From an uncultured Verrucomicrobiota bacterium (lineage in GTDB: Bacteria; Verrucomicrobiota; Kiritimatiellia; CAIQIC01; Lenti-01), in assembly GCA_937860055.1 (NCBI GenBank), contig CALMBO010000014.1:25132-89131 (forward strand): DNA of 64,000 bases, in the 5' to 3' direction. The notes beneath the pieces were generated by a model, which was given only the letters and a program-made list of their open reading frames with translations, was not told where the DNA came from and ran no database searches. The translations under genes were made by a program, and so were the position numbers. Shown one piece after another: positions 1-64,000 of the stretch. How positions within the stretch are numbered: position 1 is the first letter of the stretch; each line of letters starts with the position of its first letter.

Positions 1-1
1 G

Positions 2-364
2 GAGTTCATCGACAGTATGGCCGATATCTTTCGCACTTCCAGGCAGGCCGCCGCCATCCGTTTCATCCAGACCACAGCCGAACCCTGCGCCTTCGTCCTA
101 TTCAGACAAGGCAGATACGAGTGGTCCCTGAAGAGCGACAGTTTTGAATTCTTCATACGCGACGGGGTACCACACAGGTACACCGGCGTGTCGGAATTGC
201 TTCGGGGAAAATCCGGGATGACCGGACCCGCCCAAACGCCGGCTGGCGCTTGGCTGCAGGATCAGGATCCGGACGGGCGGGCTTCGCTCATGGAGGATGC
301 CCGAGTATTGCCGGAATATGGCGAGGCGTTTGCATTGCTGTGGATCAACGAGGAATTGGATTGA
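2..364 (+). CDS. hypothetical protein, 5'-truncated by window edge
   Basis: The reading frame is open from the first window codon with no upstream stop. Product is 115+ aa with no recognisable motif. Confidence 0.35.
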   Translation, partial: EFIDSMADIFRTSRQAAAIRFIQTTAEPCAFVLFRQGRYEWSLKSDSFEFFIRDGVPHRYTGVSELLRGKSGMTGPAQTPAGAWLQDQDPDGRASLMEDARVLPEYGEAFALLWINEELD

Positions 365-808
365 ACGGCGGCACCGCAGAGGGGGTAAGCATTTTGCGAC
401 GGCATCCGTCCCCGATTTGAACCATGTGATTCGTTTCTGGGGCAATTCTGACACTGGTGCCAAAATCGAGTTTGGGCGGCAGGCCGGTTTTCCGCGTGAC
501 GGACGAAGCCCCAATTCCCATCAGTTCACCCTTGGCATCTGGCGTAGTTCTTAGCTGAAAATCCAACGGTAAAGGGGGCGGGTACACTGAAACCGAAAAT
601 GGCCAGAGGGAAGGATGTCCATGGGGCTTTGCAGCGGCGGCTTTGTCGAGGGACTCCTGGGGCGCTTCTCGAAACCGACCGGGGTACAGTTCTCTTGGCG
701 GGGAACACTGTTTCAAATATGGACAATAGTAGGAAGTGTTGCTACTCCCCGCGACAATTTGAACCTCGCGGTTCAGATTGGACCAGATATGGCAGGCCTT
801 TTGTTGTG

Positions 809-1846
809 TTAAATGGAGAAGTGAGTATTAGGTTGCCATGACGGCACGGAAAGGGGGAACCCTTTCAATTGGTTGAAGGACATATTTAGAGGATCGACAT
901 TTGAGAGAAAGGCTTTCCTGAACAGGTTCTGATTCTGTTGCCCAAGAGAGTCGAACCAGTCCGGAGATAACGCAAGGTTTTCCGTTTGGCAGGCAACAAG
1001 CCATACAAGTGCGGAGGTGATGTCCGCTTGATTTATAAGGGATGCGACAAGGGTTGTTGGTGCCGAATTTGCCGTGTCAAGATGTGACAAAAGGGCAAAA
1101 CTGCCCGTGCTGGATGGGATAATCGTGATCATCAGGTGGCTGAGATCGACATCAACATTGTCGAAATCCTGGAGATCATTCCCGTTGAAATCGAAATCAG
1201 GCGCGTACAGAAAATTGCACACAAGCCCGGGTCTATCAGCAAACGGAATTATCGTAGTACAGAGGCGGCGCCAATCGTTTTGCTGGAATATCGAGTCCAT
1301 TTTAGCCTTCAGTCGCTCGATTTCCTCTGCGCCACGCAAAGATCCCGCTTGATGAAGAAGTGCGAAATCAGAGGGCTGCAGGTTCAATTCATCCGGCAAG
1401 TTGTGGATGGCCTTGATCGTTTCTGGCGAAGGCTGTGTTTCCGCCTGCTTGCGCTTCAGGTAGCATTCCTTAGCGACCGCTCTATAGGCGTGCAGGAAAC
1501 ATTGTTCGGGAGTACACATAAACGCTACGGTTTCAATTGGAGCAAATAGATCCCGATCATGTTTCGCGCAGAAACCATTGAACACGGAGGTGTCCCTAAT
1601 GCCTTTAAGGACAAGACGGGTTGCGCCATCTGCATTAGCGGTAAAAAGGTCCGTTTCCACGGCATAAACATGGCCGTCCCGTGCGATGGGCCGGAGCATA
1701 CTTTCGGCCGACAGAGTATGAGCGGATATTACAGGTCCCTGGCAGTCTTGCGTGGGGGCCATGCATTTCTTGGCACTAAATCGCTTCCGAAATGACCGGA
1801 TAAGGTCAGCTGCGGCCTTTGGATTTGGCAAATCACCAATGTTCAT
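809..1846 (-). CDS. hypothetical protein (345 aa)
   Basis: A 345-codon ORF is unlikely by chance at about 52% GC. It is the last gene of a long co-directional minus-strand gene string. No recognised domain; it contains a Cys/His segment (GFCAKHDRDLF). Confidence 0.55.
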   Translation of the reverse strand: MNIGDLPNPKAAADLIRSFRKRFSAKKCMAPTQDCQGPVISAHTLSAESMLRPIARDGHVYAVETDLFTANADGATRLVLKGIRDTSVFNGFCAKHDRDLFAPIETVAFMCTPEQCFLHAYRAVAKECYLKRKQAETQPSPETIKAIHNLPDELNLQPSDFALLHQAGSLRGAEEIERLKAKMDSIFQQNDWRRLCTTIIPFADRPGLVCNFLYAPDFDFNGNDLQDFDNVDVDLSHLMITIIPSSTGSFALLSHLDTANSAPTTLVASLINQADITSALVWLVACQTENLALSPDWFDSLGQQNQNLFRKAFLSNVDPLNMSFNQLKGFPLSVPSWQPNTHFSI

Positions 1847-2379
1847 ATATGAAACTAATCCAATGCCATTATTGGGCGAGGCTGATGGCCGGCATCGTCA
1901 GAAAAAGAAGTCCCCGTCCCTTTAGAGGCTGAGGGTTTCCTGATCCAGATGTCCGAGGACATCCTTTTCTACTCGTCTCTTTTTGGTTGCGCCGGCCTTT
2001 GCCTGTACATGTTGATCAAGCAGAGCCCTTGCCTTTCGATGCCGCGCTTTTCCGTTGCTTTGCTCGCCGACATTTACTCTGGGGCATGTTACAACATCTC
2101 GTTATCTGAAACCACAAAAAATCGCCAATTGTTTGCGGGAAAAATAGACGATTATAAGGTTGCTGGGCAGTGGCGGTGGCCGTGCGAACAAGGCAACTAT
2201 TATCAGTGAAAATGTGGCGAATGGGTGTCGGTTCAGACGTTCCGCCATGCGTTTGAGGGATTCGGATAGCCTTGTCAGCCCCTCGATGTCCCACAGCCCC
2301 CTCACGATGACCCGCGTGGCATCCGGGACGAGACGGACACCCATGGGGCCATCTCATACCCATGGTTCATCGCGGGCCG

Positions 2380-2919
2380 TTATGGGAACAGCGGTGGGGT
2401 GCCGTAGCTATCCTGCTGCCGGTTCAAACCGTAGCCATCATCGGCAGGCAAATCGGGCCGCTTGAGCAGTAGGGTAGAAAGTTCATCAGCCCGCTCGTTC
2501 TCTGGATGGCCTGCGTGACCCTTGACCCAGACAAATTCAACCTGGTGCTTGTCGCAGGCTGTCAGGAGCCGTTTCCATAGATCCGCGTTAAGCGCTTTCA
2601 CCTTCTTGGTCCGCCACCATCCCTTTCCCTCCCAACGGCGAACCCAACCCAATGACATCGCATCGACCAGATACTTGGAGTCGCTGTGGAGTCGGACGCG
2701 ACAGGGTACCTTCAGGGCCTCAAGCCCGGCGATGGCGGCAAACAGTTCCATCCGGTTGTTCGTCGTCAGGCGGAAGCCGCCATGCAGTTCCTTCCGAACA
2801 TCGCCGTGAATCAGGATGGCTCCATAGCCTCCAGCCCCCGGATTGGGTTCGCAGGCACCGTCGGTGTAGATCTCTACTGTTCCTGGAGCTTCATAACCTT
2901 TGGAATTATCGCGGTTCAT
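2380..2919 (-). CDS. rnhA: ribonuclease HI (RNase H type 1)
   Basis: Carries the conserved RNase HI blocks: EIYTDGAC..NPGx[25 protein letters not shown], and [21 protein letters not shown]. Start overlaps the upstream stop as ATGA. Confidence 0.85.
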
Positions 2920-3353
2920 AGAATTTCTTTCTTATCTTTCAGGTAATGTTCCAGTTTGTCATGGGAGAATACATCCGAGCCTCGGACTCCGCAGTTCAGA
3001 AACCTCAAATAGTAGTTTCGGGTATGCCGTTGATTTCTGGGAACGTTGTTCCAATTCCGCGTATGCAGATTGATTTCAACCGGCTGGACAACTATCTGGG
3101 AGTCATATTGAAATACCCGTCCGGAATAACTATTTGGCAGGCGGTGTCGTCGTTTATCGGCCTGAAGTCGTCGGTCACCCCGCGCTGAGCCGTCCCTTCC
3201 GGAATACGGCTTCCCGTCGATCATGCGCCGTCTATACTCGGCATTATGCGATGTGCTCGCAGGATCCTGGGATTTTCCGTTGATACCGCTCCATCGGATG
3301 CAGGTATAGTCCATGCTGGATGATGCATTATGGTCAGCTGTTTTCGTAGTCAT
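2916..3353 (-). CDS. hypothetical protein (145 aa, R/N/Q-rich)
   Basis: ORF is translationally coupled (ATGA) to the rnhA start. Composition is odd and there is no motif. An internal Met at 3314 would remove the overlap with the upstream gene. Confidence 0.3.
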
Positions 3354-3867
3354 GGTTGATTTCCTTTTCGCTATGGATGATTCGCAATGTGTCTTTAAAG
3401 GCTTCGGAATTCTCTAGCATCCACCACCCGAACACTCGCCTCCTTGGCCATCTACTTAAGTCATTCCGAGGATCGCGGATGTCGCATATTGAGCCGCCTA
3501 TAACCGCCACCCAATAATTGCTGAGGGTAACTATCAATCTGCCCATCGGTATGTCAGCCTCTTCCAAATACAATTTGCAAGCCCTTCCCCGTCGTCTAGG
3601 CGGATGCCAAACGAAACCCATGTTTTTCATGTAGTGGAGAAACTGGGCGTGGTTTGTGCATACCCCGTTCCTCGCTGTCTGCACTCCTGCGAGTCGGTGA
3701 TCAGGAAAGAATGTGCTGTAATAATTAGCATTCATTTCGGCACATTCTTTGTAGACCGCCTTGTATGGTCTTTTAGCTGCTATCGCGATTGCGCGGACTT
3801 CGCAGTCGCCGCAGTGACCTTTATAGCCTGCGGCCCTTCGCCCGCCATCTGTGAAAATTACCTCCAT
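3334..3867 (-). CDS. hypothetical protein (177 aa)
   Basis: Co-directional with the neighbouring minus-strand genes. No recognised domain. A competing plus-strand ORF at 3604-4095 looks like low-complexity antisense. Confidence 0.4.
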   Translation of the reverse strand: MEVIFTDGGRRAAGYKGHCGDCEVRAIAIAAKRPYKAVYKECAEMNANYYSTFFPDHRLAGVQTARNGVCTNHAQFLHYMKNMGFVWHPPRRRGRACKLYLEEADIPMGRLIVTLSNYWVAVIGGSICDIRDPRNDLSRWPRRRVFGWWMLENSEAFKDTLRIIHSEKEINHDYENS

Positions 3868-4109
3868 ATTGTCTCTCCTCTTGATGTCGTCATTTGTGGA
3901 TCTCGCAAATTGCCCATCATGCTGTCAGCCGTAACGATCATTTGCCCCGGCTCGTTCGCCGAATCGAACATCCCTCTGAGTCGGACGCCGATGCCTTTGC
4001 GAACAGGTCGAGGGCGGTGGGCGGGAGCATGTTTCCCGAGCAAACAACTTCCAGTTGAACTCTATCAGGGATTATTCCATATTTATGCCTCCTAGATGAT
4101 TCACCGCCC

Positions 4110-4724
4110 TCAGTAGATCCTAAATTCGCCCTTCGCCAACCAAGACGCAAAGGTTCGGAGAGCCTCGGCGCCCTCCAGGACGCGGGGATTCTGGTTCGTC
4201 TGGTCCTTGTCTTCCAGGCGATAGATGGAAGCGGCTACTTTGCAGGCCAATCCGGCCCGGTCCTCGGGTAATCCAATCGCGCCGCTCCTATCGAGTTCCG
4301 CGGCCGCCTGTTCGAGTGCGGCGGACATTCCCAGCGCATCTTCCGCCGCCACATATTGACCGTCGTTGCTCAAATACGACCCGCGCCAGTCGAGATTGCG
4401 GCGAGATGGGATGTCGATGGGATCGACGCCTCCCCATTGGGCGGAGTAAACCGCAAGCAGTTCCTCATAGGTCTGGCCGTTCCATCCGGTAGCGTGTTCG
4501 GCGAGTTCTTCCGGAGTCGTTCGATCATACAGCTCATCCATGTCCACGCTATAGACTGCGCCCTTCCCGGCGCCATATTGAAAACCAGCGGCATCCGGGG
4601 TTATGAAGTATTGGGTTCCCTTTGGAATCCATCCGAACCGCTCCATCGTACGCAATAACATAGACCATTGTCCCCCCATGTAGTAATCCTTCGCCTCTCC
4701 GTCCCTGCATAGTATGTAGCTCAT
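4110..4724 (-). CDS. hypothetical protein (204 aa)
   Basis: ORF with a 4-nt overlap to the upstream gene (operon-like). No recognised domain. Confidence 0.5.
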   Translation of the reverse strand: MSYILCRDGEAKDYYMGGQWSMLLRTMERFGWIPKGTQYFITPDAAGFQYGAGKGAVYSVDMDELYDRTTPEELAEHATGWNGQTYEELLAVYSAQWGGVDPIDIPSRRNLDWRGSYLSNDGQYVAAEDALGMSAALEQAAAELDRSGAIGLPEDRAGLACKVAASIYRLEDKDQTNQNPRVLEGAEALRTFASWLAKGEFRIY

Positions 4725-5491
4725 ATTGTTTCCTCCTTTGTTGCGGTTGCCTGATCTGAATGCAAATGGCCGTTATCCATCCCGCCATTGTTTTGCTCCG
4801 CATCTTTTGGAGAGAGCCTGATCTGTGCGCTGGATTCTGGAGCCGTTGGGTCCGACAACAGCGCCCCCATCTCCGCCGCCATGTCCACTTGGTCGTCGCC
4901 CTCCTTGGGAAGCGTCCATGTGATTTCGAACCCACCTTCTACACCTTTGACCCGGCATGAAGCGCTGGCCGCGCAGTCCCAGTCTAGTCTAAGGATGTCA
5001 GGGTCAAATGCGATGCGCGTAGGGCTCCAGTCGCCCATGTCCACATAGAGCCCGCCCTTGCCGAGTGCTTTCTGATCGTCAGCATCGTCGTCTTGAGTCC
5101 ACGGGATGTGCCTTTTGATTACCGCACCGCTCAGCAGGTAGATCACCCAATCCAAATCGAACGGCAGAAGCCTAACCATTCCAGTGAAACCGCCACCAAG
5201 GTGGCCTCTCGCTGACCACGGAGAGAAGTCCATTCCCGCTTTTTCCTCCTCTAGGTAATCCGCAAACGATTTCAAGGTGAAATGGGCGCGAATTAGGGAT
5301 TCACTCGACTCGGGGCTATCAAACGGGGGAGCGTCCTTGTCGAGGGCCCATAGGTACACCAGATTGACCCGGTCATAGAAGGGCTGGCCATTCGCATCGA
5401 CGAGAACTTCGCAGATGTCTTGGCATTCGAATGTGGCAATTGAGTAGTTGGAGTATCTTCGTAGTATTTCCAGTGCGGTTGTTTTTTTCAT
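4721..5491 (-). CDS. hypothetical protein (256 aa, acidic)
   Basis: ORF in the same operon. No recognised domain. Confidence 0.55.
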   Translation of the reverse strand: MKKTTALEILRRYSNYSIATFECQDICEVLVDANGQPFYDRVNLVYLWALDKDAPPFDSPESSESLIRAHFTLKSFADYLEEEKAGMDFSPWSARGHLGGGFTGMVRLLPFDLDWVIYLLSGAVIKRHIPWTQDDDADDQKALGKGGLYVDMGDWSPTRIAFDPDILRLDWDCAASASCRVKGVEGGFEITWTLPKEGDDQVDMAAEMGALLSDPTAPESSAQIRLSPKDAEQNNGGMDNGHLHSDQATATKEETI

Positions 5492-5494
5492 GGA

Positions 5495-6400
5495 TTAGTT
5501 CTCCTCTTGATTAAGACCCGTCTGCGGAACCTCGACGACGCTCGGCGGTTCTCCTGGCGTCCCGACATATTGCGCCTTGACGGAATCCCATTCGCCCATA
5601 CTGCGGTCGATACAGAGCCGACATTCCATACAGCGGATAGGCTTGCATTTGCCATTTCCCAGCGCGGGGCTCCCATTCTTGTTTTGCGCTATATAGATTT
5701 TGCTCTCATATGGACATACCAGAGCGCCGCCCAACCGTTCCAGAGTGCCGTTGTGAGGCATTCGTAGATTTCTGAAGACTAGATCAACGCCAGGGGGCGG
5801 AATGTCATCGTCAGTTTCGGCGAGGTAGGTGATCAGGCCGTTGCCAATTGGATTCGGCATCCCATATTTGGCCACCATGTCGCTGTCCGTCGAAAGGTTG
5901 ACCCTGACCATATTGTGTTTCCCAGCCAATTCCTCCAAGGTGGTTCGGAACGGCTCGTTCCGCCATGCTCGGGTGTAGATGAAGTAGTTGAGATTCGTCG
6001 TATCTTCGGTCGCCGAGACGATCTCTTCCCATTTGTTTAGGTATTCGACAGAGTAGAACTCTCCTTTTTCGTGCAAGGCCACGGACACCCGTTCGTCTGG
6101 ATGGTTCTCTGTGAACTGGACAATCTCGGTTGTGATTGTCTCGATGAATTCAGGCTTCGTTGTGAGGTCGTAATTCTCAGCGTATCGCTCATGGTGGAAA
6201 AGAAACTGCCCCGTCGAGGCATAGCAATATTGGCGGCATATTATCGAAGCAAACGGACACCTGTTGTTGGGCATCCCAATCGACCATGCCAGTACATTGC
6301 ATCCCTTCTTGCTTACGGTGTTGGATAGCCAACCTCTCCTGACCGTTCTCCTGACCGCTGGGCTTTCGCCCGCCATATTATCATTCGCTTGTATCTTCAT
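5495..6400 (-). CDS. hypothetical protein with Cys-rich C-terminus (301 aa)
   Basis: First gene of the minus-strand operon. Cys clusters CPFASIICRQYCYAS and CKPIRCMECRLC suggest metal binding. No family assignment. Confidence 0.55.
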   Translation of the reverse strand: MKIQANDNMAGESPAVRRTVRRGWLSNTVSKKGCNVLAWSIGMPNNRCPFASIICRQYCYASTGQFLFHHERYAENYDLTTKPEFIETITTEIVQFTENHPDERVSVALHEKGEFYSVEYLNKWEEIVSATEDTTNLNYFIYTRAWRNEPFRTTLEELAGKHNMVRVNLSTDSDMVAKYGMPNPIGNGLITYLAETDDDIPPPGVDLVFRNLRMPHNGTLERLGGALVCPYESKIYIAQNKNGSPALGNGKCKPIRCMECRLCIDRSMGEWDSVKAQYVGTPGEPPSVVEVPQTGLNQEEN

Positions 6401-6647
6401 TCTGATTCTCCTTTTGGATTATGAGAATCTTTATACATCGAAAAATGGCCGCCCTTAAAAAATGCGTAAAATAGTTATGCGGATGCGCGGGAAACAAAGA
6501 ATTCCCATGAAAACCCCAATAATTCTGCCGATCTGCCCCCTTCAGTATTTGTGAAATATCCCCCAAGAAATATTTTCGCTGGAAGGACAGGATAAATATT
6601 TGTGAGCACGGAATAACCAGTCATCCAACAAATAGGAGGACTGGAAA
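6401..6647. promoter_or_regulatory. AT-rich divergent intergenic region between the minus-strand cargo operon and the plus-strand RHH/primase operon
   Basis: A 247-bp non-coding AT-rich stretch lies between divergent first genes. An AGGAGG Shine-Dalgarno sequence sits just before the ATG at 6648. Confidence 0.4.
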
Positions 6648-6833
6648 ATGCGTACATCAGAAAGAATGAAGGGTAAAAGACCGGTGCAGGCTGTTGTCAG
6701 CGATGAACAATATCGGCGGTTGCGGATCAGAGCGGCCATGGAATTGACCAGCATCAGCGACTTGATTCGGATTCGACTGGCGGACATCATCGACCCCGAG
6801 GCGGACTTCGCGGCCATGACGGTTCCCCGCTAG
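6648..6833 (+). CDS. ribbon-helix-helix (CopG/MetJ-like) DNA-binding protein
   Basis: 61-aa protein with the pattern KRPVQAVVSDEQYRRLRIRAAMELTSISDLIRIRL, typical of an RHH beta-strand followed by two helices. It sits directly upstream of a primase gene. Confidence 0.6.
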   Translation: MRTSERMKGKRPVQAVVSDEQYRRLRIRAAMELTSISDLIRIRLADIIDPEADFAAMTVPR

Positions 6834-6950
6834 AAATAGAAAGGCCTCCCGCGCAAGAGAGGCCTGAATAGCAGAAACCAACCGGGAAACCGCCTTCGTA
6901 TAACTATTTCATCGTCAGAACATGGTTTCCCTTCTTCCCGGGGAAACAAA

Positions 6951-8684
6951 ATGGAACAAATATCAACCGACTACTCTGCCAAACTAAACGCGGACGCAAA
7001 TATGCTGAAGGAGTTCTTCAGCATGCTCTTTGACCCCGATGAATCCGTATTGATCGTCCCGGGGCTGAATACAGAGAGATTCAAGGCTCTCTGTGCAAAT
7101 CTCGAAGGCTGGCCAAAGGAGATTGGGGGAAGGGAAACCACCTACTTCAGCAAGAAACTAGGCCGCATCCAACCTCGCCGTTATCTCAATCCATTTTCCC
7201 GTTCCCCGACCTCCGCCTCGACCCGGAACCTCGTAGCCCTCCACGAAATAAACCGGCAGGGATACGACATCTATTTCGCCATCAATCCTATGTCCTGCCG
7301 CCGCAGATGTCAGAAGACGGTCACAATGGCGAAACACGTTCTAGTTGAATCGGACACCAGCGATATCGACGCCCAACTTCGCTTTCTGAAGGAATACGAA
7401 GCCAACATCATCTCGGCCGTCCAGTCCGGTGGCAAGTCCATCCACTGCCTTGTTCGCATAGAGCCTTCACGATTGCATCCAGGGGCTGTCGGATGGAGGG
7501 AGGCCTATAGACTTCCCAAAGGCGAGACCAAGGCTCCGTGGGCCGAATACAGGCAAATTGGGGACTACTGGATTGCTGAGGCTCATAAACATGGAATGGA
7601 AATCGACACCGCGGCGGCCCATGACCACTCAAGGGTATCGAGGGTTCCGGGGTTCCTGCATGGCAAAACAGGCCGGAGGGCTGAAGTTGTCAAAATGAAC
7701 CCTATGGCCTCCTGGGACTGGAGGGGATCTGTGAAATCTTCGATGCTTGTGAGGTCGTCGATATTGTCGATATCACCGAATCAAGATGATGATGATTCAT
7801 TTTCAATATTAAATCCGAAAACCGAGTCTTTTTGTGAACTATTGGGGACTTTTGGGGACTTGAAGGAGACTAGGGAGAATAGAGACCCCGCCACGACTAA
7901 TGTTGTGCGCATAATCGGCCCGTATAGCCAGTGCCAACATCATGGAACTAGTTTTCTGGATGTATTGGACGACTTCGGGCGCCTGCGAGAGAGCGGGCTG
8001 CCCGGCCGACATACAAGGCGAAGTATGCATCGAACGCTCTTCGAGGCGGCAAGGGTCTATCGGTGGTCGATTCTTCAGATGGCCAGAGAATGGAGGCGAA
8101 TAATCAAAAGAAATCCGAAAGCAACCGTTGAGTCCGTTAAAAGCGCGGGGAGAGACATGTTGCGGGCGTGGAAAGCAACAGATGGAGTTGGGATCTACCT
8201 GCCCGATGTGACCAAATTGCCAGATCTTGACGATGCTAAGCGGGCGGTGTTGCAGACCCGGCTGGTCGGAATGGGCTGCAATGAGCCAAGGAAAGCCGCC
8301 AGAATCATCGAGCGGGTCATCCTGCCTCTTATCAAGAGCCTGCCGCGCCAATGTCGACAGGGGACTGTAGGCATCAAATCCAGAGCGCTTCGAGAGGCCG
8401 CTCATATATGGGGCCATTCGAGGGATTACAGGCACTTGTGGGAATGGATGCAGAAGGTCGGAATTGTCACCTGCATGAACAGCGATTACGTGCCGGAGAG
8501 TAGAACCCGGCAGTATGGCGTTAACATTCTTCTGGTCATATGGCTCTGCGGCTTCCGCACGGAGGAACTGGTCTGGAACACGGTAGCCAGTAACATATGG
8601 CCAGAACTTGCCCGCATGCGCGTGATCAACGATGGTGCGGTGGACTTTGGGGCTACAGAGTCTGAATTGCATTCAACCGGTTAG
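6951..8684 (+). CDS. primase-polymerase (archaeo-eukaryotic primase superfamily, RepB'-like/PrimPol-like) with C-terminal extension; no helicase motifs
   Basis: N-terminal AEP motifs are present: YDIYFAINP, the acidic motif HVLVESDTSD, and SGGKSIHCLV (sGxG.H). There is no Walker A motif anywhere in the 577 aa. Confidence 0.65.
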   Translation: MEQISTDYSAKLNADANMLKEFFSMLFDPDESVLIVPGLNTERFKALCANLEGWPKEIGGRETTYFSKKLGRIQPRRYLNPFSRSPTSASTRNLVALHEINRQGYDIYFAINPMSCRRRCQKTVTMAKHVLVESDTSDIDAQLRFLKEYEANIISAVQSGGKSIHCLVRIEPSRLHPGAVGWREAYRLPKGETKAPWAEYRQIGDYWIAEAHKHGMEIDTAAAHDHSRVSRVPGFLHGKTGRRAEVVKMNPMASWDWRGSVKSSMLVRSSILSISPNQDDDDSFSILNPKTESFCELLGTFGDLKETRENRDPATTNVVRIIGPYSQCQHHGTSFLDVLDDFGRLRESGLPGRHTRRSMHRTLFEAARVYRWSILQMAREWRRIIKRNPKATVESVKSAGRDMLRAWKATDGVGIYLPDVTKLPDLDDAKRAVLQTRLVGMGCNEPRKAARIIERVILPLIKSLPRQCRQGTVGIKSRALREAAHIWGHSRDYRHLWEWMQKVGIVTCMNSDYVPESRTRQYGVNILLVIWLCGFRTEELVWNTVASNIWPELARMRVINDGAVDFGATESELHSTG

Positions 8685-8900
8685 GGAATCGCTTGATTTT
8701 TGTCCAAGTCCGCGCGCGAGTGGCAAGTTGATTGGGCAGGTGGGGGCGTCAGGGCGGAATGGCCTGAAGAGCGCGTCATGGGGCTTCGTGAGGCTGAAGG
8801 CTGTCAGATCCTAAACGCCCAGCCTTCTCCTGGCACCGAGAAACAGAACCTTCCAGATGTCTGGAAAGTTCGCCACAATGTCGGCATATTGTGGGATTAC

Positions 8901-9950
8901 CTATTCGAACTCGATCGAGTAGACATTCCCTTGCTTGATGGTGAAGAAGCCTTCCCTGCAAGACTTATTACGGGGTTTTCCTCGTTGTGCGGAAGCGATG
9001 ACCGCAAGGTCGAATCCGGCTTGAGCCTCAGTTTTGCTCGCGAAAATGCGATACATACTAAGAAGGGCTTGTTTGTGGATTCCGAGACGTTCCGAGGCGA
9101 TGATGTCCACCAATAAGCCGTAGCCAGACCCTGGGCGGAAGGGATTCTTTGGGTGACGGAGCAGGTTAGCCACAGGAGTTCCCTTGTATGAGCTTTCGGT
9201 GGGATTGCTTTTGGCTGGGATATTCTCGGCAACCGGCTTGGCCTTCTTGGCGGGAGCCATTCTCGCAGGCTTGGCGGGCGGGACCTTTTCCAAGTATTCC
9301 TGCACTGACGCTTTTATAGCGAACGATGCATTTGGATCAAAGATATCCCATCCGCATGCCGGAGGATGTCCATGTTTCTTCCAGTATTCCATGACGGAAA
9401 TCGGAATTTCGGTGGCAAGTCGATAATAGACATCCTTGCCGATGGCCATTTTCTCGACCACCGACCGCCAATTGTTGTCGGGATGCAAGGGGTTGGCCAC
9501 CACGCCAAAGGCCAGATAGAACATTGTAACATCTATTGTGCCGTTGGCACCCATAAGTGTCAGTTTATCAGATGTAAGATGACCATTATTAAGCAGTTCC
9601 CAAGTTCTGGCCGCCTCGGAATTTGGATGATCTAGGAAAGGGTTATTGGTGGCGAGGGGATGCGTTCCAGACTGTTTGGCTTTCACCGGAACTCTGGCTT
9701 TTTGTTTGTGCATATGTACAATCTCGAATGCACTCAATCCAATGTCAATCCTGAACGGAGCCCGCCTGTGATTTCTAAAACAAAACCTTCCCGTCATGAT
9801 TTGATGATAAGGGTGTATGCTGACATTCTTCGGGGCATCCACTATCGCCATGAGTTCGCCAGAAGGGATCCCGTCGTTAGAAATAAATGCGAGGGCATCA
9901 TTGACGCTCTGGGTTCTAATCATGAGTCCTTCTCGGCATTCGAGGCCCAA
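8901..9950 (-). CDS. hypothetical protein (up to 349 aa; true start may be an internal Met near 9797-9851)
   Basis: Long ORF with a Lys/Pro-rich central linker (KAKPV..PAKS). It overlaps plus-strand ORFs at both ends, so the strand assignment is uncertain. Confidence 0.4.
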   Translation of the reverse strand: MGLECREGLMIRTQSVNDALAFISNDGIPSGELMAIVDAPKNVSIHPYHQIMTGRFCFRNHRRAPFRIDIGLSAFEIVHMHKQKARVPVKAKQSGTHPLATNNPFLDHPNSEAARTWELLNNGHLTSDKLTLMGANGTIDVTMFYLAFGVVANPLHPDNNWRSVVEKMAIGKDVYYRLATEIPISVMEYWKKHGHPPACGWDIFDPNASFAIKASVQEYLEKVPPAKPARMAPAKKAKPVAENIPAKSNPTESSYKGTPVANLLRHPKNPFRPGSGYGLLVDIIASERLGIHKQALLSMYRIFASKTEAQAGFDLAVIASAQRGKPRNKSCREGFFTIKQGNVYSIEFE

Positions 9951-10670
9951 GACGGAAGCCTGTTGGTAGATATTCTGGCCAAGGCCTATCGAAAGGCCAA
10001 GAAGAATACGGACGGATCAAATATCCAAAAAGATCTCTCCGCATTTTTTATATCCTATGGAATATTGCCCATTGCACCATTGGGAAGGCCATTCTTAGGC
10101 GAGAACATTAGATTGAATCGGAAAACTGGAATACCGAGTCATAATTATGGAGAAAGCGACCATATTTGGCTGAAAATAGTTTGGAACAAGCTGTTGGCAT
10201 TTGAGATATTTGCTATGGCGGAATTCTCATTGCCTCATCCGATAATGATGCCGGTCCTGCCGCTATCATTGCCAACGACTAAAACAGGCAATAATGATCT
10301 TCGAGAGAATGTCGAGGTAACGCCAACCTCATTGCCTGTGTACATCAACATCCTACAGTCTCCCGAGGTGTTGGCGAACTACATTACTGCTTTTGCGGAG
10401 CAAGGAAGAGAGTCTCGCCTTTTGCAAATGCCAAAACAAGAGTCGGACTATAGAAGCGTTAAGACCGACGAGAGCAAATACGAGCGGTATCTTGATGCCC
10501 TTGATCTGGATTTGAAGTGCCAAGAAGGAGTACCATACGGCGATAAGTATGAATATTTTCAACGATACAACGACTTCCATAATCCAACTGGCGACGCCAT
10601 CATCACGTTTTACAAGGATTCAAGAAGATGTGCCCGGTTGTACCGTGATAAATACCGGCTAATTGTCTGA
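9660..10670 (+). CDS. hypothetical protein (up to 336 aa; alternative start at 9804)
   Basis: Long ORF co-directional with the plus-strand operon. It overlaps the 5' end of the minus-strand ORF at 8901-9950. No recognised domain. Confidence 0.35.
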   Translation: MRSRLFGFHRNSGFLFVHMYNLECTQSNVNPERSPPVISKTKPSRHDLMIRVYADILRGIHYRHEFARRDPVVRNKCEGIIDALGSNHESFSAFEAQDGSLLVDILAKAYRKAKKNTDGSNIQKDLSAFFISYGILPIAPLGRPFLGENIRLNRKTGIPSHNYGESDHIWLKIVWNKLLAFEIFAMAEFSLPHPIMMPVLPLSLPTTKTGNNDLRENVEVTPTSLPVYINILQSPEVLANYITAFAEQGRESRLLQMPKQESDYRSVKTDESKYERYLDALDLDLKCQEGVPYGDKYEYFQRYNDFHNPTGDAIITFYKDSRRCARLYRDKYRLIV

Positions 10671-10827
10671 TCGCCCGCATTTACTCCTGACTCTTTAAGT
10701 TTCCTGTTTCTCGCCTTGATTGTCCTCTCAGGGTGAAGCCAGACGTGTGCCCAATCTCCCCCTAGTGCCGGTCGCTTATGTAATATAGAGACATTAAATT
10801 AGCCACAGTTAACTAAAGGACTGTGGC

Positions 10828-11613
10828 ATGAAAAAGACATCCAAGACGGCGCCGGCAAAAATGGCCGGCAAGACATCTGAGCCCACCGGGCAGACGGCGA
10901 CCACGAAGCGCGCCCGCCAAGTAAAACCTTCTGGATGTCTGGAAGGTTCAGCCTCAAGCGGTCTGCCGAAGAAGAATGCCGACGACATCATCGCCATGCA
11001 TGGCGAAGAGGCCTACAAGTACTACTTCGACAGCGAGGACGGGAAGTATTCTATCGGAGCGGAAGCTGGCGGGGCTACAAAAGAATTGCGGGGGACCGAC
11101 GCGCGCGTACCCAATGAACTCTATGTCTGTCGGGCTCTCTCCCAGTACCTCCAGAAGAAAGGGATAAGGGATGTCTCGTCCTCGACGATCTATGACTGGA
11201 TGCGTTCCGATGAAACCCGCAAGGCGCTTGGCGGTAAAGGCAAGGCTCCCAAAATCTCTATCAGCTTCTATGTAGCCGTCAGCCGGGATGACATCCCAAT
11301 TGAGAAGCGGCGGGAACATCTCGAATATGCGATTAAACATTCACTGACAGTCGGGGGGCTCAAGGATCGTATCTTTGGGAGAGAGGGGGTAAGTGGGATC
11401 GGCGATGGCGATGCTGCAGGCGAGGGGGCCATATCGGACATCGCAACAGCCGAGCGGATTATCAGCGAATCCCGGTCGTTATTGTTGGGCCATTATGAAG
11501 AGTTTCGCTCAATCGATCCCGCGCAGAACAGTAGTTCCATCGCTCTGCTGGAAAACCTAGCAATCTATATCTGGCAACTGCGGGACGATATTGCCAACGG
11601 CGGACCTAAGTAG
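10828..11613 (+). CDS. hypothetical protein (261 aa)
   Basis: ORF preceded by an inverted repeat that embeds the RBS. No recognised domain. Confidence 0.55.
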   Translation: MKKTSKTAPAKMAGKTSEPTGQTATTKRARQVKPSGCLEGSASSGLPKKNADDIIAMHGEEAYKYYFDSEDGKYSIGAEAGGATKELRGTDARVPNELYVCRALSQYLQKKGIRDVSSSTIYDWMRSDETRKALGGKGKAPKISISFYVAVSRDDIPIEKRREHLEYAIKHSLTVGGLKDRIFGREGVSGIGDGDAAGEGAISDIATAERIISESRSLLLGHYEEFRSIDPAQNSSSIALLENLAIYIWQLRDDIANGGPK

Positions 11614-11624
11614 GGGGATGACGA

Positions 11625-12797
11625 ATGAAATCGCTGAAACACATTCCCGATGTATCGACGAAGAACATGGGCAACAAGGATAAGACCGGCGTCCAAGCCG
11701 ACGGCACCAAGAAATCTCTGCTGAAGGCCATTTCTGAAGCCATCGGCGATTGTCCCGAAGGAGTTATCGACCTGACCGCCGGGAGTCTTGCGGTATCCCT
11801 GCATCTGAATTCCATTTGCGGGAAGCGGGTAATCGCCAACGATTGTCGTAAGGCGTCATATTACACGGGGCTGGCCTTTTTCAACAGCGATGGGGTGGTT
11901 ATCGGGGCCAAAGATATCGAACTGCTCCAACATGGTGGTCTTGTCGCCGGTCCCGTAGTCAAACTGCTCGAGTCAGTCTTGGGCAAAAATAACGCAACGC
12001 AATTTGACCGGATCATCCGCAACCTGGGTTGTCTTGCCGGTGCCGGTGCCGAACAGAAGCGTATCATTGCGATAGCCGGCATCCTCCAGGCTATCTCCGG
12101 AGCCCTCAACGTCTACCATCTTCGGGGGGCCAACAGGGACTGCGGTGCCGCCGGGAACGAACATCTCAGGGATGCCGATCTTATCTCCGAATGGCGGGAA
12201 TGGGTCCTTGTCAAGCATCCGGAGATCGCCAAGGGGATTACCCTCGGTTGCGAAATCTACAACGAAGACGCCGTCTCGCTTATGCAGGATAAGAAGCCTT
12301 CAGCATCCTGCCTATATTTAGATCTTCCATACGGAATAGGAAATTATATTGCCGACCTTAAGGTCTTCGAGGACATCTGCAATCTTTGCGAGGGGAAACG
12401 GCCAGGCGACCCGGTATTCGGGCGCCCCGCTCAACCTAAACATCGGTTCGACAACCGCATCGACTACATTGGCAACCTGACGAAGCTGCTTCTGGGGTCC
12501 GACCATATCCCGCGCTGGGTGATTTCCATTAATACAAGTTCGCCCGTTAAGCCCGAAGAGATTGTCAGGATTGTCCGGTCTTTTGGCAGGAAATGCGAAA
12601 TCCGGCGTTACAAGGTCTCCCTGGCAACCAACCGCAAGAGGGCAACTCCCCTCGAAAATTATGAATGCTTGATCATATGTACGCCAGACGCCGAGCTTGA
12701 AAAACAAATTTCAGGCATTCGCAGTCGTTTCGAATCAATGGCCAGTTCCCGCCGTCTATTGTCTCCGAGTACGGGGAACAAACAGGAGCGCAAATGA
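11625..12797 (+). CDS. N6-adenine DNA methyltransferase, Dam-like (alpha-class) candidate
   Basis: An N-terminal AdoMet-binding-like block (VIDLTAGSLAVSLHLN) resembles Dam FxGxG. A downstream DPPY-type motif reads CLYLDLPYGIG. The motif order (FxGxG then DPPY) fits the D12/Dam class. Confidence 0.55.
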   Translation: MKSLKHIPDVSTKNMGNKDKTGVQADGTKKSLLKAISEAIGDCPEGVIDLTAGSLAVSLHLNSICGKRVIANDCRKASYYTGLAFFNSDGVVIGAKDIELLQHGGLVAGPVVKLLESVLGKNNATQFDRIIRNLGCLAGAGAEQKRIIAIAGILQAISGALNVYHLRGANRDCGAAGNEHLRDADLISEWREWVLVKHPEIAKGITLGCEIYNEDAVSLMQDKKPSASCLYLDLPYGIGNYIADLKVFEDICNLCEGKRPGDPVFGRPAQPKHRFDNRIDYIGNLTKLLLGSDHIPRWVISINTSSPVKPEEIVRIVRSFGRKCEIRRYKVSLATNRKRATPLENYECLIICTPDAELEKQISGIRSRFESMASSRRLLSPSTGNKQERK

Positions 12798-12906
12798 AAG
12801 GGTCGGGTCTGACAATCGATTTTCGCTTTGGCGAGTGTCCAAGAGCGATGGAAAGAAGAAACGCCCAATAGGGCATAGGCCGAATAACCAGAAGGACGAG
12901 GAAGAA

Positions 12907-13218
12907 ATGAAAAAGATACAAGACGGGCTCAAGTACGACACCGAAACGGCGACCCTTGTCGCAGAAGACTGCAACGGGCACGACCGTAGCAATTACAACT
13001 ACTGGACAGAGCAACTCTACCGCACACAGAACGGTCGGTGGTTCGTGTACAAGGCTGGCGGGGCCAACACCCAGTATATGGTCAAACTCTGCGATGGGCG
13101 AGGCTTCGGAGAGTCCATTGAAATCCTCGACGATGAGGCAGTCAAGGAGTGGCTCGAAGAGCACAACAAGGGCGAAGCATACGAGAAGTACTTCGGCAAC
13201 GAAATCAAGAATGCATAA
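12907..13218 (+). CDS. small hypothetical protein (103 aa)
   Basis: A good Shine-Dalgarno sequence (AGGACGAGGAAG) precedes the ATG at 12907. The longer 12697 start lacks an RBS. No motif. Confidence 0.4.
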   Translation: MKKIQDGLKYDTETATLVAEDCNGHDRSNYNYWTEQLYRTQNGRWFVYKAGGANTQYMVKLCDGRGFGESIEILDDEAVKEWLEEHNKGEAYEKYFGNEIKNA

Positions 13219-13281
13219 AGCAATAGGGGATACCTGCAGACAAGACTCCGCAGGGGTCTCCACTAAAACAAAGGCAATGAG

Positions 13282-14109
13282 ATGAAATCACATAATCAGA
13301 TCAAAGAATCGAAAGTACACCCCCGTCCCGCCAGCGGAACTGGCGAATGGGCAGAGGAAAACATCAACATTCAGACCGGCTGCAACCGGGACTGCAAATA
13401 TTGCTATGCCAAATGCATGGCGGTTCGGTTCCGCCGCGCGACACCAGAATCGTGGCCCGACCAGGTTGTTGATGAGGCCAAGGTAAAAAAGCATTACGGT
13501 AAGTCGAAAGGCCGGGTTATGTTTCCCTCGACCCACGACATCAGCCCCGAAAACATCCAAGACTGTCTGCAGGTCATGGATTGTTTGCTGAAGGCCGGTA
13601 ACGACATCCTCGTTGTCAGCAAGCCCGAACTAGCCTGCATCAAGAGCATCTGCGCCAGATTCATAAACAATAAGCGACAGATACTCTTCAGGTTCACCAT
13701 CGGTTCAGCGGACGATGCAATTCTCACAAAATGGGAGCCGAACGCATCCTCATTCGGCGAGAGGCTAAAATGTCTCAAGCACGCTTACGCATTAGGCTAC
13801 GGTACTTCAGTCTCCTGCGAACCGATGCTGGATGCCCAGGTTGGCAAAGTCATCAAAGCCGTATCGCCATTCGTCACCGACTCGATCTGGTTGGGTCGGA
13901 TCAATCGGCTCCGCCAGACAATCGCGATCAATTGTCCTGGCGACGAAAGCATCAAAGCGCTGGCGAACCAATTACTGGCAGAGCAGACCGACGACTGGAT
14001 TCTGGCTCTGTATAATAACTTCAAGAACAACCCAATTATTCGATTCAAGGACTCCATCAAGAAAGTGGTGGGTCTTATAAGGCCGACAATAAAAGGGTTG
14101 GACATATGA
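13282..14109 (+). CDS. radical SAM protein, SplB/COG1533-like (DNA repair photolyase-type)
   Basis: CxxxCxxC motif embedded as GCNRDCKYCYAKC, matching the GC...C.YCYA pattern of COG1533. Size is about 275 aa. Stop overlaps the next start. Confidence 0.6.
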   Translation: MKSHNQIKESKVHPRPASGTGEWAEENINIQTGCNRDCKYCYAKCMAVRFRRATPESWPDQVVDEAKVKKHYGKSKGRVMFPSTHDISPENIQDCLQVMDCLLKAGNDILVVSKPELACIKSICARFINNKRQILFRFTIGSADDAILTKWEPNASSFGERLKCLKHAYALGYGTSVSCEPMLDAQVGKVIKAVSPFVTDSIWLGRINRLRQTIAINCPGDESIKALANQLLAEQTDDWILALYNNFKNNPIIRFKDSIKKVVGLIRPTIKGLDI

Positions 14110-14957
14110 ATACTATGGACGGGAGAGATTCCCGGCAGGAGACAAGAAGCAAAACCTCTGACAACTCAGGGGATGACCAAAAGACAGAAAGAGAAGCCAT
14201 GAAAAAGAAAAATGCGAAAAAGATGAATAACTCAATGAACATCAAGAAACAGGAGGATGGTATGGGCAAGCAAGATGCGAATGGTGAACGCTTGGGTGAT
14301 TGGTTGAAGCGGGAAGAAGAATGTAAGCAGGCGTGGTATGCATTCATTGCAACCCACGAAATACCCGATGAAATTCCGACAAGACCAGACATGGTTTACG
14401 CCAACGAAGGATGGAAAGGCTGGCAAGATTGGCTGGTGTCGCCTGATTCGAAAGGAAATATGGCCAGAACGGTCAAGGAACCTAATCTGCCAACTCCCGA
14501 CGAGTGCTTCATCTCCGTAGTATTCGACGAATGGCTGAAGGACAGCCATTGCCTGGACTCCATGGAGGTGTGGGATGCCGACCCGAAAAGGCCGTTCCGT
14601 TTCAATGCAATCATAGAATTCACCACCCATCAGGGGCTTTCAAATGGCAGTGACCTTGGCTTTCTGATGGTTCAAGAGGCAATGAGTCGCATTATGGAAA
14701 TTGGCCATTCTGCCGGACTCTGTACCTGCTGCGTGGTTCAAGCGGTCGGACAGGTCAGTCTGAAGAAAAGCGACGGGAATGCCTTTGCGAAGGAACGCCT
14801 GGTTGACAACGGGATGGACGAGAAAGATGCCGAGGTGTTTCTCCGCAGCGTCTCGTTGTATCTCAATGTCATTAGCGACGAATGGCCGTTTAAGTATGTC
14901 GGCCCGAGCGAGACATCTGATGACAAGGCAATGGATTCTGATGGAGGCCATCCATGA
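14106..14957 (+). CDS. hypothetical protein, paralogue A of an unrecognised family (basic disordered N-terminus)
   Basis: Shares the blocks EWLKDSHCLD..WDADPKRPF.FN and EWPF.YVGPS..DD.A with the ORF at 15417-16127. Confidence 0.6.
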   Translation: MNTMDGRDSRQETRSKTSDNSGDDQKTEREAMKKKNAKKMNNSMNIKKQEDGMGKQDANGERLGDWLKREEECKQAWYAFIATHEIPDEIPTRPDMVYANEGWKGWQDWLVSPDSKGNMARTVKEPNLPTPDECFISVVFDEWLKDSHCLDSMEVWDADPKRPFRFNAIIEFTTHQGLSNGSDLGFLMVQEAMSRIMEIGHSAGLCTCCVVQAVGQVSLKKSDGNAFAKERLVDNGMDEKDAEVFLRSVSLYLNVISDEWPFKYVGPSETSDDKAMDSDGGHP

Positions 14958-15175
14958 GCGATAAGAAACTGATCTACAGGGCAACAAAGGCTTACTACCA
15001 GCATTGCCTCCGCAATGGACAAATATTCAGCCAGCCCGACAAGGGGCTCTCGGAGGTGGATGGCGACTATGTTGTTCTTCGCAACTGCGATGGAGTGCTG
15101 GCGTTGTATTGGATTACGGACAATGGACTTCATTTTGTCGAACACTCGGATTCGGAGGCTAAGGAATATGTTTGA
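14954..15175 (+). CDS. small hypothetical protein (73 aa)
   Basis: ATGA start/stop overlap with the upstream gene. Confidence 0.4.
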   Translation: MSDKKLIYRATKAYYQHCLRNGQIFSQPDKGLSEVDGDYVVLRNCDGVLALYWITDNGLHFVEHSDSEAKEYV

Positions 15176-15416
15176 GAAGGCAAGCAAGGTCTCCGAGGCC
15201 TTAAGCACCTCCAGCTCCCCATTGGGTCGTTGGCTCTGCAAAGATCTCGACTCAATGGGACCCCTAGGCCAACTGGCCTCTCCGCTGTTCAAGGCCGGCG
15301 CCTCTTCGCTGCCTATGCAAAGGACTTAGAAATCTATTAAGGCAGGAAAGCCAGCGAAAAGCCCAACAGCTCGCCCTCGGCACTCTGCATCGGTCTGCCA
15401 ATAGGTCAGAAAGAAA

Positions 15417-16127
15417 ATGAGGAGAAAAATGAAAAACAAAAAGAGCGCCAACATGGACTCGGGTGCAAAGACCGACATCAAAGCGATAAGAAAACCTAAA
15501 GACATTCATGCTGGAGTAGGAGAACTGGAAGAAAGACTTGAGCGTCTTCTTGGCTTGTTCCGGAATGTTCCAACGACATCTATTGGTTGCGGCGAAGAAA
15601 GCGCATTTCAAGCCGTCCAGAATGTGATTGATAGTCTAAAATATGCGCTTTCAACCTGTGAGGTTGTTGCAAATCAATGCTTCGTATCTGAGTTAATCAA
15701 CGAATGGCTGAAGGATAGCCATTGCCTCGATAACCAGGATGCGTGGGACGCTGATCCGAAAAGACCATTCCCATTCAATGAGGTTATGGCCTTCATTGAC
15801 AAACATGGGCCATTCGATAGCAAGGATCTCAGAACCTGGATGACCGGAGTGGCGCTCAGGCGCATGGTCGTCATTGGGCGCTCGGTGGATATCAGTAGAG
15901 CCCTTGGGCTGATTCGGGTGGTCGGACAAGTTAGTCATGGGAAAAGCCGGGAGATCTCCAAGGCGATGGATTATCTTGGCGAAGCTGGACTATGTGCCAG
16001 TGAGGCAGATGAGTACCTGCGTTGCGTTTCATTGTACCTCAAAGTCTGCCGTGGCGAGTGGCCGTTTGACTATGTCGGCCCGAGCCAGTCGGCAGACGAC
16101 GAGGCCAACTCAAGGTCTTCCCCATGA
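15417..16127 (+). CDS. hypothetical protein, paralogue B of the same unrecognised family
   Basis: Carries the same conserved blocks as 14106-14957 (EWLKDSHCLDNQDAWDADPKRPFPFN ... EWPFDYVGPSQSADDEA). It has a basic N-terminus. Confidence 0.6.
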   Translation: MRRKMKNKKSANMDSGAKTDIKAIRKPKDIHAGVGELEERLERLLGLFRNVPTTSIGCGEESAFQAVQNVIDSLKYALSTCEVVANQCFVSELINEWLKDSHCLDNQDAWDADPKRPFPFNEVMAFIDKHGPFDSKDLRTWMTGVALRRMVVIGRSVDISRALGLIRVVGQVSHGKSREISKAMDYLGEAGLCASEADEYLRCVSLYLKVCRGEWPFDYVGPSQSADDEANSRSSP

Positions 16128-16223
16128 ACCAACCCCTCCAGCCCAGCATTTCCCAGGCCATGTGCCGAGATATACAAAAATCTGTCGCTGTATAATGAGT
16201 CATCATCAAAAGGAGTAATTAAT

Positions 16224-16757
16224 ATGTCGAATGTATGTAGAAATCAAATACTAGTCGTAGGTCCTACCCCGGGCCTCGCCCGGTTCAAGCGGGAAGCCTG
16301 TAACTTCAAGTCCTACGACGATCCGCACGTCGATCTGCGCATGGACAAACTTATTCCACTGTCAGTCCTCTCAGCCAGAGAGCGCGAATGTTTTGGTTGC
16401 TACGGAGATGTCGGTGGTACCCGACTCAGGTTTAGAGATTCAAAGTCCGGCTTTGGCTGTCTGGACTTTAAATTCGACTCTTCGGATTGGGCACCAATTG
16501 AGTTCCTACAGAAGACATCTGAACTTTATCCAGATCTGGAATTTCATCTCATTCATACTGTAGGAGATTCTTGCCGTGCAGGAAAAGTCACATATTTGGC
16601 CGGGAAGCCAATAAATGAAGTCCGGGTGGCGTACATCGATCCCGATGACTGTCTCGATGAATACCTAGATCGACCCGGCCTGGTCCCATGGATGGAAGGC
16701 CTGTTCAAAAATCCAGATTCTCCTATGCCGAATCACAATGAGGGCGACCCTGAATGA
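16224..16757 (+). CDS. hypothetical protein, member 1 of a second paralogue pair
   Basis: Strong RBS (AAAGGAG). An upstream TGTATAAT extended -10 lies at 16189-16196. The N-terminal N.C.N.L.V.G block and the C-terminal YP.L.F.LI...G block are shared with 16920-17441. Confidence 0.55.
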   Translation: MSNVCRNQILVVGPTPGLARFKREACNFKSYDDPHVDLRMDKLIPLSVLSARERECFGCYGDVGGTRLRFRDSKSGFGCLDFKFDSSDWAPIEFLQKTSELYPDLEFHLIHTVGDSCRAGKVTYLAGKPINEVRVAYIDPDDCLDEYLDRPGLVPWMEGLFKNPDSPMPNHNEGDPE

Positions 16758-16816
16758 CCGTCCGCCTCCAGCATGATATGGCCATTGGGTTCGCCACCAG
16801 AAAGGCGTCCGCCTCG

Positions 16817-16850
16817 CGGCCACCTGACCCATACCCCCGCACCCTCCAGC
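16817..16850. repeat. about 33-bp intergenic motif GGCCACCTGACCCAT..CCGCACCCTCCAGCC (copy 1)
   Basis: Near-identical copy at 17448-17480. A shorter CCCCTCCAGCCC version occurs at about 16134-16145. Each copy lies just 3' of a cargo gene. Confidence 0.6.
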
Positions 16851-16919
16851 CAATCGGCCTCCAGAAGGCCCGAACCTATACGCGGTATAATCGAATAAGA
16901 AAACAAAAGGAGAAATATT

Positions 16920-17441
16920 ATGCCTAACTACTGCGAAAACCACTTAACCATCACAGGCCTTCGCAAGGACCTTGAAGTCTTTCGCGACAGCGCTGCTTTA
17001 CTAGAAGCGTCTTCCGAGGGTGATGAGGCTTCCCCCTTTTGCTTCAGCAAACTAGTGCCGGTCCCGGAACCCCTATTCGATATCAAGGATTATGAATACG
17101 ATTGGAAGGAGGAGCATTGGGGATGCCATCGGTCTGCAGAAGACGTCGATTGTTTCCTGTTCTGCGACGAAAATGGAAGAGGGCAGCTTGTCTATGAGTT
17201 CCTTACTCCCCGGTCGTGTCCTGTTAAGTTCATCGAGGGGATTTCGGCTAGATATCCGAACCTGACATTCTCCTTGATTGCCTTTATAGGGGAAGTCCAG
17301 TCTGCCGCGCTATATATCGCCCGTCGCGGCATCATATTTACCGAAATTGTGGGACATTACGAAGCGTCTCTGATGGATGATGCCTTTCAGGAAGGGCCGT
17401 ACACCTCATGGCGATTTATTCCGCCCCAGGAAGGCATCTAG
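16920..17441 (+). CDS. hypothetical protein, member 2 of the second paralogue pair
   Basis: RBS AAAGGAGAAA. An upstream GGTATAAT -10 lies at 16884-16891. Sequence blocks are shared with 16224-16757. Confidence 0.55.
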   Translation: MPNYCENHLTITGLRKDLEVFRDSAALLEASSEGDEASPFCFSKLVPVPEPLFDIKDYEYDWKEEHWGCHRSAEDVDCFLFCDENGRGQLVYEFLTPRSCPVKFIEGISARYPNLTFSLIAFIGEVQSAALYIARRGIIFTEIVGHYEASLMDDAFQEGPYTSWRFIPPQEGI

Positions 17442-17447
17442 CTGAAG

Positions 17448-17480
17448 GCCACCTGACCCATGCTCCGCACCCTCCAGCCC
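17448..17480. repeat. about 33-bp intergenic motif (copy 2)
   Basis: Matches 16817-16850 with a few mismatches and one indel. It starts 7 nt after the stop of the upstream gene. Confidence 0.6.
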
Positions 17481-17551
17481 CAAGCCCCCAGACGGACCTT
17501 TTCGAAAATCCACAACAGCGTTTAGGTGGTTCCGGAGGCTGAAAAAGGCCG

Positions 17552-19225
17552 TTGGCGACGGCTGCAGAAATGGACATGAAGAAAGGCAAAAAGAAGCGAG
17601 GCATTTGGCAGGACTTCCGCCCCTGTGACCCTGAGGGGAAGGCGTCGGCCGTCTACATTCGCATCTCCCGCGACGACGCCGGGGCGAAGAATCCCAAGGA
17701 GGCCAAGGAGTCCGCCCGGGTCCAGCAGTCGAAGTGCGAGGCCTACGCCAAGGAAAGGGGCTGGGCCGTCCGGCTCTATCAGGACATCAACCTTTCGGGC
17801 TTCGACGACGAGGGGCGTCCCGATTTCCAGCGGTTGCTTGCCGACATAAACGCAGGCCTCATCCACTCGGTCATCGTACTTGAGCCCAAGCGTCTAGCCC
17901 GCGACAACTCGATCATGGACGCGGTCGTCAAGGAATACCTCTATCCGAACGGGATCAAGCTCCATGGAGTAATGAGCCCGATCGACATCACGAACGATGA
18001 CGGGCTCTTCATGCTCGGCATCGAAATGGCCTTTTCCCGTAAGGCGATTTCGGAGCAGCGCAAGAAGTCCATGGCCTCCATCGACAGCCAACTGAAAGAA
18101 CACACCTTCATCCCCAGGCCATGCTACGGCTACCGGCGAGACGAGAAGGGGCGGATCCATGTGGTGGAGTCCGAAAAAGCGGTGATCCTGGAGATGTACC
18201 GGATGTGTCTCAAGGGCGACTCGATGAACGAGATCAGCGAATATTTCAACCGAGCCGGCGTCCCGGGCAAGCGGGGGGCTAGGTGGTGGACCCACCGGCA
18301 GATCAAGATCGTCCTGACCAACCCGGCCTACGTGGGCAAGATCCGCTACCGGGGCGTGCATGAGACCCGGTTGATCCCCAAGATGGTGACCAAGGAGACG
18401 CAGGACTCGGCGGCGGAGATGCTGGCCATCAGGTCCCACAAGCGGGCGCCATCCAAGCGGCACCTCTTGAGCGGGCTGGTGACCTGTTCATATTGCGCTG
18501 AAAAGGCGAGCAGGGGCGAACGGGCCTATCCGGCGATGGTCCTGAACATCCAGACGCAGGGCCCCAAGGGAGAGAAGAAGAAGTACGCCTATTTTTTCTG
18601 CCAGTCCCAGAACCGGGGTGTGTTCCATTGCGAGTCGCCCAGGGTTCCGGAAGCCGCCTTGGACGCCATTGTCGAAGGCACCATCGTCCCTTATGTCCTG
18701 GACAGGTATTCGAGGCAGATCGGCGCCGACTCGCACCAGGAGACCCTCAAGAGGCTGGAGGCGGCGAGGGGGCGGGTCCGTCTCGTCGAGTCACGCAACA
18801 AGGAGATCGAGGATTCGTTCGCCTCCGGGGAGATGGGGAAACTGGAATACCTTCGTCTGAGGGACAAGAACCAGGCGAAGTCGTCGGTTGCGAGAGAGGA
18901 GATATCCGTTTTGCTCCAGATGGCCGAGTCGGAAGACCCGAACAAGGTTCAAGAGGTCGTGGATGTCTTGCAAAGATGGCAGGAGATGCCCATGGAGAAA
19001 CGGCGGGACGCCATCCGCACCTTCATCGAGTCAATCGAGGTTTCCGCCGAGTGGGTGACCTTCCATATCAGGCCCGTCGGGGGCGACAAGTGGTCGTTCA
19101 ATGTCCGACTGGAAACCGTGCGGAGATACCAGGAGAAGCCCATAGGGGATCTGAAGAATCATATGGAATGGACGCTGGGGCAGGCGGGGTATGCTAACCA
19201 GGAACCTTGTCCCAATGTCGGTTGA
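17552..19225 (+). CDS. large serine recombinase (integrase)
   Basis: N-terminal resolvase-type catalytic region with the serine motif AVYIRISRDD, followed by a long recombinase domain and a C-terminal Cys-rich zinc ribbon (CSYCAEK...FFCQSQNRGVFHCESP). Length is 557 aa. It lies at the junction with host DNA. Alternative start at 17573. Confidence 0.85.
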   Translation: MATAAEMDMKKGKKKRGIWQDFRPCDPEGKASAVYIRISRDDAGAKNPKEAKESARVQQSKCEAYAKERGWAVRLYQDINLSGFDDEGRPDFQRLLADINAGLIHSVIVLEPKRLARDNSIMDAVVKEYLYPNGIKLHGVMSPIDITNDDGLFMLGIEMAFSRKAISEQRKKSMASIDSQLKEHTFIPRPCYGYRRDEKGRIHVVESEKAVILEMYRMCLKGDSMNEISEYFNRAGVPGKRGARWWTHRQIKIVLTNPAYVGKIRYRGVHETRLIPKMVTKETQDSAAEMLAIRSHKRAPSKRHLLSGLVTCSYCAEKASRGERAYPAMVLNIQTQGPKGEKKKYAYFFCQSQNRGVFHCESPRVPEAALDAIVEGTIVPYVLDRYSRQIGADSHQETLKRLEAARGRVRLVESRNKEIEDSFASGEMGKLEYLRLRDKNQAKSSVAREEISVLLQMAESEDPNKVQEVVDVLQRWQEMPMEKRRDAIRTFIESIEVSAEWVTFHIRPVGGDKWSFNVRLETVRRYQEKPIGDLKNHMEWTLGQAGYANQEPCPNVG

Positions 19226-19317
19226 CAGACCCCCTTCTGGGGCTTAATCTGCAATCACTCTATATAAGGTATAGACCACTCTAACCCCAATATGGCATCT
19301 AACACATAGAATTACCA

Positions 19318-20313
19318 ATGGGTTACAGTTTACACCACAGGGGATATTATTCCGACGTGAAGGGGCAGGAGTTCGCGCGTCGCGCGATCGAAGTGGCGGT
19401 GGCCGGTGGCCACAATATCCTCCTGGTGGGGCCGCCGGGCACGGGGAAATCCATGCTGGCCAAGCGGGTGCCGACGATCCTGCCGCCGCTGGGGCTGGAA
19501 GAGGCGCTGGAGACGACGAAGATCCACAGCATCGCGGGGGTGCTGCCGGCGCACCAGGCGGTGGTGGGGGGTCGGCCGTTCCGGTCGCCGCACCACACGA
19601 TTTCCGATGCGGGGCTGCTGGGCGGCGGCACGCATCCGCTGCCCGGCGAAGTCAGCCTGGCGCACAACGGGGTGCTGTTCCTTGACGAGCTGCCGGAGTT
19701 CCACCGCAACGTGCTGGAGGTGATGCGCCAGCCGCTGGAGGATGGCGTGGTGTCCATTGCGCGCGCGGCGGCTTCGGTGACGTTTCCGTGCCGGTTCATG
19801 CTGGTGGCGGCGATGAATCCGTGTCCGTGCGGGCATTTCGGGGATGCGAAGCGGGAATGCCGGTGCACGCCGGTCCAGATGCAGCGCTACCGAAACCGGA
19901 TTTCGGGGCCGCTGCTGGACCGCATCGACATCCACGTCGAGGTGCCGGCGATGGAATACCAGCAGCTGGCGTCGCTGGAGAAGGGGGAGTCCTCTTCGCA
20001 GATCCGGGAGCGGGTGGTGGCGTCGCGGGCGGTTCAGCGGGAGCGGTTCGCCAAGGGCCGGGGGGCGCATGCGATCCACTGCAACGCGGGGATGCGGGCC
20101 AAGGACGTGCACAAGCACTGCATGCTGGACGATGCGGCGCAAAGCCTGCTCAAGGCCGCGATGGCCGACCTGCACCTGAGCGCCCGCGCCTATGACCGGA
20201 TTTTGAAGGTAGCCCGGACGATCGCGGACCTGGCGGGGGAGGGCGACATTGCCGCCGACCATGTCGCCGAGGCCATCCAGTACCGCTCCCTGGACCGGCA
20301 ATACTGGACCTGA
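19318..20313 (+). pseudogene. comM: comM (Mg-chelatase-like AAA+ competence ATPase), 3' fragment; 5' part displaced by element insertion
   Basis: The 331-aa ORF aligns to the ComM/YifB C-terminal two-thirds only, beginning at [29 protein letters not shown] (Walker A). The N-terminal domain of about 170-190 aa is absent. The first codons are AT-rich junction DNA, and the GC switch occurs at about 19350. Confidence 0.75.
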
Positions 20314-20399
20314 GGCCGCACAGGCCGACAATCCTTGACAACAAGGGCCGCATTCGCTCCAATTCCGCGTTGGATATCCGATTACACAAGGAGGCCCCA

Positions 20400-21803
20400 A
20401 TGGCATTCAAGGTCAACATCGTCGGCATCGTGGCATGGGTTTTGGTGGTGGTTCTGGCCATCGCGGCGGGAGTGCTGGGATTTCTGGGCCAGCAACAGGC
20501 GGGCAAGGCGGCGGGATTGCGCGATGCGCTGGTGCAGGTGGCTGCGACGGCGGGGGTTCAGGAGTTGAAGCCGGCGGAAGCGGCGCCCGAAGCCGCTCCG
20601 GCGGAAGGAGAGGCGGCCGCCGCCCCGGCGGCGGCGCAGCCGCTGACGGCGGATGCGCTGAAGGACACGGCGGTGCTGGCAACCGCCGTGCAGCAATTGC
20701 AGACGGCCATCCAGGTGACGCAGCAGGAACTGGCGACCACGAAGGATTCCCTGACGGCTTCGCAGATGGAAGCTTCCAACGCCAAGACCGAATCGGCGGC
20801 CTTGTCCCAGAAAGTACAGAAACAGACGGCGGCGGCGGAGGCGGCAACCAAGGACCTGGCGGCGAAGGGCGAAGAAGTCGCGGCCGCCAAGGCGGCGGCG
20901 GAGAAGGCGGGCCAGGAATTGCAGGAAGCCAAGCAGTCCGCCGAAAAGCAGAAGGCTGAGATGGAAGCTTCCCTCGAGGACTTGAAGGCGCAGATGGCGG
21001 AGGAGACCGCCCGCCTCCAGGCGGAGCTGGAAGCGGCCCGGCAGGAGGCGCAAGCCACCACGGAACAGGCGGCGGCACCCGAAGCCGTCGAAGCCGCGGG
21101 AGAGGAAGGGGATGCCGTGGCCATGGAAGACGTGGTCATGGAAGAGGCCGTTGCCGCAGAGCCGGAGATGGCTGCCGAAGAGCCGGTGGCGGAGCCGGAA
21201 GCGGTAGAGGAAGAGAAGCCGGGCCGGGTGATCGGCCAGTCGCAGATGTTTTCGCTCATCCGTTATTCGGAGGAGGACCAGGGCTTGTTCCTCCGCTTGC
21301 TGGACGGGCAGACGTTGACCTATCGGGAGGTTCCTCGGGATGTCTATGACCAGCTGGTCGGCGCGGAGGACAAGCTGGACATGATCTACCGCTTCAAGAT
21401 CCAGGGCGCATTCAAGAGCCTGCCTCCGGACAGCACGGTGGTGCGCAAGTATTGGAAGGGACAGCGCTACAAGCCGGCGAAGAGCGATGTGCGCGTGATC
21501 GAGCCGGAGGCCCCGCTGGTCATCGTGGACGAGCAGCCTGCCGCCGAAGAGGCCGCTCCCGCCGAAGCCGTCGTGGCCGAGGCTCCCGCGGCGGAAGAAG
21601 CGGCTCCTGCCGCAGAGGCGGCCCCCGCAGAAGCTCCTGCCGAGACCCAGGCCCCCGTTGCGGAAGAGGCTGCTGCACCTGCTGCAGAGGAGGCTCCGGC
21701 GGCCGAGGCTCCTGTCGCAGAGGAGATCCCCGCCGAGACGTCTGCGCCGGAGGGGGAAGCCGCCCCGGCCCCTGCGGAGGAGGCGGTTCCGGCTTCGAAC
21801 TGA
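20400..21803 (+). CDS. membrane-anchored Ala/Glu-rich coiled-coil protein with KTSC-like domain
   Basis: AAGGAGG RBS before the ATG at 20400. N-terminal TM helix (IVGIVAWVLVVVLAIAAGVLGFL). Long A/E/K/Q-rich coiled-coil and PAEA repeats. A KTSC-like block reads FSLIRYSEEDQGLFLRLLDGQTLTYREVPRDVYDQL. Confidence 0.7.
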   Translation: MAFKVNIVGIVAWVLVVVLAIAAGVLGFLGQQQAGKAAGLRDALVQVAATAGVQELKPAEAAPEAAPAEGEAAAAPAAAQPLTADALKDTAVLATAVQQLQTAIQVTQQELATTKDSLTASQMEASNAKTESAALSQKVQKQTAAAEAATKDLAAKGEEVAAAKAAAEKAGQELQEAKQSAEKQKAEMEASLEDLKAQMAEETARLQAELEAARQEAQATTEQAAAPEAVEAAGEEGDAVAMEDVVMEEAVAAEPEMAAEEPVAEPEAVEEEKPGRVIGQSQMFSLIRYSEEDQGLFLRLLDGQTLTYREVPRDVYDQLVGAEDKLDMIYRFKIQGAFKSLPPDSTVVRKYWKGQRYKPAKSDVRVIEPEAPLVIVDEQPAAEEAAPAEAVVAEAPAAEEAAPAAEAAPAEAPAETQAPVAEEAAAPAAEEAPAAEAPVAEEIPAETSAPEGEAAPAPAEEAVPASN

Positions 21804-21928
21804 GAAGTCCTTGTTCCAGGACGCGGAAGGGCCGGGCATCGCCCGGCCCTTTTGGTTGGAGGTGGAAACGGATTGAACGGGGGAGCGGCTTCGGGTAAGA
21901 AAAGGGGGCTTTGCAAAGGAGTTGGGCG

Positions 21929-22237
21929 ATGAGCGACGAAAAACAGAATGGCGAGATGTTCCAGGGGCTTGTGATTTCGCTGGCCGCCGCCGTGATGCAG
22001 CATCTGGGCAAGACGCTGAATCCCGTCACGCACAAGATCGAGAAGAACCTGCCGGCGGCGCAGTCCGCGATCGACATGCTGGACATGCTGGAAGCCAAGA
22101 CGAAAGGCAACCTGAGCGATCCGGAGGCGAAGCTGCTCCGGGGAGTGCTGGCGGAGCTGAAACTGAACTATGTCGAGACGATGAACGAGAAGCCCTCCGA
22201 GCCTGCGCCCGAAAAGAAGCCGGAACAGGCCGGTTGA
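21929..22237 (+). CDS. DUF1844 family protein
   Basis: Pattern MSDE..FQGLVISLAAAVMQHLGKTLNPVT..IEKNLPAAQSAIDMLDMLEAKTKGNL is characteristic of DUF1844. Start taken at an internal Met. Confidence 0.6.
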   Translation: MSDEKQNGEMFQGLVISLAAAVMQHLGKTLNPVTHKIEKNLPAAQSAIDMLDMLEAKTKGNLSDPEAKLLRGVLAELKLNYVETMNEKPSEPAPEKKPEQAG

Positions 22238-22241
22238 GTCC

Positions 22242-23888
22242 ATGGGAGCGCGCTATCTCCGTCCCAAGCGGTTGCTGACGCTGGCCTTGCTGGCGGTTTC
22301 GGTGGCCGTGGCCATCTGGTGGGTGGGCTACATTCCGTACGATCCGCTGGCGATCTACCGGCCCATTCCGGCCTCGGCCACGCTGGTGGGGAGGCATCTG
22401 CAGCTGCCGGCGCGCTGGGGCGACCTGCTGGCGAATCCGCTGGCGCAGGCCCTGATGCGAACGGCTGGGATCGAGCCCGGGGATGCGGCGGAGCTGGCGA
22501 CGGACGCGGAATCGAGGAAATGGTTTGAGAAGCTGGCGGGCCGCGAGGGCACGCTGGCCTATCTTCCGGGGCGCATGGGGGGGCTGCCGGCTTGGATGGC
22601 GGTGAGCCATCTGGGCGGCGAAAGCCAGAAGCTGCGCTGGCAGCTCACGCTGTTCCGCGTGCCGGGATTCGAGCGGATGAAGGAATTCCCGGGCCGTTCG
22701 GTATGGCGAGTGGAATCCAGGGATCTGGAGCCCGGCCAGGTCCTGGCCATCGCCTTTGGAGAAGGCGTCATCATGGCCTGCCTGTCGGAGGATCCCCTGG
22801 CCATCGCGGAAGCCTTGGCCGCCTATGATGGCCGGGGCCGGCGCCTGCTGGAAGCGGAAGCATCGTTCGCCGAGATGGTTTCGGGCGACGACCGGAGCCT
22901 GCCGGACCGGCTGTGGATCCGCGACGAGAGCGCCTGGACGGTGACCGATTCGCCGGGAATCGTCGTGGATGTGCCGGTGCTTCGCGGCGACGCCATTTCG
23001 CTGTCGGCGACGAGCGAGGGGGTGCCGATGGTGCCGGCGGACCGTGCGGCGGCGTCGGACATCGGTCCGTTGGCGCGGTTGCTGGGAGATGCGCCGTGCG
23101 CGGCGGCGGCGGTGAAACGCGAGGCGCTGCTGCAGGTGCTCGTGCAGCCGGGCCTGCAGCGGGATGTCCGGCATGCGCTCCGGATGGCATTGGATGTGGC
23201 GACGTCCGACCGCGTGGTGGTGGCGGCCATGGACGGCGACCTGGGCGGGCGGCTGGCATGGGGCGCGATGGGATCCCTGGGATTGTCGGGGCTCCGGGTG
23301 CCGACACTGCTGGCGGCAGCGCCGGTAAAGGACGAGGCGGATGCCCGGGCGGCCATCCAGCGGGTGATGGATGCGAGCAATTCGCGCTACAAGGCGGCCT
23401 TCATCCTCCAACCGGTTTCCATGCCGCCTGCGACGATCTATGTGCTGGAAAGCGCCGGAGGCGACGAATGGGTGGATTCCCTGTCGGAATCCGACCGGCC
23501 GGCCTATGCGGTCCTGAACGGCTGGCTGCTGGCGTCGAGCAATCTCGACGCGCTGAAGAAGCTGGCGCAAAAGGCGGCTTCCGGAGAGGGGGCGGGGGGA
23601 ATGCCGGTCTGGGCGGCGCAGGTGGAGGGGTCGTCCGCCTTGTCGATCTGGCTGGATCTGGCGCGGAGCGGCAAGGTGGCGAAGGACGCCATCGCCACCT
23701 GGTCCATGGCGCAGATGTTCCTGAATGGCGGCAATTCCCAGGCCATTCGCGGACGGCTGAACGAGGCCAAGGCCTGGATCGACGCCCTGGCCCCGCTGGG
23801 GATGGCGCGGGCGCAGCTGGGGCGCCGGGGGGAGAAGACGACGGTGTCGGTGGATTTGGGGTTGTCCGGGGCTGTGCGGCCGGAGTAG
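22242..23888 (+). CDS. hypothetical membrane-anchored protein (548 aa)
   Basis: N-terminal TM segment (LLTLALLAVSVAVAIWWVGYI). Long ORF co-directional with its neighbours. The antisense 924-aa ORF is rejected as a GC artefact. Confidence 0.6.
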   Translation: MGARYLRPKRLLTLALLAVSVAVAIWWVGYIPYDPLAIYRPIPASATLVGRHLQLPARWGDLLANPLAQALMRTAGIEPGDAAELATDAESRKWFEKLAGREGTLAYLPGRMGGLPAWMAVSHLGGESQKLRWQLTLFRVPGFERMKEFPGRSVWRVESRDLEPGQVLAIAFGEGVIMACLSEDPLAIAEALAAYDGRGRRLLEAEASFAEMVSGDDRSLPDRLWIRDESAWTVTDSPGIVVDVPVLRGDAISLSATSEGVPMVPADRAAASDIGPLARLLGDAPCAAAAVKREALLQVLVQPGLQRDVRHALRMALDVATSDRVVVAAMDGDLGGRLAWGAMGSLGLSGLRVPTLLAAAPVKDEADARAAIQRVMDASNSRYKAAFILQPVSMPPATIYVLESAGGDEWVDSLSESDRPAYAVLNGWLLASSNLDALKKLAQKAASGEGAGGMPVWAAQVEGSSALSIWLDLARSGKVAKDAIATWSMAQMFLNGGNSQAIRGRLNEAKAWIDALAPLGMARAQLGRRGEKTTVSVDLGLSGAVRPE

Positions 23889-23900
23889 GATGATCCCACC

Positions 23901-24686
23901 ATGAGCGATACGCTGGTCATCATTCCGACGTACAACGAGAAAGAGAACGCGGCGGCCATCGCGAAGGCGGTTCTCGCGGCCTGTCCCGAGGCGGATATCC
24001 TGTTCGTGGACGACAACTCCCCCGATGGCACGGGGCAGCTGGCCGACCAGCTTTCCGCGGCGGAACCCCGCATCCATGTGATGCACCGGCAGCAGAAGCA
24101 AGGCCTGGGACGGGCCTATCTGGCGGGCTTCCGCTGGGCGCTGGAGCGGCCGGACTACCGGTTCATCATGGAAATGGACGCCGATTTCTCGCACGATCCG
24201 AAGGCGGTGCCGCAGCTTCGCGCGGCGGCGCAGCAGGCGGACCTGGTGCTGGGTTCGCGCTATGTGGGGGGGATCCGCGTCATCAACTGGCCGCTCAACC
24301 GGCTGATTCTGAGCACGGGCGCGGCGCTCTACGTGCGGTTGATCACGGGGATGCCGTTCAGCGACCCCACCGGGGGTTTCAAGTGCTTCCGTCGCGAGGT
24401 GCTGGCCTCGATGAACCTCGACGGGATCCATTCCAACGGCTATTCCTTCCAGATCGAGATGACGCACACGGCGTGGCATCTGGGCTTCCGGATCGTGGAG
24501 TCGCCGATCGTGTTCGAAGAGCGCCGCGAGGGACAGTCGAAGATGAGCGGGGGGATCATCAACGAGGCGCTGTGGATGGTGTGGAAGCTGCTGGCGCGCT
24601 GCGGATACCGCCGCCGTCCGCAAGCCGTGCATCCCCGGAGCGTGGCGGCTCCGAAGGCGCCGGAGGCGGGGGGAAGCGCCGGATGA
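23901..24686 (+). CDS. polyprenyl-phosphate glycosyltransferase (GT2; dolichol-phosphate mannose synthase-like)
   Basis: IIPTYNE..N, FVDDNSPDGT and EMDADFSH (DxD) motifs of GT2 Dpm1/GtrB-like enzymes. Stop overlaps the next start (ATGA). Confidence 0.8.
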   Translation: MSDTLVIIPTYNEKENAAAIAKAVLAACPEADILFVDDNSPDGTGQLADQLSAAEPRIHVMHRQQKQGLGRAYLAGFRWALERPDYRFIMEMDADFSHDPKAVPQLRAAAQQADLVLGSRYVGGIRVINWPLNRLILSTGAALYVRLITGMPFSDPTGGFKCFRREVLASMNLDGIHSNGYSFQIEMTHTAWHLGFRIVESPIVFEERREGQSKMSGGIINEALWMVWKLLARCGYRRRPQAVHPRSVAAPKAPEAGGSAG

Positions 24687-25567
24687 AGCAGCTCCGCACG
24701 CTGGTCCATCTGCTGCGGGTGAAGCAATGGACGAAGAACGCCGTCGTGTTCGCGGCCTTCGTCTTTGCGCTGGGAGACCAGAACCAGAACCTGGCCGCAT
24801 GGGAGCTGTGGAAGGTCTGCCTCGCCGCGCTGGCTTTTTCGTTCGTTTCGAGCGCCGTCTATATTTTCAACGATCTGCGGGATGCGCCGCAGGACCGGTT
24901 GCATCCCATCAAGCGCCACCGGCCCATTGCGTCGGGCGAAGCGAGTCCCCGGCTGGCCATCGGAGCGGGGGCGGTCCTGCTGGCGGCGGGACTCGGCGGC
25001 GCATGGAAATTGAGGGAGGAACTGCTGGCGGTCCTGGCGGGGTATCTGGCCTTGCAGGTGCTCTATACGCTTTGGCTGAAGCGGATTCCCCTTGTCGATG
25101 TGATCGTGATCTCCGTCGGGTTCGTGCTGCGCGCGCTGGCGGGGGCGGTGGTCATCCGCGTGCTGATCAGCCCGTGGCTGCTGCTGTGCGCGCTGCTGCT
25201 GGCGCTGTTCCTGGGGCTGTGCAAGCGGCGGCACGAGAAGGTGAACCTGGCGGGGATGGGCACCCGGGAAGCCCTGGATGGCTACGATGAACGCCTGCTC
25301 GACCTGCTGATCACGATGACGGGGGCCTCCGCGCTGGTTTGCTATTCGATCTACACGCTCTGGCCCGAAACGGTCGCCAAGTTCGGCACGGCCTGGCTGG
25401 GGGCGACCATCCCGTTCGTGGTATTCGGCCTGTTCCGCTACATGGACCTGGTCTACCGCCAGGACCAGGGCGACCGGCCCGAGCACATCCTGCTGACGGA
25501 CGGCCCGCTGATGGCCGATGTGGCCCTCTATGGCGCCAGCGTCCTGTGGATCCTCCTGGCCCGCTAA
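24683..25567 (+). CDS. UbiA-family prenyltransferase (decaprenyl-phosphate phosphoribosyltransferase-like)
   Basis: Polytopic membrane protein with VKQWTKN and NDLRD..D motifs typical of UbiA/DPPR synthase-like enzymes. Translationally coupled to the GT2 gene. Confidence 0.75.
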   Translation: MKQLRTLVHLLRVKQWTKNAVVFAAFVFALGDQNQNLAAWELWKVCLAALAFSFVSSAVYIFNDLRDAPQDRLHPIKRHRPIASGEASPRLAIGAGAVLLAAGLGGAWKLREELLAVLAGYLALQVLYTLWLKRIPLVDVIVISVGFVLRALAGAVVIRVLISPWLLLCALLLALFLGLCKRRHEKVNLAGMGTREALDGYDERLLDLLITMTGASALVCYSIYTLWPETVAKFGTAWLGATIPFVVFGLFRYMDLVYRQDQGDRPEHILLTDGPLMADVALYGASVLWILLAR

Positions 25568-25672
25568 AACGCTTTTCCTGGAGGGGGCCATTTGGTTTGA
25601 CGGAGAGGGGGCCTAAAGGCCAGACTTTCGGGCGTTTACGTACCCCTATTTTCCAAAAAGGAGCAGAGAAGC

Positions 25673-27151
25673 ATGAAAATCATTTCCAAAATCGACAAGA
25701 AGGTCCTCCAGCGGGCCGTCCAGCGCGCCAAGGAGCGCGGCGTCATCCTGCCGACCTTCGCCCAGCAGAAGGACCCCCGGAAGGTTCCGGCGAAGATCCA
25801 GGAGAAGCTCAAGAAGATCAAGCTGCAGGACGTCAATCCGCTGAACCTGTTCCGCATCACGTGGAAGAACGATCCCAAGACGGGCGGTTTCGGCGAGGGC
25901 AACTGGCTGGAGTTCCCGAAGGAGATCACGGGCGTGGACGCGCGGATCGTGGGCCTGATGGGGCGGTATTTCCCGACGGGCGCGCACAAGGTCGGCGCGG
26001 CCTACGGCTGCCTGGTGCCCCGCCTGGTGAGCGGCAACTTCGATCCGACGACGCAGAAGGCCGTTTGGCCCTCCACCGGCAACTACTGCCGCGGCGGCGC
26101 CTACGACTGCGCCCTGCTGGGCTGCCCGGCCATCGCCATCCTGCCGGAAGGCATGAGCCAGGAGCGCTTCCAGTGGCTCAAGAGCATCAAGACCGACGAG
26201 ATCATCGCGACGCCCGGCACCGAGTCGAACGTGAAGGAGATCTACGACATGTGCTGGAAGCTGCGCAAGGAGCGCGGCGACAAGATCGTGATCTTCAACC
26301 AGTTCGAGGAGTTCGGCAACTCGATCTGGCACTACAACATGACCGGCGGGATCATCGAGGAAATCTACGAGAACAACTTCAAGACCGCCAACAGCCGCCT
26401 GTCCGGCTACATCAGCGCAACGGGTTCCGCCGGCACGATCGCGGCGGGCGATTTCCTGCGCACGAAGCACCCGGGCATCCGCGTGGTGGCCACCGAGGCC
26501 CAGCAGTGCCCGACTCTCTACCAGTACGGTTTCGGCGCACACCGCATCGAAGGCATCGGCGACAAGCACATTCCGTGGATCCACAACGTGCGCAACACGG
26601 ATGCCGTCAGCGCCGTGGACGACGAGCAAGTCATGCAGCTCCTGCGCCTCTTCAACGAGAAGGCCGGCCAGGAATACCTGAAGAAGCAGGGCGTCAAGGC
26701 CGACGTGCTTTCGAAGCTGCCGGCGCTGGGCATCTCGGGCATCTGCAACCTCGTCAGCGCCATCTGGACGGCGCGCTACTTCGAGATGGACGGCCGGGAC
26801 GTGATCTTCCTGCCGATGACGGATTCGATGGACCTGTACGCCTCGCGCGTGGCCGAAATGGCCGAGCAGCACGGCCCCTACAACGCGGATCTGGCCTCCC
26901 GCCACTACGGCCGTTTCCTCGAGGGCTGCAACCCCACGACGTTCCGCGAACTGAACTACTTCGACCGGAAGGCGATCCACAACTTCAAGTATTTCACCTG
27001 GGTCGAGCAGCAGGGCAAGGACAGCGAAGAGCTGCGCCAGCTGTGGGACGAGGATTTCTGGAAGAGCGTCTTCGATCCCAAGCAGGTCGCCGAATGGGAT
27101 CAGCTCATCAACGAGTTCAACGCCGCCACCGGCCTGTTGAAATCCCTGTAA
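25673..27151 (+). CDS. PLP-dependent enzyme, tryptophan-synthase-beta/cysteine-synthase fold (492 aa, N-terminal extension)
   Basis: Fold-type II PLP enzyme features: a Lys-containing block (PTGAHKVGAAY) and a glycine-rich loop (SATGSAGTIAAG). Paired with a YgeY-type hydrolase. Confidence 0.65.
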   Translation: MKIISKIDKKVLQRAVQRAKERGVILPTFAQQKDPRKVPAKIQEKLKKIKLQDVNPLNLFRITWKNDPKTGGFGEGNWLEFPKEITGVDARIVGLMGRYFPTGAHKVGAAYGCLVPRLVSGNFDPTTQKAVWPSTGNYCRGGAYDCALLGCPAIAILPEGMSQERFQWLKSIKTDEIIATPGTESNVKEIYDMCWKLRKERGDKIVIFNQFEEFGNSIWHYNMTGGIIEEIYENNFKTANSRLSGYISATGSAGTIAAGDFLRTKHPGIRVVATEAQQCPTLYQYGFGAHRIEGIGDKHIPWIHNVRNTDAVSAVDDEQVMQLLRLFNEKAGQEYLKKQGVKADVLSKLPALGISGICNLVSAIWTARYFEMDGRDVIFLPMTDSMDLYASRVAEMAEQHGPYNADLASRHYGRFLEGCNPTTFRELNYFDRKAIHNFKYFTWVEQQGKDSEELRQLWDEDFWKSVFDPKQVAEWDQLINEFNAATGLLKSL

Positions 27152-27172
27152 CCAAGAAGGAGAAGAAGAAAA

Positions 27173-28390
27173 ATGAGTTCAAAACTGTACACCGAAGCCA
27201 AAAAGCGCGAAGGCGCGATCGCGAATTTCCTGAAGGACATCGTGAGCATTCCCTCCCTGAGCAGCCAGGAGGGCGACGTGGTCAAGTTCATGGCCGCCGC
27301 GATGAAGAAGCTGGGCTACGACGAGGTCGTCATCGACGGCATGGGCAATCTGCTCGGCCGCATCGGAAACGGGCCGCGCGTGATCGCCTTTGACGGCCAC
27401 TGCGACACGGTGGACATCGGCGACATCACCCTGTGGAACAAGGTCAAGCCCTATCCCGCCGTGATCCAGGACGGCAAGGTCTACGGCCGCGGCACCACGG
27501 ACCAGAAAGGCGGCATCGCCAGCTCCGTCTACGGCATCGCGATGCTGAAGGAACTGGGGATGGTGCCCAAGGATCTGACGATCTGGGTGGTCGCCAGCGT
27601 GCAGGAAGAGGACTGCGACGGACTGTGCTGGCAGTACATCGTCAAGGAAAGCAAGCTTCGCCCCGAGGTGGTCGTCTCGACGGAGCCGACGAGCCTGCAG
27701 ATCTACCACGGCCACCGCGGCCGAATGGAGATCGAGATCGAGACCAAGGGCGTCTCCTGCCACGGTTCGGCCCCCGAGCGCGGCGTGAACGCCGTCTACA
27801 AGATGGCCGACATCATCAAGGACATCGAGAAGCTCAACGAGCGCCTGCCGCCGACGAAGCCGTTGGGCAAGGGAACGGTGACCATCAGCCACATCCGTTC
27901 GACCTCGCCGAGCCTGTGCGCGGTGGCGGACAGCTGCACGATCCACCTCGACCGCCGCCTGACGACGGGCGAGAACGAGCAGACCAGCGTGGCCGAGCTC
28001 CAGGCGCTGCCGAGCGTGCAGAAGGCCGGCGCGACGGTCCGCGTGTTGGAGTATTCCGTTCCGAGCTGGACGGGCCTGGTGTATCCCACCAAGAAATACT
28101 ATCCCACCTGGCACATCGAGGAGGCGACTCCGCAGGTCACGAGCGCCGTCGCCGGCTACAAGGCCGCGCTGAACGAGGATCCGGTGGTGTCCTACTGGGT
28201 GTTCAGCACCAACGGCGTGTCCATCTGCGGCATGTACGGCATTCCGGTGATCGGCTTCGGGCCGGGCCACGAGAAGTTCGCCCACTTCCCGAACGAGGAA
28301 ATCGACATCGAGCACCTGACCCGCGCCGCCGCGTTCTACGCCGGTTTCGCGATCGAGTACGCGAAGACCCCCGTTCCCGCGAAGAAGTAA
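27173..28390 (+). CDS. M20-family metallohydrolase, YgeY-like
   Basis: M20 motifs are present: HCDTV, GRGTTDQKGG, and EEDCDG. Overall similarity to YgeY/ArgE/DapE-type hydrolases. Confidence 0.8.
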   Translation: MSSKLYTEAKKREGAIANFLKDIVSIPSLSSQEGDVVKFMAAAMKKLGYDEVVIDGMGNLLGRIGNGPRVIAFDGHCDTVDIGDITLWNKVKPYPAVIQDGKVYGRGTTDQKGGIASSVYGIAMLKELGMVPKDLTIWVVASVQEEDCDGLCWQYIVKESKLRPEVVVSTEPTSLQIYHGHRGRMEIEIETKGVSCHGSAPERGVNAVYKMADIIKDIEKLNERLPPTKPLGKGTVTISHIRSTSPSLCAVADSCTIHLDRRLTTGENEQTSVAELQALPSVQKAGATVRVLEYSVPSWTGLVYPTKKYYPTWHIEEATPQVTSAVAGYKAALNEDPVVSYWVFSTNGVSICGMYGIPVIGFGPGHEKFAHFPNEEIDIEHLTRAAAFYAGFAIEYAKTPVPAKK

Positions 28391-28468
28391 TCCGCGCCCC
28401 GCGGCGCGCCGCAACGCAAGGGAGCCTGCGCTCCCTTGCGTTTTTTTGCTGTCCGGGAGCCGACCGGC

Positions 28469-31090
28469 CTATGGCGCACCGAAGGATCCGCCGCGATCGA
28501 GGATGCCGATGAGGATCCAGTCACGGTTCCGGATGGGGGCGTAGGCCATCCAGTACGGTCCGGTTACGTGGCAGCGGCCGGGGCGGCACCGGCCATCCAG
28601 AATCCGGCGGACGAAGGTGGAGATTTCCGGGCCGGCTTTTTCGACGTCCACCATTTCCATGCGCGATTGCCAGTCTTCCGCGGAACGCCGGTAGAGGGTG
28701 TCCACCACGATGCGGTGGACGATCCGGGCCTTCCCCGTCCCGGCATCCGTTTCCTCGAAGGGCCGGATCAGGAGGGCCCGCCGCTTGCCCCCGATGGATT
28801 GGGAGAATTCCAGCAGCATCTTTTGCAGGGAGGCCAGCGTGACCTCCAGGCCGACGACGCCGACGTTGCGTCCGCCCGCGTGGATGCGGCACATGCAACT
28901 CATCAGGATCAGGCGGGTGGTGGCGTCGGCATAGGGGTTCCCCCAGACGGGCCGGTCATCGCCGGCTTGGATCGCCGCCAGGTACCAGGTGCGTTTTGTG
29001 GCGTCGTAGTCCGGCTTTTCCCGGTAGCGGCCGAAGCCGGGGAAGCCGACGAGGAGGCCCGCTTCCGAACCGGCGATGGACCATTGGATGTCGTCCCGGA
29101 GCCGGTGGAAATAGGAGAAAAGGGTGTTCAAGCGCCCGAGGCGGGCGGCCGCCTCTTCCACGGCGGGCCGGTGTTCCTCATCCCGCGCCCAGGGCGATCG
29201 GACGACGGTCGGATAGTCCATGGACAGCGGCGCATTGTAACGGGGTTTCTTTTCCAGAACGGCGGGACGGGTCTCGGGGGCGTAGAAGTCCTCGTCGAAA
29301 TAGTAACCATCCCGCCCGGCCGGAGTGGGATCGCGGAAGGGGAGGCGTTCGGCGGGGGCGGACATCAATTCGACCGCCGACAGCCGGTAGAGGGAGGCGA
29401 TCTGCTCGATTCCGGCCAGGAATTGCTCCAGCATCTGGGCCCGTCCGGCGACGGAGGCGGCGAACATGGTTTGTTCGCCTTGGACGGCGAGCGCGCGCTG
29501 GCGGGCGCTCATGGCCACGATGCCTGCGAGTCCGGCCAGGAAAAGCAGGAAGAGGGTGCCGGCGGCGGCCTTCCAGCCGCGTGCATGCCGGGCGGCGCGG
29601 TCGAGCTGGAGCTGCCGGTTGCCGATCTGCGCCGCGAGCTCCTGGCTCTGCGCTTCCACCTGCGCCGCCAGCCGCGAGTCGGCGCAGTCCGCCTTCATCT
29701 CCGCCAGCAGGCGGTGCTGCGCCCGGGCGAGCATCAGGTCGTCCTGCCGGATGGCCAGCTTGATTTGCAGCACGAAAGCGTCCAGCAGGCCGCGGCGGGC
29801 CTCCTGGTTTCCGGGCCACAGGCCGATGGCCTGGCGGAAACTGCCGATGCATTCCGAAAGTTTTCCGTAGCGGATGGCGGCAGCTTCCTTGTCCACCTCC
29901 TTCAAGGTGGCCGAGGCGCGGCCGCCGGCCAGGAGCTCCTGCCGGAGGGAGTCGAGCAGCTCGGAGGCGCGCCGGCACACGGCCATCGATTCGGAGTTGG
30001 CCAGGATCCCGCGAAGGTCCTGCTGGAACTCCGCCACGGTCGGGTAGCGGTCCGCCATGAGGGGCGCCAGGGCTTTTTGCACGATGCGGGAAAGGGCGGG
30101 AGTGATGTGAGGGGAACGGCTGATCTTCTCCGGAGGAGGCACGCCGCCCGTCGAGGCCTTCTTGAGCATCTCCATGACGGTGGCCCCGTCGTGGGGCGGC
30201 CGCCCGGTCAGGATTTCGTACAGGATGCCGCCCAGCAGGTAGATGTCGGTGGCGGGGCCCAACGCGGTCATTTCGCCGCGCACCATCTCCGGGGCCATGT
30301 AGTAGGGCGTTCCGGCCAGCTGGGGTTTCAATCCGGGGAAGCGCTTGTATTCGTTGCGCTCGTCAAAATACAGTGCCAGGCCCCAGTCCATGACATAGAC
30401 TTCGCCGTACTCCCCGAGCATGACGTTCTCCGGCTTGAGGTCGCGGTGGAGGATGGCCTTGCTGTGGGCGTAGGCCACGGCGTCGCAGACCTTCAGCAGG
30501 ATTTCGAGATGGTCCTTCCAGCCCATCTGGCGCGCCCGCGCCTCGACGGTCTCGCGGCGGGCCGGATCCTGGACCGCCTCGGGATGGAGCAGGTCCTTCC
30601 AGCTCGTGCCGGAAACCTTCTTCATGGCGAAGAACGGGCGGCCGTCCGCATCCTTGGCGAGGGCGTAGATGGGCACGACGCCGGGATGGTCCAGCCGAGC
30701 CGTCATGTAGGCCTCGTTGGTGAACTCGCCTGCCTCCTGCGTAGGGGCGGCGCTCGGCTGCAGCTCGACGCGGCAAATCTTCAGCGCCACCTCGCGCTTC
30801 AGTGTCTTTTCCTGGACGTTGTACACGATCCCCATCCCGCCCTCGCTGATCTTTCCGATCACTTCGTAGTGCGAGCGGTCTTCGGGCTGGATTTCGCGGA
30901 GGGAGCCGGTGGAGTCGATGAGGATGCGGTGCCCGCCGTGCGTAATGGTTTCCGTCGGGATCTGGCTGGGGTCGATGTCGTAGACGAGAAACCCCGGCGC
31001 CTGGCTTCGGATGGTCTGGTGGGGTTGGAGGCGGCGGTCGTCTGGAATCCAGTCTCCCGTCCGTGTCCCGCTGGCTGGTTTCGGCTCCAT
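28469..31090 (-). CDS. Ser/Thr protein kinase with TM segment and C-terminal extracytoplasmic Cache-like sensor domain
   Basis: Hanks kinase motifs HRDLKPENVML, DWGLA and GTPYYMAPE. A TM helix (LFLLFLAGLAGIVAMSA) is followed by about 350 aa of C-terminal sensor domain. Confidence 0.8.
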   Translation of the reverse strand: MEPKPASGTRTGDWIPDDRRLQPHQTIRSQAPGFLVYDIDPSQIPTETITHGGHRILIDSTGSLREIQPEDRSHYEVIGKISEGGMGIVYNVQEKTLKREVALKICRVELQPSAAPTQEAGEFTNEAYMTARLDHPGVVPIYALAKDADGRPFFAMKKVSGTSWKDLLHPEAVQDPARRETVEARARQMGWKDHLEILLKVCDAVAYAHSKAILHRDLKPENVMLGEYGEVYVMDWGLALYFDERNEYKRFPGLKPQLAGTPYYMAPEMVRGEMTALGPATDIYLLGGILYEILTGRPPHDGATVMEMLKKASTGGVPPPEKISRSPHITPALSRIVQKALAPLMADRYPTVAEFQQDLRGILANSESMAVCRRASELLDSLRQELLAGGRASATLKEVDKEAAAIRYGKLSECIGSFRQAIGLWPGNQEARRGLLDAFVLQIKLAIRQDDLMLARAQHRLLAEMKADCADSRLAAQVEAQSQELAAQIGNRQLQLDRAARHARGWKAAAGTLFLLFLAGLAGIVAMSARQRALAVQGEQTMFAASVAGRAQMLEQFLAGIEQIASLYRLSAVELMSAPAERLPFRDPTPAGRDGYYFDEDFYAPETRPAVLEKKPRYNAPLSMDYPTVVRSPWARDEEHRPAVEEAAARLGRLNTLFSYFHRLRDDIQWSIAGSEAGLLVGFPGFGRYREKPDYDATKRTWYLAAIQAGDDRPVWGNPYADATTRLILMSCMCRIHAGGRNVGVVGLEVTLASLQKMLLEFSQSIGGKRRALLIRPFEETDAGTGKARIVHRIVVDTLYRRSAEDWQSRMEMVDVEKAGPEISTFVRRILDGRCRPGRCHVTGPYWMAYAPIRNRDWILIGILDRGGSFGAP

Positions 31091-31261
31091 CGGATCCCTC
31101 TAGATACCGGAAGCCTAGCGGCATCCCCGCCGGAAAGGAAGGGGAAAACAGCGTGGACATAATCATCCGGAGGGCGCTTGGAGCGTTGACGGGGGCGGGG
31201 GCGCCCCCTACACTTCGGAGTGGAGAAACACGGTGCGCATCCGGCGGCAAGGAGATAGAAC

Positions 31262-31708
31262 ATGAGCACAACGGTCGGCGATCTGTTGCGGATCAAGGGC
31301 GCGAAGGTGGAGACCATCACGGCGGCGGAGCCGCTGCTGGAGGCGATCCGGCGCATGAGCGAGAAGCACATTGGATGCCTCGCGGTGGTGACCCAGGCGG
31401 GCAAGCTGTCGGGGATCCTGTCCGAGCGCGATGTCCTGTGGAAGGTGGTCGCCGCCGGGGGATCGCCCAAGACGCACCGGGTCAAGGATGCCATGACGCC
31501 GCTGAAGCAGATGCATACGGTGTCGCCCTCGCAGACGGTGGAGGAATGCATGGGGCTGATCACCGCCGGCCGGCACCGCCACCTGCCCGTCCTGGCGGAC
31601 GGGAAGCTGGCCGGGCTGATTTCCATCGGTGACGTGGTGAAATTCATGCTGGATGCCCAGCAGTCGACGATCGACAGCCTGGAAAAATACATCACGGGGA
31701 CCTTCTGA
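31262..31708 (+). CDS. CBS-pair domain protein (copy 1)
   Basis: 148 aa with two CBS motifs. About 88-90% identical to 39356-39802. Directly upstream of hoxF. Confidence 0.8.
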   Translation: MSTTVGDLLRIKGAKVETITAAEPLLEAIRRMSEKHIGCLAVVTQAGKLSGILSERDVLWKVVAAGGSPKTHRVKDAMTPLKQMHTVSPSQTVEECMGLITAGRHRHLPVLADGKLAGLISIGDVVKFMLDAQQSTIDSLEKYITGTF

Positions 31709-31736
31709 GGGAAGGGGAGCCGGCGGAGAGCCTTCC

Positions 31737-33539
31737 ATGTCCTCCAGCATTGCGCAAACGGTGAAGACGGTCGTCTCCCGGTACGGCGGAGATGCAACGA
31801 GGCTGATGGACGTTTTGATCGACGTCCAGGATGAACTGGGCTGCCTGAGCCACGTGACGACGGCGCGGATCGCCCACACGCTGGGCGTGCCGCAGGTGGA
31901 CGTGGAACAGACGGTTTCGTTCTACCATTTCTTCGCGCGCGAGCCGCGCGGGAAATTCGCGGTCTATCTCAACGACAGCGTAGTGGCGGAATTCTGCGGC
32001 CGCGGGGAAGTCGCGCGGGCCTTCGAGGAGGCCGCGGGGTGCCGGTTCGGGGAAGTGACGGCCGACGGCGTCGTCGGGCTGTTCCATACGGCGTGCATCG
32101 GAATGAGCGACCAGGAGCCGGCGGCGCTGGTCAACGGGCAGGTGTTTCCGGCGCTGACGCCGGACAAGGCCCGCGAACTGGTCGCGGGCATGCGCGCCGG
32201 GAAAACGGTCGAGGAGCTCAAGGGCGGCCGGACCGGCGATGGCCAGAACGCCCATCCCCTGGTCCGGGCGCTCGTGCATAACCACATCCGGCGCCGGGGG
32301 GTGATGGTGTTCGACCACTACCAGCCCGGCGAGGCGCTGCGGAAAGTGGTGGCGATGAGTTCCGGCGAGGTGATCGGCGTGGTCAAGGCCGCGAGCGTGC
32401 GGGGGCGGGGCGGCGCCGGATTCCCGACGGGCATGAAGTGGGATTTCGCCCGCCGGGCGGCCGGCGACGTGAAATATGTTTTTTGCAACGCGGACGAAGG
32501 CGAGCCGGGGACCTTCAAGGACCGCGTCATCCTGACGGAGCGGCCGCAGATGGTGATCGAAGGCATGGCGATTGCGGCCTATGCCGTCGGCGCGCAGCGG
32601 GGGATCCTGTACGTGCGGAACGAATACCGCTATCTGCGGTCCTATCTGGAGCACGTGCTGGAGGACATGCGCGCGCAGGGACTGCTGGGCGCCGCGATCT
32701 GCGGCCAGTCCGGATTCGATTTCGACGTCAGCCTGCAGTTCGGCGCGGGCGCCTACGTGTGCGGAGAGGAGTCGGCGCTGATCGAGTCCGCCGAGGGCAA
32801 GCGCGGCGAGCCCCGGGACCGGCCGCCCTTCCCGGTGGAGAAGGGCTATTTGCAGAAGCCGACGGTGGTCAACAACGTCGAAACGCTGTGTTCGGCGGTG
32901 CAGGTGATGCTGAAGGGGGCGGAGTGGTACAACCGGCTCGGCACCGAGAAATCCAAGGGTACCAAGGTGCTGTGCGTGTCGGGCGACTGCGACCGGCCGG
33001 GCATCTACGAGGTGGAATGGGGCTTTTCGGTCAACGACATCCTGCAGGAAGCCGGCGCGCGGGACGTGCAGGCGGTGCAGGTCGGTGGGCCGTCCGGTTC
33101 GTGCATCGGGCCCGGCGAATTCGGCCGCGTGCTGGCCTACGAGGATCTGGCGACGGGGGGATCGTTCATCATCATCGGCCAGCCGCGCGACCTGCTGAAA
33201 GACGTGGTGCTGAATTTCGCCCGGTTTTTCCGCGAGGAGTCGTGCGGGTCGTGCGTGCCGTGCCGGGCGCTGACGGGGATGGCGCAGGTCGTGCTGGAGA
33301 GGGTCATCGCGGGCCGGGGCACGGCGGAAGACGTGGAGCGGCTGCAATCCTGGCAGAAGATCATGAGGAACAACCGCTGCGGCCTGGGCCAGACCGCGCT
33401 GAACCCGGTTGTCAGCACGATCCGGAACTTCCGGCCGCTGTATGACGCGCGGCTGGCGCCGGGCGATCCGCGGTTCGTGCCGGGGTTCGACCTGTCGGCG
33501 GCGGTGAAGGACTACGAGGCGGCGGTCTCGAAAGGATAG
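31737..33539 (+). CDS. hoxF: NAD-reducing [NiFe] hydrogenase diaphorase subunit HoxF (NuoE-like N-terminal domain fused to NuoF-like FMN/NAD/[4Fe-4S] module)
   Basis: GRGGAGFPTGMKW and NADEGEPGTFKDR (NuoF FMN/NAD motifs) and ESCGSCVPCR ([4Fe-4S]). The N-terminal thioredoxin-like domain retains only 2 of the 4 NuoE cysteines. Confidence 0.85.
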   Translation: MSSSIAQTVKTVVSRYGGDATRLMDVLIDVQDELGCLSHVTTARIAHTLGVPQVDVEQTVSFYHFFAREPRGKFAVYLNDSVVAEFCGRGEVARAFEEAAGCRFGEVTADGVVGLFHTACIGMSDQEPAALVNGQVFPALTPDKARELVAGMRAGKTVEELKGGRTGDGQNAHPLVRALVHNHIRRRGVMVFDHYQPGEALRKVVAMSSGEVIGVVKAASVRGRGGAGFPTGMKWDFARRAAGDVKYVFCNADEGEPGTFKDRVILTERPQMVIEGMAIAAYAVGAQRGILYVRNEYRYLRSYLEHVLEDMRAQGLLGAAICGQSGFDFDVSLQFGAGAYVCGEESALIESAEGKRGEPRDRPPFPVEKGYLQKPTVVNNVETLCSAVQVMLKGAEWYNRLGTEKSKGTKVLCVSGDCDRPGIYEVEWGFSVNDILQEAGARDVQAVQVGGPSGSCIGPGEFGRVLAYEDLATGGSFIIIGQPRDLLKDVVLNFARFFREESCGSCVPCRALTGMAQVVLERVIAGRGTAEDVERLQSWQKIMRNNRCGLGQTALNPVVSTIRNFRPLYDARLAPGDPRFVPGFDLSAAVKDYEAAVSKG

Positions 33540-33552
33540 GGAGGAGCGAGCC

Positions 33553-34248
33553 ATGGCCAGCTTTGTCCGGTACACGCTTGACGGCAAGACCTGCCTGGCG
33601 GAGGAGGGCACGCAGCTGGTCGCGGCGGCGCGGGACTCGGGGGTGTACATTCCGACGCTGTGCAACCATCCCGGAATCCCTCCCAAGGGTTCGTGCCGCA
33701 TCTGCACGGTGCTGGTCAACGGGATTCCCCAGACCGCCTGCACGACGAAGGTGGTCGAAGACATGAACGTGACGACGGGCACGCCGGAGCTGGAGGCGTT
33801 CCGCAAGGCGGTTGTCGAGATCCTGTTCGCGGAGGGAAACCATCTGTGCCCGTCGTGCGAGCGCAGCGGCAACTGCGAGCTGCAGGCGCTGGCGTACCGC
33901 TACCGCGTGACGGTTCCGCACTTCCCCTATTTGTTTCCGAAGCGCGACGTGGAGGCGTGGCATCCGAAGCTCGTCAAGGACCACAACCGGTGCATCCAGT
34001 GCAAGCGCTGCATCCGCGGCATCCACAACGCGGAAGGCAAGGCCCTCTTCGCTTTTGGAAAGCGCGGCGACAAGGTGGTCATCAACATCGACCCGGACAC
34101 CTCGCGCGACATCGGCGACGAGCTGGCGCAGCAGGCGATGGACATCTGCCCCGTCGGGGCGATCCTGCGGAAGGGCAAGGGCTTCGACGTGCCCATTGGC
34201 CGGCGCCGGTACGACCGGGAGCCCATCGGGAGCGAGGTGAAGCCATGA
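33553..34248 (+). CDS. hoxU: hydrogenase diaphorase subunit HoxU ([2Fe-2S] plus [4Fe-4S] ferredoxin; NuoG N-terminal-like)
   Basis: CNHPGIPPKGSCRIC and CPSCERSGNCELQ, CIQCKRCIRG, and CPVGAI cluster motifs. Confidence 0.85.
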   Translation: MASFVRYTLDGKTCLAEEGTQLVAAARDSGVYIPTLCNHPGIPPKGSCRICTVLVNGIPQTACTTKVVEDMNVTTGTPELEAFRKAVVEILFAEGNHLCPSCERSGNCELQALAYRYRVTVPHFPYLFPKRDVEAWHPKLVKDHNRCIQCKRCIRGIHNAEGKALFAFGKRGDKVVINIDPDTSRDIGDELAQQAMDICPVGAILRKGKGFDVPIGRRRYDREPIGSEVKP

Positions 34249-34814
34249 CCGCGAAGGCGCCCCGGGCCAGGAAGATCGTCGCGACGACCTCGCTGGCCGG
34301 CTGCTTTGGCTGCCACATGTCGCTGCTCGACATCGACGAGCGGATCCTCGACCTGATCGAGCTGGTGGAATTCAACAAGTCGCCGATCGACGACATCAAG
34401 ACGTTCACCAAGGAATGCGACATCGGGCTGATCGAGGGGGGGTGCTGCAATGACGAGAACGTGCACGTGCTGACGGAATTCCGCCGGCACTGCAAGACGC
34501 TGGTGGCGTTCGGGGAGTGCGCGTTGATGGGCGGGCTGCCGGCGCTGCGCAACTTCCTTCCGCTGAAGGAATGCCTGGAGGAGGCGTACTTGAACGGGCC
34601 GACGGTGGCCGGCGAAAACCCGGGGAGGATCATCCCGCACGATCCCGACATCCCGAAGATCCTGAACCGCGTCTATCCCTGCCACGAGGTGGTGAAGATC
34701 GACTACTTCCTGCCCGGTTGCCCGCCGAGCGCGGACCTCATCTGGGACGCGCTGGTCGCCCTGGTGACCGGCAAGGAGCTGGAACCGCAATACCGGACCT
34801 TCAAATTCGACTGA
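34245..34814 (+). CDS. hoxY: [NiFe] hydrogenase small subunit HoxY
   Basis: ATGA overlap with hoxU. Small-subunit proximal-cluster cysteines present (GCFGCHMS, GGCCND, GECA..GG, and PGCPP). Confidence 0.85.
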   Translation: MTAKAPRARKIVATTSLAGCFGCHMSLLDIDERILDLIELVEFNKSPIDDIKTFTKECDIGLIEGGCCNDENVHVLTEFRRHCKTLVAFGECALMGGLPALRNFLPLKECLEEAYLNGPTVAGENPGRIIPHDPDIPKILNRVYPCHEVVKIDYFLPGCPPSADLIWDALVALVTGKELEPQYRTFKFD

Positions 34815-34822
34815 GAGCCGCC

Positions 34823-36277
34823 ATGACCCGCAAAATCGTCATCGAACCCGTCACGCGCGTCGAAGGCCATGGCAAGGTCACGATCCACCTCGACGACGAA
34901 GGGAATGTCGCGCAGAGCCGGTTCCACATCGTGGAATTCCGCGGCTTCGAGCGGTTCGTGCAGGGGCGGCCGTACTGGGAGGCGCCGGTGCTGGTGCAGC
35001 GCCTGTGCGGCATTTGTCCGGTCAGCCACCATCTGGCCGGGGCGAAGGCCATGGACGTCGTGGTCGGCGCGGGGACGGGGGAGGGGCTGACGCCCACCGC
35101 CGAGAAGATCCGCCGCCTCATGCACTACGGACAGATCTTCCAGTCCCACTCGCTGCATTTCTTCCACCTGGCCTCGCCCGATCTCCTGTTCGGCTACGAC
35201 TCCCCGCCCGAGACGCGCAACGTGATCGGCATCGCCATGGCGAACCGCGAACTGGCGACGCAGGCGGTCCTGATGCGCAAATACGGGCAGGAGGTCATTG
35301 CCGCCACCGCCGGCAAGAAGATCCATGGCACGGGCGCGGTTCCCGGCGGCGTGAACAAGAGCCTGACCGCCGAGGAGCGCGACCGCCTGCTCAAGGGGGA
35401 CGGCGGGCCGCTCAACGCCGGCCAGATGGTCGCCTGGGCGCAAGGCGCGCTGGAGCTCTTCAAGGATTACTACCGGAAGCACAAGGACTTCATCGACCGA
35501 TTCTCCTCCTTTCCCTCGAACCACCTGAGTCTGGTGCGCAAGGACGGCGCGCTCGACCTCTACCACGGCGTCCTGCGCGCCGTGGACGCGAACGGAAAGC
35601 GGATCCTGAACGACGTGGACTACCAGGAATACCTCCAGCATCTGCGCGAGGAGGTGAAGTCCTGGAGCTACATGAAGTTCCCGTTCCTGAAGGCGCTGGG
35701 GAGGGAGAACGGCTGGTACCGCGTGGGTCCGCTTGCGCGGCTCAACACGGCCGACTTCATCCCGACCCCGCTGGCGCAGAAGGAATTCGAGGGCTACAAG
35801 GCTGCCACGGGCGGCAAGCCCAACAACATGTGCATGCACACGCACTGGGCCCGGCTGATCGAGATCCTCCATGCCGCCGAAAAGATGCGCGAGCTGCTGC
35901 AGGATCCGGACATCCTGGGCGGCGACCTTGTCGTGAAGGGCCGGCGGCAGCCCGAGGGTGTTGGCATCATCGAGGCTCCGCGCGGCACGCTGATCCACCA
36001 CTTCAGGGTCGGCGAGGACGACCTGATCCAGATGGCGAACCTGATCGTCTCCACCACGCACAACAACGAGCCGATGAACCGCGCCGTGAACGGCGTCGCC
36101 CGCTCGATGCTGACGAAGGCCAGGGAAATCACCGAAGGCATGCTCAACGCCGTCGAAGTGGCGATCCGGGCCTACGATCCGTGCCTGAGCTGCGCCACCC
36201 ATGCCTACGGACGGATGCCGCTGGAGGTTTTGCTCTATGACGACCGGGGCCAGCTCCTCGCGCGCCGGCGGAAATAG
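34823..36277 (+). CDS. hoxH: [NiFe] hydrogenase large subunit HoxH
   Basis: N-terminal RVEGHG and RLCGICPVSH (RxCGxC), and C-terminal DPCLSCATH (DPCxxCxxH) Ni-Fe ligands. Confidence 0.9.
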   Translation: MTRKIVIEPVTRVEGHGKVTIHLDDEGNVAQSRFHIVEFRGFERFVQGRPYWEAPVLVQRLCGICPVSHHLAGAKAMDVVVGAGTGEGLTPTAEKIRRLMHYGQIFQSHSLHFFHLASPDLLFGYDSPPETRNVIGIAMANRELATQAVLMRKYGQEVIAATAGKKIHGTGAVPGGVNKSLTAEERDRLLKGDGGPLNAGQMVAWAQGALELFKDYYRKHKDFIDRFSSFPSNHLSLVRKDGALDLYHGVLRAVDANGKRILNDVDYQEYLQHLREEVKSWSYMKFPFLKALGRENGWYRVGPLARLNTADFIPTPLAQKEFEGYKAATGGKPNNMCMHTHWARLIEILHAAEKMRELLQDPDILGGDLVVKGRRQPEGVGIIEAPRGTLIHHFRVGEDDLIQMANLIVSTTHNNEPMNRAVNGVARSMLTKAREITEGMLNAVEVAIRAYDPCLSCATHAYGRMPLEVLLYDDRGQLLARRRK

Positions 36278-36728
36278 CGCGCGTCCGGTCCTGGTCTACG
36301 GCTACGGGAATCCGGGCCGGCAGGACGACGGGCTGGGCATCGCCCTCGTCGACCGCCTCGAAAGCTGGGCGGCGGCGGAGAAGATCGGCGGCCTTGTTTT
36401 CGATTCCAACTACCAGCTCAACGCCGAGGACGCCCTTGCCGTCGCGGAGAGCCGGGCCGTCGTATTCGTGGATGCCACGGGGGAAGGGGAGGGGCCGTTT
36501 GAATTCCGCCGTCTGGCGCCGCAGGCCGCGATCGCCTTTTCCACCCATGCCATGGCGCCGGAAGGAGTGCTGGCGTTCGCGGCCGAGCTCTACGGGGCGA
36601 GGACGCCGGCGTGGATGATGGCCATCCGCGGGCATGCGTGGGAACCGAACGAGCCGCCGACCGCCGCCGCCCTTCTGAACCTGGCGGCCGCGCAGGAATT
36701 CCTCCAATCCTGGCTGCGCGGAAGGTGA
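36237..36728 (+). CDS. hoxW: hydrogenase maturation endopeptidase (HoxW/HycI family)
   Basis: VLVYGYGNPGRQDDGLGIALVDRL motif of hydrogenase C-terminal proteases. The start is uncertain and overlaps the 3' end of hoxH. Confidence 0.7.
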   Translation: MTTGASSSRAGGNSARPVLVYGYGNPGRQDDGLGIALVDRLESWAAAEKIGGLVFDSNYQLNAEDALAVAESRAVVFVDATGEGEGPFEFRRLAPQAAIAFSTHAMAPEGVLAFAAELYGARTPAWMMAIRGHAWEPNEPPTAAALLNLAAAQEFLQSWLRGR

Positions 36729-36734
36729 GTGGAA

Positions 36735-39152
36735 TCAGGTGTCGAGGATCTGCCTCACCTTGGTGGACAATTCCAGCATGGTGAAGGGCTTCTGGATGAA
36801 GTTCACCCCGTCGTCGAGAACGCCATGGCGGGCGATGATGTCGGCGGTATAGCCGGAGATGAAGATGCACTTGAGATGGGGGTGGGTGGCGAGGACGTGT
36901 TCGGCGAGTTCGCGGCCATTCATCTCGGGCATGATCACATCGACCATCAGCAGGTGGATGGCTTCGGAGTGCTTCTGGGCCAGCTGGATGGCTTCGCCCG
37001 GAGTGGCGGCATCGAGGACCCGGTAGCCGAGCTTTTCCAGCATGCTCTTGCCGAGGGCGAGGATGGCGGGTTCGTCTTCCACCAGCAGGATGGTTTCCCG
37101 GCCCTCGGCCCGCCGGCCGGCCAGGCCATTGGGTTTCGGAGCTTCGGCTTCGACCGCATGCCGGGGCAGATAGATCCGGAAGGTGGAGCCATGGCCGGGT
37201 TCGCTGTCCACGTCGATATAGCCGTTGTTCTGCTTGACGATGCCGTAGACGGTGGCGAGGCCCAGGCCGGTTCCCTTGCCCATGGCCTTGGTGGTGAAGA
37301 AGGGTTCGAACAGCTTCCCGAGGGTGGTCTTGTCCATGCCTTCGCCGGTGTCGCAGACCGAGAGCATGACGTAGTCGCCCGGTTGGGAGCCGTGATGCGC
37401 GGCGCAGAAAGCTTCGTCGAAGCTGATGTTGGCCGTTTCGATGGTGATTTTCCCGACGCCGTGGATGGCATCGCGGGCATTGACGCACAGGTTGGTGAGG
37501 ATCTGGTCGATCTGGGAGGGGTCCGCCTTCACCGGGTCGAGATCCAGTCCCGGCCGCCAGACGAGATCGATGTTCTCCCCGATGAGGCGGCGGAGCATGT
37601 GGAGCATGCCGTCCACGGTGGTGTTCAAGTCGAGCACACGGGCGAGGATGGTCTGCTTGCGGGCGAACGCCAGCAACTGGCGGGTCAGGTCCGCGGAGCG
37701 TTCGGCGGCCTTGCGGATTTCCTTGAGTTCGGCGTGGTGGGGCTGGCCCAGGCCGGTATCCTCCAGCAGCAGCTCCGTGTAGCCGAGGATGGCGCCCAGC
37801 ATGTTGTTGAAGTCGTGGGCGACTCCGCCTGCCAGCCGGCCGACCAGTTCCATCTTCTGGGCCTGCGCCAGCTGGGCCTGGAGGCGGTCCTGCTCCTCCT
37901 CGGCCCGCTTGAGGCTGGTGATGTCGGTGTGCAGGCCGACCAGCCCCAGGATGCGGCCTTCGGGATTCTGGATGGCGTAGGCCCTCAGGAGGATGTCCAG
38001 GATGGTCTTGTCCTTCTTGAACATTTTGACTTCGCCCTGCCAGTTTCTTCCCGCCTTGATCGCGGCGAAGACCTGGTGTCCGACTTCGGGGTCCACATAG
38101 GCGGTTTCGCAAGGGTTTTCGCCGACGTCGCCGAACAGGTTGCCGAAGGCCCGGTTCTGGTAGAAGTGCTTTCCGGCGGGTGTGGCCATCCCGATGGCGT
38201 CGGAGGAGTCCTCCACCAGTGCCTTGAACAGGTGCAGTTCCTCGTTCCGCGCCTTGAGCTCGCGCGTTCGGAGGGCCACCTGGCGTTTCAGCAGGAGGCT
38301 GCCGAGGAGGCTCAGCAGCAGGAGGGCGGCGAGCAGGGGGCCGGCAACCTTGAGCCAGGCGGGGAAAATGAATTCCAGCTCTTCGGAGGTCCATCGCTGC
38401 AGGGAAAGATAGTACACGGAAGACCGGTCGCGCTTCATCTCCGCCAGGTGCTGGTCGAGGGCGTTGAGGAGGAAGCGGCGGCCCGTCTTGGGCGTTGCGA
38501 AGTACAGGCGCGTAGGGCTGAAGATGATCGCGGTGTCCTCCAGCGGGCCGCCCCGGGGCTGGATGGCGCCATAGAAGCGGTTGGCGACCACCGCGTCCAC
38601 CTCGCCCTTGGTTACGGCGGCAAAGGCGGACGGATAGTCCGGCATCGGCACGACGACGACGTTCAGCTCGAAGCCGCTGGCCATGTTTTCGAAGACGGAC
38701 TGCTGGATCGAGCCTTCGAGCACGGCCAGCCGCTTGCCGTCCAGGTCCACCAGGGACCGGATGCCGCACCCGCGCCGCGCATAGATCTGGAACCAGTCCG
38801 ACAGCACCGGTTCGTGATGGAAGGCATAGCGGGTTTCGCGTTCGACCGTGAACGCGACATCGGGCATGAGATCGATTTCACCCTTGGCCAGCCGATCCAG
38901 GCATTCGACCCAGGTTCCCGGCACGTATTCGATCGCCCAGCTCTCCTTCGCCGCGATGTCCTCGATCAGGTCGACAAAGATGCCGAGAGGGCGCCCGGAT
39001 TCGGACCAGGCCACCTTGGGGATGTTCTGGTAGAGGCCCACGCGGATGGGGGTCTTGACGTTCTGGGCGTAGACGGAGAAACATGCCAACCCGGCCAGGA
39101 GGCTGAATCCGCCAATCGAAGCCCATGCGAACTTCTTCAAACGAGTGCCCAT
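36735..39152 (-). CDS. hybrid sensor histidine kinase: periplasmic solute-binding-protein-like domain, TM, PAS, HisKA, HATPase_c, C-terminal REC
   Basis: H-box [15 protein letters not shown] boxes ([15 protein letters not shown]). A receiver block (ILLVEDEP...[11 protein letters not shown]...K). The N-terminal SBP_bac_3-like region lies between a signal/TM segment and a second TM. Confidence 0.85.
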
Positions 39153-39355
39153 TTCATGGAAGAGGTTATCGCAAACCGATGGAGGAAACAAGTCGGGAGA
39201 AGACCTTGTTGCATTTTATCCGGAGGCCCTCCGCCGGGTGCTCTTTCCTCCCTTCTGGGGCGGGAAATGGGGCGTTGACGGAAACAGGGGGAGGGGAATA
39301 AAGTTCCCCACGGCGAATTATCATCTGCGAATCCCAACCGGAGGAAGAAGCGATC

Positions 39356-39802
39356 ATGAGCACGACAGTCGGCGATCTGTTGCGGATCAAGGGTGCGAAG
39401 GTGGAGACCATCTCGGCGTCGGAGACGATCCTGGAGGCGATCCGGCGCATGAGCGAGAAGCACATCGGCTGCCTTGCGGTGGTGACCCGGGCGGGCAAGC
39501 TGTCGGGGATCCTGTCCGAGCGCGATGTCCTGTGGAAGGTGATCGCCGCGGCGAAGTCGCCGAAGACGAACCGGGTGAAGGACGCGATGACGCCGCTGAA
39601 GCAGATGAAGACGGTATCCCCGTCCCAGACGGTGGAGGAGTGCATGGCGCTGATGACGGGGCGGCGGCATCGCCACCTGCCGGTGCTGGCGGACGGGAAG
39701 CTGGCGGGGCTGATTTCCATCGGCGATGTGGTGAAATTCATGCTGGATGCCCAGCAAGCGACGATCCAGAGCCTGGAAAAGTACATCACAGGGACGTTCT
39801 AG
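39356..39802 (+). CDS. CBS-pair domain protein (copy 2)
   Basis: About 88-90% amino-acid identity and about 90% nucleotide identity to 31262-31708. Directly upstream of the [FeFe] hydrogenase genes. Confidence 0.8.
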   Translation: MSTTVGDLLRIKGAKVETISASETILEAIRRMSEKHIGCLAVVTRAGKLSGILSERDVLWKVIAAAKSPKTNRVKDAMTPLKQMKTVSPSQTVEECMALMTGRRHRHLPVLADGKLAGLISIGDVVKFMLDAQQATIQSLEKYITGTF

Positions 39803-39805
39803 GCG

Positions 39806-40384
39806 ATGTCGGCGGCGGGGGGAAGCGGGGAAACGGGAGACGGAGCGATGACGAAGACCTGCACGTGCGCCTGCGCGGAAGCCGCGCCGGACGAAAAAGA
39901 GCTGATGGGACGGCTGGAGGAAGTTCTGGCCGAGCAGAAAGACAAGCCGGGCGGATTGATTCCGGCGCTGCAGACGGCGCAGGCCATTTTTGGATATCTG
40001 CCGGAAAATGCGCTGCGGCGGGTGGCGCAGGCCTTCGACAAGTCGCACAGCGAGGTGGCGGGGGTGGTCTCGTTCTACTCGTTCTTCTCGACGGTGCCGC
40101 GCGGCAAGTACCTCGTCCGCGTCTGTCTGGGCACGGCATGCTATGTGCGCGGCGGCAACGAAGTGCTGCGGGCGATGAAGGACAAGCTGGGGATCGACGT
40201 GGGCGGGACGACGCCGGACCGCCAGTTTTCGCTGGAAGTGGGCCGTTGCTTCGGCGCCTGCGGCATGGCGCCGGTGCTGATGGTCAACGACGACCTGCAC
40301 CAGCGCGTCAAGCCGGCGAAGCTGGGCGAATTGCTGGAGAAATACCGCGCGCAGGCGGTGCCGGCGCAGGAGGCCAAGCCGTGA
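39806..40384 (+). CDS. hydC: NuoE-like thioredoxin-fold [2Fe-2S] subunit of [FeFe] hydrogenase (HydC/HndA-like)
   Basis: All four NuoE cysteines are present (CLGTACYVRG ... CFGACGMAP). The alternative start at 39848 has a better RBS. Confidence 0.8.
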   Translation: MSAAGGSGETGDGAMTKTCTCACAEAAPDEKELMGRLEEVLAEQKDKPGGLIPALQTAQAIFGYLPENALRRVAQAFDKSHSEVAGVVSFYSFFSTVPRGKYLVRVCLGTACYVRGGNEVLRAMKDKLGIDVGGTTPDRQFSLEVGRCFGACGMAPVLMVNDDLHQRVKPAKLGELLEKYRAQAVPAQEAKP

Positions 40385-43300
40385 CCAGGCATCTGAAGAA
40401 GATCGAATCGGGCGAAGCGCTGGCGGCCTGGCGGGACCAGCTGCGCAAGGCGGAAAAAACCGCGCAGGAAGTGCGGATCTGCATGGGCGGCAGCTGCCTG
40501 GCGTCGGGCGCGCCGGAGATTGCGGCGGCGTTCCGGAAGGAGCTGGCGGCGGCCGGGCTGGCGGAAACGGTCGCGGTGCGCGCGGCCGGCTGCATGGGGC
40601 CCTGCGTGCGCGGGCCGGTGCTGCGGCTCGGCGATGGAACCTTCTACCAGGGCGTGAAGCCCGAAGACGCGGCGGAAATCGTCCGCGAGCATCTGGCCGG
40701 CGGTCGCGTCGTGGACCGGCTGATCGCCCATGACGAGGCCGGCGGCAAGCCGCAGGCGACCGACGGCGAGATTCCCTTTTTCACGAAGCAGACGCAGATC
40801 GTGCTGCGCAACTGCGGGCACATCGATCCGGAACGGATCGAGGAGTACGTCGCGCGCGACGGCTACGCGGCGCTGGCGAAGGTGCTGGGCGGGCTGAAGC
40901 CCGAACAGGTGGTCGAGGAGATGAAGGGCTCCGGCCTGCGGGGGCGCGGCGGCGCCGGTTTCCCGACCTTCATGAAGTGGGAGTTCACCCGGCGGGCGCC
41001 GGGCGAGACGAAATACGTGCTGTGCAACGCCGATGAAGGCGATCCGGGCGCCTACATGGACCGCAGCGTGCTGGAGGGCGATCCGCACAGCGTGATCGAA
41101 GGCATGGCGATCGCGGCTTTCACCATCGGAGCGGTGCAGGGCTATGTCTACGTGCGCGCGGAGTATCCGCTGGCCGTGGCGCGGCTGAAGAAGGCGATCG
41201 AGCAGGCCCGCGCGTGCGGGTTCCTGGGCAAGCACGTGCTGGGAACGGATTTCCATTTCGATCTCGACATCCGGATGGGCTCCGGCGCGTTTGTCTGCGG
41301 CGAGGAGACGGCGCTGATCGCGTCCATCGAGGGATTGCGGGGCGAGCCGCGGCCGCGGCCGCCGTTTCCGGCGCAGAAGGGGCTGTGGGGCAAGCCGACG
41401 GTGCTCAACAACGTGGAAACCTACGCCAACGTGCCGGCGATCCTGCTGAACGGCGCGGCCTGGTATGCGAAGTGGGGAACCCCCAAGAGCAAGGGGACGA
41501 AAGTCTTCGCGCTGGCCGGCTGCGTGAAGAACACGGGGCTGGTGGAGGTGCCGGTGGGAACCTCGCTGGGCGAACTGATTTACGACATCGGCGGCGGCAT
41601 CCGGGGCGACAAGGCCTACAAGGCGGCGCAGATCGGCGGGCCGTCGGGCGGCTGCATTCCGAAGCAGAACCTGAACGTGCCGCTGGACTACGAAAGCCTG
41701 CAGGAGCTGGGCGCGATCATGGGTTCGGGCGGCCTGATCGTGATGGACGAAGACACCTGCATGGTGGACGTGGCGCGGTTCTTCATCGAGTTCGTGCAGG
41801 AGGAATCCTGCGGCAAGTGCGTGCCGTGCCGGGTGGGCACGAAGCGCATGGGCGAGATCCTGCAGCGCATCTGCGACGGCGACGGGGAGATGGCGGACAT
41901 CGAGCGCCTCGAGAAGCTGGGGGCGTTCATCAAGGAGTCGTCGCTGTGCGGGCTGGGGCAGACGGCGCCGAACCCGGTGCTGTCGACGATCCGGCATTTC
42001 CGCGAGGAATACGTGCAGCACATCCGCGACAAGCATTGCGCGGCGGGCGTGTGTCCGGCGCTGGTGCTGGCGCCGTGCCTGAGCGCATGCCCGGCGGGAG
42101 TGCAGGTGCCGGGATTCGTCTCGCTGGTGGGGGAGGGCCGCTACGCGGAGGCGCTGAAGCTGCACCGCGAGCGCAATCCGTTCGCGGCCATCTGCGCGCG
42201 GGTGTGCTTCCACACCTGCGAAGACCACTGCCGGCGCAGCTCGCTGGACGCGCCGGTCGCGATCCGCGGCATCAAGCGCTTCATGGTGGACCAGGAAGTG
42301 ACGATCGTGAAGCCCGCGGTGCTCGAGAACGCGGCCAACGCGGCGCGCAAGGTGGCGATCGTCGGCGCGGGTCCGGCGGGGCTGACCTGCGCGTATTTCC
42401 TGGCGCGGCTGGGATACAAGCCGGTCGTCTACGAGGCCGAGCCGCGGCCGGGCGGCATGCTGGTGCAGGCCATTCCGGCCTACCGGCTGCCCCGCGAGAC
42501 GCTGGCGCGCGAGATCCGCATGATCGAATCGCTGGGCGTCGAGATCAAGACCCTCCAGCGGCTCGGCAAGGATTTCACGCTGCCGAAGCTGCGGGAGGAC
42601 GGTTGCGAGGCCGTTTTCCTGGCGGTGGGCGCGCCCGAGGGGCTGGGACTGGAGCTGCCGGGCAGCGATGCCAAGGGCGTGGTGGATTCGATGGATTTCC
42701 TGCGGCAGTACAACATCCGCGGTTCGGCGCCGGTGGGCAAGGACGTCGTGGTGATCGGCGGCGGCAACGCGGCGATCGACGCGGCGCGGACGGCGCTGCG
42801 GCTGGGGGCGGAGCGCGTCACGGTGGTCTATCGCCGCACGCGCGAGCAGATGCCGGCCTATGCCGAGGAAATCGAGGAGGCGCAGCAGGAAGGCGTGCAC
42901 CTGCGGACGCTGTGCGCCCCCGAGAAATTCGAGGTTGAAGGCGGGAAGATCACCGGGCTGGTTTGCCGGCGGATGACGCTGGGCGATTTCGACCGCAGCG
43001 GGCGGCGCAAGGCGCAGGCCGGGGACGATTCGGCGATGGAGACGATCCCCTGCGACCAGGCGATCCTGGCGATCGGGCAGCGGCTCGACGCGAAGGCGGT
43101 GCTGGGCAAGGTCGAGGCGGCGGTGGCCGGCGGCTGGATCCAGGCCGATCCGACGACGGGCCGGACGGCGGTGCCGTGGCTGTTCGCGGGCGGCGACGCG
43201 GTCACGGGGCCGTCGTCGGTGGTGGAAGCCATCGCCGCGGGCGAACGCGCGGCGGTCGGCATCGATGCGATGCTGACGGGCGCGGAGCATGCCTTCTGGC

Positions 43301-43515
43301 GCGGCTATCCCGACGTGCCGACGGACTACGATCCGGAGGCGGATCCGGTGCCGTATCCGCGCGAGGATCCCAACCTGATCGAACTGGAGCGGCGGAAGAA
43401 CAACTTCGACGAGGTCGAGCAGCCGTGGAACGAAGCCACGGCGCGGCGGCAGGCGCGGCGGTGCCTGCGGTGCGACTACGGCAAGACCGGCAAGGTGAGG
43501 GGAGCGGCGACATGA
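40381..43515 (+). CDS. hydB: NuoF-like flavoprotein subunit (HydB) fused to a C-terminal GltD/NfnB-like FAD-NAD(P)H oxidoreductase domain
   Basis: GTG start overlaps the hydC stop. N-terminal thioredoxin-like domain. NuoF motifs GRGGAGFPTFMKW, NADEGDPGAYMDR and ESCGKCVPCR. Two extra [4Fe-4S] sites (CPALVLAPCLSACP, CARVCFHTCEDHC). Two Rossmann sites (VAIVGAGPAGL, VVVIGGGNAAID). Length about 1044 aa. Confidence 0.85.
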   Translation: MTRHLKKIESGEALAAWRDQLRKAEKTAQEVRICMGGSCLASGAPEIAAAFRKELAAAGLAETVAVRAAGCMGPCVRGPVLRLGDGTFYQGVKPEDAAEIVREHLAGGRVVDRLIAHDEAGGKPQATDGEIPFFTKQTQIVLRNCGHIDPERIEEYVARDGYAALAKVLGGLKPEQVVEEMKGSGLRGRGGAGFPTFMKWEFTRRAPGETKYVLCNADEGDPGAYMDRSVLEGDPHSVIEGMAIAAFTIGAVQGYVYVRAEYPLAVARLKKAIEQARACGFLGKHVLGTDFHFDLDIRMGSGAFVCGEETALIASIEGLRGEPRPRPPFPAQKGLWGKPTVLNNVETYANVPAILLNGAAWYAKWGTPKSKGTKVFALAGCVKNTGLVEVPVGTSLGELIYDIGGGIRGDKAYKAAQIGGPSGGCIPKQNLNVPLDYESLQELGAIMGSGGLIVMDEDTCMVDVARFFIEFVQEESCGKCVPCRVGTKRMGEILQRICDGDGEMADIERLEKLGAFIKESSLCGLGQTAPNPVLSTIRHFREEYVQHIRDKHCAAGVCPALVLAPCLSACPAGVQVPGFVSLVGEGRYAEALKLHRERNPFAAICARVCFHTCEDHCRRSSLDAPVAIRGIKRFMVDQEVTIVKPAVLENAANAARKVAIVGAGPAGLTCAYFLARLGYKPVVYEAEPRPGGMLVQAIPAYRLPRETLAREIRMIESLGVEIKTLQRLGKDFTLPKLREDGCEAVFLAVGAPEGLGLELPGSDAKGVVDSMDFLRQYNIRGSAPVGKDVVVIGGGNAAIDAARTALRLGAERVTVVYRRTREQMPAYAEEIEEAQQEGVHLRTLCAPEKFEVEGGKITGLVCRRMTLGDFDRSGRRKAQAGDDSAMETIPCDQAILAIGQRLDAKAVLGKVEAAVAGGWIQADPTTGRTAVPWLFAGGDAVTGPSSVVEAIAAGERAAVGIDAMLTGAEHAFWRGYPDVPTDYDPEADPVPYPREDPNLIELERRKNNFDEVEQPWNEATARRQARRCLRCDYGKTGKVRGAAT

Positions 43516-45287
43516 TCCACGTCACGATCAACGGCAAGGCGATCGAGGTTGCCGAAGGGTCCACGATCCTGCAGGCGGCGAAATCGGCGGGCATCCAGAT
43601 CCCGACGCTGTGCTTCCTGGAGAAGCGCGAACCCGTCGGCGCGTGCCGGGTGTGCCTGGTGGAGGTGGAGGGGGCGCGGACGCTGGTGGCGTCGTGCTCG
43701 ACGCCCTGCACGGAAGGCCAGGTGGTGCATGTCAACAGCCCCAAGGCGCGCGCGGCGCGCAAGCAGGTGGTCGAGCTGCTGCTGTCCGAGCACGACGGCG
43801 ACTGCCAGACCTGCGAGCGCAACGAGGACTGCGAGCTGCGGAAGCTGGCCAGCGACATGGGGATCCGGACGGTGACCTACGGCGGGAAGCGCGCGGCGGC
43901 GCATCTGGACGAGAGCACGCCGGGGCTGGTGCGCGACAATTCCAAGTGCATCAAATGCCGCCGGTGCGTAACGGTCTGCAACCAGGTGCAGGGCGTCGGC
44001 GCGCTGTTTCCTCAGGGCCGCGGCTTTTCCACGGTGATCGGGCCCGCGTTCGCGGCCGACCTGGCGGGCGTGACCTGCGTGCAGTGCGGCCAGTGCGCGG
44101 CGATCTGCCCGGTGGGGGCGATCACCGAGCGCAGCGCCATCGACGCCGTGTGGGCGGCGCTGGACGATCCGTCCAAGACGGTGGTGGTCCAGACCGCGCC
44201 GGCGATCCGCGCGGCGCTGGGCGAGGAATTCGGCTATCCGCCCGGCACGCGCGTGACGGGCAAGATGACGACGGCCCTGCGCCAGATGGGGTTCGACGCG
44301 GTGTTCGACACGAATTTCGCGGCCGACCTGACCATCATGGAGGAAGGCACGGAGCTGCTGACCCGCCTGAAACGGGCCCTGGTGGACAAGGACAAGACGG
44401 CGGCGCTGCCGATGTTCACGAGCTGCTCGCCGGGGTGGATCCAGTTTGCGGAGTACTACTATCCGAACTTCCTCGACCATCTGTCCACCTGCAAGTCGCC
44501 GCAGCAGATGTTCGGCGCGGTGGCCAAGACGTTCTACGCGCAGAAGATCGGCAAGAAGCCGGAAGACCTCGTGGTGGTGTCGGTGATGCCGTGCACGGCG
44601 AAGAAGTTCGAGGCGCAGCGGCCCGAGATGAACGCCAGCGGCGCACGCGACGTCGATCATGTCCTCACCACGCGCGAGCTGGCGCGGATGATCCGGCAGG
44701 CGAACCTGGCATTCACGGAGCTGCCGGACGGCGAGATGGACGCGCCGCTGGGTCTCTCCACGGGCGCGGCGGACATCTTCGCGAACACGGGCGGGGTGAT
44801 GGAAGCGGCGTTGCGCACGGCCTACGAGATCGTGACGGGGCGGGAGCTGCCGGTCGAGAACCTGCATGTGAAGCCCATCGAGGGGCTCGACGGCATCAAG
44901 GAGGCGTCGCTCAAGATCGAGCGGACGCAGCCGGCGTGGTCGTTCCTGGAAGGAGTCGAGCTGAAGGTGGCGGTGTCGCACGGGCTGGGCAACACGCGGA
45001 AACTGCTGGAAAAAATCCGGTCCGGCGATGCGAGCTACCATTTCATCGAAGTGATGACGTGTCCCGGCGGCTGCATCGGCGGCGGCGGTCAGCCGCGGTT
45101 CACGGACGACAGCGTCCGCCTGAAGCGCATCTCGGCGATTTATGCGGAGGACGAGTCCAAGAAGCTGCGCAAGTCGCACGACAATCCGGCGGTGCAGGAG
45201 CTCTACAGGGAATTCCTCGGCAAGCCGCTGGGGCACCGGTCGCACGAACTGCTGCACACGGGCTACCGCGCGAAAGAGCGCCGCTGA
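43512..45287 (+). CDS. hydA: [FeFe] hydrogenase catalytic subunit HydA (M3-type: [2Fe-2S], His-ligated [4Fe-4S], 2x[4Fe-4S] ferredoxin, H-domain)
   Basis: H-cluster motifs L2 MPCTAKKFE and L3 EVMTCPGGCIGGGGQP are canonical. L1 reads TSCSPGW instead of TSCCPxW. N-terminal ferredoxin clusters present. ATGA overlap with hydB. Confidence 0.9.
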   Translation: MIHVTINGKAIEVAEGSTILQAAKSAGIQIPTLCFLEKREPVGACRVCLVEVEGARTLVASCSTPCTEGQVVHVNSPKARAARKQVVELLLSEHDGDCQTCERNEDCELRKLASDMGIRTVTYGGKRAAAHLDESTPGLVRDNSKCIKCRRCVTVCNQVQGVGALFPQGRGFSTVIGPAFAADLAGVTCVQCGQCAAICPVGAITERSAIDAVWAALDDPSKTVVVQTAPAIRAALGEEFGYPPGTRVTGKMTTALRQMGFDAVFDTNFAADLTIMEEGTELLTRLKRALVDKDKTAALPMFTSCSPGWIQFAEYYYPNFLDHLSTCKSPQQMFGAVAKTFYAQKIGKKPEDLVVVSVMPCTAKKFEAQRPEMNASGARDVDHVLTTRELARMIRQANLAFTELPDGEMDAPLGLSTGAADIFANTGGVMEAALRTAYEIVTGRELPVENLHVKPIEGLDGIKEASLKIERTQPAWSFLEGVELKVAVSHGLGNTRKLLEKIRSGDASYHFIEVMTCPGGCIGGGGQPRFTDDSVRLKRISAIYAEDESKKLRKSHDNPAVQELYREFLGKPLGHRSHELLHTGYRAKERR

Positions 45288-45322
45288 TCATTTCCGGCGC
45301 AGAGCCGGCGGCGGGAATCCGT

Positions 45323-45715
45323 TCAGGCGGGGGGAAGCTTCCCGATCCGGCGCAGCACGGTTTCGATCCGGTTCTTCAGCTCCAGGATATCCACCGGCTT
45401 CTCGATGTATTCCTCGCCATACTGGTAGTTGCACTCCTTCTTGGTGGATTCGTCCAGCAGGGCGGAGAGCATGACCACGGGAATGTCGGAGAGGGGATAC
45501 TTCCCCTTCAGGGCGCGGAGGACCTCGATGCCGTCCATCTTGGGCATCCGGATGTCCAGCAGGATGAGGTCCGGCTCCCAGCGCCTGGCCATCTGGATGC
45601 CCTCCTTGCCGGAAGTCGAAAACGCCACCTCGAAGTCGCCGACGATTTCCAATCCCTGCTTCACGGCCTGGCAGAGCCGTTCCTCGTCGTCGATCAACAG
45701 TATCTTGAATTTCAT
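45323..45715 (-). CDS. single-domain response regulator (CheY-like receiver)
   Basis: ILLIDDEE..D...LILLDIRMP..DG...K blocks of a REC domain. Start overlaps the stop of the upstream kinase. Confidence 0.75.
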   Translation of the reverse strand: MKFKILLIDDEERLCQAVKQGLEIVGDFEVAFSTSGKEGIQMARRWEPDLILLDIRMPKMDGIEVLRALKGKYPLSDIPVVMLSALLDESTKKECNYQYGEEYIEKPVDILELKNRIETVLRRIGKLPPA

Positions 45716-48621
45716 GTTCCATCTCCTGTCGGGGTTTTGGGATGGCCGCTCCGGGCCATGGGGAGCCAAAGCGTGAAGGTGGTTCCGGCACGGGGTTTGC
45801 TTTCAAAGCCGATTTCGCCTTCGTGGGCCTTGAGGATGGCGTAGCAGACGGGCAGTCCGAGCCCGGATCCGTCCTCCTTGGTGGTGAAGAACGGATCAAA
45901 GATCGATTTCTGGGCCTCTTCCGAGATGCCGATGCCGGTATCCCGGAAGTCCAATCTCAACCGTCCATTCACCAGGGCGGTGGAGACGGAAAGGGTGCCG
46001 CCGTCCGGCATGGCCTCTCTCGCGTTATTGATCAGGTTCATGAACACTTCCTGCATCTGCGGTTCATCGATGGAGACGGGGGGGAGGTGTTCCGCATAGG
46101 CCCGCTGGATCTCGACATGGCTCCACTTCAGCTGCGGTTCCATCATGCCCACGACCATCTCGAGGCTGGCATTGATGTCGACTTCCCGTGTCTGGCCTTT
46201 GCTGGGCGCGGAGAAGCGCAGCAGCCGCTTCAGGATCGCCTTGGCCCGCTGGCATTCGTCGCCGATGATGCGGAGCTTGTCGCCGGCTTCCCTCGCCCCG
46301 ATCTCCGGCATCAAGGCCAGCTGGGCGTTGCAGGAGATGATCATCAGCGGATTGCTGATTTCGTGGGCCACCTCCGAGATGAGTTTGCCCAGGGAGGCCA
46401 GCTTCTCGGAGCGCATGAGGGCGGTCTGGGCGCGTTTCAGTTCCGCGATATGCTGTTCCAGCTCCTGCCGGATCTGGTTGTTCTCGGCCAGCAGATGGGC
46501 GAGGGCCTCGCGGGATTCCAGCGTTTCCCGCAGGCGGGCCTTCAGGTTTTCCGACTGTTCGGCCAGCTGGCGGCCGGTTTCCTTGCGCATGCGGATGTTC
46601 ACCAGCAGTTCGGCGAAGACCTTCAGCAGGTTCTGGTCCTGTTCGGAATAGCCGCGGCGCTGGCGGACGGAATCGAAACCGACAAAGCCGATGCAGCGAT
46701 TCGCCTCCATGAGCGGGACGGCGACGAGGCTTTGGATCGACTGCCGTTCGAGCTCCTCCCGCTGCGGGCCGGGGGGCAGGGCCTGGACATCCGGCACATG
46801 GACGGGCCGGCCGGCTCGATGGGCCTCCAGCCAGTCCGGCATGAGCGACAGGGGGATTTCCTGCAGGCGGTCGATATGGGGTTCGATGCCGGGGGCGCAC
46901 CATTCGTGGATGTTGGTGCAGATCTGCCGCGGAAAATCGTAGACGAACACGTAGGCCCGGTCCGCTTCGCTGAATTCCGCCAGGTTCCGGAGGGAATCCG
47001 AGACGGCCTCGTCGACGGTTTCGAGGGGACGGTTGACGAAGGACGAGGAAATCTGGATGAGCAGCTGCTGGGCGCGGGACTGCCGGCCCAGCTCCTGGCG
47101 GGCGTGTTTTTCGTCCTCGAGGATGCCCAGGAGCGCCTGCCGGGCCCGGTTGCTCTCCTCCAGCAGGGCATGCACCCGGTCCTCGGCACGCTTCCGCCCG
47201 GTGATGTCGGTGGAAATGGTGGCGAACCGGCCGCCTCCCAGGGCGACGGCCGAGATGAAGAAATACCTGCCCATGGGGGCGTAGAAGGTCTCGAAATGGC
47301 AGGGGGTTCCGGAAACCGCCGTCTGGGCATATACATCAAGATAGGGTGCGCTGGCGGTGCCATACACCTCGGTGGCGCATTTGCCGAGGAGATCTTCCTT
47401 TTTTTTTCCAATCAGGCGGGCAAACGCGGCGTTGCATTCGATCAGCCGGTAGTCGACCGCCTTCCTTTTCCCGTCGAAGACCAGTTCGTGGATCACGGCG
47501 ATCTCGCCCATGGAATCGAAGAGGGCGCCCAGCTTCGCCTCGCTCGCTCGCCGGGCGTCTTCGGCCTGTTTGCGCTTGGTGATGTCGGTGCTGGTTCCCC
47601 GGTACCCGCAGAGGGAGCCGTCGCGGTTCTGCTGGGGGATGGCGTTGGTGGAGAGCCAGACCATGCGGCCATCCCGGGTCTGCGCCTGGCTTTCGAAATC
47701 CACGAACGGCTCCTGACTTCCGAACGCACGGAGGATGTCCTGCCGGAACGCCTCGCGTTCCGCCGCGGGGTGCAGATCATGGAGGTGCATCTGTCCCACG
47801 AGTTCATCGGGGCGGTAGCCGAGGACGGTTTCGGAGACGGGGCTGGCAAGGGTGAAGAGGCCCTGGGCATCCACTTCCCAGACGAAGGTCCGGCTTTGGG
47901 CGGCGAGCTGGGCGAAGCGCCCCTCGCTTTCCTCCAGTTCCGCCTGCCGCATGCGGATGTCGCGGCGGTTCTGGAGGAGGAAGAAGGCGAGCAGGCCCAG
48001 CAGGACGGCAATGGCCGCCAGGGCCGACGGGAGGGAGGCGAGGAAGGCGACCGTTTGTTTCCAGTCCCGGGCGTCGATATCCATGCCCAGGAGGACGGGG
48101 TGGCCTCCCTCCTCCGGCCTGAACAGGGGCACCAGGGCGCTGATCCATGTGCCCCAGCGGTCCTGCTGCGGCCCCTCCACGATTTCCTGTCCTGTTTCAA
48201 GCGCGGCGAGCAGCAGATCCGTTGCTTCGCCATACACCTGGCCGGGAGGGGAATAGTCTTCGGAGGATTCCGGCTCGCTGTCCACGAGAAACACCGCGGA
48301 GCCGTCGGGTTTCCGGGTTATGAGATAGACGAAACGGCATTGGGGATTGGCCGACCGGATGGCGATGAGGCGGTCCTTGAGCCTCCGGTAGGCGGGACGG
48401 TCGAGGTCGGTTCCGGAGGCGGAAAGCATGGAGGCTTCTTCTCTGCCGAGCGCCTGCGCGACCATGCGCACCTGCCGGAGAAAATCGGCGCGGTGCTGGC
48501 GGTCGGCGTAGCGGCCGGCGTAGACCGTGGCGGCGGCGATCAGCGCCAGGGAAGCCAGAACAGGCAGGAGGCGGAGGGCGGCGGACGCCTGGCGGATTCC
48601 GCTGGCGGGGGGGAGAGTCAT
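45712..48621 (-). CDS. sensor histidine kinase with N-terminal periplasmic sensor, TM, multiple PAS and GAF domains, HisKA and HATPase_c
   Basis: H-box EVAHEISNPL. N/G boxes NLINNAREAM and GSGLGL. PAS repeats. 969 aa. Translationally coupled to the upstream PAS protein and the downstream REC. Confidence 0.8.
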   Translation of the reverse strand: MTLPPASGIRQASAALRLLPVLASLALIAAATVYAGRYADRQHRADFLRQVRMVAQALGREEASMLSASGTDLDRPAYRRLKDRLIAIRSANPQCRFVYLITRKPDGSAVFLVDSEPESSEDYSPPGQVYGEATDLLLAALETGQEIVEGPQQDRWGTWISALVPLFRPEEGGHPVLLGMDIDARDWKQTVAFLASLPSALAAIAVLLGLLAFFLLQNRRDIRMRQAELEESEGRFAQLAAQSRTFVWEVDAQGLFTLASPVSETVLGYRPDELVGQMHLHDLHPAAEREAFRQDILRAFGSQEPFVDFESQAQTRDGRMVWLSTNAIPQQNRDGSLCGYRGTSTDITKRKQAEDARRASEAKLGALFDSMGEIAVIHELVFDGKRKAVDYRLIECNAAFARLIGKKKEDLLGKCATEVYGTASAPYLDVYAQTAVSGTPCHFETFYAPMGRYFFISAVALGGGRFATISTDITGRKRAEDRVHALLEESNRARQALLGILEDEKHARQELGRQSRAQQLLIQISSSFVNRPLETVDEAVSDSLRNLAEFSEADRAYVFVYDFPRQICTNIHEWCAPGIEPHIDRLQEIPLSLMPDWLEAHRAGRPVHVPDVQALPPGPQREELERQSIQSLVAVPLMEANRCIGFVGFDSVRQRRGYSEQDQNLLKVFAELLVNIRMRKETGRQLAEQSENLKARLRETLESREALAHLLAENNQIRQELEQHIAELKRAQTALMRSEKLASLGKLISEVAHEISNPLMIISCNAQLALMPEIGAREAGDKLRIIGDECQRAKAILKRLLRFSAPSKGQTREVDINASLEMVVGMMEPQLKWSHVEIQRAYAEHLPPVSIDEPQMQEVFMNLINNAREAMPDGGTLSVSTALVNGRLRLDFRDTGIGISEEAQKSIFDPFFTTKEDGSGLGLPVCYAILKAHEGEIGFESKPRAGTTFTLWLPMARSGHPKTPTGDGT

Positions 48622-50849
48622 CAGGCCTTCTCCCGGTCGCCGGTGTTTTCCACCGCGACATAGGGCGGGGGTTGGCCGAGGCGGATTGCCAGGGCATTGA
48701 CCTCGCGCTTCAATTCCGCGATCCGGTCTTCGCGGCCAAGGGTCACGGAGTGCCAGCGGCGGAGCTCATCCATCTGCCGGGCCATTTCCTCCTCGGTCTG
48801 CCTGCGTTCGGTGACGTCGCGGACGCTGACGATGACCCCTTTCACGGCGGGTTCCGCGAGGAAGCTCTGCCCGACGATTTCCACGGGCACCCATCCCCGG
48901 GTCTTGTGGATGTGGCGGCATTGGACGCGATGGGTCTTTTCCGGATGGGCGATGGTTTCGCGGAAGGCGAGGAGGGTCCGTTCCATGTCCTCGGGGTGGA
49001 TGATTTCGCCGATGGATTTGCCGGTCAGTTCCGCGGATGAGAACCCGCTGACGGATTCCTCGGCGGGGCTGACGTATTTGACGATCCCGTCGACGTCGAT
49101 GACGGCGATGATGTCGGAGGAATTCTTGACCAGCAGGCGGAAGCGCTCCTCGCTTTCGCGCCGGGATTCCTCGGCGCGCTTCTGCTCGGAGATGTCGAGC
49201 AGGACGCCGTTCCAGAGGATGCGGCCATCCGGGAGGCGCCGGGGGTTGGCGGAGCCGCGCAGCCATTTGGTCTTGCCGTCCGGCGTGGCGATGCGGAATT
49301 CGAGGCTCCAGCGCTCCATCTGGTTGGCGGCGGCATCGATGGAGTGCTCGAACAGGGCGCGGTCGCCGAAATGCATGTGGTTGAAAAGGAGTCCGGCGAA
49401 GTCCAGGTTGGCGACGGGGCGTTCGAAGAGGGCTTCGCAGCCGGAGCTCATGTAGGGGACTTCGAGCGAGCCGGTGCGGCCGGTCCGGAGCTGGTAGATG
49501 ACGCCGGGGATGTTGGAGGCGACGTCGCGGAACTGCTCGGTGCTGGCGCGCAGCTTTTCCTCGGCCTGCTTGCGTTCGGTGATGTCGCCGAGGCTGGAGA
49601 GGATGCAGGTTTCGGAGCCGAGCTGGATCAGCTGGGCGGAGAAGAGACCGGTGAGGATCCGGCCGTTCCTGGCCCGGAACCTCAATTCCATGCCGGCCAC
49701 GGGCCGCCCTTCGTTGAGGGTTCCGACCACCTGCTGCCGGTCCTCCTCGCGGAGCCACAGGCCGAGGCCGAGGGTCGTGTTGGCGAGGGCCTCCTGCCGG
49801 GAGAACCCCGTGATGGAGGTGAATGCGTCGTTGACATCGATGAAGCGGCCGTCCGCCGCCCGGGTGATGAGGATGGCGTAGGGGGAGGTTTGGAAGGCCT
49901 TTTCGAATTTCTCCTCGCTGCGGCGCAGCGCCTCTTCGGCCTGCCGGCGGTCGGAGATGTCGATGGTGTAGCCGGCCAGGAGGGTTGTTCCCTGCCGGAC
50001 GATCGGGAACTTGATCGTGACGTAGTAGTGGCCATCCAGTTCCTCGTCCTGCTTCAGCACCTCGCCCTTGGACACGACGGCCCAGTCGTCGGCGGAGATC
50101 TTGGCGGCGAATTCGGGGGGGAACAGCTCCTCCATGGTCTTGCCCCGCATTTCCGATCCGGGGATGCCGACCATGTCCTTGAAATTGTCGCTGGCCATCA
50201 GGACCCGGCTTTCCGTGGCCGAGACTTCCTTGATGAAGGTATAGATGGGGGAATGGTGCATGAACAGGGAGAACAGGGCATGGCTTTCCTTCAAGGCCTG
50301 TTCAATCTGCTTGCGCCGGGTGACATCGCGGACATAGCCGCCCACGCCCGTGCGTCCGCCGGGGAGGGGGACGGGGAACTTGAGGGTCTGGTAGATTTTT
50401 CCGCCGACGGCCTCTTCGGTGGAGAGGCCTGTTCCCTGGCGAAGGACTTCCTGGTCGCTGTCCCGGCAACGCGCAGCATTTTCCTGCGGCATGAGGTCGA
50501 AATCCGTGCGGCCGATCACGTCCGCCTCGGGCCGGCCCAGGAAGGCGTTGTTGGCGCGGTTGCTGATGAGGTAGCGGAAGGATTCGTCCTTCAGGAACAC
50601 CAGGTCGGTGGAGGCGTCGATGAAGGTCCTGTAGCGCATCTCGCTTGCGCGGAGGTCGGTGTTGGTCTGGACCAATTCCTCGGAGCTCAGTTCCAGGGAG
50701 CGTTCCAGGAGGTTGCGGTCCTTGTCGAATTCGCGATAGGCGTTGTCGACGGCCTGCAGGAAAGGCATCCAGTCGGCCGGCAGGTCCTCGGGGCCTTTCC
50801 GGAAGCGCTTCAACTGCCGGACAAGCATGCTATGCAGGGATTCCGGCAT
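48621..50849 (-). CDS. multi-PAS-domain protein without recognisable output domain
   Basis: At least four PAS/PAC-like repeats separated by RKQAEE-type linkers. No kinase or GGDEF/EAL motifs. Shares one nucleotide with the start of the downstream kinase. Confidence 0.7.
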   Translation of the reverse strand: MPESLHSMLVRQLKRFRKGPEDLPADWMPFLQAVDNAYREFDKDRNLLERSLELSSEELVQTNTDLRASEMRYRTFIDASTDLVFLKDESFRYLISNRANNAFLGRPEADVIGRTDFDLMPQENAARCRDSDQEVLRQGTGLSTEEAVGGKIYQTLKFPVPLPGGRTGVGGYVRDVTRRKQIEQALKESHALFSLFMHHSPIYTFIKEVSATESRVLMASDNFKDMVGIPGSEMRGKTMEELFPPEFAAKISADDWAVVSKGEVLKQDEELDGHYYVTIKFPIVRQGTTLLAGYTIDISDRRQAEEALRRSEEKFEKAFQTSPYAILITRAADGRFIDVNDAFTSITGFSRQEALANTTLGLGLWLREEDRQQVVGTLNEGRPVAGMELRFRARNGRILTGLFSAQLIQLGSETCILSSLGDITERKQAEEKLRASTEQFRDVASNIPGVIYQLRTGRTGSLEVPYMSSGCEALFERPVANLDFAGLLFNHMHFGDRALFEHSIDAAANQMERWSLEFRIATPDGKTKWLRGSANPRRLPDGRILWNGVLLDISEQKRAEESRRESEERFRLLVKNSSDIIAVIDVDGIVKYVSPAEESVSGFSSAELTGKSIGEIIHPEDMERTLLAFRETIAHPEKTHRVQCRHIHKTRGWVPVEIVGQSFLAEPAVKGVIVSVRDVTERRQTEEEMARQMDELRRWHSVTLGREDRIAELKREVNALAIRLGQPPPYVAVENTGDREKA

Positions 50850-50852
50850 GGA

Positions 50853-51995
50853 TCAGGTTTCCCGGAAGGTGGTGATGGTCATGGTCTGGTTGTGCAGTTC
50901 GCACTGGTTCGTCGGAGCGAAGGGGCCGATCTCGCCGTAGGAATAGAAGCCGGCCAGGAGGGTGGCGGGTCCCAGCGCTTCCGCCACGCCTTCGATTTCC
51001 TCTTCGACCCGCTGGCCCAGCACCATTTTGCGGCCGATGCAGCTGATCAGCACGGCCAGGTCGGGCGCGGGGGCGCCCTCGCCGGTCCGGCAACTTTGGG
51101 CGGCGCCCACCGCCCCGTCGATCAGCCGGTCGAAGTTGGCCTTCATGAAGCGGGCATAGGCGCCTTCCGGGACGTCGCCGGCAAACGTCATGCTCTGCTC
51201 CTCCTCGCTGACGGCCAGGATGGTGCGGGTCAAGCCGGGCTTGCCTTCCTTCGACCGCAGTTCCAAGGGGAAGAGCAGACCCGTCGCGGGCAGGCCGGCC
51301 GCGTATTCCCCCAGGTATTTCTTGTACAGGGACAGGGCGGATTTCCCGTCCAGTTCATAGAGCACGTTCCCCTTGGAGCGGGTGATCAGGCGTTCGCTGC
51401 CGAACGGATCCCAGCCGCCCATGGAGCCGTGGCCGATCCGGATCCGGTTCCCGTAGAAGCCGACGGCGGCGATCATGCCGGATTCCATCTGCCGATCCCA
51501 CAGCACCAGCGTTTTTCCAAAGGCCGCGCCGTCGCCCGCCATGCCGCCGGTGAGGGAGACATGGGGCGGGAGGGCGCCGGTCAGGCCCTTGACCAGGGCG
51601 CTGCCGTTGACCGCCAGTCCGTCGGAAAGCACGAAGACATGGGCCAGATCCTTGGCTTCGAGATCCTTCGCCAGTTGTTGTCCGGCCTGGAAGCTGTCTG
51701 GAACGTCGCGCATCCGGACGGCCGCGCCCGCCACGGTGGAGTGTTCCAGGTGGATGGCGGTGGCCACCAGCGTATCGTCCCTGACCGTTTTCCCGCGGAT
51801 TTCCCCGGCCGTGGAGCAGCCCAGGAAACGGGCATGGGGGTAGGCCCGTCTCAATTCCTCCAGGGGGGTTCCCTGTTCCAAGAGGGCCCGGTTCCCGAAC
51901 AGGAGGACCAGCTGGGCGGATCCGGCCAGCCGTCCAGGGGGAGGCGCATCCCAGGTTCGGGTACTTCCGGTCCACGTGATCTGTTCGCTTTTCAT
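50853..51995 (-). CDS. FIST-domain sensor protein
   Basis: FIST N and C domain architecture (380 aa). First gene of the FIST / PAS / kinase / REC string. Confidence 0.7.
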   Translation of the reverse strand: MKSEQITWTGSTRTWDAPPPGRLAGSAQLVLLFGNRALLEQGTPLEELRRAYPHARFLGCSTAGEIRGKTVRDDTLVATAIHLEHSTVAGAAVRMRDVPDSFQAGQQLAKDLEAKDLAHVFVLSDGLAVNGSALVKGLTGALPPHVSLTGGMAGDGAAFGKTLVLWDRQMESGMIAAVGFYGNRIRIGHGSMGGWDPFGSERLITRSKGNVLYELDGKSALSLYKKYLGEYAAGLPATGLLFPLELRSKEGKPGLTRTILAVSEEEQSMTFAGDVPEGAYARFMKANFDRLIDGAVGAAQSCRTGEGAPAPDLAVLISCIGRKMVLGQRVEEEIEGVAEALGPATLLAGFYSYGEIGPFAPTNQCELHNQTMTITTFRET

Positions 51996-52123
51996 GTCCT
52001 TGTCCTATGGCACGGCGCAGACGTTTATTCAGATCCGATTGGGCCCCCATTGGGCCCCAAGGTCAATGGAAAAAATCCTTTTCAATCAAATAACAGGGGC
52101 GGCGGGCCGCAGGGGGGGCGGAA

Positions 52124-54475
52124 CTAGTTGGCGGAGCCGAGCAGGTGGTAGAGGAGATTGTTGGCGACGGCCTGGGGCAGGAGCAGGATGGAGCGGAAAA
52201 GCGGCGTTCCGTCGGGGCCTTCGGTGAAGTCGGCGGCTTCGGAATCGATGCGGAGGGTTCCCTCGCCCTTGAAGGTGCGGTGGGAGACGCGCACATCCCC
52301 CTTTTCGGGAATGGCGCGGCCGGTGACGAAGTCCATGACCTGGTTGACGGGGGAGAAGGACATCGGGGAGGCCTGGAGGGGGGGCGCGGGTTTTTCGTCG
52401 ATGAGCTGGACGGCGACGAGCTGATCCTCGCAATCGGTGATGAGGCGCAGGGTGGGATAGGGAGGCTGGCCGGGGCCGATGGCGCCGAGGCGTCCGGCAT
52501 GGAAGGTGTGCAGGAAGAAACCGCCATAGGGGAAGGGGGCGCCTTCGATGGGGATGCGGGGTTCCGCGGGTTTGACGCCCAGGGCGCGGCAGGCGTCGGC
52601 GAGGGGCATGAGCCAGGTGAGGGGGCCGTGGATGTACAGGCCGGCTTGTGCGCGGGTGTCGGGGCTGGATTCGGCGATGGCGGAGAGGAGGAAGATGAAT
52701 TCGGAGGTTTCGGGGCGGTCGACGGGGGCGGGGAGGGTGTCCCAGGCATAGCCGAATTGCATGTGGCGCGGGGCGAAGCTGTCGGCGGGATCGAAGGCCG
52801 GCGTGGGATAGGGGGCGAGGGTGGGATGGCGTTTCTTGGGGGCGAGGGCGAAGAGGTTCTTCTTGTCCTTGAGCGTCAGGCGGGCGCGGCGGGCATCGTT
52901 GGCGAGCTGGTAGCATTGGTTGGCGTAGAGGGCGATGGGGACGTTGCGGGGGGCCTGGGGGCGGATGGTTTCGAAGAGGAGCGCGGCGTATTGGGCGTCG
53001 GAAACGATGGCGACAAGGCCGGGATCCTGCGGGTCGGGGGTCTTGAGATGGGACTGGTAGGCGGCCAAGGTCTGGTTGAAAAGGTTGGCGGCCTGGATGA
53101 AGCCCGGATGGTTCCATGCGCCGGGCGTGACGGTGTTGGCGCTGGCGGAGAGCGGTTCGGGCTCGGGCGGGAGCCCGGGTTCGGCGGCGGTGGCGGATGC
53201 CGGAGTGGTTGCGGCGGCGGCCGTGGCCGTGGAGGAAGCCGCGGTGGTTTCTCCCGCCTCGTGGACGGTGCCGCCAATGATGGGTGCGGGGACCTGGCGA
53301 CCCGGCCGGACCGGCTTGCCGGAGAAGGCGGCCTTGATCTGGGCGACGCGCTCGGGATGGCTCCTGAAGGCGAAGAACCACAGGGCGGCAAGCACGCCGG
53401 CCAGGAACAGAAGGAAGAACAGGAAATGCAGGAAACCCCCGCCGCCGGACGAGGCGGCGGCCGAGGCGGAGGGCCGCTTGGTCTTGCCGATGAGGGCTTC
53501 CGAACCGGAGAGGGTGATGGCCTTTTTGGCGGCGGCGGAGAGGTTGAGGGTGTTGGCGCGGGCGCCGGGCCGATGGCGGGGGTTGAGGAGGATCGTGCTC
53601 TCGTCATCGGCGGGATAGGGCGGAAGGGGGGATTTGCCGGACTGGATCTGGTGGATGTCCTTGAGGACGTCCGTCCAGGAGACGGGACGCTTGGCGGGAT
53701 CCTTGGCGGTCATCTTGGCGAGGAGCCAGCCATAGGAGACGGGCAGGTGGGGGAGGATTTCGCAGGGGTCGGGGAGGTAGTCGGTCTGCTGGGCGTCGAG
53801 GATGGCGTCGAGCGAGCGGCCCTCGAAGGGGGGCGTTCCGGTGAGGAGATGGTAGATGGTGAGACCGAGGGAATAGATGTCGGTCCGGCAATCGGGTTCG
53901 CGGCCTTCGATCTGCTCGGGGGCGATGTAGGTGGGAGTGCCTTCGATGCTTTCGGAGGGTTCGCGGGTGGCGGCGGAACCGGCGATGCGGGCGAGGCCCA
54001 GGTCGGTCAGCTTGACGGCGCCGTCGGCGCCGAGAAGGATGTTTCCGGGCTTGATGTCGCAGTGGATCAGCGAGGTTTCGCGCCAGACGGTGTCGAGGGC
54101 GCCGGCGATGATGCCGGCCAGCTTGAGGACCTGCCCATGGGCCATGCGCTGGTTCCGGGCGAGCCAGTCGGCGAGATTGGTGCCGTCGACGTATTCCATG
54201 ACGTAGTAGAGCGTGCCCTCGTGCTCGCCGAAGTCGAGGATGCCGACGATGGCGGGGTGGGAGAGGCGGGCCGCGGCGCGGGCCTCCTTCTGGAACTGGA
54301 CGCGCGCCGCCTCGTCGGCAAGAAGGGTGTGCGAAAGGATCTTGATGGCGACGACGCGGTCGAGGGAGATCTGCCGGGCGAGCCAGACGGTGGAGGTGCC
54401 GCCGGCGCCGAGGGGGCGCAGGATTTCGTAGCCGGGCAAGGCGGGGGGCGCCGATGGACGGATCGCTTTTTCCAT
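52124..54475 (-). CDS. Ser/Thr protein kinase with TM segment and large C-terminal domain of unknown function
   Basis: HCDIKPGNILL, DLGLA and GTPTYIAPE Hanks motifs. TM helix (FLHFLFFLLFLAGVLAALWFFAF). Start at an internal Met; the longer ORF to 54781 has a low-complexity N-terminus. Confidence 0.8.
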   Translation of the reverse strand: MEKAIRPSAPPALPGYEILRPLGAGGTSTVWLARQISLDRVVAIKILSHTLLADEAARVQFQKEARAAARLSHPAIVGILDFGEHEGTLYYVMEYVDGTNLADWLARNQRMAHGQVLKLAGIIAGALDTVWRETSLIHCDIKPGNILLGADGAVKLTDLGLARIAGSAATREPSESIEGTPTYIAPEQIEGREPDCRTDIYSLGLTIYHLLTGTPPFEGRSLDAILDAQQTDYLPDPCEILPHLPVSYGWLLAKMTAKDPAKRPVSWTDVLKDIHQIQSGKSPLPPYPADDESTILLNPRHRPGARANTLNLSAAAKKAITLSGSEALIGKTKRPSASAAASSGGGGFLHFLFFLLFLAGVLAALWFFAFRSHPERVAQIKAAFSGKPVRPGRQVPAPIIGGTVHEAGETTAASSTATAAAATTPASATAAEPGLPPEPEPLSASANTVTPGAWNHPGFIQAANLFNQTLAAYQSHLKTPDPQDPGLVAIVSDAQYAALLFETIRPQAPRNVPIALYANQCYQLANDARRARLTLKDKKNLFALAPKKRHPTLAPYPTPAFDPADSFAPRHMQFGYAWDTLPAPVDRPETSEFIFLLSAIAESSPDTRAQAGLYIHGPLTWLMPLADACRALGVKPAEPRIPIEGAPFPYGGFFLHTFHAGRLGAIGPGQPPYPTLRLITDCEDQLVAVQLIDEKPAPPLQASPMSFSPVNQVMDFVTGRAIPEKGDVRVSHRTFKGEGTLRIDSEAADFTEGPDGTPLFRSILLLPQAVANNLLYHLLGSAN

Positions 54476-54566
54476 AGAAATCCATTTTGGACGAAATGCG
54501 CCGGAAAGGAAACTGCTAAATTGAGCGCTTGCCAAGGGGGGCGGTTTTCGGTGTGGTAGGCGGGCG

Positions 54567-55010
54567 ATGGACCGGATCACACGACAGGTCGAGACGAATT
54601 CGGCGGCGGAGACGCAGGCGCTGGCGGCGGAACTGGCGGCGGAAATGCCGCCGGGGACGGTGCTGTGCCTGCATGGCGACCTGGGCGCGGGGAAGACGTG
54701 CTTCGTGCAGGGGCTTGCGCGGGCGCTGGGGGTCCGGCGCCCGGTGGGGAGCCCGACGTTCACGCTGATCAACGAGTACAAGGGAAAGAAGCCGCTGGCG
54801 CATATCGACCTCTACCGCGTCCGGGGCGCCGGCGATGCGTTCGGGCTGGGGCTGGAGGACTACCTCTTCCATTTCGACGGCGTGGTGGCCATCGAATGGG
54901 CGGAGCGGGTGGCGGAGCTGCTGCCCGAAGAGTGCTGGCATGTGCGGCTGGAAGCGGGGACGGGCGAGGAGTCGCGGAGGGTAACGGTGGACCGCCCGGC
55001 GGCGGGATGA
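54567..55010 (+). CDS. tsaE: tRNA threonylcarbamoyladenosine biosynthesis ATPase TsaE (YjeE)
   Basis: LHGDLGAGKT Walker A and TFTLINEY blocks typical of TsaE. Length 147 aa. Confidence 0.8.
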   Translation: MDRITRQVETNSAAETQALAAELAAEMPPGTVLCLHGDLGAGKTCFVQGLARALGVRRPVGSPTFTLINEYKGKKPLAHIDLYRVRGAGDAFGLGLEDYLFHFDGVVAIEWAERVAELLPEECWHVRLEAGTGEESRRVTVDRPAAG

Positions 55011-55029
55011 GACACGGCAGGGGCCGGGA

Positions 55030-55419
55030 CTAGTCCTGGCCGGCGGCGGAATCCAGCCACTTCAGGGCTTCGGCGACGGAGCGGAAGACGGCGTGCTCGA
55101 CGGGATGGTCCTTGCCTTCGGCCATGGCCTCGTACATGCGTCCGAGCCCGAAGCCGACATCGCCGGGGAGGACGAGGGCGGATCTGCCGCCTTTGCGGAG
55201 ATGGGCGTAGCTTCTCGCGACGACAAGAATGGAGGAGAGCTGCTCCATGCGGGCGGCGGAAAGATCGCAGTCGGAAAAATTCCAGATGGTGTTGAGAGTG
55301 GGGGAGGCGCCGTAGAATTCCTTCAGGGCGCCGATGACTTCTTCGGGCGCGACCTTCCCGGAAAAGACCAGCGTGGTGAGGTCCCGGTCGGAGTCGATGA
55401 TTTTCTTGATTTGAGCCAT
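55030..55419 (-). CDS. hypothetical protein (129 aa)
   Basis: ORF with plausible globular composition. No confident family. Confidence 0.45.
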   Translation of the reverse strand: MAQIKKIIDSDRDLTTLVFSGKVAPEEVIGALKEFYGASPTLNTIWNFSDCDLSAARMEQLSSILVVARSYAHLRKGGRSALVLPGDVGFGLGRMYEAMAEGKDHPVEHAVFRSVAEALKWLDSAAGQD

Positions 55420-55666
55420 GGTCCCAATGCGAGGTTGAAATCAGGGAACCCAACGCTACGCCGGAGGAAAGCGGGAAGTCAAGGCCGCGGTGGCGGTTTT
55501 TCCGCGGGAGGGAGGCTTTAGGGCATTTTCGCTTTTATTGCCGCCGCAGGATCCCGATGCAGGCCGGGTGCCCTCACCCGGCGAAATCCCGCCCGGTCAG
55601 GGGACCGGGCCTACAACCCGGAATTCAATCGATATGCTGAACGGCTGCAGAACATCCGAATCCGAT

Positions 55667-56656
55667 CTAGGCCCAGGGGTTTTTCCGGGCGGCGAGGCGG
55701 GCCGCCCAATCGAGGGCGGCGCGGGTGCTGGAGGGATCGGCGACGCCTTTCCCGGCGATATCGAAGGCGGTGCCGTGGTCGGGGGAGGTGCGGATGATGG
55801 GAAGGCCGAGCGTGAGATTCACGCCGCTTTCGAAGGAGAGCATCTTCATGGGGCCGAGGCCCTGGTCGTGGTACATGGCGACGACGGCGTCGTACATTCC
55901 GGCGAGGTGCTGGTGGAAGATGGCGTCGGCGGGAATGGGGCCGGCGACGTTCCAGCCGCGGCGGCGGCAGCGGGCGATGGCGGGGGCGATGACGGTCTGC
56001 TCCTCGGTGCCGAGGGCGCCGCCGTCGCCGGCGTGGGGATTGAGCCCGCAGATGCCGATGCGTGCGCGCCGGAAGCCCATCCAGGGCAGGGCGAGGGCGA
56101 GCATTTCGACGGCTTCGACGATGGAATCGACAGTGAGGGCGTCGGGAACCTTGCGCAGGGGCAGGTGGCGCGTGGCGAGGACGACGCGGATCCGGTTGCC
56201 GAAGAGCATCATGGCGTAGCGGCGGGTGCCCGTGAGGCGGGCGAGGAGCTCGGTGTGGCCCGGCTCGCGGATGCCGGCGAGATGGAAGGCCTCCTTGCTG
56301 ATGGGGGCGGTGACGATGGCGTCCAGGCGGCGGTTCTGCGCGGCGGCGGCGGCGGAGAGGATGTAGGCGTAGGCGGCGCGTGCGGCATCGGCGCGGACGT
56401 GGCCCGGACGGTAAAGGGGCGGCGGGGCCATGTCGGGATCCCAGGTGCAGCGGCGCGGAAGCGGGGGCTCGAGGGTCGGCACCTCGGGAGGAAGGGCGCG
56501 GCCGATCTGCCGGGCGGCGCGCTCCCAGACGGCGCGATGGCCGATGAGGACGATCCGGCGGCAGGCGGGCTGCGGTTGCAACGCGGCCCGGAGGGCGACT
56601 TCAGGGCCGATGCCGTTGGGGTCGCCGGCGGTGAGTCCGATGGCGAGGGTCTTCAT
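55667..56656 (-). CDS. pdxA: 4-hydroxythreonine-4-phosphate dehydrogenase PdxA
   Basis: LAIGLTAGDPNGIGPE N-terminus, HTELL and GLNPHAGDGG blocks of PdxA. Start at an internal Met of a longer artefactual ORF. Confidence 0.85.
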   Translation of the reverse strand: MKTLAIGLTAGDPNGIGPEVALRAALQPQPACRRIVLIGHRAVWERAARQIGRALPPEVPTLEPPLPRRCTWDPDMAPPPLYRPGHVRADAARAAYAYILSAAAAAQNRRLDAIVTAPISKEAFHLAGIREPGHTELLARLTGTRRYAMMLFGNRIRVVLATRHLPLRKVPDALTVDSIVEAVEMLALALPWMGFRRARIGICGLNPHAGDGGALGTEEQTVIAPAIARCRRRGWNVAGPIPADAIFHQHLAGMYDAVVAMYHDQGLGPMKMLSFESGVNLTLGLPIIRTSPDHGTAFDIAGKGVADPSSTRAALDWAARLAARKNPWA

Positions 56657-56664
56657 GCGCAGGC

Positions 56665-57642
56665 TCAGCTGAACAGATTGTGGGCGAAGACCTGGATGTA
56701 GTACTTGGAACGGAGGGAATCGATCCAGACCTTGTTGAGGCGCTCGAATTCGGCCTTGCGGATTTCCTTTTCGATCTGGGGGGCGACCTCGTTGAAGGGG
56801 CGCACGCGGGCCTCCTGGCGTTCGACGAGCTGGACGAGGTAGAGGTGGTCGCCGATCTCGACGGGCCCGGAAATGTCCCCCGGGGCGAGGCCCGCGATGG
56901 CGGCGCGAAGGGTCTCGTTGAGGCTGGCGGAGTCGATGAACTCGAGGTCGTCCTGGAGGGCGGCGCCCTCGGGGGCGGAGGTCTCGAAGGCCCCTTCGCC
57001 GGCCAGGAGGCGGCCGCGGTGGGCTTCTGCCTTTTCGCGGATGTCCTGGCGTTCCTTCTTCGTGTCGCCGCGGCCGAAATCGAGGGTGCGGAGGCGGACG
57101 CGCTCGGGGAGGGAATAGGCGTCGCGCCGGGCATCGTAGGCCTTCTGCATGTCGAGGGGGGTGATGAGGATCTTGGAGGAGACCTCCTTCTGCCGCATGA
57201 TCTGGACGATGAGCTGGTCCTTCATCTGCTTGCGCCATTCGGCGAAGGTGAGGCGCTCGGCGGCGAGGGCCTTGAGAAAGGCGGTGCGGTCGTTCTGGAA
57301 CTTGTCGTGGATGACGGAATTGACGTGGTCCTCGACCGCGCGGTCGGGGAGGGTGCCGCCCTGCATCTCGAAATCGAGGAGGATGAGCTCGGATTCGATG
57401 AGGTTGTCGCGGACGACATCGTACTCCTCGAGGATCTTCTGCTCGAGCTCGTTGCCGTCGTACTGGGTGGCGAGGCGTTCCTGGACGGGCTGGAGCACGG
57501 CCAGGACGTCGCCGACGGTGATGACCTTCCCGTTGACGATGGCGGCATAGCTGTCGAGGAGGATGCCGGAGGCCGGAAGGGCCTGCGCCAAGGACGTCGA
57601 GGCCGAGAGAATCAAGATCAACGGAAGGATGAACCGGTTCAT
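56665..57642 (-). CDS. surA: SurA-like periplasmic chaperone (SurA N-terminal domain family)
   Basis: Signal peptide (MNRFILPLILILSASTSLAQA) and a SurA N-domain-like sequence. Lies immediately upstream of pdxA, as in the surA-pdxA arrangement of other bacteria. Confidence 0.65.
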   Translation of the reverse strand: MNRFILPLILILSASTSLAQALPASGILLDSYAAIVNGKVITVGDVLAVLQPVQERLATQYDGNELEQKILEEYDVVRDNLIESELILLDFEMQGGTLPDRAVEDHVNSVIHDKFQNDRTAFLKALAAERLTFAEWRKQMKDQLIVQIMRQKEVSSKILITPLDMQKAYDARRDAYSLPERVRLRTLDFGRGDTKKERQDIREKAEAHRGRLLAGEGAFETSAPEGAALQDDLEFIDSASLNETLRAAIAGLAPGDISGPVEIGDHLYLVQLVERQEARVRPFNEVAPQIEKEIRKAEFERLNKVWIDSLRSKYYIQVFAHNLFS

Positions 57643-57743
57643 GCGGGGCATGATAGGACAAGGGGCCGCGCGGATGCAAGGATGCGGATTGAAAAGCGGC
57701 GGGGGATGCCGTAGGGTCGCGGTCGATGAGGACATGCGAGGTC

Positions 57744-58877
57744 ATGCGGGCGGCGTGGATCGGCCTGCTCGGGTGGGCGATGTGCGCACCGGGGCGGGAA
57801 ATCCCCGTCTATCGCGAGTACACCTTGCCCATTTCCTTCTACGACGAGGAGGGGATGCCGACGGCCGCGCCGGACCGGGAAGCGGTCCAATCGCTGCGGG
57901 ATTCGAAGGCGCAGGAAGCGTTAATGGGCAAGGAGGCGGTGCTGACGCTGACCCTGACGGGGGGGAGTTCCGTATTTGGGACGCCTGCGCCCGTGACCGG
58001 CAAGATGACGCCGATGACGGCCGGCGGAGAGGACAACCGCCGCCGCCAGAAGGGCGAATCGGGCCGGAACTGGCTGGCCAAGAGCCTGTCCCTGCCCAGC
58101 CTGGGGCAGACGTCGAGCAATGCGGCGGCCTCGGCGATTTCCGCCGGATCCTCGGAATCCAGCTGGGGCTGGCTGGCCGACGAGGTGGCGGAAGGAGGGG
58201 ACCGCCTGCTGGAGGAGGAAATCGATCCATTGGCCGCCCAGGAGGCCATGATTTCGGGAGGTGTTTCTCCGTATGAAACGGCGCGCGCCGCCGACCGGCC
58301 GGAGGGAGATCCGGTCCGCTCCTCCGCCATGCCTTCGGATCGGGACGGCCGGGAGCAGAAATCGTCGGATTCCCTCCTTGCCCGGAACGATTCCGCCGCC
58401 CGGGATCTGGTGGGCGAAGACCGGGCCGTGGCCGCCGGGAAGAGCTATCGAACGGCGCCGGCCATGGCGGAAATGAGCCAGACCCGCCAGATGATTTCCG
58501 AATGGTCCGCCGGCGCCCGTCCGGATCTTTCCTCCTGGAAGGAGGCCCTTGGGGGTGCGTCTGCGGAATCCGGCGGGGCCATGGCGGTTCCGGGCGGTTC
58601 GTCGGGATTGGATTTGTCTTCCCTTGCAGGTAAAACTTCCGACCGGGGCATGCTTGGCAACCGGTCTTCCGGCGATTGGGGATCAATGGCCGCGCCGGCG
58701 GTTTCCTCGTGGCAGGGGAATTGGAACGCATCGGCCGCGGCCAACGGAGAGGGAGGGCTCTCCTCGCGCTTCGCGGCCCCTTCCGATCCCGTTCCTCTGC
58801 CGGTGGTTCCGGCCTCCTCCCGCGAGGGGGGGCGGCCCCCGTTCTCCAGCGGGGGGTACAAGCCTGCCTGGTACTAG
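57744..58877 (+). CDS. hypothetical secreted Ser/Ala/Gly-rich low-complexity protein
   Basis: Signal-peptide-like N-terminus (MRAAWIGLLGWAMCAPG). Rest of the sequence is low complexity. May be spurious in GC-rich DNA. Confidence 0.3.
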   Translation: MRAAWIGLLGWAMCAPGREIPVYREYTLPISFYDEEGMPTAAPDREAVQSLRDSKAQEALMGKEAVLTLTLTGGSSVFGTPAPVTGKMTPMTAGGEDNRRRQKGESGRNWLAKSLSLPSLGQTSSNAAASAISAGSSESSWGWLADEVAEGGDRLLEEEIDPLAAQEAMISGGVSPYETARAADRPEGDPVRSSAMPSDRDGREQKSSDSLLARNDSAARDLVGEDRAVAAGKSYRTAPAMAEMSQTRQMISEWSAGARPDLSSWKEALGGASAESGGAMAVPGGSSGLDLSSLAGKTSDRGMLGNRSSGDWGSMAAPAVSSWQGNWNASAAANGEGGLSSRFAAPSDPVPLPVVPASSREGGRPPFSSGGYKPAWY

Positions 58878-59031
58878 GATTGCGGCGCCGAAAACCCGGT
58901 TTTTCGCAAAAATCCTCCATTTCCGGCCATCCGGGGCTTGACGGCCCTCCTTTTCCCGCTCACACTTCAAAGGTGGAAACCGATGCGCAAAATGGTTTTG
59001 GCGCCGCGGGTTCCGACCTGAGGAACGATGG

Positions 59032-59716
59032 CATGAAACAAACAGCCTGGGGATTGGTGATGGCCGCGGGGAAGGCCGAGCAGATCTCGTCGGAGATCGA
59101 GACGGCTTTTTTGTATCTGAACGACCGGCCCGTCCTGGCCTATTCCCTGGCGGCGTTCATGCAGTGCCCGGACATCGACGGCATCGTCGTGGTGGTCAGC
59201 CGCGAGCGGGCGGAGAGCGTGCTGGGAATGGTGCAGATGTTCGGATTTTCGAAGGTCCGGAAGATCGTGGTGGGCGGCGCGCGGCGGGCGGCCTCGATGG
59301 CCGCCGGCCTCGAGCACATCGCCGACGACGTCGAATGGATATGCGTGCACGATGCGTCGCGCCCGATGGTGAAGCCCGACCTGATCTCGGAAACGGTGAA
59401 GAGCGCGCGTCGCCATGGATCGGGCGTGGCCGCGATGGAGATTCCGGACGCGGTGGTGTCCGCGAAGAAGGGCGTGCTGGATTCGCGGCTGGACGCGGAA
59501 GGGCGGCTGTGGACGGTGGTTTCGCCGCAGACGTGGCCGCGCGCGGCACTGGCGAAGGCCTATCCGAAGGCAGCGAAGAGCCGGAAGAACTACGAGGACG
59601 ACCTGGAAGCCATGCTGGATGCGAAAATCGTTCCGCGGCTGGTGCCGACCTCCGCGATTTCGCTGCGCATCCGTTCGGCGGACGACCTCGCGCCGGTACT
59701 TGCGCTGATGAAGTGA
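59032..59716 (+). CDS. ispD: 2-C-methyl-D-erythritol 4-phosphate cytidylyltransferase IspD
   Basis: The GLVMAAGKAEQIS nucleotide-binding block aligns with the IspD AAG.G.R motif. Size (228 aa) and overall similarity fit IspD. Confidence 0.75.
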
Positions 59717-59865
59717 ACGCGCCCGCGGCGCGAATATTTTTCCGCAAAAAACAGTGGAATAGTATTGCATTTCCACGCCGTTTGACGCATAAACACGAAC
59801 CAGATTGGGAATCTGAACGGAAAAACCCATCTCGAAAAGAAACAGAAGAACAAGGAGTACTGGTT

Positions 59866-60153
59866 ATGGCGAAGGCGATGACGAAGAGTCAGATTGTGGC
59901 CGCGGTTGCGGAAAAGTCCGAGATCACGAAGAAGCAGGCTGGCATTGCGTTGGAAGCCCTCTCGGCTTTGGCGTACAAGAATGCGAAGAACGGTTTCACC
60001 GTTCCCGGCCTGGGCAAGCTCGTCCTGGTGAACCGCAAGGCTCGCATGGGCCGCAATCCCGCGACCGGCGAAGTGATCCAGATCAAGGCCAAGAAGGTCG
60101 TCAAGTTCCGCGTGGCCAAGGCTGCGAAGGACGCGATCCTCGGCGCCAAGTAA
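59866..60153 (+). CDS. hup: HU-family DNA-binding protein
   Basis: 95 aa. MTKSQIVAAVAEKSEITKKQA...GFTVPGLGKL...RMGRNPATGE..I.A. is the canonical HU/IHF fold sequence. Confidence 0.9.
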   Translation: MAKAMTKSQIVAAVAEKSEITKKQAGIALEALSALAYKNAKNGFTVPGLGKLVLVNRKARMGRNPATGEVIQIKAKKVVKFRVAKAAKDAILGAK

Positions 60154-60176
60154 TTCATCCATTCGGATGATCCCCC

Positions 60177-60212
60177 AAGCCGCGGCAAATTTGCCGCGGC
60201 TTTTTTTTGTTT
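60177..60212 (+). terminator. rho-independent terminator after the HU gene
   Basis: GCCGCGGCA aattt TGCCGCGGC perfect 9-bp stem followed by TTTTTTTTGTTTT. Confidence 0.75.
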
Positions 60213-60453
60213 TAGGCGGGAGAATGAGGGGATTCGGCTAGATCCTCCTCCGACAAAGGGGCAAGAGGCGCAACATGAAGCCGCAATGGGGGTTCTGCGC
60301 AATTTCCGAAAATTCTGGTCAATATGCCTTCCAGCGCCTTAATACCAATATAACATGATCGGAATTTTCTTTTAACTGTATATAGTTTGATGATAAGGGG
60401 ATAGGCGGATAGCATGGGACTCTCAGGAAAGAAGCGTTTTTCTTTCCATAATT

Positions 60454-63400
60454 ATGGAGAGTCGACAAGCCAGCCGAAATGGGTTTTCCCGCCTAGCCTT
60501 GCTCTGTATTTACACAGGCTGGGCGGCGGCAGGGTTGCCGTCCGCCTTTGCGCAGGCTTCGTTGCGGATCGAGGTCATTGCCGCATACAACCTGGTGGTG
60601 GATTCGAACGTGGAGTCGCCCTCGACCTACGCGCCGCGCGCGGCGTATCTGGGCGCGACCTACCACAACGACGGGACGAATCCGTTGACGGACGTGTGGG
60701 CGTACATCGGGGATTACACGGCCGGCACGCCGGGAACCTATCCAAGCCGGGCGCATCCGCCACTGGACGGCCCGCTGCCGGGCGATGAATTCGCGCTGAC
60801 GCACGAGGGCGGGGCGCTGGGGACGGCGGACGCGACGCGGTATCTGGGGACGATTGACCCCGGCGAAAGCGTGACGGTCTACTGGCTGGTGAGCTATCCG
60901 AACGTCGACGACAACGGCGACGCGGTGTGGGGGCCGAGCGTGAAGCCGGACGACGACCTGTGGCTGGAATACGACGTGTGGGGCACCGCGCGGGACGGGG
61001 CGGCGCCGCTGGAGGCGGTTGAATCGCGCACGGTGACGATGCGCAACGAGATTTCGGCGATGGCCAACAAGATCTTCCCGAACGGCGCCAACAAGGTGCC
61101 GGACGAGTACAAGGCGCTGCTGGAAATCTACACGCCGTCCTGGACGAACACGGCGGAGGACGGCACGCCGGGCACGCTGATCTCGACCGAAGGCATCTGG
61201 TACGATCTTGGCAACGTGGGGGCGGGGTTCGACAACAACGGCGACCTGATTCCCGACCGCAACGCGTGGCTGCAGCCGGTGGGCGACGCGGACCTGTTCG
61301 ACCCGTCCTGCTTCCGCCTGGTCCACACCTATGCGCTGGTGATCGTGAAGCTCAACGACGGGACGGAACGGATCTACAACGTGGAGGACCAGCTCTACTT
61401 CGAGAACATTCCCGAAAACAACAACGGGGCCGTCGGGTACGTCCGCTACGAGTTCCTGAGCCTGCGCGGAGGCTGCTCCAGCACGCTGACCCCGTACCAG
61501 GAAGTGGCGTCGGGCGACGACAACGAGAAATTCAACGGCGACTACGGGGCGACGCTGGGGCAGGGGCTGTCGAGCGGCACGACGGCGGTGCAGATCGCCA
61601 AGTCGGCGAGTCCCGCCTCGACGGTGGCCGGAGGCACGGTCAATTATGCGATCGGTTTCACCAACGCCGGGACAGTGGCGGTGGGGCATCCGGAGATCTT
61701 CCTTCCGCTGGTGGTGCAGGATTCCATCCCGACGGGAACGGTCTACGTGGCAGGCAGCGCCACCAACGCCAACGTCCTGCCGGCGGGCGTGACGAACTAC
61801 ACCGTGTACTATTCGACGAACCACGGCGGAAGCTGGACGACGACGGAACCGGCGGCGGCAGCGAATGTGACCGACCTGCAGTGGTGGCTGAGCGGCTCCT
61901 TCGAGCCGGGAACGACCGGTCTGGTGGGCTTTGCGGTCGCGGTGGATTCGCCCTACACGAACGCCAGTCCCGTCGTGCCGAACGTGGCGGGGCTGAGCCT
62001 GGGCGGCGCGATCCCGTTCCTGACCGACGAAGCCAGCACGCTGGTGCAGGGCGTCAACGCGCTGGGCGACACGGTCTGGCGCGACGATGGCACGGGAGGC
62101 GGATGGCTGGGCAACCAGGCGCAGGATGGGTCCGAGGCGGGCCTCGCGGGCGTCGCCGTGCGGCTCTACTACGACCTCGACACCAACGGCGTGGTCGACG
62201 GGGCCGACTTCCTCCTGGCCTTGACCAACACGGATGCGGCCGGCACCTACGTTTTCACCAACCTGCCGGACGGCCAGTATGTCGTGCAGGTGGAGGCTTT
62301 GGACGCGGATATCCCCTTCGGCTTCACGCCCACCACGCCCACGAACTGCTCCCTCGCGCTCGATGCGGCCCGGACGAACGCCAATGCCGTGACGAATCTG
62401 ACGGCGGACTTCGGCTTCGCGCCGGCCCTGACGCTGACCAAGGCGCTGGCGAGCACCAACGCCTTCCGCGAGGGACAGTACGCGACCTATACCCTGACCG
62501 TTTCCAACAGCCTCCCCGGCGATGGCAGCGGGAACGGTTCGCCGGCCAGCTACTACGCCTGGGCCACCAGCGGCGTGGCCGGCGCGACGGAATGGATCAA
62601 CTACCCTGCGGTGTATACGCCGCCGGGGCCCGACGGCATCCACGCCTCCAACAAGTTTTCCGCCGCCTCGAAGACCTTCGTCCTGTCGAACTTCCCCGTC
62701 GGCGTGCAGGTGGGCGGAATATCCAACGTGTCGCTGCTGCTGCCCATCGTGACGTCGCCGAACCTCACGCCCTCCGGCACGCTGCAGGTCGATGTCCAGC
62801 GCCGTTCGCCGGCGGCGACGATGTATTCGTCGGTCTACAGCATCACCAGCCTGGTCAGCGGCACGTGGACGATCCCGATGACGGGTACGTTCGCCTGGAC
62901 GTGGGCGGATTTCGCCACGAACTACACGGTGACGCTGACGGCGAACAAGGGCGGCGGCGCGGCCGGAACCGGCTATCTGCAGCTGGACGCCGTCGGGTTC
63001 AAGATCCTGGGCACCGAACTGACGGGCGAAGCGAGCGGCACCACGACGCTGGACCCGGTGCCGCTGACGGATCAATACGATGCGGATCTGATGCAGTATG
63101 TCGGCGCGGTGCCGGCCCCCGCCTCCGCGACCACCAACGGGACGGCCCCCGATTCGGTGGGAAGCCTTTACTGGGGCGACATCGGGCCCATCTATCCCGG
63201 CGGCACCTCGACGGTGGCGGTGACCTTCAAGCTGCTGGAGCCGCCGAACAGCGCCGAAACGGAGTCGGCGAACACGGTCTGGACGACGAACGCCCAGATC
63301 CAGGCCGGATTGCCCGTCAACGCGGCGACGAGCACCGCCACGGAGATCCTGCTTCCGGCGGCCACGCTGGGCAACTACGTGTGGCGCGACCTGAACGGCG

Positions 63401-64000
63401 ATGGAGTCCAGAACGAAACCAACATGGGCATCGCCAGCGTGGCGGTGTCCCTCACGCCGCCGGCGGGCATCGACCTCGGTTCCGGCGCGGGAGTGCCGGT
63501 CACGAATTGGACGGATGCGGCGGGCTACTACCTGTTCGAGTCGATTCCCGCGACGGGCGTCTACACGGTGCGGGTGGTGGCGGCGACGCTGCCGGGCGGC
63601 GCGGGCGCCAGCACCTACGACGAATCCGGCGCCTACGACGGCGTCGCGGCCGTCTATCTGGATCCCGCCGCCGCGCCGGGCCACACCAACAACGTGCACC
63701 TGACGGCGGACTTCGGCTACCAGACGCAGACGACCATCGAAGGCACGATCTGGCACGACTGGGACCGGGGCGCCGAGACCAACCGCGAATCCGGCGAGGA
63801 TTGGCTGACGAACGTGGTCGTCTATCTGTGCGCAAGCCCGTCGCCATGCGGTCCGGGGGCATCCCTCGCCACGAACGCGACGGCGACCAACGGCAGTTTC
63901 CGCTTCGTGGGTAGCTACACGGGCGCCTACACCATCCTGGTGGCGACCAACACGGGCATGATGACCAACCGCGCCTGGAACCTGTCGTGGGACACCGACG
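60454..64000 (+). CDS. giant secreted adhesin-like protein (signal peptide, DUF11 conserved-repeat domain, multiple SdrD-B / Cna-B-type repeats), 3'-truncated by window edge
   Basis: Reading frame +1 is open from the ATG at 60454 to the window end. The six-frame track does not list it because no stop lies inside the window. Signal peptide (LALLCIYTGWAAAGLPSAFAQA). DUF11 block (QIAKSASPASTVAGGTVNYAIGFTNAG). Repeats of GDTVWRDDGTGGG...YVF.NLP.G.Y.V.V. Confidence 0.75.
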   Translation, partial: MESRQASRNGFSRLALLCIYTGWAAAGLPSAFAQASLRIEVIAAYNLVVDSNVESPSTYAPRAAYLGATYHNDGTNPLTDVWAYIGDYTAGTPGTYPSRAHPPLDGPLPGDEFALTHEGGALGTADATRYLGTIDPGESVTVYWLVSYPNVDDNGDAVWGPSVKPDDDLWLEYDVWGTARDGAAPLEAVESRTVTMRNEISAMANKIFPNGANKVPDEYKALLEIYTPSWTNTAEDGTPGTLISTEGIWYDLGNVGAGFDNNGDLIPDRNAWLQPVGDADLFDPSCFRLVHTYALVIVKLNDGTERIYNVEDQLYFENIPENNNGAVGYVRYEFLSLRGGCSSTLTPYQEVASGDDNEKFNGDYGATLGQGLSSGTTAVQIAKSASPASTVAGGTVNYAIGFTNAGTVAVGHPEIFLPLVVQDSIPTGTVYVAGSATNANVLPAGVTNYTVYYSTNHGGSWTTTEPAAAANVTDLQWWLSGSFEPGTTGLVGFAVAVDSPYTNASPVVPNVAGLSLGGAIPFLTDEASTLVQGVNALGDTVWRDDGTGGGWLGNQAQDGSEAGLAGVAVRLYYDLDTNGVVDGADFLLALTNTDAAGTYVFTNLPDGQYVVQVEALDADIPFGFTPTTPTNCSLALDAARTNANAVTNLTADFGFAPALTLTKALASTNAFREGQYATYTLTVSNSLPGDGSGNGSPASYYAWATSGVAGATEWINYPAVYTPPGPDGIHASNKFSAASKTFVLSNFPVGVQVGGISNVSLLLPIVTSPNLTPSGTLQVDVQRRSPAATMYSSVYSITSLVSGTWTIPMTGTFAWTWADFATNYTVTLTANKGGGAAGTGYLQLDAVGFKILGTELTGEASGTTTLDPVPLTDQYDADLMQYVGAVPAPASATTNGTAPDSVGSLYWGDIGPIYPGGTSTVAVTFKLLEPPNSAETESANTVWTTNAQIQAGLPVNAATSTATEILLPAATLGNYVWRDLNGDGVQNETNMGIASVAVSLTPPAGIDLGSGAGVPVTNWTDAAGYYLFESIPATGVYTVRVVAATLPGGAGASTYDESGAYDGVAAVYLDPAAAPGHTNNVHLTADFGYQTQTTIEGTIWHDWDRGAETNRESGEDWLTNVVVYLCASPSPCGPGASLATNATATNGSFRFVGSYTGAYTILVATNTGMMTNRAWNLSWDTD

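Follow-up and report, generated by a model that had tools for sequence, protein, structure and literature searches.

The window, a 64,000-nucleotide stretch of DNA from an uncultured Verrucomicrobiota bacterium, includes part of an integrated mobile element; this part extends from position 1 to about 19,300 and is set off by a compositional break (GC 0.53, versus 0.66 for the host). At the element's end, a large serine recombinase with Resolvase, Recombinase and Zn_ribbon domains adjoins the 3' part of comM (a match to TIGR00368 positions 191-499). On the island, no structural genes of phages and no conjugation genes turned up. The host belongs to the PVC group and resembles Kiritimatiellia: one hydrogenase gene shares 85-89% identity with genes from MAGs labelled Opitutia, Verrucomicrobia or Kiritimatiellia, and from one labelled Lentisphaerae.

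Between positions 809 and 6400, seven minus-strand ORFs (g1 to g7) stand where an earlier sequence-only reading had placed them. These genes and the features around them are as follows:

6401..6647, no strand: AT-rich divergent intergenic region between g1 and a 61-aa basic ORF plus primase on the plus strand
5495..6400, minus strand: g1, GP88-family protein of 301 aa, the operon's first gene
4721..5491, minus strand: g2, acidic 256-aa protein of a narrow uncharacterised family
4110..4724, minus strand: g3, acidic 204-aa near-orphan protein
3864..4013, minus strand: C5 DNA methyltransferase pseudogene remnant (the last ~50 codons), between g3 and g4
3334..3867, minus strand: g4, phrog_3754 protein of 177 aa with a papain-like (clan CA) fold
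2916..3353, minus strand: g5, basic 145-aa protein
2380..2919, minus strand: g6, RNase HI of 179 aa, last gene of the conserved array
2102..2344, minus strand: 80-aa ORF reported by gene callers, of uncertain status
809..1846, minus strand: g7, Rugutis-family protein of 345 aa

All seven ORFs look coding: under codon statistics learned from the island's genes, each scored better in its proper frame than in the other two. Ribosome-binding sites of the AAGGAG/GAGGAG/AGGAGG/AAGGAA type precede g1 to g5, and none was recognisable for g7. In comparison with the related element L028, dN/dS was 0.19 for g1, 0.31 for g4 and 0.23 for g6, while the C-terminal domain of g5, compared with L119, gave a pS of 0.67 and a pN of 0.23. 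Diverged copies of these four genes are under purifying selection.

The sequence-only reading had described one seven-gene operon whose junctions overlap by 4 nt or lie within a few bp. This is accurate for g1/g2 (a 3-nt spacer), g2/g3 and g5/g6 (4-nt overlaps) and g4/g5 (a 20-nt overlap). It does not apply to g3/g4, where a 242-nt gap contains the 3' remnant of a C5 methylase, or to g6/g7, where the gap is 533 nt and contains the 80-aa ORF. Strand and short or overlapping junctions unite g1-g3 and likewise g4-g6, and the order is conserved among relatives; g7 falls outside. The genes g1-g6 form a co-directional array, and we infer that they are co-transcribed.

The region upstream of g1 is AT-rich, as had been claimed (GC 0.40, versus 0.53 for the island), and contains two copies of TCACAAATA about 50 nt apart. 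From its position only, it is presumed to be a bidirectional promoter and operator region; scanning for the sigma-70 consensus gave no promoter in this interval, and no terminator was convincing. The primase, a primase-polymerase, matches phrog_2597 and PriS-like models, in agreement with the earlier statement that the element encodes its own. In related elements the array likewise lies opposite a small-regulator/primase module, with a 61-64 aa ORF and a primase facing the operon in all of the related loci that reach that far.

Protein families of g1 to g6

RNase HI had been thought the only recognisable product, with the six proteins around it matching nothing that could be named. For g2, g3 and g5, which are real genes of narrow distribution in uncharacterised families, that description stands; g1, g4 and g7 have family matches (Pfam GP88, phrog_3754 and Rugutis, respectively). 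None of the proteins belongs to an ordinary phage structural family; had they done so, this would have told against the earlier proposal.

The g1 product matches Pfam GP88 (PF17338) at 9.5e-23 (81.7 bits, the cut-off being 24.4), with positions 17-229 of the 230-position profile covered, and also matches phrog_1392. This family, named after a mycobacteriophage gene product, has actinophage members that, like g1, are encoded within strings of small non-structural genes. Seven cysteines (C48, C55, C59, C229, C257, C260 and C263) are invariant in alignments of g1 with its element and actinophage homologues, and g1 is probably a cysteine-cluster protein binding Fe-S or zinc. The element versions differ from the actinophage members by an extra insertion of ~40 residues, and the L028 version has a 90-residue C-terminal extension. 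Orthologues in L010, L028, L119 and L122 are 69-83% identical to g1.

The g4 product, in addition to its match to phrog_3754, has a papain-like (clan CA) fold; the clan CA cysteine peptidases nearest to it are Josephin-type clippases and deubiquitinases, staphopains and C39 peptidase domains. Cys22 and Asp129 of the catalytic site are present, and Tyr118 occupies the histidine position. Distant members keep the histidine, as do L028 and L116, and the catalytic cysteine is replaced by serine in P0028-P0030, P0032, P0033 and P0035. Given the lost histidine, g4 in the window may be inactive or decaying.

The gene g5, which always lies between g4 and RNase HI, encodes a small, basic protein (pI 10.0) whose N-terminal third varies and whose C-terminal domain of 80 residues is conserved; it had no family or PDB matches. 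The window has an intact g5 ORF, and so do L028, L116, L122 and L119. Indels in the variable part relative to L028 and L116 (9, 6, 9 and 6 nt) are all multiples of 3, and the ORF antisense to g5 is not conserved in L119.

The RNase HI assignment of g6 was borne out. The protein matches NF001236 (3.2e-56; 189.1 bits, above the curated cut-off of 160) and Pfam RNase_H, PF00075 (1.6e-39; 135.8 bits against 25.8). It is 52% identical to E. coli RnhA, and D20, E58, D80, H135 and D145 align with D10, E48, D70, H124 and D134, so that all five catalytic residues are kept. It shares with bacterial RNase HI (RnhA) the full-domain match and these D-E-D-H-D residues; it differs in having N- and C-terminal extensions of ~13 and ~30 residues, and in its place at the end of a mobile element's accessory operon. 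Its start codon overlaps the g5 stop (ATGA), and orthologues in L013, L015, L028, L116, L119 and L122 are 76-87% identical.

The g2 and g3 products are acidic (pI ~4.5; 4.53 for g3), and neither has an anti-restriction family match in Pfam. Among the relatives fetched, g2 is the most frequently present gene of the operon; g3 occurs in only two clusters among 5.8 billion proteins searched.

Related elements, a methylase remnant and the insertion carrying g7

About ten related elements were found in metagenomes and MAGs, and their layouts were mapped by tblastn. Eight of these are:

L119: GP88-g2-C5 methylase-g4-g5-RNase HI
L122: GP88-g3-(methylase remnant)-g4-g5-RNase HI
L028: GP88-C5 methylase-g4-g5-RNase HI
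L013: g2-C5 methylase-RNase HI
L015: C5 methylase-g2-C5 methylase-RNase HI
L010: GP88-g2'-g2-C5 methylase
L017: g2-(methylase 5' remnant)-340-aa gene-g3
L029: 340-aa-like gene-(methylase 3' remnant)-g4

Any part may be absent somewhere, and the order is constant: GP88; g2; an orphan C5 DNA methylase, or else a cassette of a 340-aa gene and g3; g4-g5; RNase HI. The g1-g6 array recurs in related elements in conserved order and its genes are therefore linked; the order is kept even where the proteins of two copies are only 53-88% identical. Each gene is missing from some relatives, and the array is not a fixed, co-evolved module. The sequence-only reading had named the six proteins around RNase HI as the window's best candidates for an undescribed functional module. 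Four copies have a nearly identical 250-nt segment in common. Since the relatives are all metagenome or MAG copies of one lineage, the conserved order could be due in part to recent shared descent and recombination, instead of selection that keeps the genes linked.

No intact DNA methyltransferase is present in the window operon, where the 50-codon 3' remnant alone survives; a separate D12-like methylase is encoded on the island at 11625-12797. Positions 3864-4013 are 50% identical to residues 60-109 of the L029 methylase fragment (tblastn, E 4e-11), and the same 3' remnant is found in L122-L124. Intact C5 methylases occupy this position in L028, L119, L013, L015 and L010, and the orphan methylases of the relatives fall into two families, ~27% identical to each other. 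In L017, L019 and L020, a methylase 5' remnant precedes the 340-aa gene, which is followed by a g3 homologue (58% identical), and in L122 a 90%-identical copy of g3 is followed by the methylase 3' remnant. In the window lineage, the 340-aa/g3 cassette took the place of the middle of the C5 methylase gene; a subsequent deletion left g3 between the tail of the 340-aa gene, now fused to g2, and the methylase 3' remnant. Precomputed Pfam matches of methylase-adjacent genes included no restriction-enzyme family, many of these neighbours being without any match.

The inclusion of g7 in a single seven-gene unit was not upheld. It lies 533 nt from g6 in a lineage-specific insertion of its own (~1.8-2.1 kb), across which homology with relatives is lost between ~2430 and ~365-654, and it is absent from every related locus fetched. 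The same insertion contains the 80-aa ORF, which is called in L001-L008 with a weak coding score (0.03) and for which no family match and no homologue in related loci was found.

Rugutis is a validated single-gene antiphage system of lactococcal plasmids, described as a 359-aa protein with a SEC-C motif at locus pUCCL633_059 (Nucleic Acids Res 2024, PMC11381338). BLASTP aligned g7 with the 359-aa SEC-C protein of pUCCL633A (25% identity over 305 residues, E 9e-26), which we take to be Rugutis from the plasmid name, length and motif rather than from the deposited sequence. The two proteins have the motifs C..C..ISAH, GFCxxHD, PIE, YRA and TEN in common, and both genes lie on mobile DNA beside other defence genes, g7 apparently standing alone as Rugutis does. 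They differ in source (a PVC-group bacterium versus a Firmicute) and at the N terminus: the SEC-C zinc motif in the first ~25 residues of Rugutis is missing from g7, whose alignment starts only at about Rugutis residue 49. Consistent with this, g7 has no PF02810 match and lacks the CxC...CC/CH motif of the Lactococcus and Vibrio proteins. Some plasmid homologues (Rhizobium, Priestia) are also annotated without SEC-C, the Rhizobium entry appearing N-terminally truncated as annotated. Rugutis had no fold match in the PDB.

The plasmid homologues of g7 are single genes, with Abi, ABC-three-component and ATPase/helicase genes as neighbours. A CBASS system lies just left of the window, and CBASS genes are next door in L001, L013, L028 and L122. 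Judged from its sequence, g7 is a candidate stand-alone antiphage gene outside the operon; it was inserted independently and groups with the neighbouring defence cargo (an M78 peptidase, a sigma-like gene and CBASS).

Possible roles of the operon

On balance, the seven genes probably fall into two parts, namely the mobile element's accessory operon of six genes and, inserted separately, a relative of the Rugutis antiphage gene. The RNase HI assignment apart, the functional roles considered here are ones that we infer. An operon given over purely to replication and recombination, in which GP88, g2, g4, g5 and RNase HI serve primase-initiated replication rather than anti-defence, is unlikely in our judgement. 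It would account for an array that diverges from the primase gene and always lies beside it, for the intact catalytic residues of RNase HI and for the small, basic g5, which fits nucleic-acid binding; primer processing by RNase H is a feature of ColE1-type and phage replication. However, no protein matches a replication family, the most regular companions of these genes are orphan C5 methylases rather than replication proteins, and among relatives with a primase there are some that lack any given one of these genes, RNase HI and g2 among them.

We give still less credence to the absence of any joint function, with unrelated selfish or decaying cargo appearing linked through recent recombination among related elements. 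Pseudogene remnants and fusion joints are visible, the g4 catalytic site carries substitutions, four copies share the near-identical segment and gene content varies widely among relatives. Set against these are purifying selection on g1, g4, g5 and g6, an order conserved despite the protein divergence, and retained junctions that are fit for translational coupling. Least probable of all is an undescribed defence or counter-defence system acting on RNA:DNA hybrids, comprising g1-g6 or only the g4-g5-RNase HI block. That block, with its overlapping junctions, is kept in five diverged elements, its gene families are uncharacterised, and the element has further defence genes (CBASS and the Rugutis-like g7). 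Yet L013 and L015 have RNase HI straight after the methylase without g4-g5, the catalytic histidine of g4 is lost in the window lineage, and the block lies within the element's backbone operon whereas the defence genes lie in its cargo region. The best PADLOC v2.0.0 matches were also insignificant (E ~0.01-0.015; 0.015 for g1 and 0.0097 for g6), and g2-g5 and g7 had none, the library predating the publication of Rugutis. For RNase HI itself, no observation speaks for a part in defence or counter-defence.

The reading that we favour, with somewhat better than even confidence, is a modular establishment operon that combines restriction evasion with replication support, accompanied by g7 as an independent defence gene. 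The operon (6400-2380) would be transcribed from the AT-rich region that it shares with the small basic ORF and primase-polymerase, and its likeliest role would be to establish the element after entry or induction. Host restriction would be evaded through the methylases in relatives and possibly, judging by acidity and position only, through the acidic g2 and g3 proteins in the window copy. It is plausible that RNase HI acts in primer or R-loop processing; by removing RNA primers or R-loops, it would support primase-initiated replication of the element. Against this part of the reading stands the absence of RNase HI from L010, L017 and L029 (three of ten layouts, each readable through the operon end), so that element replication does not require it.

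Such an operon would resemble the leading regions of plasmids (Nature 2024, PMC11541004) and the early regions of phages, which are likewise made up of co-directional, small, mostly uncharacterised genes together with orphan DNA methylases, a hallmark of the anti-defence regions of both (PMC11541004). These clusters and the operon alike adjoin genes for replication or entry, and their content differs from one relative to another. In contrast to such clusters, the array shows no oriT, relaxase or SSB and no known anti-restriction or anti-CRISPR family; it belongs to an integrative island with a primase that is not known to be conjugative, and the window copy is without a methylase. The content of the locus is ordinary for a mobile element and does not demonstrate a new system. 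Were the operon there to evade restriction, the methylase-less copy in the window would do so differently or not at all.

Gene order in the operon and its relatives

The sequence-only reading placed a seven-gene operon on the minus strand at 809-6400. All seven ORFs lie exactly at the positions claimed, and when codon usage was modeled on other genes of the island, every one scored higher in its own frame than in either shifted frame.

Genes of the region
6400-5495, minus strand: g1, GP88 family protein
5491-4721, minus strand: g2
4724-4110, minus strand: g3
4013-3864, minus strand: 3' remnant of a C5 DNA methylase gene
3867-3334, minus strand: g4, papain-like protein (phrog_3754)
3353-2916, minus strand: g5
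2919-2380, minus strand: g6, RNase HI (rnhA)
1846-809, minus strand: g7, Rugutis homologue

Clear Shine-Dalgarno sequences precede g1, g2, g3, g4 and g5. The tight junctions that had been described exist between g1 and g2 (3-nt spacer), g2 and g3 (ATGA overlap), g4 and g5 (20-nt overlap), and g5 and g6 (ATGA overlap), but not between g3 and g4, which are separated by 242 nt, or between g6 and g7, where a 533-nt gap contains an 80-aa ORF reported by public gene callers. The divergent region from which the operon was proposed to be driven (6401-6647) is indeed AT-rich, with a GC content of 0.40 versus 0.53 for the island, but a simple sigma-70 scan detected no promoter in it. Promoter, terminator and repeat scans gave no signal above background for the operon, and no convincing terminators were found in its region. 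TCACAAATA occurs twice in the divergent region (~6545-6606, copies ~50 nt apart); the two copies may be operator sites for the adjoining 61-aa basic ORF.

We compared the neighborhoods of diverged g2, g3 and g4 homologues, together with one locus found by DNA word, and mapped all proteins of the window onto them. Every related locus that extends far enough has the operon genes facing away from a 61-64 aa ORF and the primase across a common divergent junction.

Layouts of the window and of related loci on other contigs (L numbers). C5MT or MT, orphan C5 DNA methylase; RNH, RNase HI.
Window: GP88-g2-g3-(MT 3' remnant)-g4-g5-RNH-[80 aa]-g7, then M78
L119: GP88-g2-C5MT-g4-g5-RNH
L122/123/124: GP88-g3-(MT 3' remnant)-g4-g5-RNH, then M78...CBASS
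L028: GP88-C5MT-g4-g5-RNH, then M78...CBASS
L116: g4-g5-RNH
L013: g2-C5MT-RNH, then M78...CBASS
L015/16: 118aa-C5MT-64aa-g2-C5MT-RNH
L010: 110aa-GP88-g2'-g2-C5MT-62aa
L017/19/20: g2-(MT 5' remnant)-340aa-g3-62aa
L029/30: 340-like-(MT 3' remnant)-g4-(g5 fragment)

It follows from these layouts that the order [GP88][g2][C5 methylase][g4-g5][RNase HI] is conserved, while any element can be absent. RNase HI itself is dispensable in some relatives. Orphan C5 methylases are regularly present and fall into two families with ~27% identity between them; among the neighboring genes, many of which lack any precomputed Pfam hit, no restriction-enzyme family was recorded. The locus is a modular accessory operon (g1-g6) of mostly uncharacterized, lineage-restricted families in a conserved order, plus a Rugutis-family gene, g7, that was acquired independently and is not a seventh member of the operon. 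Related loci carry other genes as well: a reverse-transcriptase gene (RVT_1, 516 aa) occupies the far end of L013 (1-561), and a three-gene cluster encoding a C5 methylase, an HATPase_c_3 protein (647 aa) and a PF28273 protein lies near the g4 relative in L029 (12439-16797) and L030 (9225-13583). The latter looks like a separate defense or modification module.

Identities of the encoded proteins

RNase HI had been taken to be the only recognizable product; g1, g4 and g7 can be assigned to families as well. The g6 product is a genuine RNase HI (NF001236, 3.2e-56, above the cut-off of that model), with 52% identity to E. coli RnhA and all five catalytic residues kept. The g1 product matches Pfam GP88 over the full length (9.5e-23); seven of its cysteines are invariant with actinophage members (C-x6-C-x3-C and C...C-x2-C-x2-C), an arrangement suggestive of a protein with a metal or Fe-S cluster. 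A relationship between GP88 and the island's radical-SAM protein, considered because both encode ...YCYA, was rejected for want of significant similarity.

The g7 product shares 25% identity over 305 residues (E 9e-26) with a 359-aa SEC-C protein of the Lactococcus plasmid pUCCL633A, a protein whose plasmid, length and motif match those of Rugutis, a single-gene system with experimentally demonstrated antiphage activity (PMC11381338; reviewed in PMC13064643). The core motifs are kept in g7, whereas the N-terminal SEC-C motif is absent. Plasmid homologues of g7 are stand-alone genes located beside Abi, ABC-three-component and ATPase/helicase genes.

The remaining proteins are more isolated. The g2 family is real and well conserved but very narrow: 5.8 billion proteins yielded just 25 clusters. 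When 1.84 billion representatives were searched exhaustively with a profile, there were 10 hits, and apart from the close family the search found only weak multi-repeat hits to an HYR-rich protein; a profile scan of GTDB species genomes found no relatives, and g2 could not be assigned to a family, PDB entry or fold. The weak, repeated matches of the family profile to this 2564-aa protein of HYR (Ig-like) repeats fall at g2 residues ~154-202 (window ~4886-5032), and we do not count them as evidence; there is at most a faint hint of a beta-sandwich or Ig-like region there. Only two clusters were found for the near-orphan g3, which like g2 is acidic (both pI ~4.5). In the lineage of the window, g4 probably lacks peptidase activity. 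Sequence searches of solved structures with g1, g2, g4, g7 and the antisense ORF described below yielded nothing significant.

None of the family and PDB libraries searched contained a homologue of g5, yet it is a real gene: its ORF is intact in five diverged elements, every indel relative to L028 and L116 is a multiple of three, and its C-terminal 79 codons show pS of 0.67 versus pN of 0.23 against the most distant copy (L119).

Methylase remnants, the g7 insertion and the g5/rnhA segment

The 242-nt interval between g3 and g4 contains the last ~50 codons of a C5 methylase (3864-4013, minus strand; E 4e-11). In addition, the last 28 residues of g2 in the window resemble the end of a 340-aa protein (E 0.002), and in L017 a methylase 5' remnant lies upstream of 340aa-g3; in relatives, matching 5' and 3' remnants flank a 340-aa/g3 cassette. 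Taken together, the 3' remnant, the g2 tail and the L017 5' remnant indicate that the interior of the methylase gene gave way to a 340aa-g3 cassette, and that later deletions led to the arrangement now seen in the window.

At the other end of the operon, the nucleotide homology that the window shares with L122, L028 and L013 breaks off near 2431, within the 3' end of rnhA, and returns at 365 (L122, L028) or 654 (L013), in the M78 gene end and downstream spacer. Because of these breakpoints, and because g7 is absent from all related loci, we identify g7, with its surrounding small ORFs, as a lineage-specific insertion of ~1.8-2.1 kb at the border of the operon and the defense cargo.

A ~250-nt segment covering the 3' part of g5 and the start of rnhA differs hardly at all among four elements that are diverged elsewhere, its flanks included (window ~2900-3165; L028 10700-10960; L116 1240-1500; L122 3110-3370). 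This near-identity, together with an antisense 80-aa ORF that is open in all four copies, raised the suspicion of a non-coding element or dual coding in g5. Both were ruled out: the segment has no Rfam match, its predicted RNA fold is not significant (z = 0.92 and -0.49), and in a fifth copy (L119) the g5 frame shows ordinary synonymous divergence and the antisense ORF is broken (start lost, stop gained). Since this fifth copy diverges normally, recent recombination or common descent best accounts for the similarity of the other four. A 20-mer from the segment matched six metagenome loci, one a true relative (L116) and the other five chance matches in unrelated genes.

The surrounding island and possible roles of the operon

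The first ~19.3 kb of the window form a low-GC island (0.53 vs 0.66) that ends with a large serine recombinase abutting the 3' two-thirds of comM/yifB. The window begins inside an M78 gene, and contigs with identical copies extend the island to the left with the M78 peptidase, a sigma-like gene, DUF2188, a Hypoth_Ymh gene and CBASS. No phage structural or conjugation genes were recognized on the island.

Other features of the island
Divergent from the operon: 61-aa basic ORF and 577-aa primase-like protein
17-364, plus strand: C-terminal part of M78
11625-12797: D12-like adenine methylase
13282-14109: radical-SAM protein with weak DUF5131 similarity
L001 (identical copy) 17445-20452, just left of the window, also in L013, L028 and L122: CBASS (DUF6602 protein, DncV-like nucleotidyltransferase, E2-CBASS, 4HFCP_synth-like protein)

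A DNA-modification role for the D12-like methylase and radical-SAM protein is conceivable. In a comparison of the window with L010, L013, L015, L028 and L122, the integration module proved exchangeable too, swapped between relatives, because some carry a 211-220 aa tyrosine recombinase next to ruvB in place of the window's large serine recombinase in comM (17552-19225; 19318-20313).

The island also contains two paralogous pairs: 14106-14957/15417-16127 (283 and 236 aa; 44% identity over 147 residues in the identical copy on L004) and 16224-16757/16920-17441 (177 and 173 aa; both match one L010 ORF, with 35% and 31% identity), each member of the latter being followed by a 48-nt direct repeat (16790-16837 and 17419-17466). 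ORFs 8901-9950 (minus) and 9660-10670 (plus) share 291 nt (9660-9950); each has a positive coding score, and gene callers disagree on them in identical copies. Beyond the island, host region 31653-43515 encodes a NiFe hydrogenase large subunit and NuoF/NuoE-like and glutamate-synthase-like fusion proteins; the hydrogenase gene is 85-89% identical to genes in MAGs labeled Opitutia, Verrucomicrobia or Kiritimatiellia, and one labeled Lentisphaerae. The closest relatives belong to MAGs of Kiritimatiellia and others of the PVC group.

The architecture itself is shown. As to function, we infer that g1-g6 constitute a modular establishment operon, because orphan C5 methylases recur regularly and because the operon adjoins replication genes. 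In both respects it resembles the establishment or anti-defense clusters of plasmid leading regions and phage early regions, which typically feature orphan methylases (PMC11541004). The acidic g2 and g3 proteins would, on position and charge, be weak candidates for restriction evasion. The most straightforward role of RNase HI would be the removal of RNA primers or R-loops made in primase-initiated replication. That same role would suit a pure replication module, a less probable rival to the establishment reading. Functionally unrelated cargo is another improbable rival, against which the conserved gene order speaks. An undescribed defense or counter-defense system built around g4-g5-RNase HI is a third and likewise improbable one, and none of the seven proteins matches a known defense-system model at a meaningful level.

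A more specific proposal strikes us as improbable: that g4-g5-RNase HI, possibly with GP88 and g2, form a dedicated, undescribed counter-defense or replication-priming module, with g4 and g5 as targeting or regulatory partners and acidic g2 and g3 as new anti-restriction proteins able to stand in for an orphan methylase. In such a module RNase HI might destroy the RNA strand of RNA:DNA hybrids of host immunity (retron/DRT products, RNA-guided Argonautes) or, alternatively, process an R-loop primer at the element's origin. The sequence-only reading, partly confirmed in its observations and partly supported in its interpretation, had seen in the six proteins around RNase HI candidates for an undescribed functional module; no new kind of system is demonstrated.

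Current concepts are unchanged by these results, whose value lies in a corrected annotation and a short, testable list of candidates: g2 and g3 as possible methylase-replacing restriction-evasion proteins, and the g4-g5-RNase HI block. Tests of restriction evasion and of antiphage activity could reasonably draw on the locus for candidates, and its SEC-C-less g7 could help to delimit the smallest active core of the Rugutis family. If the establishment reading is right, an integrative element of a poorly studied group keeps its establishment genes in a fixed order with exchangeable slots.

Follow-up and report, generated by a model that had tools for sequence, protein, structure and literature searches.

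The DNA analysed here, called the window throughout, is a stretch of 64,000 nucleotides. Two open reading frames with the same orientation lie at 6648-6833 (+, 61 aa) and 6951-8684 (+, 577 aa), exactly where the initial annotation had placed them. The genes and the regions between them are as follows.

5495-6400, minus strand: GP88-family gene, the divergent upstream neighbour.
6401-6647, no strand: divergent intergenic region between the GP88-family gene and the RHH gene; candidate promoter/operator of the RHH-primase operon.
6648-6833, plus strand: RHH (ribbon-helix-helix) gene, 61 aa; putative Cop-like transcriptional repressor of the operon, from the ORF and matches to the RHH clan.
6834-6950, both strands: leader/spacer of 117 nt; the plus strand is the 5' leader of the primase gene, the minus strand a candidate countertranscript (ctRNA) gene with its 3' end set by a terminator.
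6951-8684, plus strand: primase gene, 577 aa; AEP-family primase(-polymerase) and putative Rep of the island, from the ORF list, family search, structural model and fold matches.

The 577 aa protein had been recognised as an AEP/PrimPol enzyme from three strings of residues, and all three are exact in the translation: YDIYFAINP (105-113), HVLVESDTSD (129-138) and SGGKSIHCLV (159-168). This signature is near-invariant in 66 relatives, down to 20% identity, and the fold agrees with it. Motif I, which supplies two acidic metal ligands, is E133-x-D135 (LVE133-S-D135), the E-x-D variant also seen in the S-2L PrimPol of known structure, where the aligned residues are GEWDD. Motif II, with the nucleotide-binding His, is S163-x-H165 (S163-I-H165) and aligns with the GGKSIH of 6zp9 and the SGGKSIH of the PriCT_2-AEP-AAA_25 family. 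Motif III, the third acidic ligand, is D219 (I218-D219), which aligns, in Sulfolobus PriS (1zt2), with the region of the motif III Asp, and motif IV consists of R231-V232 and H237. Among the 66 relatives R231-V232 is invariant, and both residues of motif I, both of motif II, D219 and H237 are each at least 90% conserved. The residues H165, R231 and H237 give the signature H/R/H, and the R231/H237 pair fits motif IV as defined for the PrimPol-PV1 supergroup (Kazlauskas et al. 2018; PMC5862659), an arginine in the flange strand with a coupled residue 6 positions further on. The catalytic acidic residues, whose absence had been named as grounds for rejecting the assignment, are conserved in the motif alignment to AEP primases and in the 66 relatives, so that objection fails. 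The earlier statement that the protein has no Walker A/B motifs is right in substance, in that a P-loop is absent from the protein. The string AVQSGGKS (156-163) does fit the loose pattern [AG]x4GK[ST], but a P-loop reading was rejected, as this is AEP motif II, situated beside and partly within a beta strand.

The AF2 model of the protein has a mean pLDDT of 84 and divides it into three segments and a tail.

6963-7754, plus strand: AEP catalytic domain, residues 5-268.
7755-7943, plus strand: disordered linker, residues 269-331, 63 aa; acidic and weakly conserved, pLDDT 25-34, gappy and variable in the family alignment.
7947-8585, plus strand: family-specific C-terminal domain, residues 333-545, 213 aa, confidently folded.

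The region of about 300 aa that had been left without a function can thus be resolved into the linker, the folded domain and a disordered tail of 32 aa. In the predicted structure the C-terminal domain is made up of a four-helix bundle (333-410) and a helical region that ends in a winged helix-turn-helix (approximately 428-545). Structure comparison suggests that the bundle is PriCT/PriX-like, though weakly so. No Pfam match to PriCT-1/2 or HTH was found for this domain, detectable relatives outside the family are absent, and a PriCT-2 identity was rejected at an hhalign probability of 1%. An origin-binding C-terminal half had been proposed, and the winged helix in the model would fit that role.

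The AEP catalytic fold is present in the N-terminal domain, with the S-2L PrimPol (All3500-like) and RSF1010 RepB' as the best structural matches, and the matches of the model in a BFVD Foldseek search are phage primase/helicases. Outside the family, the nearest relatives in sequence, with phmmer E values as low as 3e-7, are PriCT-AEP-RepA-helicase proteins from phages and ICEs of Firmicutes. These proteins begin with a PriCT_2 domain and end with an AAA_25 helicase domain; the window family has neither, whether by loss or from the outset. The two groups align with an hhalign probability of 99% over 191 AEP-core columns and share the His in motif II; domain order is the sole basis on which we name these relatives 'InversePrim'. 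By motif IV, structural matches and hhalign, the AEP domain appears to belong to the PrimPol-PV1 supergroup, nearest to All3500/RepB'/InversePrim-like enzymes. Searches of Pfam, NCBIfam and the PDB with the single sequence gave nothing usable for the 577 aa protein, and PHROGs and profiles alone were of help. The family is rare (84 clusters in 1.84 billion representatives) and has no Pfam model. Full-length relatives were found in no known plasmid or phage, and relatives were absent from 2.9 million viral contigs, 72,556 plasmids and 185,579 species genomes (GTDB), so that no proven free replicon is seen to carry the module. In all cases the family is found within integrated islands. The protein is best read as a new, unannotated family of helicase-less Rep primase, for which primer synthesis is predicted.

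The ribbon-helix-helix identity of the 61 aa protein, also proposed before, is borne out by matches that are weak but converge on several RHH families. The protein itself matches Pfam FitA-like_RHH with an E value of 0.012, short of the family cut-off, while a profile of five orthologues matches the RHH antitoxin 7e4j (E 1e-3), ParG and ParD. Single orthologues match RHH_10, ParD, FitA-like, Omega and NikA-like, all of them RHH families. An orthologue of 61-64 aa occupies the same position in 8 related loci with gene calls. Two loci are more distant: L093 has an RHH-like ORF of 82 aa and L095 has none. The gene, co-oriented with the primase and immediately upstream of it, is kept in all loci but L095. 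The preceding intergenic region (6401-6647) is the locally AT-richest stretch, with 38-44% GC in the GC profile. It contains a TTGTGA box (6549-6554) conserved as invariant columns in a four-locus alignment and situated inside the palindrome TATTTGTGAAATA (6546-6558), a possible -10 element TATTTT (6571-6576) and the RHH ribosome-binding site AGGAGG (6634-6639). The candidate promoter pair upstream of the RHH gene scores 8/12, under the scan threshold. From its sequence, this region may hold the promoter/operator of the RHH-primase operon.

The module is located in DNA that ends, to the right, within a host gene.

17552-19225, plus strand: large serine recombinase, the island integrase; Pfam Resolvase, Recombinase and Zn_ribbon_recom, phrog_95 integrase with E 4e-77.
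19330-19352, no strand: approximate right junction between the island and the interrupted host comM-like gene.

The match to an uninterrupted ComM gene (locus L009) begins at window position 19352, which corresponds to approximately residue 195 of ComM. The interrupted gene shows Mg_chelatase domains, and GC climbs from about 50% to about 65% across roughly 17-20 kb, around the junction. The interrupted ComM, from which the host was approximated, has its best match (83%) in the rumen MAG RUG11196, followed by Lentisphaerae and Verrucomicrobiota. The module is carried by an integrative island that measures 22 kb or more and that the serine recombinase has inserted into comM; the host is a high-GC bacterium, probably of the PVC group. 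The RHH gene and the primase are present in every island inspected, with conserved synteny of the module. The integrases of these islands vary (serine, tyrosine, or HTH_17 with a gene of about 400 aa), as does the cargo (CBASS, C5 and N6 methyltransferases, SIR2, Eco57I/MmeI). A pair that is conserved while integrase and cargo differ is what would be expected of a backbone replication module. The visible part of the island has no capsid or conjugation genes, PADLOC defence-system models gave no match, and a conserved neighbour of 260 aa has no family or PDB match. As in the initial annotation, no helicase is seen with the module: the protein has no helicase domain, and no helicase or P-loop ORF was found in window 1-19300, nor in a further 3 kb of the related locus L001, the left island end being outside the window. 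In some relatives an AAA+ gene adjoins the primase.

The spacer between the two genes is conserved at least as well as coding DNA in the sequences compared. Its mean pairwise identity is 0.66, against 0.61 for the RHH coding sequence, 0.53-0.56 for the primase coding sequence and 0.44 upstream, and between the window and L006 its identity is 0.84, against 0.41-0.52 for the compared regions. Four elements can be distinguished in it.

6834-6865, minus strand: intrinsic terminator; a GC-rich hairpin (6865 to 6842) with a U-rich tail UUCUAUUU (6841 to 6834) that directly abuts the RHH stop codon.
6884-6891, plus strand: 5' element GGGAAACC; complement of the middle element, in the proposed role of anti-sequestor arm.
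6924-6931, plus strand: middle element GGTTTCCC, which can pair with the 5' element or the 3' element.
6941-6948, plus strand: 3' element GGGGAAAC, which spans the purine-rich ribosome-binding stretch 3-10 nt upstream of the ATG of the primase.

The terminator scan reports it with 9 pairs and the tail TTCTATTTCT. A hairpin with a T-rich tract is present in 11/11 close loci, and also in the distant L093 and L095 with an unrelated hairpin sequence (13/13 in total); L095 retains it without an upstream RHH gene. Both one-sided changes in the terminator stem give G.U on the minus strand and C.A on the plus strand. Together with the changes in the hairpin over the ribosome-binding site, 3/3 informative one-sided stem changes give G.U on the minus strand and favour a minus-strand RNA. 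A sigma-70 consensus scan found no countertranscript promoter in the window or in L093, and in L095 a weak site only, inside the primase coding sequence. A perfect TATAAT, lacking a -35, occurs only in L093 and L095, where it is placed on the minus strand in the interval from the 5' element to the middle element. The spacer does not stand out in folding energy (z -1.0 and -1.4), and no known RNA family was matched at the Rfam gathering threshold, the spacer matches being far below it.

The 3':middle helix, the proposed hairpin that sequesters the ribosome-binding site, has 7 bp and a 9-nt loop. Of the cells of this helix 96% are paired, compared with at most 77% when the elements are slid against each other; for the 5':middle helix the values in 11 loci are 90% and at most 75%. 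One column of the 5':middle helix is altered on both sides in L098 and L100, and in the 3':middle helix UA has become CG on both sides in L089, L098 and L100. Within the close family this covariation amounts to a single alignment column and few independent events. The distant L093 and L095 rebuild the three-element logic with other sequence, GGGACGAT/ATCGTCTC/GGGACGAT, and a strict version of the arrangement occurs in 0-10 of 2000 shuffles. Plus-strand G.U pairs are found in the 5':middle helix of L091, L093 and L095. From the sequence, and by analogy with plasmids, the spacer apparently encodes plasmid-style antisense-RNA control.

An origin of replication was sought in the DNA around the module. 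Iterons or an AT-rich origin had been proposed as features to look for there and neither was found: no family of at least three repeats occurs in 6300-7000 or 8600-10900, and no conserved AT-rich block was found near the module. The DNA downstream of the primase gene is not conserved across loci, save for 114 nt shared with L006. Equivalents of RepA and RepC and ssi-like sites were also not found here. Three candidates were rejected: a 10-nt inverted repeat ATAACTATTT (6469, 6900) and a repeat CCGCCTTCG, the placement of both being inconsistent across loci, and a 3.2-copy repeat of TTTTGGGGAC in the linker-coding DNA, which looks coincidental.

The rep genes of ColE2 and of the RepE/RepS type are under the control of antisense RNAs, and Inc18 plasmids also have Cop repressors. 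Helicase-less Reps that combine AEP, PriCT and HTH domains are an established class, and the best studied of them, ColE2 Rep, binds to its origin, synthesises the primer and uses PriCT-1 and HTH to open the duplex (PMC5862659; PMC4538821). The window protein resembles ColE2-P9 Rep, RepE/RepS (Inc18: pAMbeta1, pIP501, pSM19035) and PrimHYQ in having an N-terminal AEP domain, an alpha-helical domain and a C-terminal (winged) HTH. All of these plasmid or phage Reps lack an NTPase domain and come from elements without a helicase gene; neither was found here, in the protein and in the visible part of the island respectively. In contrast to these families, the window protein has a 63 aa disordered interdomain linker and a family-specific C-terminal domain, and the module sits in an integrated island rather than a plasmid. 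Sequence similarity to ColE2 Rep, RepE or RepS was not detected (none is among the database matches), and the AEP core is closer to other PrimPol-PV1 branches. The structural neighbours differ in other ways. The cyanophage S-2L PrimPol (PDB 6zp9, All3500-like) is a phage enzyme that continues with PriCT-2 and a VirE-like helicase domain, both absent from the window protein. RSF1010 RepB' (PDB 3h20/3h25) has Gln in motif II and no winged helix, and it acts at ssiA/ssiB together with two further proteins of the plasmid, the RepA helicase and the RepC initiator (PMC4538821).

In its control region the module is closest in layout to pMV158, where rnaII lies between a cop and a rep gene and its terminator adjoins the stop codon of cop (PMC4485353; PMC5717011). 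As in copG-rnaII-repB of pMV158 (and copB-copA-repA of R1), the rep gene is immediately preceded, in the same orientation, by a small gene for an RHH repressor. As in pMV158, too, a GC-rich hairpin with a U-tail on the opposite strand abuts the stop codon of the repressor, and the target is just upstream of the rep translation signals. The Rep here, however, is an AEP primase and not an HUH rolling-circle nuclease, so the cassette is analogous to the pMV158 family and not a member of it. Further differences from pMV158 are the longer spacer with its three-element alternative pairing, a countertranscript and promoter that are candidates only, and the setting in an integrative island of a Gram-negative PVC-like host.

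We think it rather likely that the RHH gene, the spacer and the primase form the replication-initiation and copy-control module of the integrative island. The N-terminal AEP domain would synthesise a primer and possibly extend it. The helical bundle and winged helix of the C-terminal domain would recognise the origin of the element and aid initiation, as the PriCT-1-HTH modules of ColE2 Rep and RepE/RepS do. Elongation and unwinding would be left to the host, either to Pol I or to a recruited host helicase with Pol III. The initial annotation had suggested recruitment of a host helicase, but because ColE2 Rep opens its own origin (PMC5862659) this is only one of two options. The RHH protein, co-transcribed from upstream, would repress the promoter of the operon. 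The leader may fold in two ways: pairing of the middle element with the 5' element would leave the ribosome-binding site free, and pairing with the 3' element would sequester it. We propose that a short minus-strand countertranscript, ending at the terminator beside the RHH stop codon, covers the 5' element and so pushes the leader into the sequestered form. Replication after excision, binding to the origin, repression by the RHH protein, and the existence and action of the countertranscript are steps that we infer from these features.

The primase could instead be an accessory enzyme of damage tolerance, repair, defence or anti-defence under an RHH repressor, and not an initiator. AEP PrimPols hold varied roles in repair and defence (PMC4538821), and in the Thermus element ICETh2, loss of Ppol reportedly left replication of the element unaffected, this PrimPol being dispensable for it (PMC7693054). 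The islands are also rich in defence cargo (CBASS, methyltransferases, SIR2), and an origin was not found in the DNA scanned. However, the RHH-primase pair is invariant whereas the defence cargo varies, a PADLOC match is absent, and both the winged helix, which looks sequence-specific, and the plasmid-like control of the cop/ctRNA style suit an initiator better. We regard an accessory role as unlikely. Plasmid primases of the Sog/TraC type prime complementary-strand synthesis in the recipient, and a comparable function here would have the island move as single-stranded DNA by helper conjugation, the primase priming the complementary strand after transfer as MobA-RepB primases do. The structural relative RepB' is found fused to MobA relaxases (PMC5862659). 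The visible part of the island lacks capsid genes and conjugation genes of its own, so it must use helpers to move. Against this, neither window 1-19300 nor any related locus inspected was found to contain a relaxase, oriT or coupling-protein gene, and it is rep genes that are typically held under tight negative control of two kinds; we consider a transfer primase very improbable.

A different question is whether the spacer is a ctRNA gene at all. It could be a cis-acting leader in which translational coupling or a protein opens the hairpin over the ribosome-binding site, or it could be a DNA site (an origin or single-strand initiation site, or an RHH operator), with a terminator that merely blocks antisense read-through from the convergent downstream genes. 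The failure to find a ctRNA promoter in the window and the plus-strand G.U pairs in three loci would be compatible with this, and the spacer is the best-conserved non-coding DNA near the gene and the sole origin candidate; RepB', moreover, recognises hairpin ssi sites (PMC4538821). On the other hand, the convergent minus-strand gene has a terminator-like hairpin of its own (8846-8871), the spacer terminator sits exactly where rnaII of pMV158 ends, the one-sided changes favour a minus-strand RNA, and L095 keeps the terminator despite its lack of an upstream RHH gene. We see a spacer without a ctRNA gene as a serious possibility, yet distinctly the lesser one. Taking sequence, model and analogy together, the reading we favour, with a confidence somewhat above even, is that of a ColE2/RepE-like Rep primase under repressor and countertranscript control.

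Helicase-less AEP initiators, and the control of rep genes by a repressor and antisense RNA, are textbook plasmid biology, so the finding adds a family and not a principle. What is new here, at the level of sequence, is the conserved 117 nt spacer with its minus-strand terminator and three mutually complementary elements, the last of which lies over the ribosome-binding site of the primase. A fold and a likely role can now be assigned to an unannotated family of about 84 clusters, and with it a conserved backbone is identified for a set of defence-gene islands of poorly studied gut, rumen and environmental bacteria. For organisms without genetic tools the module is also a candidate replicon and RNA control element that is compact and can be put to the test, and its C-terminal domain, which has no detectable relatives, may show another helicase-free way to find and open an origin. 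We tentatively speculate further that the module could be an unrecognised type of replicon native to the integrative defence islands of uncultured PVC-group (Lentisphaerae/Verrucomicrobia-like) bacteria, in which a single helicase-less AEP protein with a lineage-specific origin-binding domain would initiate replication of the excised island at a level set by a ctRNA-driven three-element RNA switch. The ctRNA control logic, so far known from small plasmids, would here be combined with an AEP Rep, within an island of the chromosome, and, if this is true, the module would supply a minimal replicon from which genetic tools for these intractable phyla could be built.

Two open reading frames lie exactly where the initial annotation placed them, one for a 61-aa protein at 6648-6833 (+) and one for a 577-aa protein at 6951-8684 (+), and the three peptide strings it quoted (YDIYFAINP, HVLVESDTSD, SGGKSIHCLV) are all in the translation of the latter. 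The 577-aa protein falls within the AEP superfamily by every testable feature. An alignment of 66 sequences, with identities as low as 20%, shows at least 90% conservation at, among others, E133, D135, G160, S163, H165, D219, R231, P233, F235, H237 and G241, and these map to AEP motifs I (E-x-D), II (s-x-H) and III (h-D). The proposed AEP signature is therefore borne out, with the predicted fold in agreement, and the catalytic acidic residues (E133, D135, D219) are present. R231 and H237 are the 'Rh' motif IV and the coupled position six residues on, as described previously (PMC5862659). By motif IV and its structural neighbours the primase belongs to the PrimPol-PV1 supergroup. The reported lack of a Walker motif also holds in substance: a loose Walker A pattern matches AVQSGGKS only as AEP motif II, beside a beta strand, and no P-loop ORF was found in window 1-19300.

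A first structural model, from 36 close sequences, was poor in the N-terminal half, while that from the 66-sequence alignment has a mean pLDDT of 84.1.

Predicted structure of the primase and scores of its structural comparison
Residues 5-268: domain, pLDDT above 90
Residues 269-331: disordered linker
Residues 333-545: domain, pLDDT above 90
After residue 545: disordered C-terminal tail
S-2L PrimPol AEP domain: 16.3 (179 residues aligned, 19% identity)
RSF1010 RepB': 14.8 / 14.3
Prim-PolC: 11.1
Human, Sulfolobus and Pyrococcus PriS: 9.3-9.9
LigD PolDom: 8.9-9.7
CRISPR-associated Prim-Pol: 7.6
HP0184: 6.9

The S-2L enzyme belongs to the All3500-like family, is active as a primase-polymerase and has RepB' as its closest relative in structure (PMC8065100). 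It is also matched in sequence by the primase family profile (E 0.004), its GEWDD, GGKSIH and RVMRLAGCPHQRTG lining up with the three motif regions. A Foldseek comparison of the model with viral models returned phage primase/helicases. The linker-coding, lowest-GC part of the gene contains 3.2 tandem copies of TTTTGGGGAC (7830-7861); origins inside rep genes occur, and this repeat is probably coincidental.

The 577-aa protein matches no Pfam family; in PHROGs, residues 107-172 match phrog_2597 'DNA primase' (E 2e-14). In a word-indexed search, 44 relatives matched over their full length (39-100% identity); every one comes from a metagenome or MAG, and none has a Pfam domain. The search also gave 15 proteins of 668-748 aa with PriCT_2 and AAA_25 that match the primase core alone (E 3e-7 to 9e-4). 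Profile-profile comparison links the latter to the primase family over 191 columns (probability 99%, E 3e-18), with the aligned pairs ALVESDS/VLVESDT, SGGKSIHAIVRV/SGGKSIHCLVRI and SRLSRMPG/SRVSRVPG. By their architecture they may correspond to the 'InversePrim' family of Kazlauskas et al., which has the domain order PriCT, AEP, RepA-like helicase (PMC5862659). In PLSDB and INPHARED the AEP core alone matches, to Firmicute phage primase/helicases at 28-31% identity; IMG/VR and GTDB representative genomes gave no relatives. When 1.84 billion representatives were scored with a profile built from the C-terminal 231 residues, 84 proteins matched in total, and in full-length matches (500-700 aa) the match sits at the C-terminal end. 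Ten of the more remote family members have no primase- or helicase-type Pfam match, and one of these has sub-threshold C-terminal HTH matches and nothing else.

The 61-aa protein itself has only a sub-threshold FitA-like match in Pfam (E 0.012). A profile of five orthologues matches the RHH antitoxin structure 7e4j (E 1e-3), ParG and ParD, and single orthologues match RHH_10, ParD, FitA-like, Omega repressor and NikA-like families, all of the RHH clan. The ribbon-helix-helix fold is therefore well supported, and the protein is presumably a repressor.

Related loci have three constant parts: an RHH gene of 61-64 aa, a spacer of ~115 nt and the primase gene. The spacer, 117 nt here, is at least as conserved as coding DNA (mean identity 0.66, against 0.61 and 0.53-0.56 in coding DNA and 0.44 upstream; between the window and related locus L006, 0.84 against 0.41-0.52). 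At its start are an A-rich run and, at 6842-6865, a GC-rich hairpin that on the minus strand reads as an intrinsic terminator with a U-tail. This terminator is kept in 11 of 11 close loci and, with unrelated hairpin sequence, in the distant loci L093 and L095. Three complementary elements follow:

6884-6891: 5' element, GGGAAACC, downstream of the terminator hairpin
6924-6931: middle element, GGTTTCCC, able to pair with either neighbour
6941-6948: 3' element, GGGGAAAC, overlapping the purine-rich stretch before the primase ATG

Of the cells, 90% (5':middle) and 96% (middle:3') are paired, and sliding the elements gives at most 77%. At the single variable column both sides have changed, in two and three sequences respectively; the covariation represents few independent events. 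The same three-element logic recurs in different sequence in L093 (GGGGCGAT/ATCGTCCC/GGGTCGAT) and L095 (GGGACGAT/ATCGTCTC/GGGACGAT), both with a perfect minus-strand TATAAT between the first two elements. In 2000 shuffles, a strict form of this arrangement arose 0-10 times. Spacer folding energies are unremarkable, the spacer has no Rfam family, and the window has no consensus promoter for a minus-strand RNA. In L095, whose primase is a distant relative at 36% identity, a divergent gene for an XRE-like HTH protein (1670-1933, -) takes the place of the RHH gene, and the terminator and three-element leader (2436-2580) are kept, suggesting that the leader goes with the primase and not with the repressor.

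This layout, a cop gene, an opposite-strand terminator by its stop codon and a rep gene, is that of pMV158. There a 48-nt RNAII, encoded on the opposite strand of the copG-repB spacer, ends in a GC hairpin and poly(U), and its target begins directly behind the stop codon of copG (PMC4485353). Both CopG and CopB repress rep genes with which they are co-transcribed (PMC5717011). The pMV158 Rep is a HUH nuclease, whereas the putative Rep here is an AEP primase, so the control cassette is analogous to pMV158 and not a member of its family. An alternative is that the spacer acts in cis alone, or as DNA. Of the three informative one-sided substitutions, two fall in the terminator hairpin and one in the hairpin near the start codon; in each case the minus strand has a G.U pair where the plus strand has C.A.

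We consider it moderately probable that the module is the replication module of the island, the 577-aa protein being most likely a helicase-less Rep primase. Priming would fall to the AEP domain, origin recognition to the C-terminal helical bundle and winged helix, and completion of replication of the excised circle to host enzymes; Rep would be kept limiting by the RHH protein together with a leader switch or countertranscript. ColE2 Rep binds and opens its own origin in an element that encodes no helicase (PMC5862659, PMC4538821). The primase may work like such ColE2/RepE-type Reps; its four-helix bundle (residues 333-410) has a weak PriX/PriCT-like resemblance, and the searches gave no sequence link to these Reps. 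Alternatively, it may be an accessory repair or defence PrimPol, as reported for Thermus ICETh2 (PMC7693054); defence-system models do not match the RHH-primase pair. It may also be a transfer-associated primase; capsid, terminase, conjugation and relaxase genes were not seen in the visible part of the island.

At the right end of the island lies a large serine recombinase (557 aa, 17552-19225) that has integrated it into a comM-like gene; the other comM half and the left end of the island are outside the window. Recombinase and comM remainder together occupy 17552-20313. Beyond the recombinase, the comM-like Mg-chelatase (YifB family) gene is without its first ~195 codons, the match to intact ComM beginning at 19352, about residue 195. 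ComM best matches are a rumen MAG (83%), then Lentisphaerae and Verrucomicrobiota. GC is ~50% from 1 to ~18,000 and then ~65%, and the window has no tRNA genes. Integrases vary among related islands (serine, tyrosine, or HTH_17 with a ~400-aa gene), as does cargo (CBASS, C5 methylases, SIR2, Eco57I/MmeI-like enzymes, RNase H).

Frequent flanks are a divergent GP88-family gene on one side (PF17338, E 1e-22; 5495-6400, -; same position in L004, L008 and L099) and, on the other, a pair formed by a ~260-aa gene and one for a D12-like methyltransferase. Most islands have this pair downstream of the primase, and it may be part of the island backbone. It occupies 10828-11613 and 11625-12797 (a D12-class N6-adenine methyltransferase-like gene) here, 12085-14114 in L004, 12443-14472 in L006 and 12181-14072 in L098. 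Between loci the ~260-aa protein is 21-24% identical, with RVP and GGxGKAP as conserved motifs; it has no Pfam or PDB match. Gene models conflict at 8700-9950. The plus-strand ORF there (8700-9116), for which L001 and L003 have gene calls of 112 or 138 aa, overlaps an ORF of 349 aa on the minus strand (8901-9950), which is the one called in L002. No family matches either of them, and a palindrome at 8846-8871 resembles a minus-strand terminator. In L099 (11868-13444) and L100 (11742-13324) an AAA+ gene, absent from the window, and a ~271-aa gene are convergent to the primase; the AAA+ product (253 aa, weak RuvB_N/DNA_pol3_delta2 matches) could be a helicase-loader- or clamp-loader-like accessory. 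A radical SAM protein (13282-14109) weakly resembles 'radical SAM mobile pair protein B' (TIGR04470, E 3e-8, far below cut-off), with no partner A gene evident. Neighbouring paralogues at 14106-14957 and 15417-16127, without family match, have in common EWLKDSHCLD, WDADPKRPF and a C-terminal ...SLYL.V...EWPF.YVGPS..(S/A)DD motif; GQVSHGKS in the second is absent from the first and is therefore not a P-loop. In their left arms, the same island or related ones (L001 1-1100; L006 390-2710; L008 82-2402) have a CBASS-like set of DncV-like nucleotidyltransferase, E2-CBASS and 4HFCP_synth-like genes, with DUF6602, an M78 peptidase and a sigma-70-like gene, and these islands therefore carry defence genes.

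The kind of system is already well known. As far as our searches show, there is no earlier description of the family, of its C-terminal domain or of its pairing, in integrative islands of PVC-like bacteria, with a cop/ctRNA-like leader.

Follow-up and report, generated by a model that had tools for sequence, protein, structure and literature searches.

Do a methyltransferase and a radical SAM enzyme encoded close together on a mobile element act in succession on the same DNA, or are they separable modules that share a carrier? The question is raised by a locus in the window (the whole 64,000-nucleotide stretch of DNA analyzed here), for which an original prediction had proposed an anti-restriction or DNA-repair cassette. 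The three open reading frames (ORFs) named in that prediction, encoding 390, 103, and 275 amino acids (aa), are present on the + strand with the motifs claimed for them. The first (11625..12797) encodes a divergent D12-class (Dam-type) SAM-dependent amino-methyltransferase that is apparently an orphan, and the third (13282..14109) encodes a radical SAM enzyme whose large family has relatives in SPL/COG1533 and in the phage Gp37/Gp68 (DUF5131) proteins. The two genes are 484 nt apart, with the 103-aa gene (12907..13218, + strand) in between; the latter is the ATG-started portion of a longer TTG ORF, its start is preceded by a Shine-Dalgarno-like site (GAGGAAG), and metagenome gene callers also give 103 aa. 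A 261-aa ORF (10828..11613, + strand), a possible regulator or partner, lies upstream of the methylase, and a 283-aa ORF (14106..14957, + strand) overlaps the stop codon of the radical SAM gene by 4 nt.

A serine-recombinase element in a Kiritimatiellia host

These genes are carried by a serine-recombinase integrative element that has entered the yifB/comM gene of its Kiritimatiellia host. A large serine recombinase gene (17552..19225, + strand) with XisF/CcrB-type NCBIfam matches lies at the right end of this low-GC element, and an identical gene, with Resolvase, Recombinase, and Zn_ribbon_recom domains, is found in four other loci (L001-L004). Immediately past the recombinase, GC content climbs from ~52% to ~66%, and the 3' part (331 aa; 19318..20313, + strand) of the host Mg-chelatase-like yifB/comM gene, which is split by the element and has Mg_chelatase domains, follows. 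Full-length proteins in the same 90% cluster are annotated as YifB family, Kiritimatiellia bacterium, and measure 514 aa. Two sites, ACGT (observed/expected ratio, 0.35) and AGCT (0.45), are avoided in the element but not in the host flank. Relatives likewise adjoin genes for integrases, resolvases, SSB, and primases. Throughout the right arm of the element, the genes form a single array read in one direction, and no + strand terminator is predicted to separate the methylase and radical SAM genes, so their adjacency in the window says little. Promoter and terminator scans gave sites no more numerous than those in shuffled sequence.

The methyltransferase and its upstream neighbor

The methylase ORF includes VIDLTAGSLAVSLHLN and YLDLPYG. 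Its match to PF02086 (D12) was above threshold but marginal (23.5 bits; cut-off, 22) and was confined to residues 27-79, while matches to phrog_27806 “DNA methyltransferase” (E value, 3.5e-12; residues 27-359) and to PADLOC type II MTase models (E value, 4e-7) were also obtained. Homologues of the methylase scored 81 bits (L023) and 55 bits (L029) against PF02086 and covered most of the profile, and the lineage matched PADLOC type II MTase models with E values down to 1e-31. The motifs occur in the D12 order, X, I, II, and then D-x-P-Y (G16-N-K18; G53 in DLTAGS; N72-D73; D233-L-P235-Y236), followed by VISINTSS. Alignment of 10 sequences upheld this order: D233, P235, and Y236 were invariant, while position 234 was L, P, M, A, or S, so that DLPY is, by the alignment, best taken as a tolerated variant of DPPY. 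The SAM-binding and D-x-P-Y motifs are kept in relatives down to 25% identity, and the methylase looks active, as predicted from these conserved motifs. The designation as a Dam-like methyltransferase was thus borne out both by motif order and by PF02086, PHROG, and PADLOC matches above chance. Structure searches matched generic class I amino-methyltransferases only, tRNA enzymes among them. A substrate other than DNA (tRNA, rRNA, the nucleotide pool, or protein) for the methylase and the radical SAM enzyme nevertheless seems quite improbable, given that the methylase lineage falls in the D12 DNA methylase family by the scores for L023 and PADLOC given above, that the radical SAM protein has a DNA enzyme as its closest structurally solved relative, and that the mobile-element genes around the two serve replication and recombination.

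As the original prediction had it, no cognate endonuclease was recognizable: scans of element ORFs against Pfam, NCBIfam, PHROGs, and PADLOC yielded no recognized restriction endonuclease. Several of these ORFs had no match at all, so the element may still encode an unrecognized nuclease. The ORFs flanking the methylase lack any nuclease family match, and the locus therefore does not recognizably have the arrangement of a type II restriction-modification (R-M) system, in which a cognate endonuclease lies beside the methylase. Together with the mobile setting and the avoidance of ACGT and AGCT, the lack of a recognized cognate nuclease makes the anti-restriction half of the cassette idea plausible.

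The 261-aa ORF had no match in Pfam, NCBIfam, PHROG, or PADLOC, and its position is constant. Homologues with 61 to 82% identity lie directly 5' of the methylase in L005 and L006, a 266-aa ORF holds the same position in L007-L010, and in all six loci (L005-L010) the upstream ORF extends 4 nt into the methylase gene. ORFs that run into the 5' end of the methylase gene also occur in L023 and L029, and their similarity to the 261-aa ORF was marginal (HHalign probability, 55%; E value, 1e-4).

The radical SAM protein and its family

The radical SAM ORF includes GCNRDCKYCYAKC, and the protein matched PF04055 with 36.6 bits (cut-off, 29.5). The cluster cysteines C34, C38, and C41 were present in 201 of 201 family sequences, and G19, E22, W23, H85, D86, K114, R137, W151, E152, E180, D184, and K256 were ~100% conserved in the same set; from these residues, the protein looks to be an active enzyme. 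Its AF2 model (pLDDT, 89.5) has the partial TIM-barrel fold of radical SAM enzymes, with SPL, SuiB, viperin, and LipA as top Foldseek matches, although the matches to viperin were limited to the Cys motif. The family comprises >3,200 homologue clusters, with at least 297 species among the genome matches, and is without a specific curated model. The score against Radical SAM mobile pair protein B (TIGR04470) was 33.5 bits, against a cut-off of 410. A genome scan with the single protein gave no matches, whereas a profile scan did find them. When 50,697 phage records were searched by tblastn, only five weak matches to the protein emerged, none of them in M6, and a search of PLSDB plasmids gave none. 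In profile comparisons, GP88 had no meaningful similarity to the family, and the literature that we searched contained no biochemical or genetic characterization of any family member.

The N terminus links this family to a second group of proteins. Over residues 20-88, it aligned with Gp37/Gp68 proteins that are partners of TcmP (HHalign probability, 91%), and we judge from this profile alignment that the two groups are genuinely homologous over the N-terminal ~70 residues. The motifs are GEWAxxNxNxQxGCxxxCxYCYA in the radical SAM protein and IEWTxxTWNPxxGCxKxSxGCxxCYA in Gp37/Gp68, and the cysteine spacing is C-x3-C-x2-C in the former compared to C-x6-C-x2-C in DUF5131. The full DUF5131 model (PF07505) gave 20.7 bits, below its cut-off of 28.9, and the PADLOC models PDC-M41B (E value, 3e-6) and PDC-M30B (1e-5) matched residues 21-82 only.

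Among solved structures, SPL was the best match (Foldseek E value, 5.5e-5; TM-score, 0.5; hmmsearch E value, 1.5e-5), in keeping with the predicted SplB likeness of a three-Cys radical SAM protein. Membership in SPL itself was rejected: the protein scored 17.8 bits against PF20903 (cut-off, 27) and 16.6 against TIGR04070 (cut-off, 400), and the hydrogen-donor Cys140 of the Geobacillus enzyme aligns to Ser83, in a stretch of moderate alignment confidence, with Ser or Thr at this position across the aligned relatives. These results bear on the repair half of the cassette idea, in which the radical SAM enzyme would, like SPL or the SOS-regulated COG1533 proteins, reverse a lesion in element DNA and the methylase would be an unrelated orphan anti-restriction enzyme. 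Such a role would suit the structural match, the weak matches to the PA0069 and Rv2578c families of COG1533, and the many family members that stand alone, with SSB and UvrB/UvrD-type genes among their neighbors. It would also suit reports that COG1533 genes are LexA regulated in Verrucomicrobia, Bacteroidetes, and other phyla (PMC4951493, PMC8565304). However, the scores fall far under the SPL and COG1533 cut-offs, the hydrogen donor is replaced, and TcmP-linked members of the family have type I R-M, TIR, GmrSD, and AAA_21 genes, not repair genes, around them. The carriers, moreover, are mostly gut and sediment anaerobes, in which we take UV photoproducts to be rare. Repair is therefore the weaker half of the idea and, in our view, unlikely; more likely, the enzyme installs or remodels a base modification.

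The substrate of the radical SAM enzyme is likely DNA. Only two kinds of radical SAM enzymes have been reported to act on DNA, namely, SPL and Pseudomonas phage M6 gp53, an SPL-like isomerase of thymidine hypermodification (PMC8989533). The case draws on distant homology (for SPL, a TM-score of 0.5 and 15% identity), on the M6 precedent, and on neighboring genes for DNA methylases and TcmP.

Coupling and shuffling of the two genes

Comparison of the neighborhoods of radical SAM homologues, which the original prediction had called for, gave a divided answer: partner genes recur across the family, and the closest relatives shuffle them. TcmP (TIGR04474), an MTase-fold protein annotated on plasmids as the partner of Gp37/Gp68, lay within two genes of the radical SAM gene in 23 of 80 genome loci and was absent from that interval in the other 57. 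Nearly all TcmP genes in these loci (23/24) were within two genes of a radical SAM gene, and 18 of them immediately precede it in the same orientation, at distances of −83 to +79 nt. D12 methylases adjoin family members in L023, L110, and L114, the last two of which are viral contigs (the gap in L114 is 3 nt), and an N6_N4 DNA methylase neighbors a member in L159. In L029, a D12 methylase and a radical SAM enzyme are fused in frame in a protein of 625 aa (PF02086, residues 16-259; PF04055, residues 378-526), with a Pro-rich junction and no stop codon. Each of the two partners (TcmP or D12) is found with each of the two enzyme types (Gp37/Gp68 type or window family), and partner types are intermixed within the clade of the tree to which the window belongs. 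No TcmP similarity was detected in the window proteins: neither 11625-12797 nor 10828-11613 had an NCBIfam match, and HHalign comparison of TcmP with D12 showed no meaningful similarity (probability, 10%). One TcmP copy gave a sub-threshold wHTH match (17.4 bits; cut-off, 27).

These associations would fit a sequential pathway in which the D12 enzyme makes N6-methyladenine and the radical SAM enzyme, by hydrogen abstraction, elaborates the methyl group or a flipped base, giving a bulkier hypermodified base that would block many restriction enzymes. A similar methylate-then-elaborate logic is seen in wybutosine synthesis, where Trm5 acts before TYW1. Phage M6 gp53, which acts on already modified thymidine, follows a related logic (PMC8989533). 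The L029 fusion, the matching gene order of L023 with its homologous methylase, the viral D12 neighbors, the TcmP pairing, and the mixing of partners give such a two-gene pathway support at the level of the family, and the fusion and the closely spaced TcmP pairs favor coupling over parallel action.

The evidence closest to the window points the other way. A locus whose methylase has 81% identity (L005) lacks the window-type radical SAM gene; in L006-L010, the place of that gene is taken by genes for a C5 methylase and a DUF5131-type radical SAM protein, together with a small ORF. Conversely, the radical SAM homologues in L179 (74% identity) and L181 (81%) had no methylase-family match among the neighbors tested, and in L180 the opposite strand encodes a D12 methylase unlike that of the window. 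The pairing of methylase and radical SAM gene is thus not kept in their closest relatives, and this separate inheritance weakens the two-gene pathway. Close relatives of the window D12 methylase were adjacent to a radical SAM gene only in L023 and L029 (2 of 80 genome loci), a frequency that by rough estimate may be no higher than the background of methylase-rich mobile DNA; the backbone genes of both loci are partly those of the window element, and common descent instead of independent selection may therefore account for the synteny. An exhaustive profile search found 1,191 methylase relatives, and none of the 148 new matches among the best 150 had a radical SAM domain, which indicates that fusions are rare. 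A third homologue search with a widened methylase alignment added two further proteins only, and a metagenome scan for the fusion returned a single sequence, 100% identical over 625 residues, so that the fusion is known from one organism. On balance, we consider the sequential pathway possible but doubtful.

The steadier pairs are the 261-aa ORF with the methylase and the 103-aa ORF with the radical SAM gene. The 103-aa protein, which had no family match in Pfam, NCBIfam, PHROGs, or PADLOC, is the steadiest neighbor of the radical SAM gene among the nearer relatives: homologues lie directly before that gene in L179 (68% identity) and in L011 and L012 (38%; E value, 1.6e-15), and similarity is weak in L180. 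No homologue was found in L181, in the 80 genome loci, or in the viral loci, and we dropped the idea that it is a universal partner of the family. The downstream paralogue pair, which the original prediction had linked to an uncharacterized DNA-modification pathway, consists of the 283-aa ORF, without a Pfam, NCBIfam, PHROG, or PADLOC match, and the region 15417-16127, which is paralogous to its C-terminal ~150-aa domain (45% identity over 145 aa). A 96%-identical copy of the 283-aa ORF comes after the radical SAM gene in L180. The link of the pair to the enzymes is uncertain, its sole tie being that in L006 a 162-aa homologue (63% identity) of the 283-aa ORF overlaps the stop codon of a different radical SAM-type gene, that of the DUF5131 type.

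We tentatively favor a reading in which the accessory (establishment) region of the element holds two separable DNA-directed modules that serve restriction evasion. It builds on gene presence, family assignments, catalytic motifs, fold, mobile setting, and neighborhood statistics. In the first module, comprising the conserved 261-aa ORF and the orphan D12 methyltransferase, a methyl group from SAM would be transferred to adenine N6 within a particular sequence motif of the element's DNA, so that host restriction would spare the element. In the second, comprising the 103-aa protein and the SPL- and Gp37/Gp68-related enzyme, a [4Fe-4S] cluster on C34, C38, and C41 would cleave SAM to generate a 5'-deoxyadenosyl radical, and hydrogen would then be abstracted from a DNA base. 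We infer the DNA substrate, the chemistry, and the anti-restriction role from these features. Most likely, the two modules would act in parallel toward the same end, the survival of incoming element DNA, with no need for an obligatory two-step pathway.

The setting of the TcmP loci raises the further idea of defense or addiction, in which the MTase-fold protein would mark self DNA and the radical SAM enzyme would damage unmarked DNA or, in a variant, make a viperin-like antiviral nucleotide. The TcmP neighbors matched the PADLOC candidate-defense models PDC-M41A (E value, 1e-100) and PDC-M30A (1e-105), their loci are embedded among known defense genes, the L029 fusion resembles fused R-M enzymes, and family searches of the flanking ORFs placed no classical nuclease with the methylase in the window. 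The PDC systems, however, are unvalidated “guilt-by-embedding” candidates (PMC10855318), and the corresponding B models match the window protein weakly, as noted above. A toxic effector should also be found with its protector, yet the 57 loci without a nearby TcmP gene do not show this, and the viperin matches extend only to the Cys motif. We regard this idea as very unlikely. A broader proposal would unite the families: SPL/Gp37-type radical SAM enzymes, together with TcmP or D12 proteins of the MTase fold, may form a widespread combinatorial DNA-modification system that makes a new hypermodified base (e.g., radical-elaborated N6-methyladenine), used by mobile elements to evade restriction and by defense islands to mark self DNA, with the window carrying the D12 plus SPL-like variant. 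We put this forward as a speculation that we ourselves doubt.

Comparison with known systems

The radical SAM family links SPL to the equally uncharacterized Gp37/Gp68 proteins and recurs beside methylase-fold partners in mobile DNA and defense islands. If its members modify DNA, they would bring new base chemistry to the arms race among phages, plasmids, and hosts and would explain the function of TcmP, PDC-M30, and PDC-M41 as well. The window offers a compact, expressible gene set with which DNA modification can be tested.

The methylase resembles orphan Dam-type (D12) methylases such as T4 Dam in its order of motifs (GxK, FxGxG-like loop, ND, D-P-P-Y-like, IS-N), and phage and mobile-element enzymes of this class are likewise without a recognized cognate nuclease. 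T4 Dam aligned with it locally at motifs I and IV (E value, 0.4). The window enzyme stands apart from this class by its strong divergence, its DLPY motif, the helices that separate motif II from motif IV (residues 95-203 of the AF2 model), and its constant 261-aa upstream partner. Pairs of TcmP and Gp37/Gp68, the PADLOC candidates PDC-M30 and PDC-M41, also combine an MTase-fold protein with a three-Cys radical SAM-type protein in mobile DNA and defense islands. Literature searches for DUF5131, TcmP, three-Cys-motif, Gp37/Gp68, PDC-M30/M41, and COG1533 returned annotation mentions and no functional study.

SPL (PDB 4fhc and 4fhd) shares with the radical SAM protein the partial-barrel fold and a cluster motif near the N terminus of the core, but identity is about 15% and the window protein is about 70 residues shorter. 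The window protein is also borne by mobile elements, in organisms that are not known to form spores. The chromosomal COG1533 “SplB” proteins (PA0069 and Rv2578c families) are distant homologues (E value, 2e-5; 23.6 bits against a cut-off of 360) and are likewise uncharacterized radical SAM proteins tied to DNA transactions. The window family differs from them in being shorter, in residing on mobile elements or in defense islands, and in not being known to be LexA regulated. The window also differs from phage M6, since it is without the 5-hmdU pathway genes and the partner of its radical SAM gene is a methylase. By analogy, gp53 of this phage nonetheless provides what appears to be the best precedent for the proposed chemistry: an SPL-like radical SAM enzyme, encoded in a mobile genome, whose substrate is DNA in which a different enzyme has already attached a group to the base (PMC8989533).

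Setting of the methylase and radical SAM genes

GC content is ~52% over window bases 1 to ~19,225 and ~66% over the remainder. The low-GC block is closed by a gene for a large serine recombinase (557 aa; 17552-19225, + strand), and after it comes a 331-codon 3' portion of a yifB/comM Mg-chelatase-like gene (19318-20313, +); full-length relatives, with names from Kiritimatiellia bacteria, have 514 aa. Because of the low GC, the terminal recombinase and the split yifB/comM gene, we assign the methylase/radical-SAM region to an integrative element that has entered yifB/comM in a Kiritimatiellia host. This element extends past the left end of the window, and several metagenome contigs (L001-L004) carry it. 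Every gene from ~9,660 up to the recombinase is on the + strand, and no convincing + strand terminator was predicted between 10828 and 14957; adjacency inside the window alone is thus weak evidence of coupling.

The element (window 1-19225) is depleted of ACGT (11 observed versus 31.5 expected) and AGCT (20 versus 44.1), whereas the host flank (19300-64000) shows no avoidance (observed/expected ratios of 1.05 and 1.39, respectively), which suggests restriction-site avoidance. No avoidance of GATC was seen in the element (ratio of 0.82).

Other genes of the element were also examined. A 577-aa protein (6951-8684, +) has a short match, over residues 107-172, to the phage DNA primase profile phrog_2597 and distant homologues in the related locus L023; the gene at 2380-2919 (-) is identical to one annotated as RNase H in L002. 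The two genes probably make up the element's replication module. Long ORFs at 8901-9950 (-) and 9660-10670 (+) overlap by ~290 nt on opposite strands, and related elements (L005, L006, and L029) encode homologues of each. Downstream of the radical SAM gene, the ORFs at 14106-14957, 15417-16127, 16224-16757, and 16920-17441 include two paralogue pairs (45% identity over 145 aa and 23% over 147 aa) and gave no family matches apart from a weak DUF1281_C match for 16920-17441 (E = 0.07). The first paralogue domain type is also found after a DUF5131-type gene in L006 and after the radical SAM gene in L180.

Family assignment of the two enzymes

The original prediction described a Dam-like methyltransferase, a small protein and an SplB-type radical SAM protein, and an ORF listing recovered all three with the quoted motifs. 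The middle ORF (12907-13218) has a good ribosome-binding site, and independent gene callers also give it a length of 103 aa. The methylase (11625-12797, +; 390 aa) matches Pfam D12 (PF02086) at 23.5 bits (cut-off, 22) over residues 27-79 only, a PHROG "DNA methyltransferase" profile over residues 27-359 (E = 3.5e-12), and PADLOC type II methylase models. Its close family is small (12 clusters), and an exhaustive profile search gave 1,191 relatives with E ≤ 1e-3, of which 47 had E ≤ 1e-30. Distant homologues in L023 and L029 (26-27% identity) score 81 and 55 bits, respectively, against PF02086. When the window protein was aligned with seven close relatives and these two homologues, G16-x-K18 (motif X), G53 (motif I loop), N72-D73 (motif II), and D233-x-P235-Y236 (motif IV; second position L, P, M, A, or S) were invariant. 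This is the Dam-type motif order, and T4 Dam aligns locally with the window methylase at motifs I and IV.

The radical SAM protein (13282-14109, 275 aa) matches PF04055 above threshold, and the predicted three-Cys cluster holds up, with C34, C38, and C41 invariant in 201 family members. Other cysteines are also conserved among these members (C124, 97%; C119, 90%; C179, 80%), and several charged and aromatic positions reach 100% or nearly so. The family comprises >3,200 clusters, with relatives encoded in at least 297 species genomes of Verrucomicrobiota, Bacteroidota, Desulfobacterota, Planctomycetota, Ignavibacteriota, Lentisphaerota, and others. Every score against spore photoproduct lyase (SPL), DUF5131, PA0069, Rv2578c, and "mobile pair B" models is far below the cut-off. 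The AF2 model is confident (pLDDT of 89.5), and its best solved matches are SPL structures (Foldseek E = 5.5e-5; TM-score, 0.5); SPL is also the best solved match by profile (E = 1.5e-5). Over its N-terminal 70 residues, the radical SAM protein shares homology (HHalign probability, 91%) with the DUF5131 proteins, "phage Gp37/Gp68," whose genes follow tcmP in annotated plasmids. Given the subthreshold matches, the likeness to SPL and the Gp37/Gp68-homologous N terminus, the protein is, as judged from sequence and modeled fold, a member of an unnamed family between COG1533/SPL and Gp37/Gp68.

Cys140, the hydrogen donor of SPL, aligns with Ser83 of the window protein. Since this cysteine is missing and most carriers of the family are, as far as is known, anaerobes, UV repair by the radical SAM enzyme seems unlikely, and this half of the proposed "anti-restriction or DNA-repair cassette" is disfavored.

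IMG/VR viral contigs (L120-L174) often encode a radical SAM protein of another family, with ~25-30% identity to residues 16-217 of the window protein. A GP88 protein (5495-6400, -; PF17338, 81.7 bits) carries CPFASIICRQYCYA, a C-x6-C-x3-C motif with a CYA end as in the radical SAM and Gp37 motifs; HHalign found no similarity between two GP88 sequences and the radical-SAM family. In the related element L005 (2587-4871), the GP88 gene and a gene for a C5 DNA methylase share 4 nt, which may be another methylase/Cys-motif pairing.

Partners of the methylase and radical SAM families

The closest relatives of each enzyme occur without the other. The methylase is kept in L005 (81% identity) with no radical SAM gene of the window family beside it and in L006-L010 (74-75%), where it is accompanied by a C5 methylase, a 156-163-aa ORF, and then a DUF5131-type radical SAM gene with CRFSCSYC. 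The radical SAM gene is kept in L179 (74%) and L181 (81%), with no methylase-family match among the neighbors tested, and in L180 (69%), where a different D12 methylase gene lies 1.8 kb off on the opposite strand. The stable pairs are instead the methylase with the 261-aa ORF directly upstream (10828-11613, +), found in every relative of the element, and the radical SAM protein with the 103-aa protein, which has homologues in L179 (68% identity) and L011/L012 (38%) and weak similarity in L180. In L011, an integrase-bearing element (1-8804) has a methylase-rich "establishment" array, in which four methylases (two C5, one D12, and one Eco57I-like) and a helicase come before the small protein's homologue (104 aa), which precedes a radical SAM gene.

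ORFs were called in 80 genome loci with radical SAM homologues and then clustered. One neighbor family stood out, a ~270-390-aa protein within two genes of the radical SAM gene in 23/80 loci, identified as TcmP, the "three-Cys-motif partner protein" (TIGR04474, 84-159 bits; cut-off, 53). In 18 cases, the TcmP gene is the one immediately before the radical SAM gene on its strand (gap, -83 to +79 nt), and 23 of the 24 TcmP genes in the loci are near a radical SAM gene. These TcmP proteins match PADLOC PDC-M41A and PDC-M30A (E = 1e-100 and 1e-105), and their loci are set among type I R-M, AAA_21/AAA_15, TIR, GmrSD, and Schlafen-type genes, i.e., in defense islands. A defense system of the PDC-M30/M41 kind is nevertheless hard to square with the many unpartnered radical SAM copies, and it rests on unvalidated "guilt-by-embedding" candidates (PMC10855318). 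The remaining 57 loci have diverse mobile-element-type neighbors, including resolvases, SSB, primases, and integrases.

D12 methylases are also found as neighbors. One flanks the radical SAM gene in L023, one lies upstream in viral contig L110, and one lies downstream in viral contig L114 (3-nt gap); viral contig L159 has an N6_N4 methylase upstream of a distant relative. In a Lentisphaerae MAG (L029, 3217-5094 [= L175]), a D12 methylase is fused to the family's radical SAM domain in a single 625-aa ORF, joined by the Pro-rich linker PEPEPPTVPTK without a stop codon. This fusion was found in one organism only, and no radical-SAM domain was found in 148 new matches among the 150 best methylase-subfamily representatives. 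L023 and L029 have backbone genes in common with the window element, so their synteny with it may be inherited. A neighbor-joining tree contains one large TcmP-linked clade; in the window's clade, scattered TcmP-linked members are mixed with D12-linked and unpartnered ones.

Possible roles and relation to known systems

Taken together, the family-level data favor some functional tie of the radical-SAM family to MTase-fold partners, but the element-level data show that the tie to the methylase is not obligatory. We read the region, on sequence grounds, as two separable, putatively DNA-directed modules in a mosaic accessory segment. Orphan adenine methylases on mobile elements are the classic restriction-evasion route, and the window methylase could serve the element in this way; the depletion of ACGT and AGCT in the element, but not in the host flank, fits this reading. 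For the radical SAM enzyme, DNA is the most likely substrate: the closest relative of solved structure is SPL, DNA methylases and TcmP recur as partners, and an SPL-like phage enzyme, M6 gp53, remodels a DNA base modification (PMC8989533). The two enzymes might act in parallel. Alternatively, the methylase could methylate and the radical SAM enzyme then elaborate the product, a sequence of steps that the family-level tie favors and the nonobligatory pairing in the elements speaks against.

Chromosomal COG1533 "SplB" genes are LexA regulated in several phyla (PMC4951493, PMC8565304), but their products are no more than distantly related to the window protein. In the literature searched, we found no functional study of TcmP, Gp37/Gp68 (DUF5131), PDC-M30/M41, or the window radical-SAM family. 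Annotated plasmids of Hymenobacter (L177, 3974-5870) and Leptospira biflexa (L178, 3845-5919) carry tcmP and then a "phage Gp37/Gp68 family protein" gene, in Leptospira directly after a type ISP restriction/modification enzyme gene. Each of the two partners (TcmP and D12) was found with each of the two kinds of enzyme (Gp37/Gp68 type and window family). The window, with a D12 methylase where TcmP would be and an SPL-like enzyme where Gp37/Gp68 would be, is best seen as a new version of an "MTase-fold + three-Cys radical SAM" theme that is itself uncharacterized.
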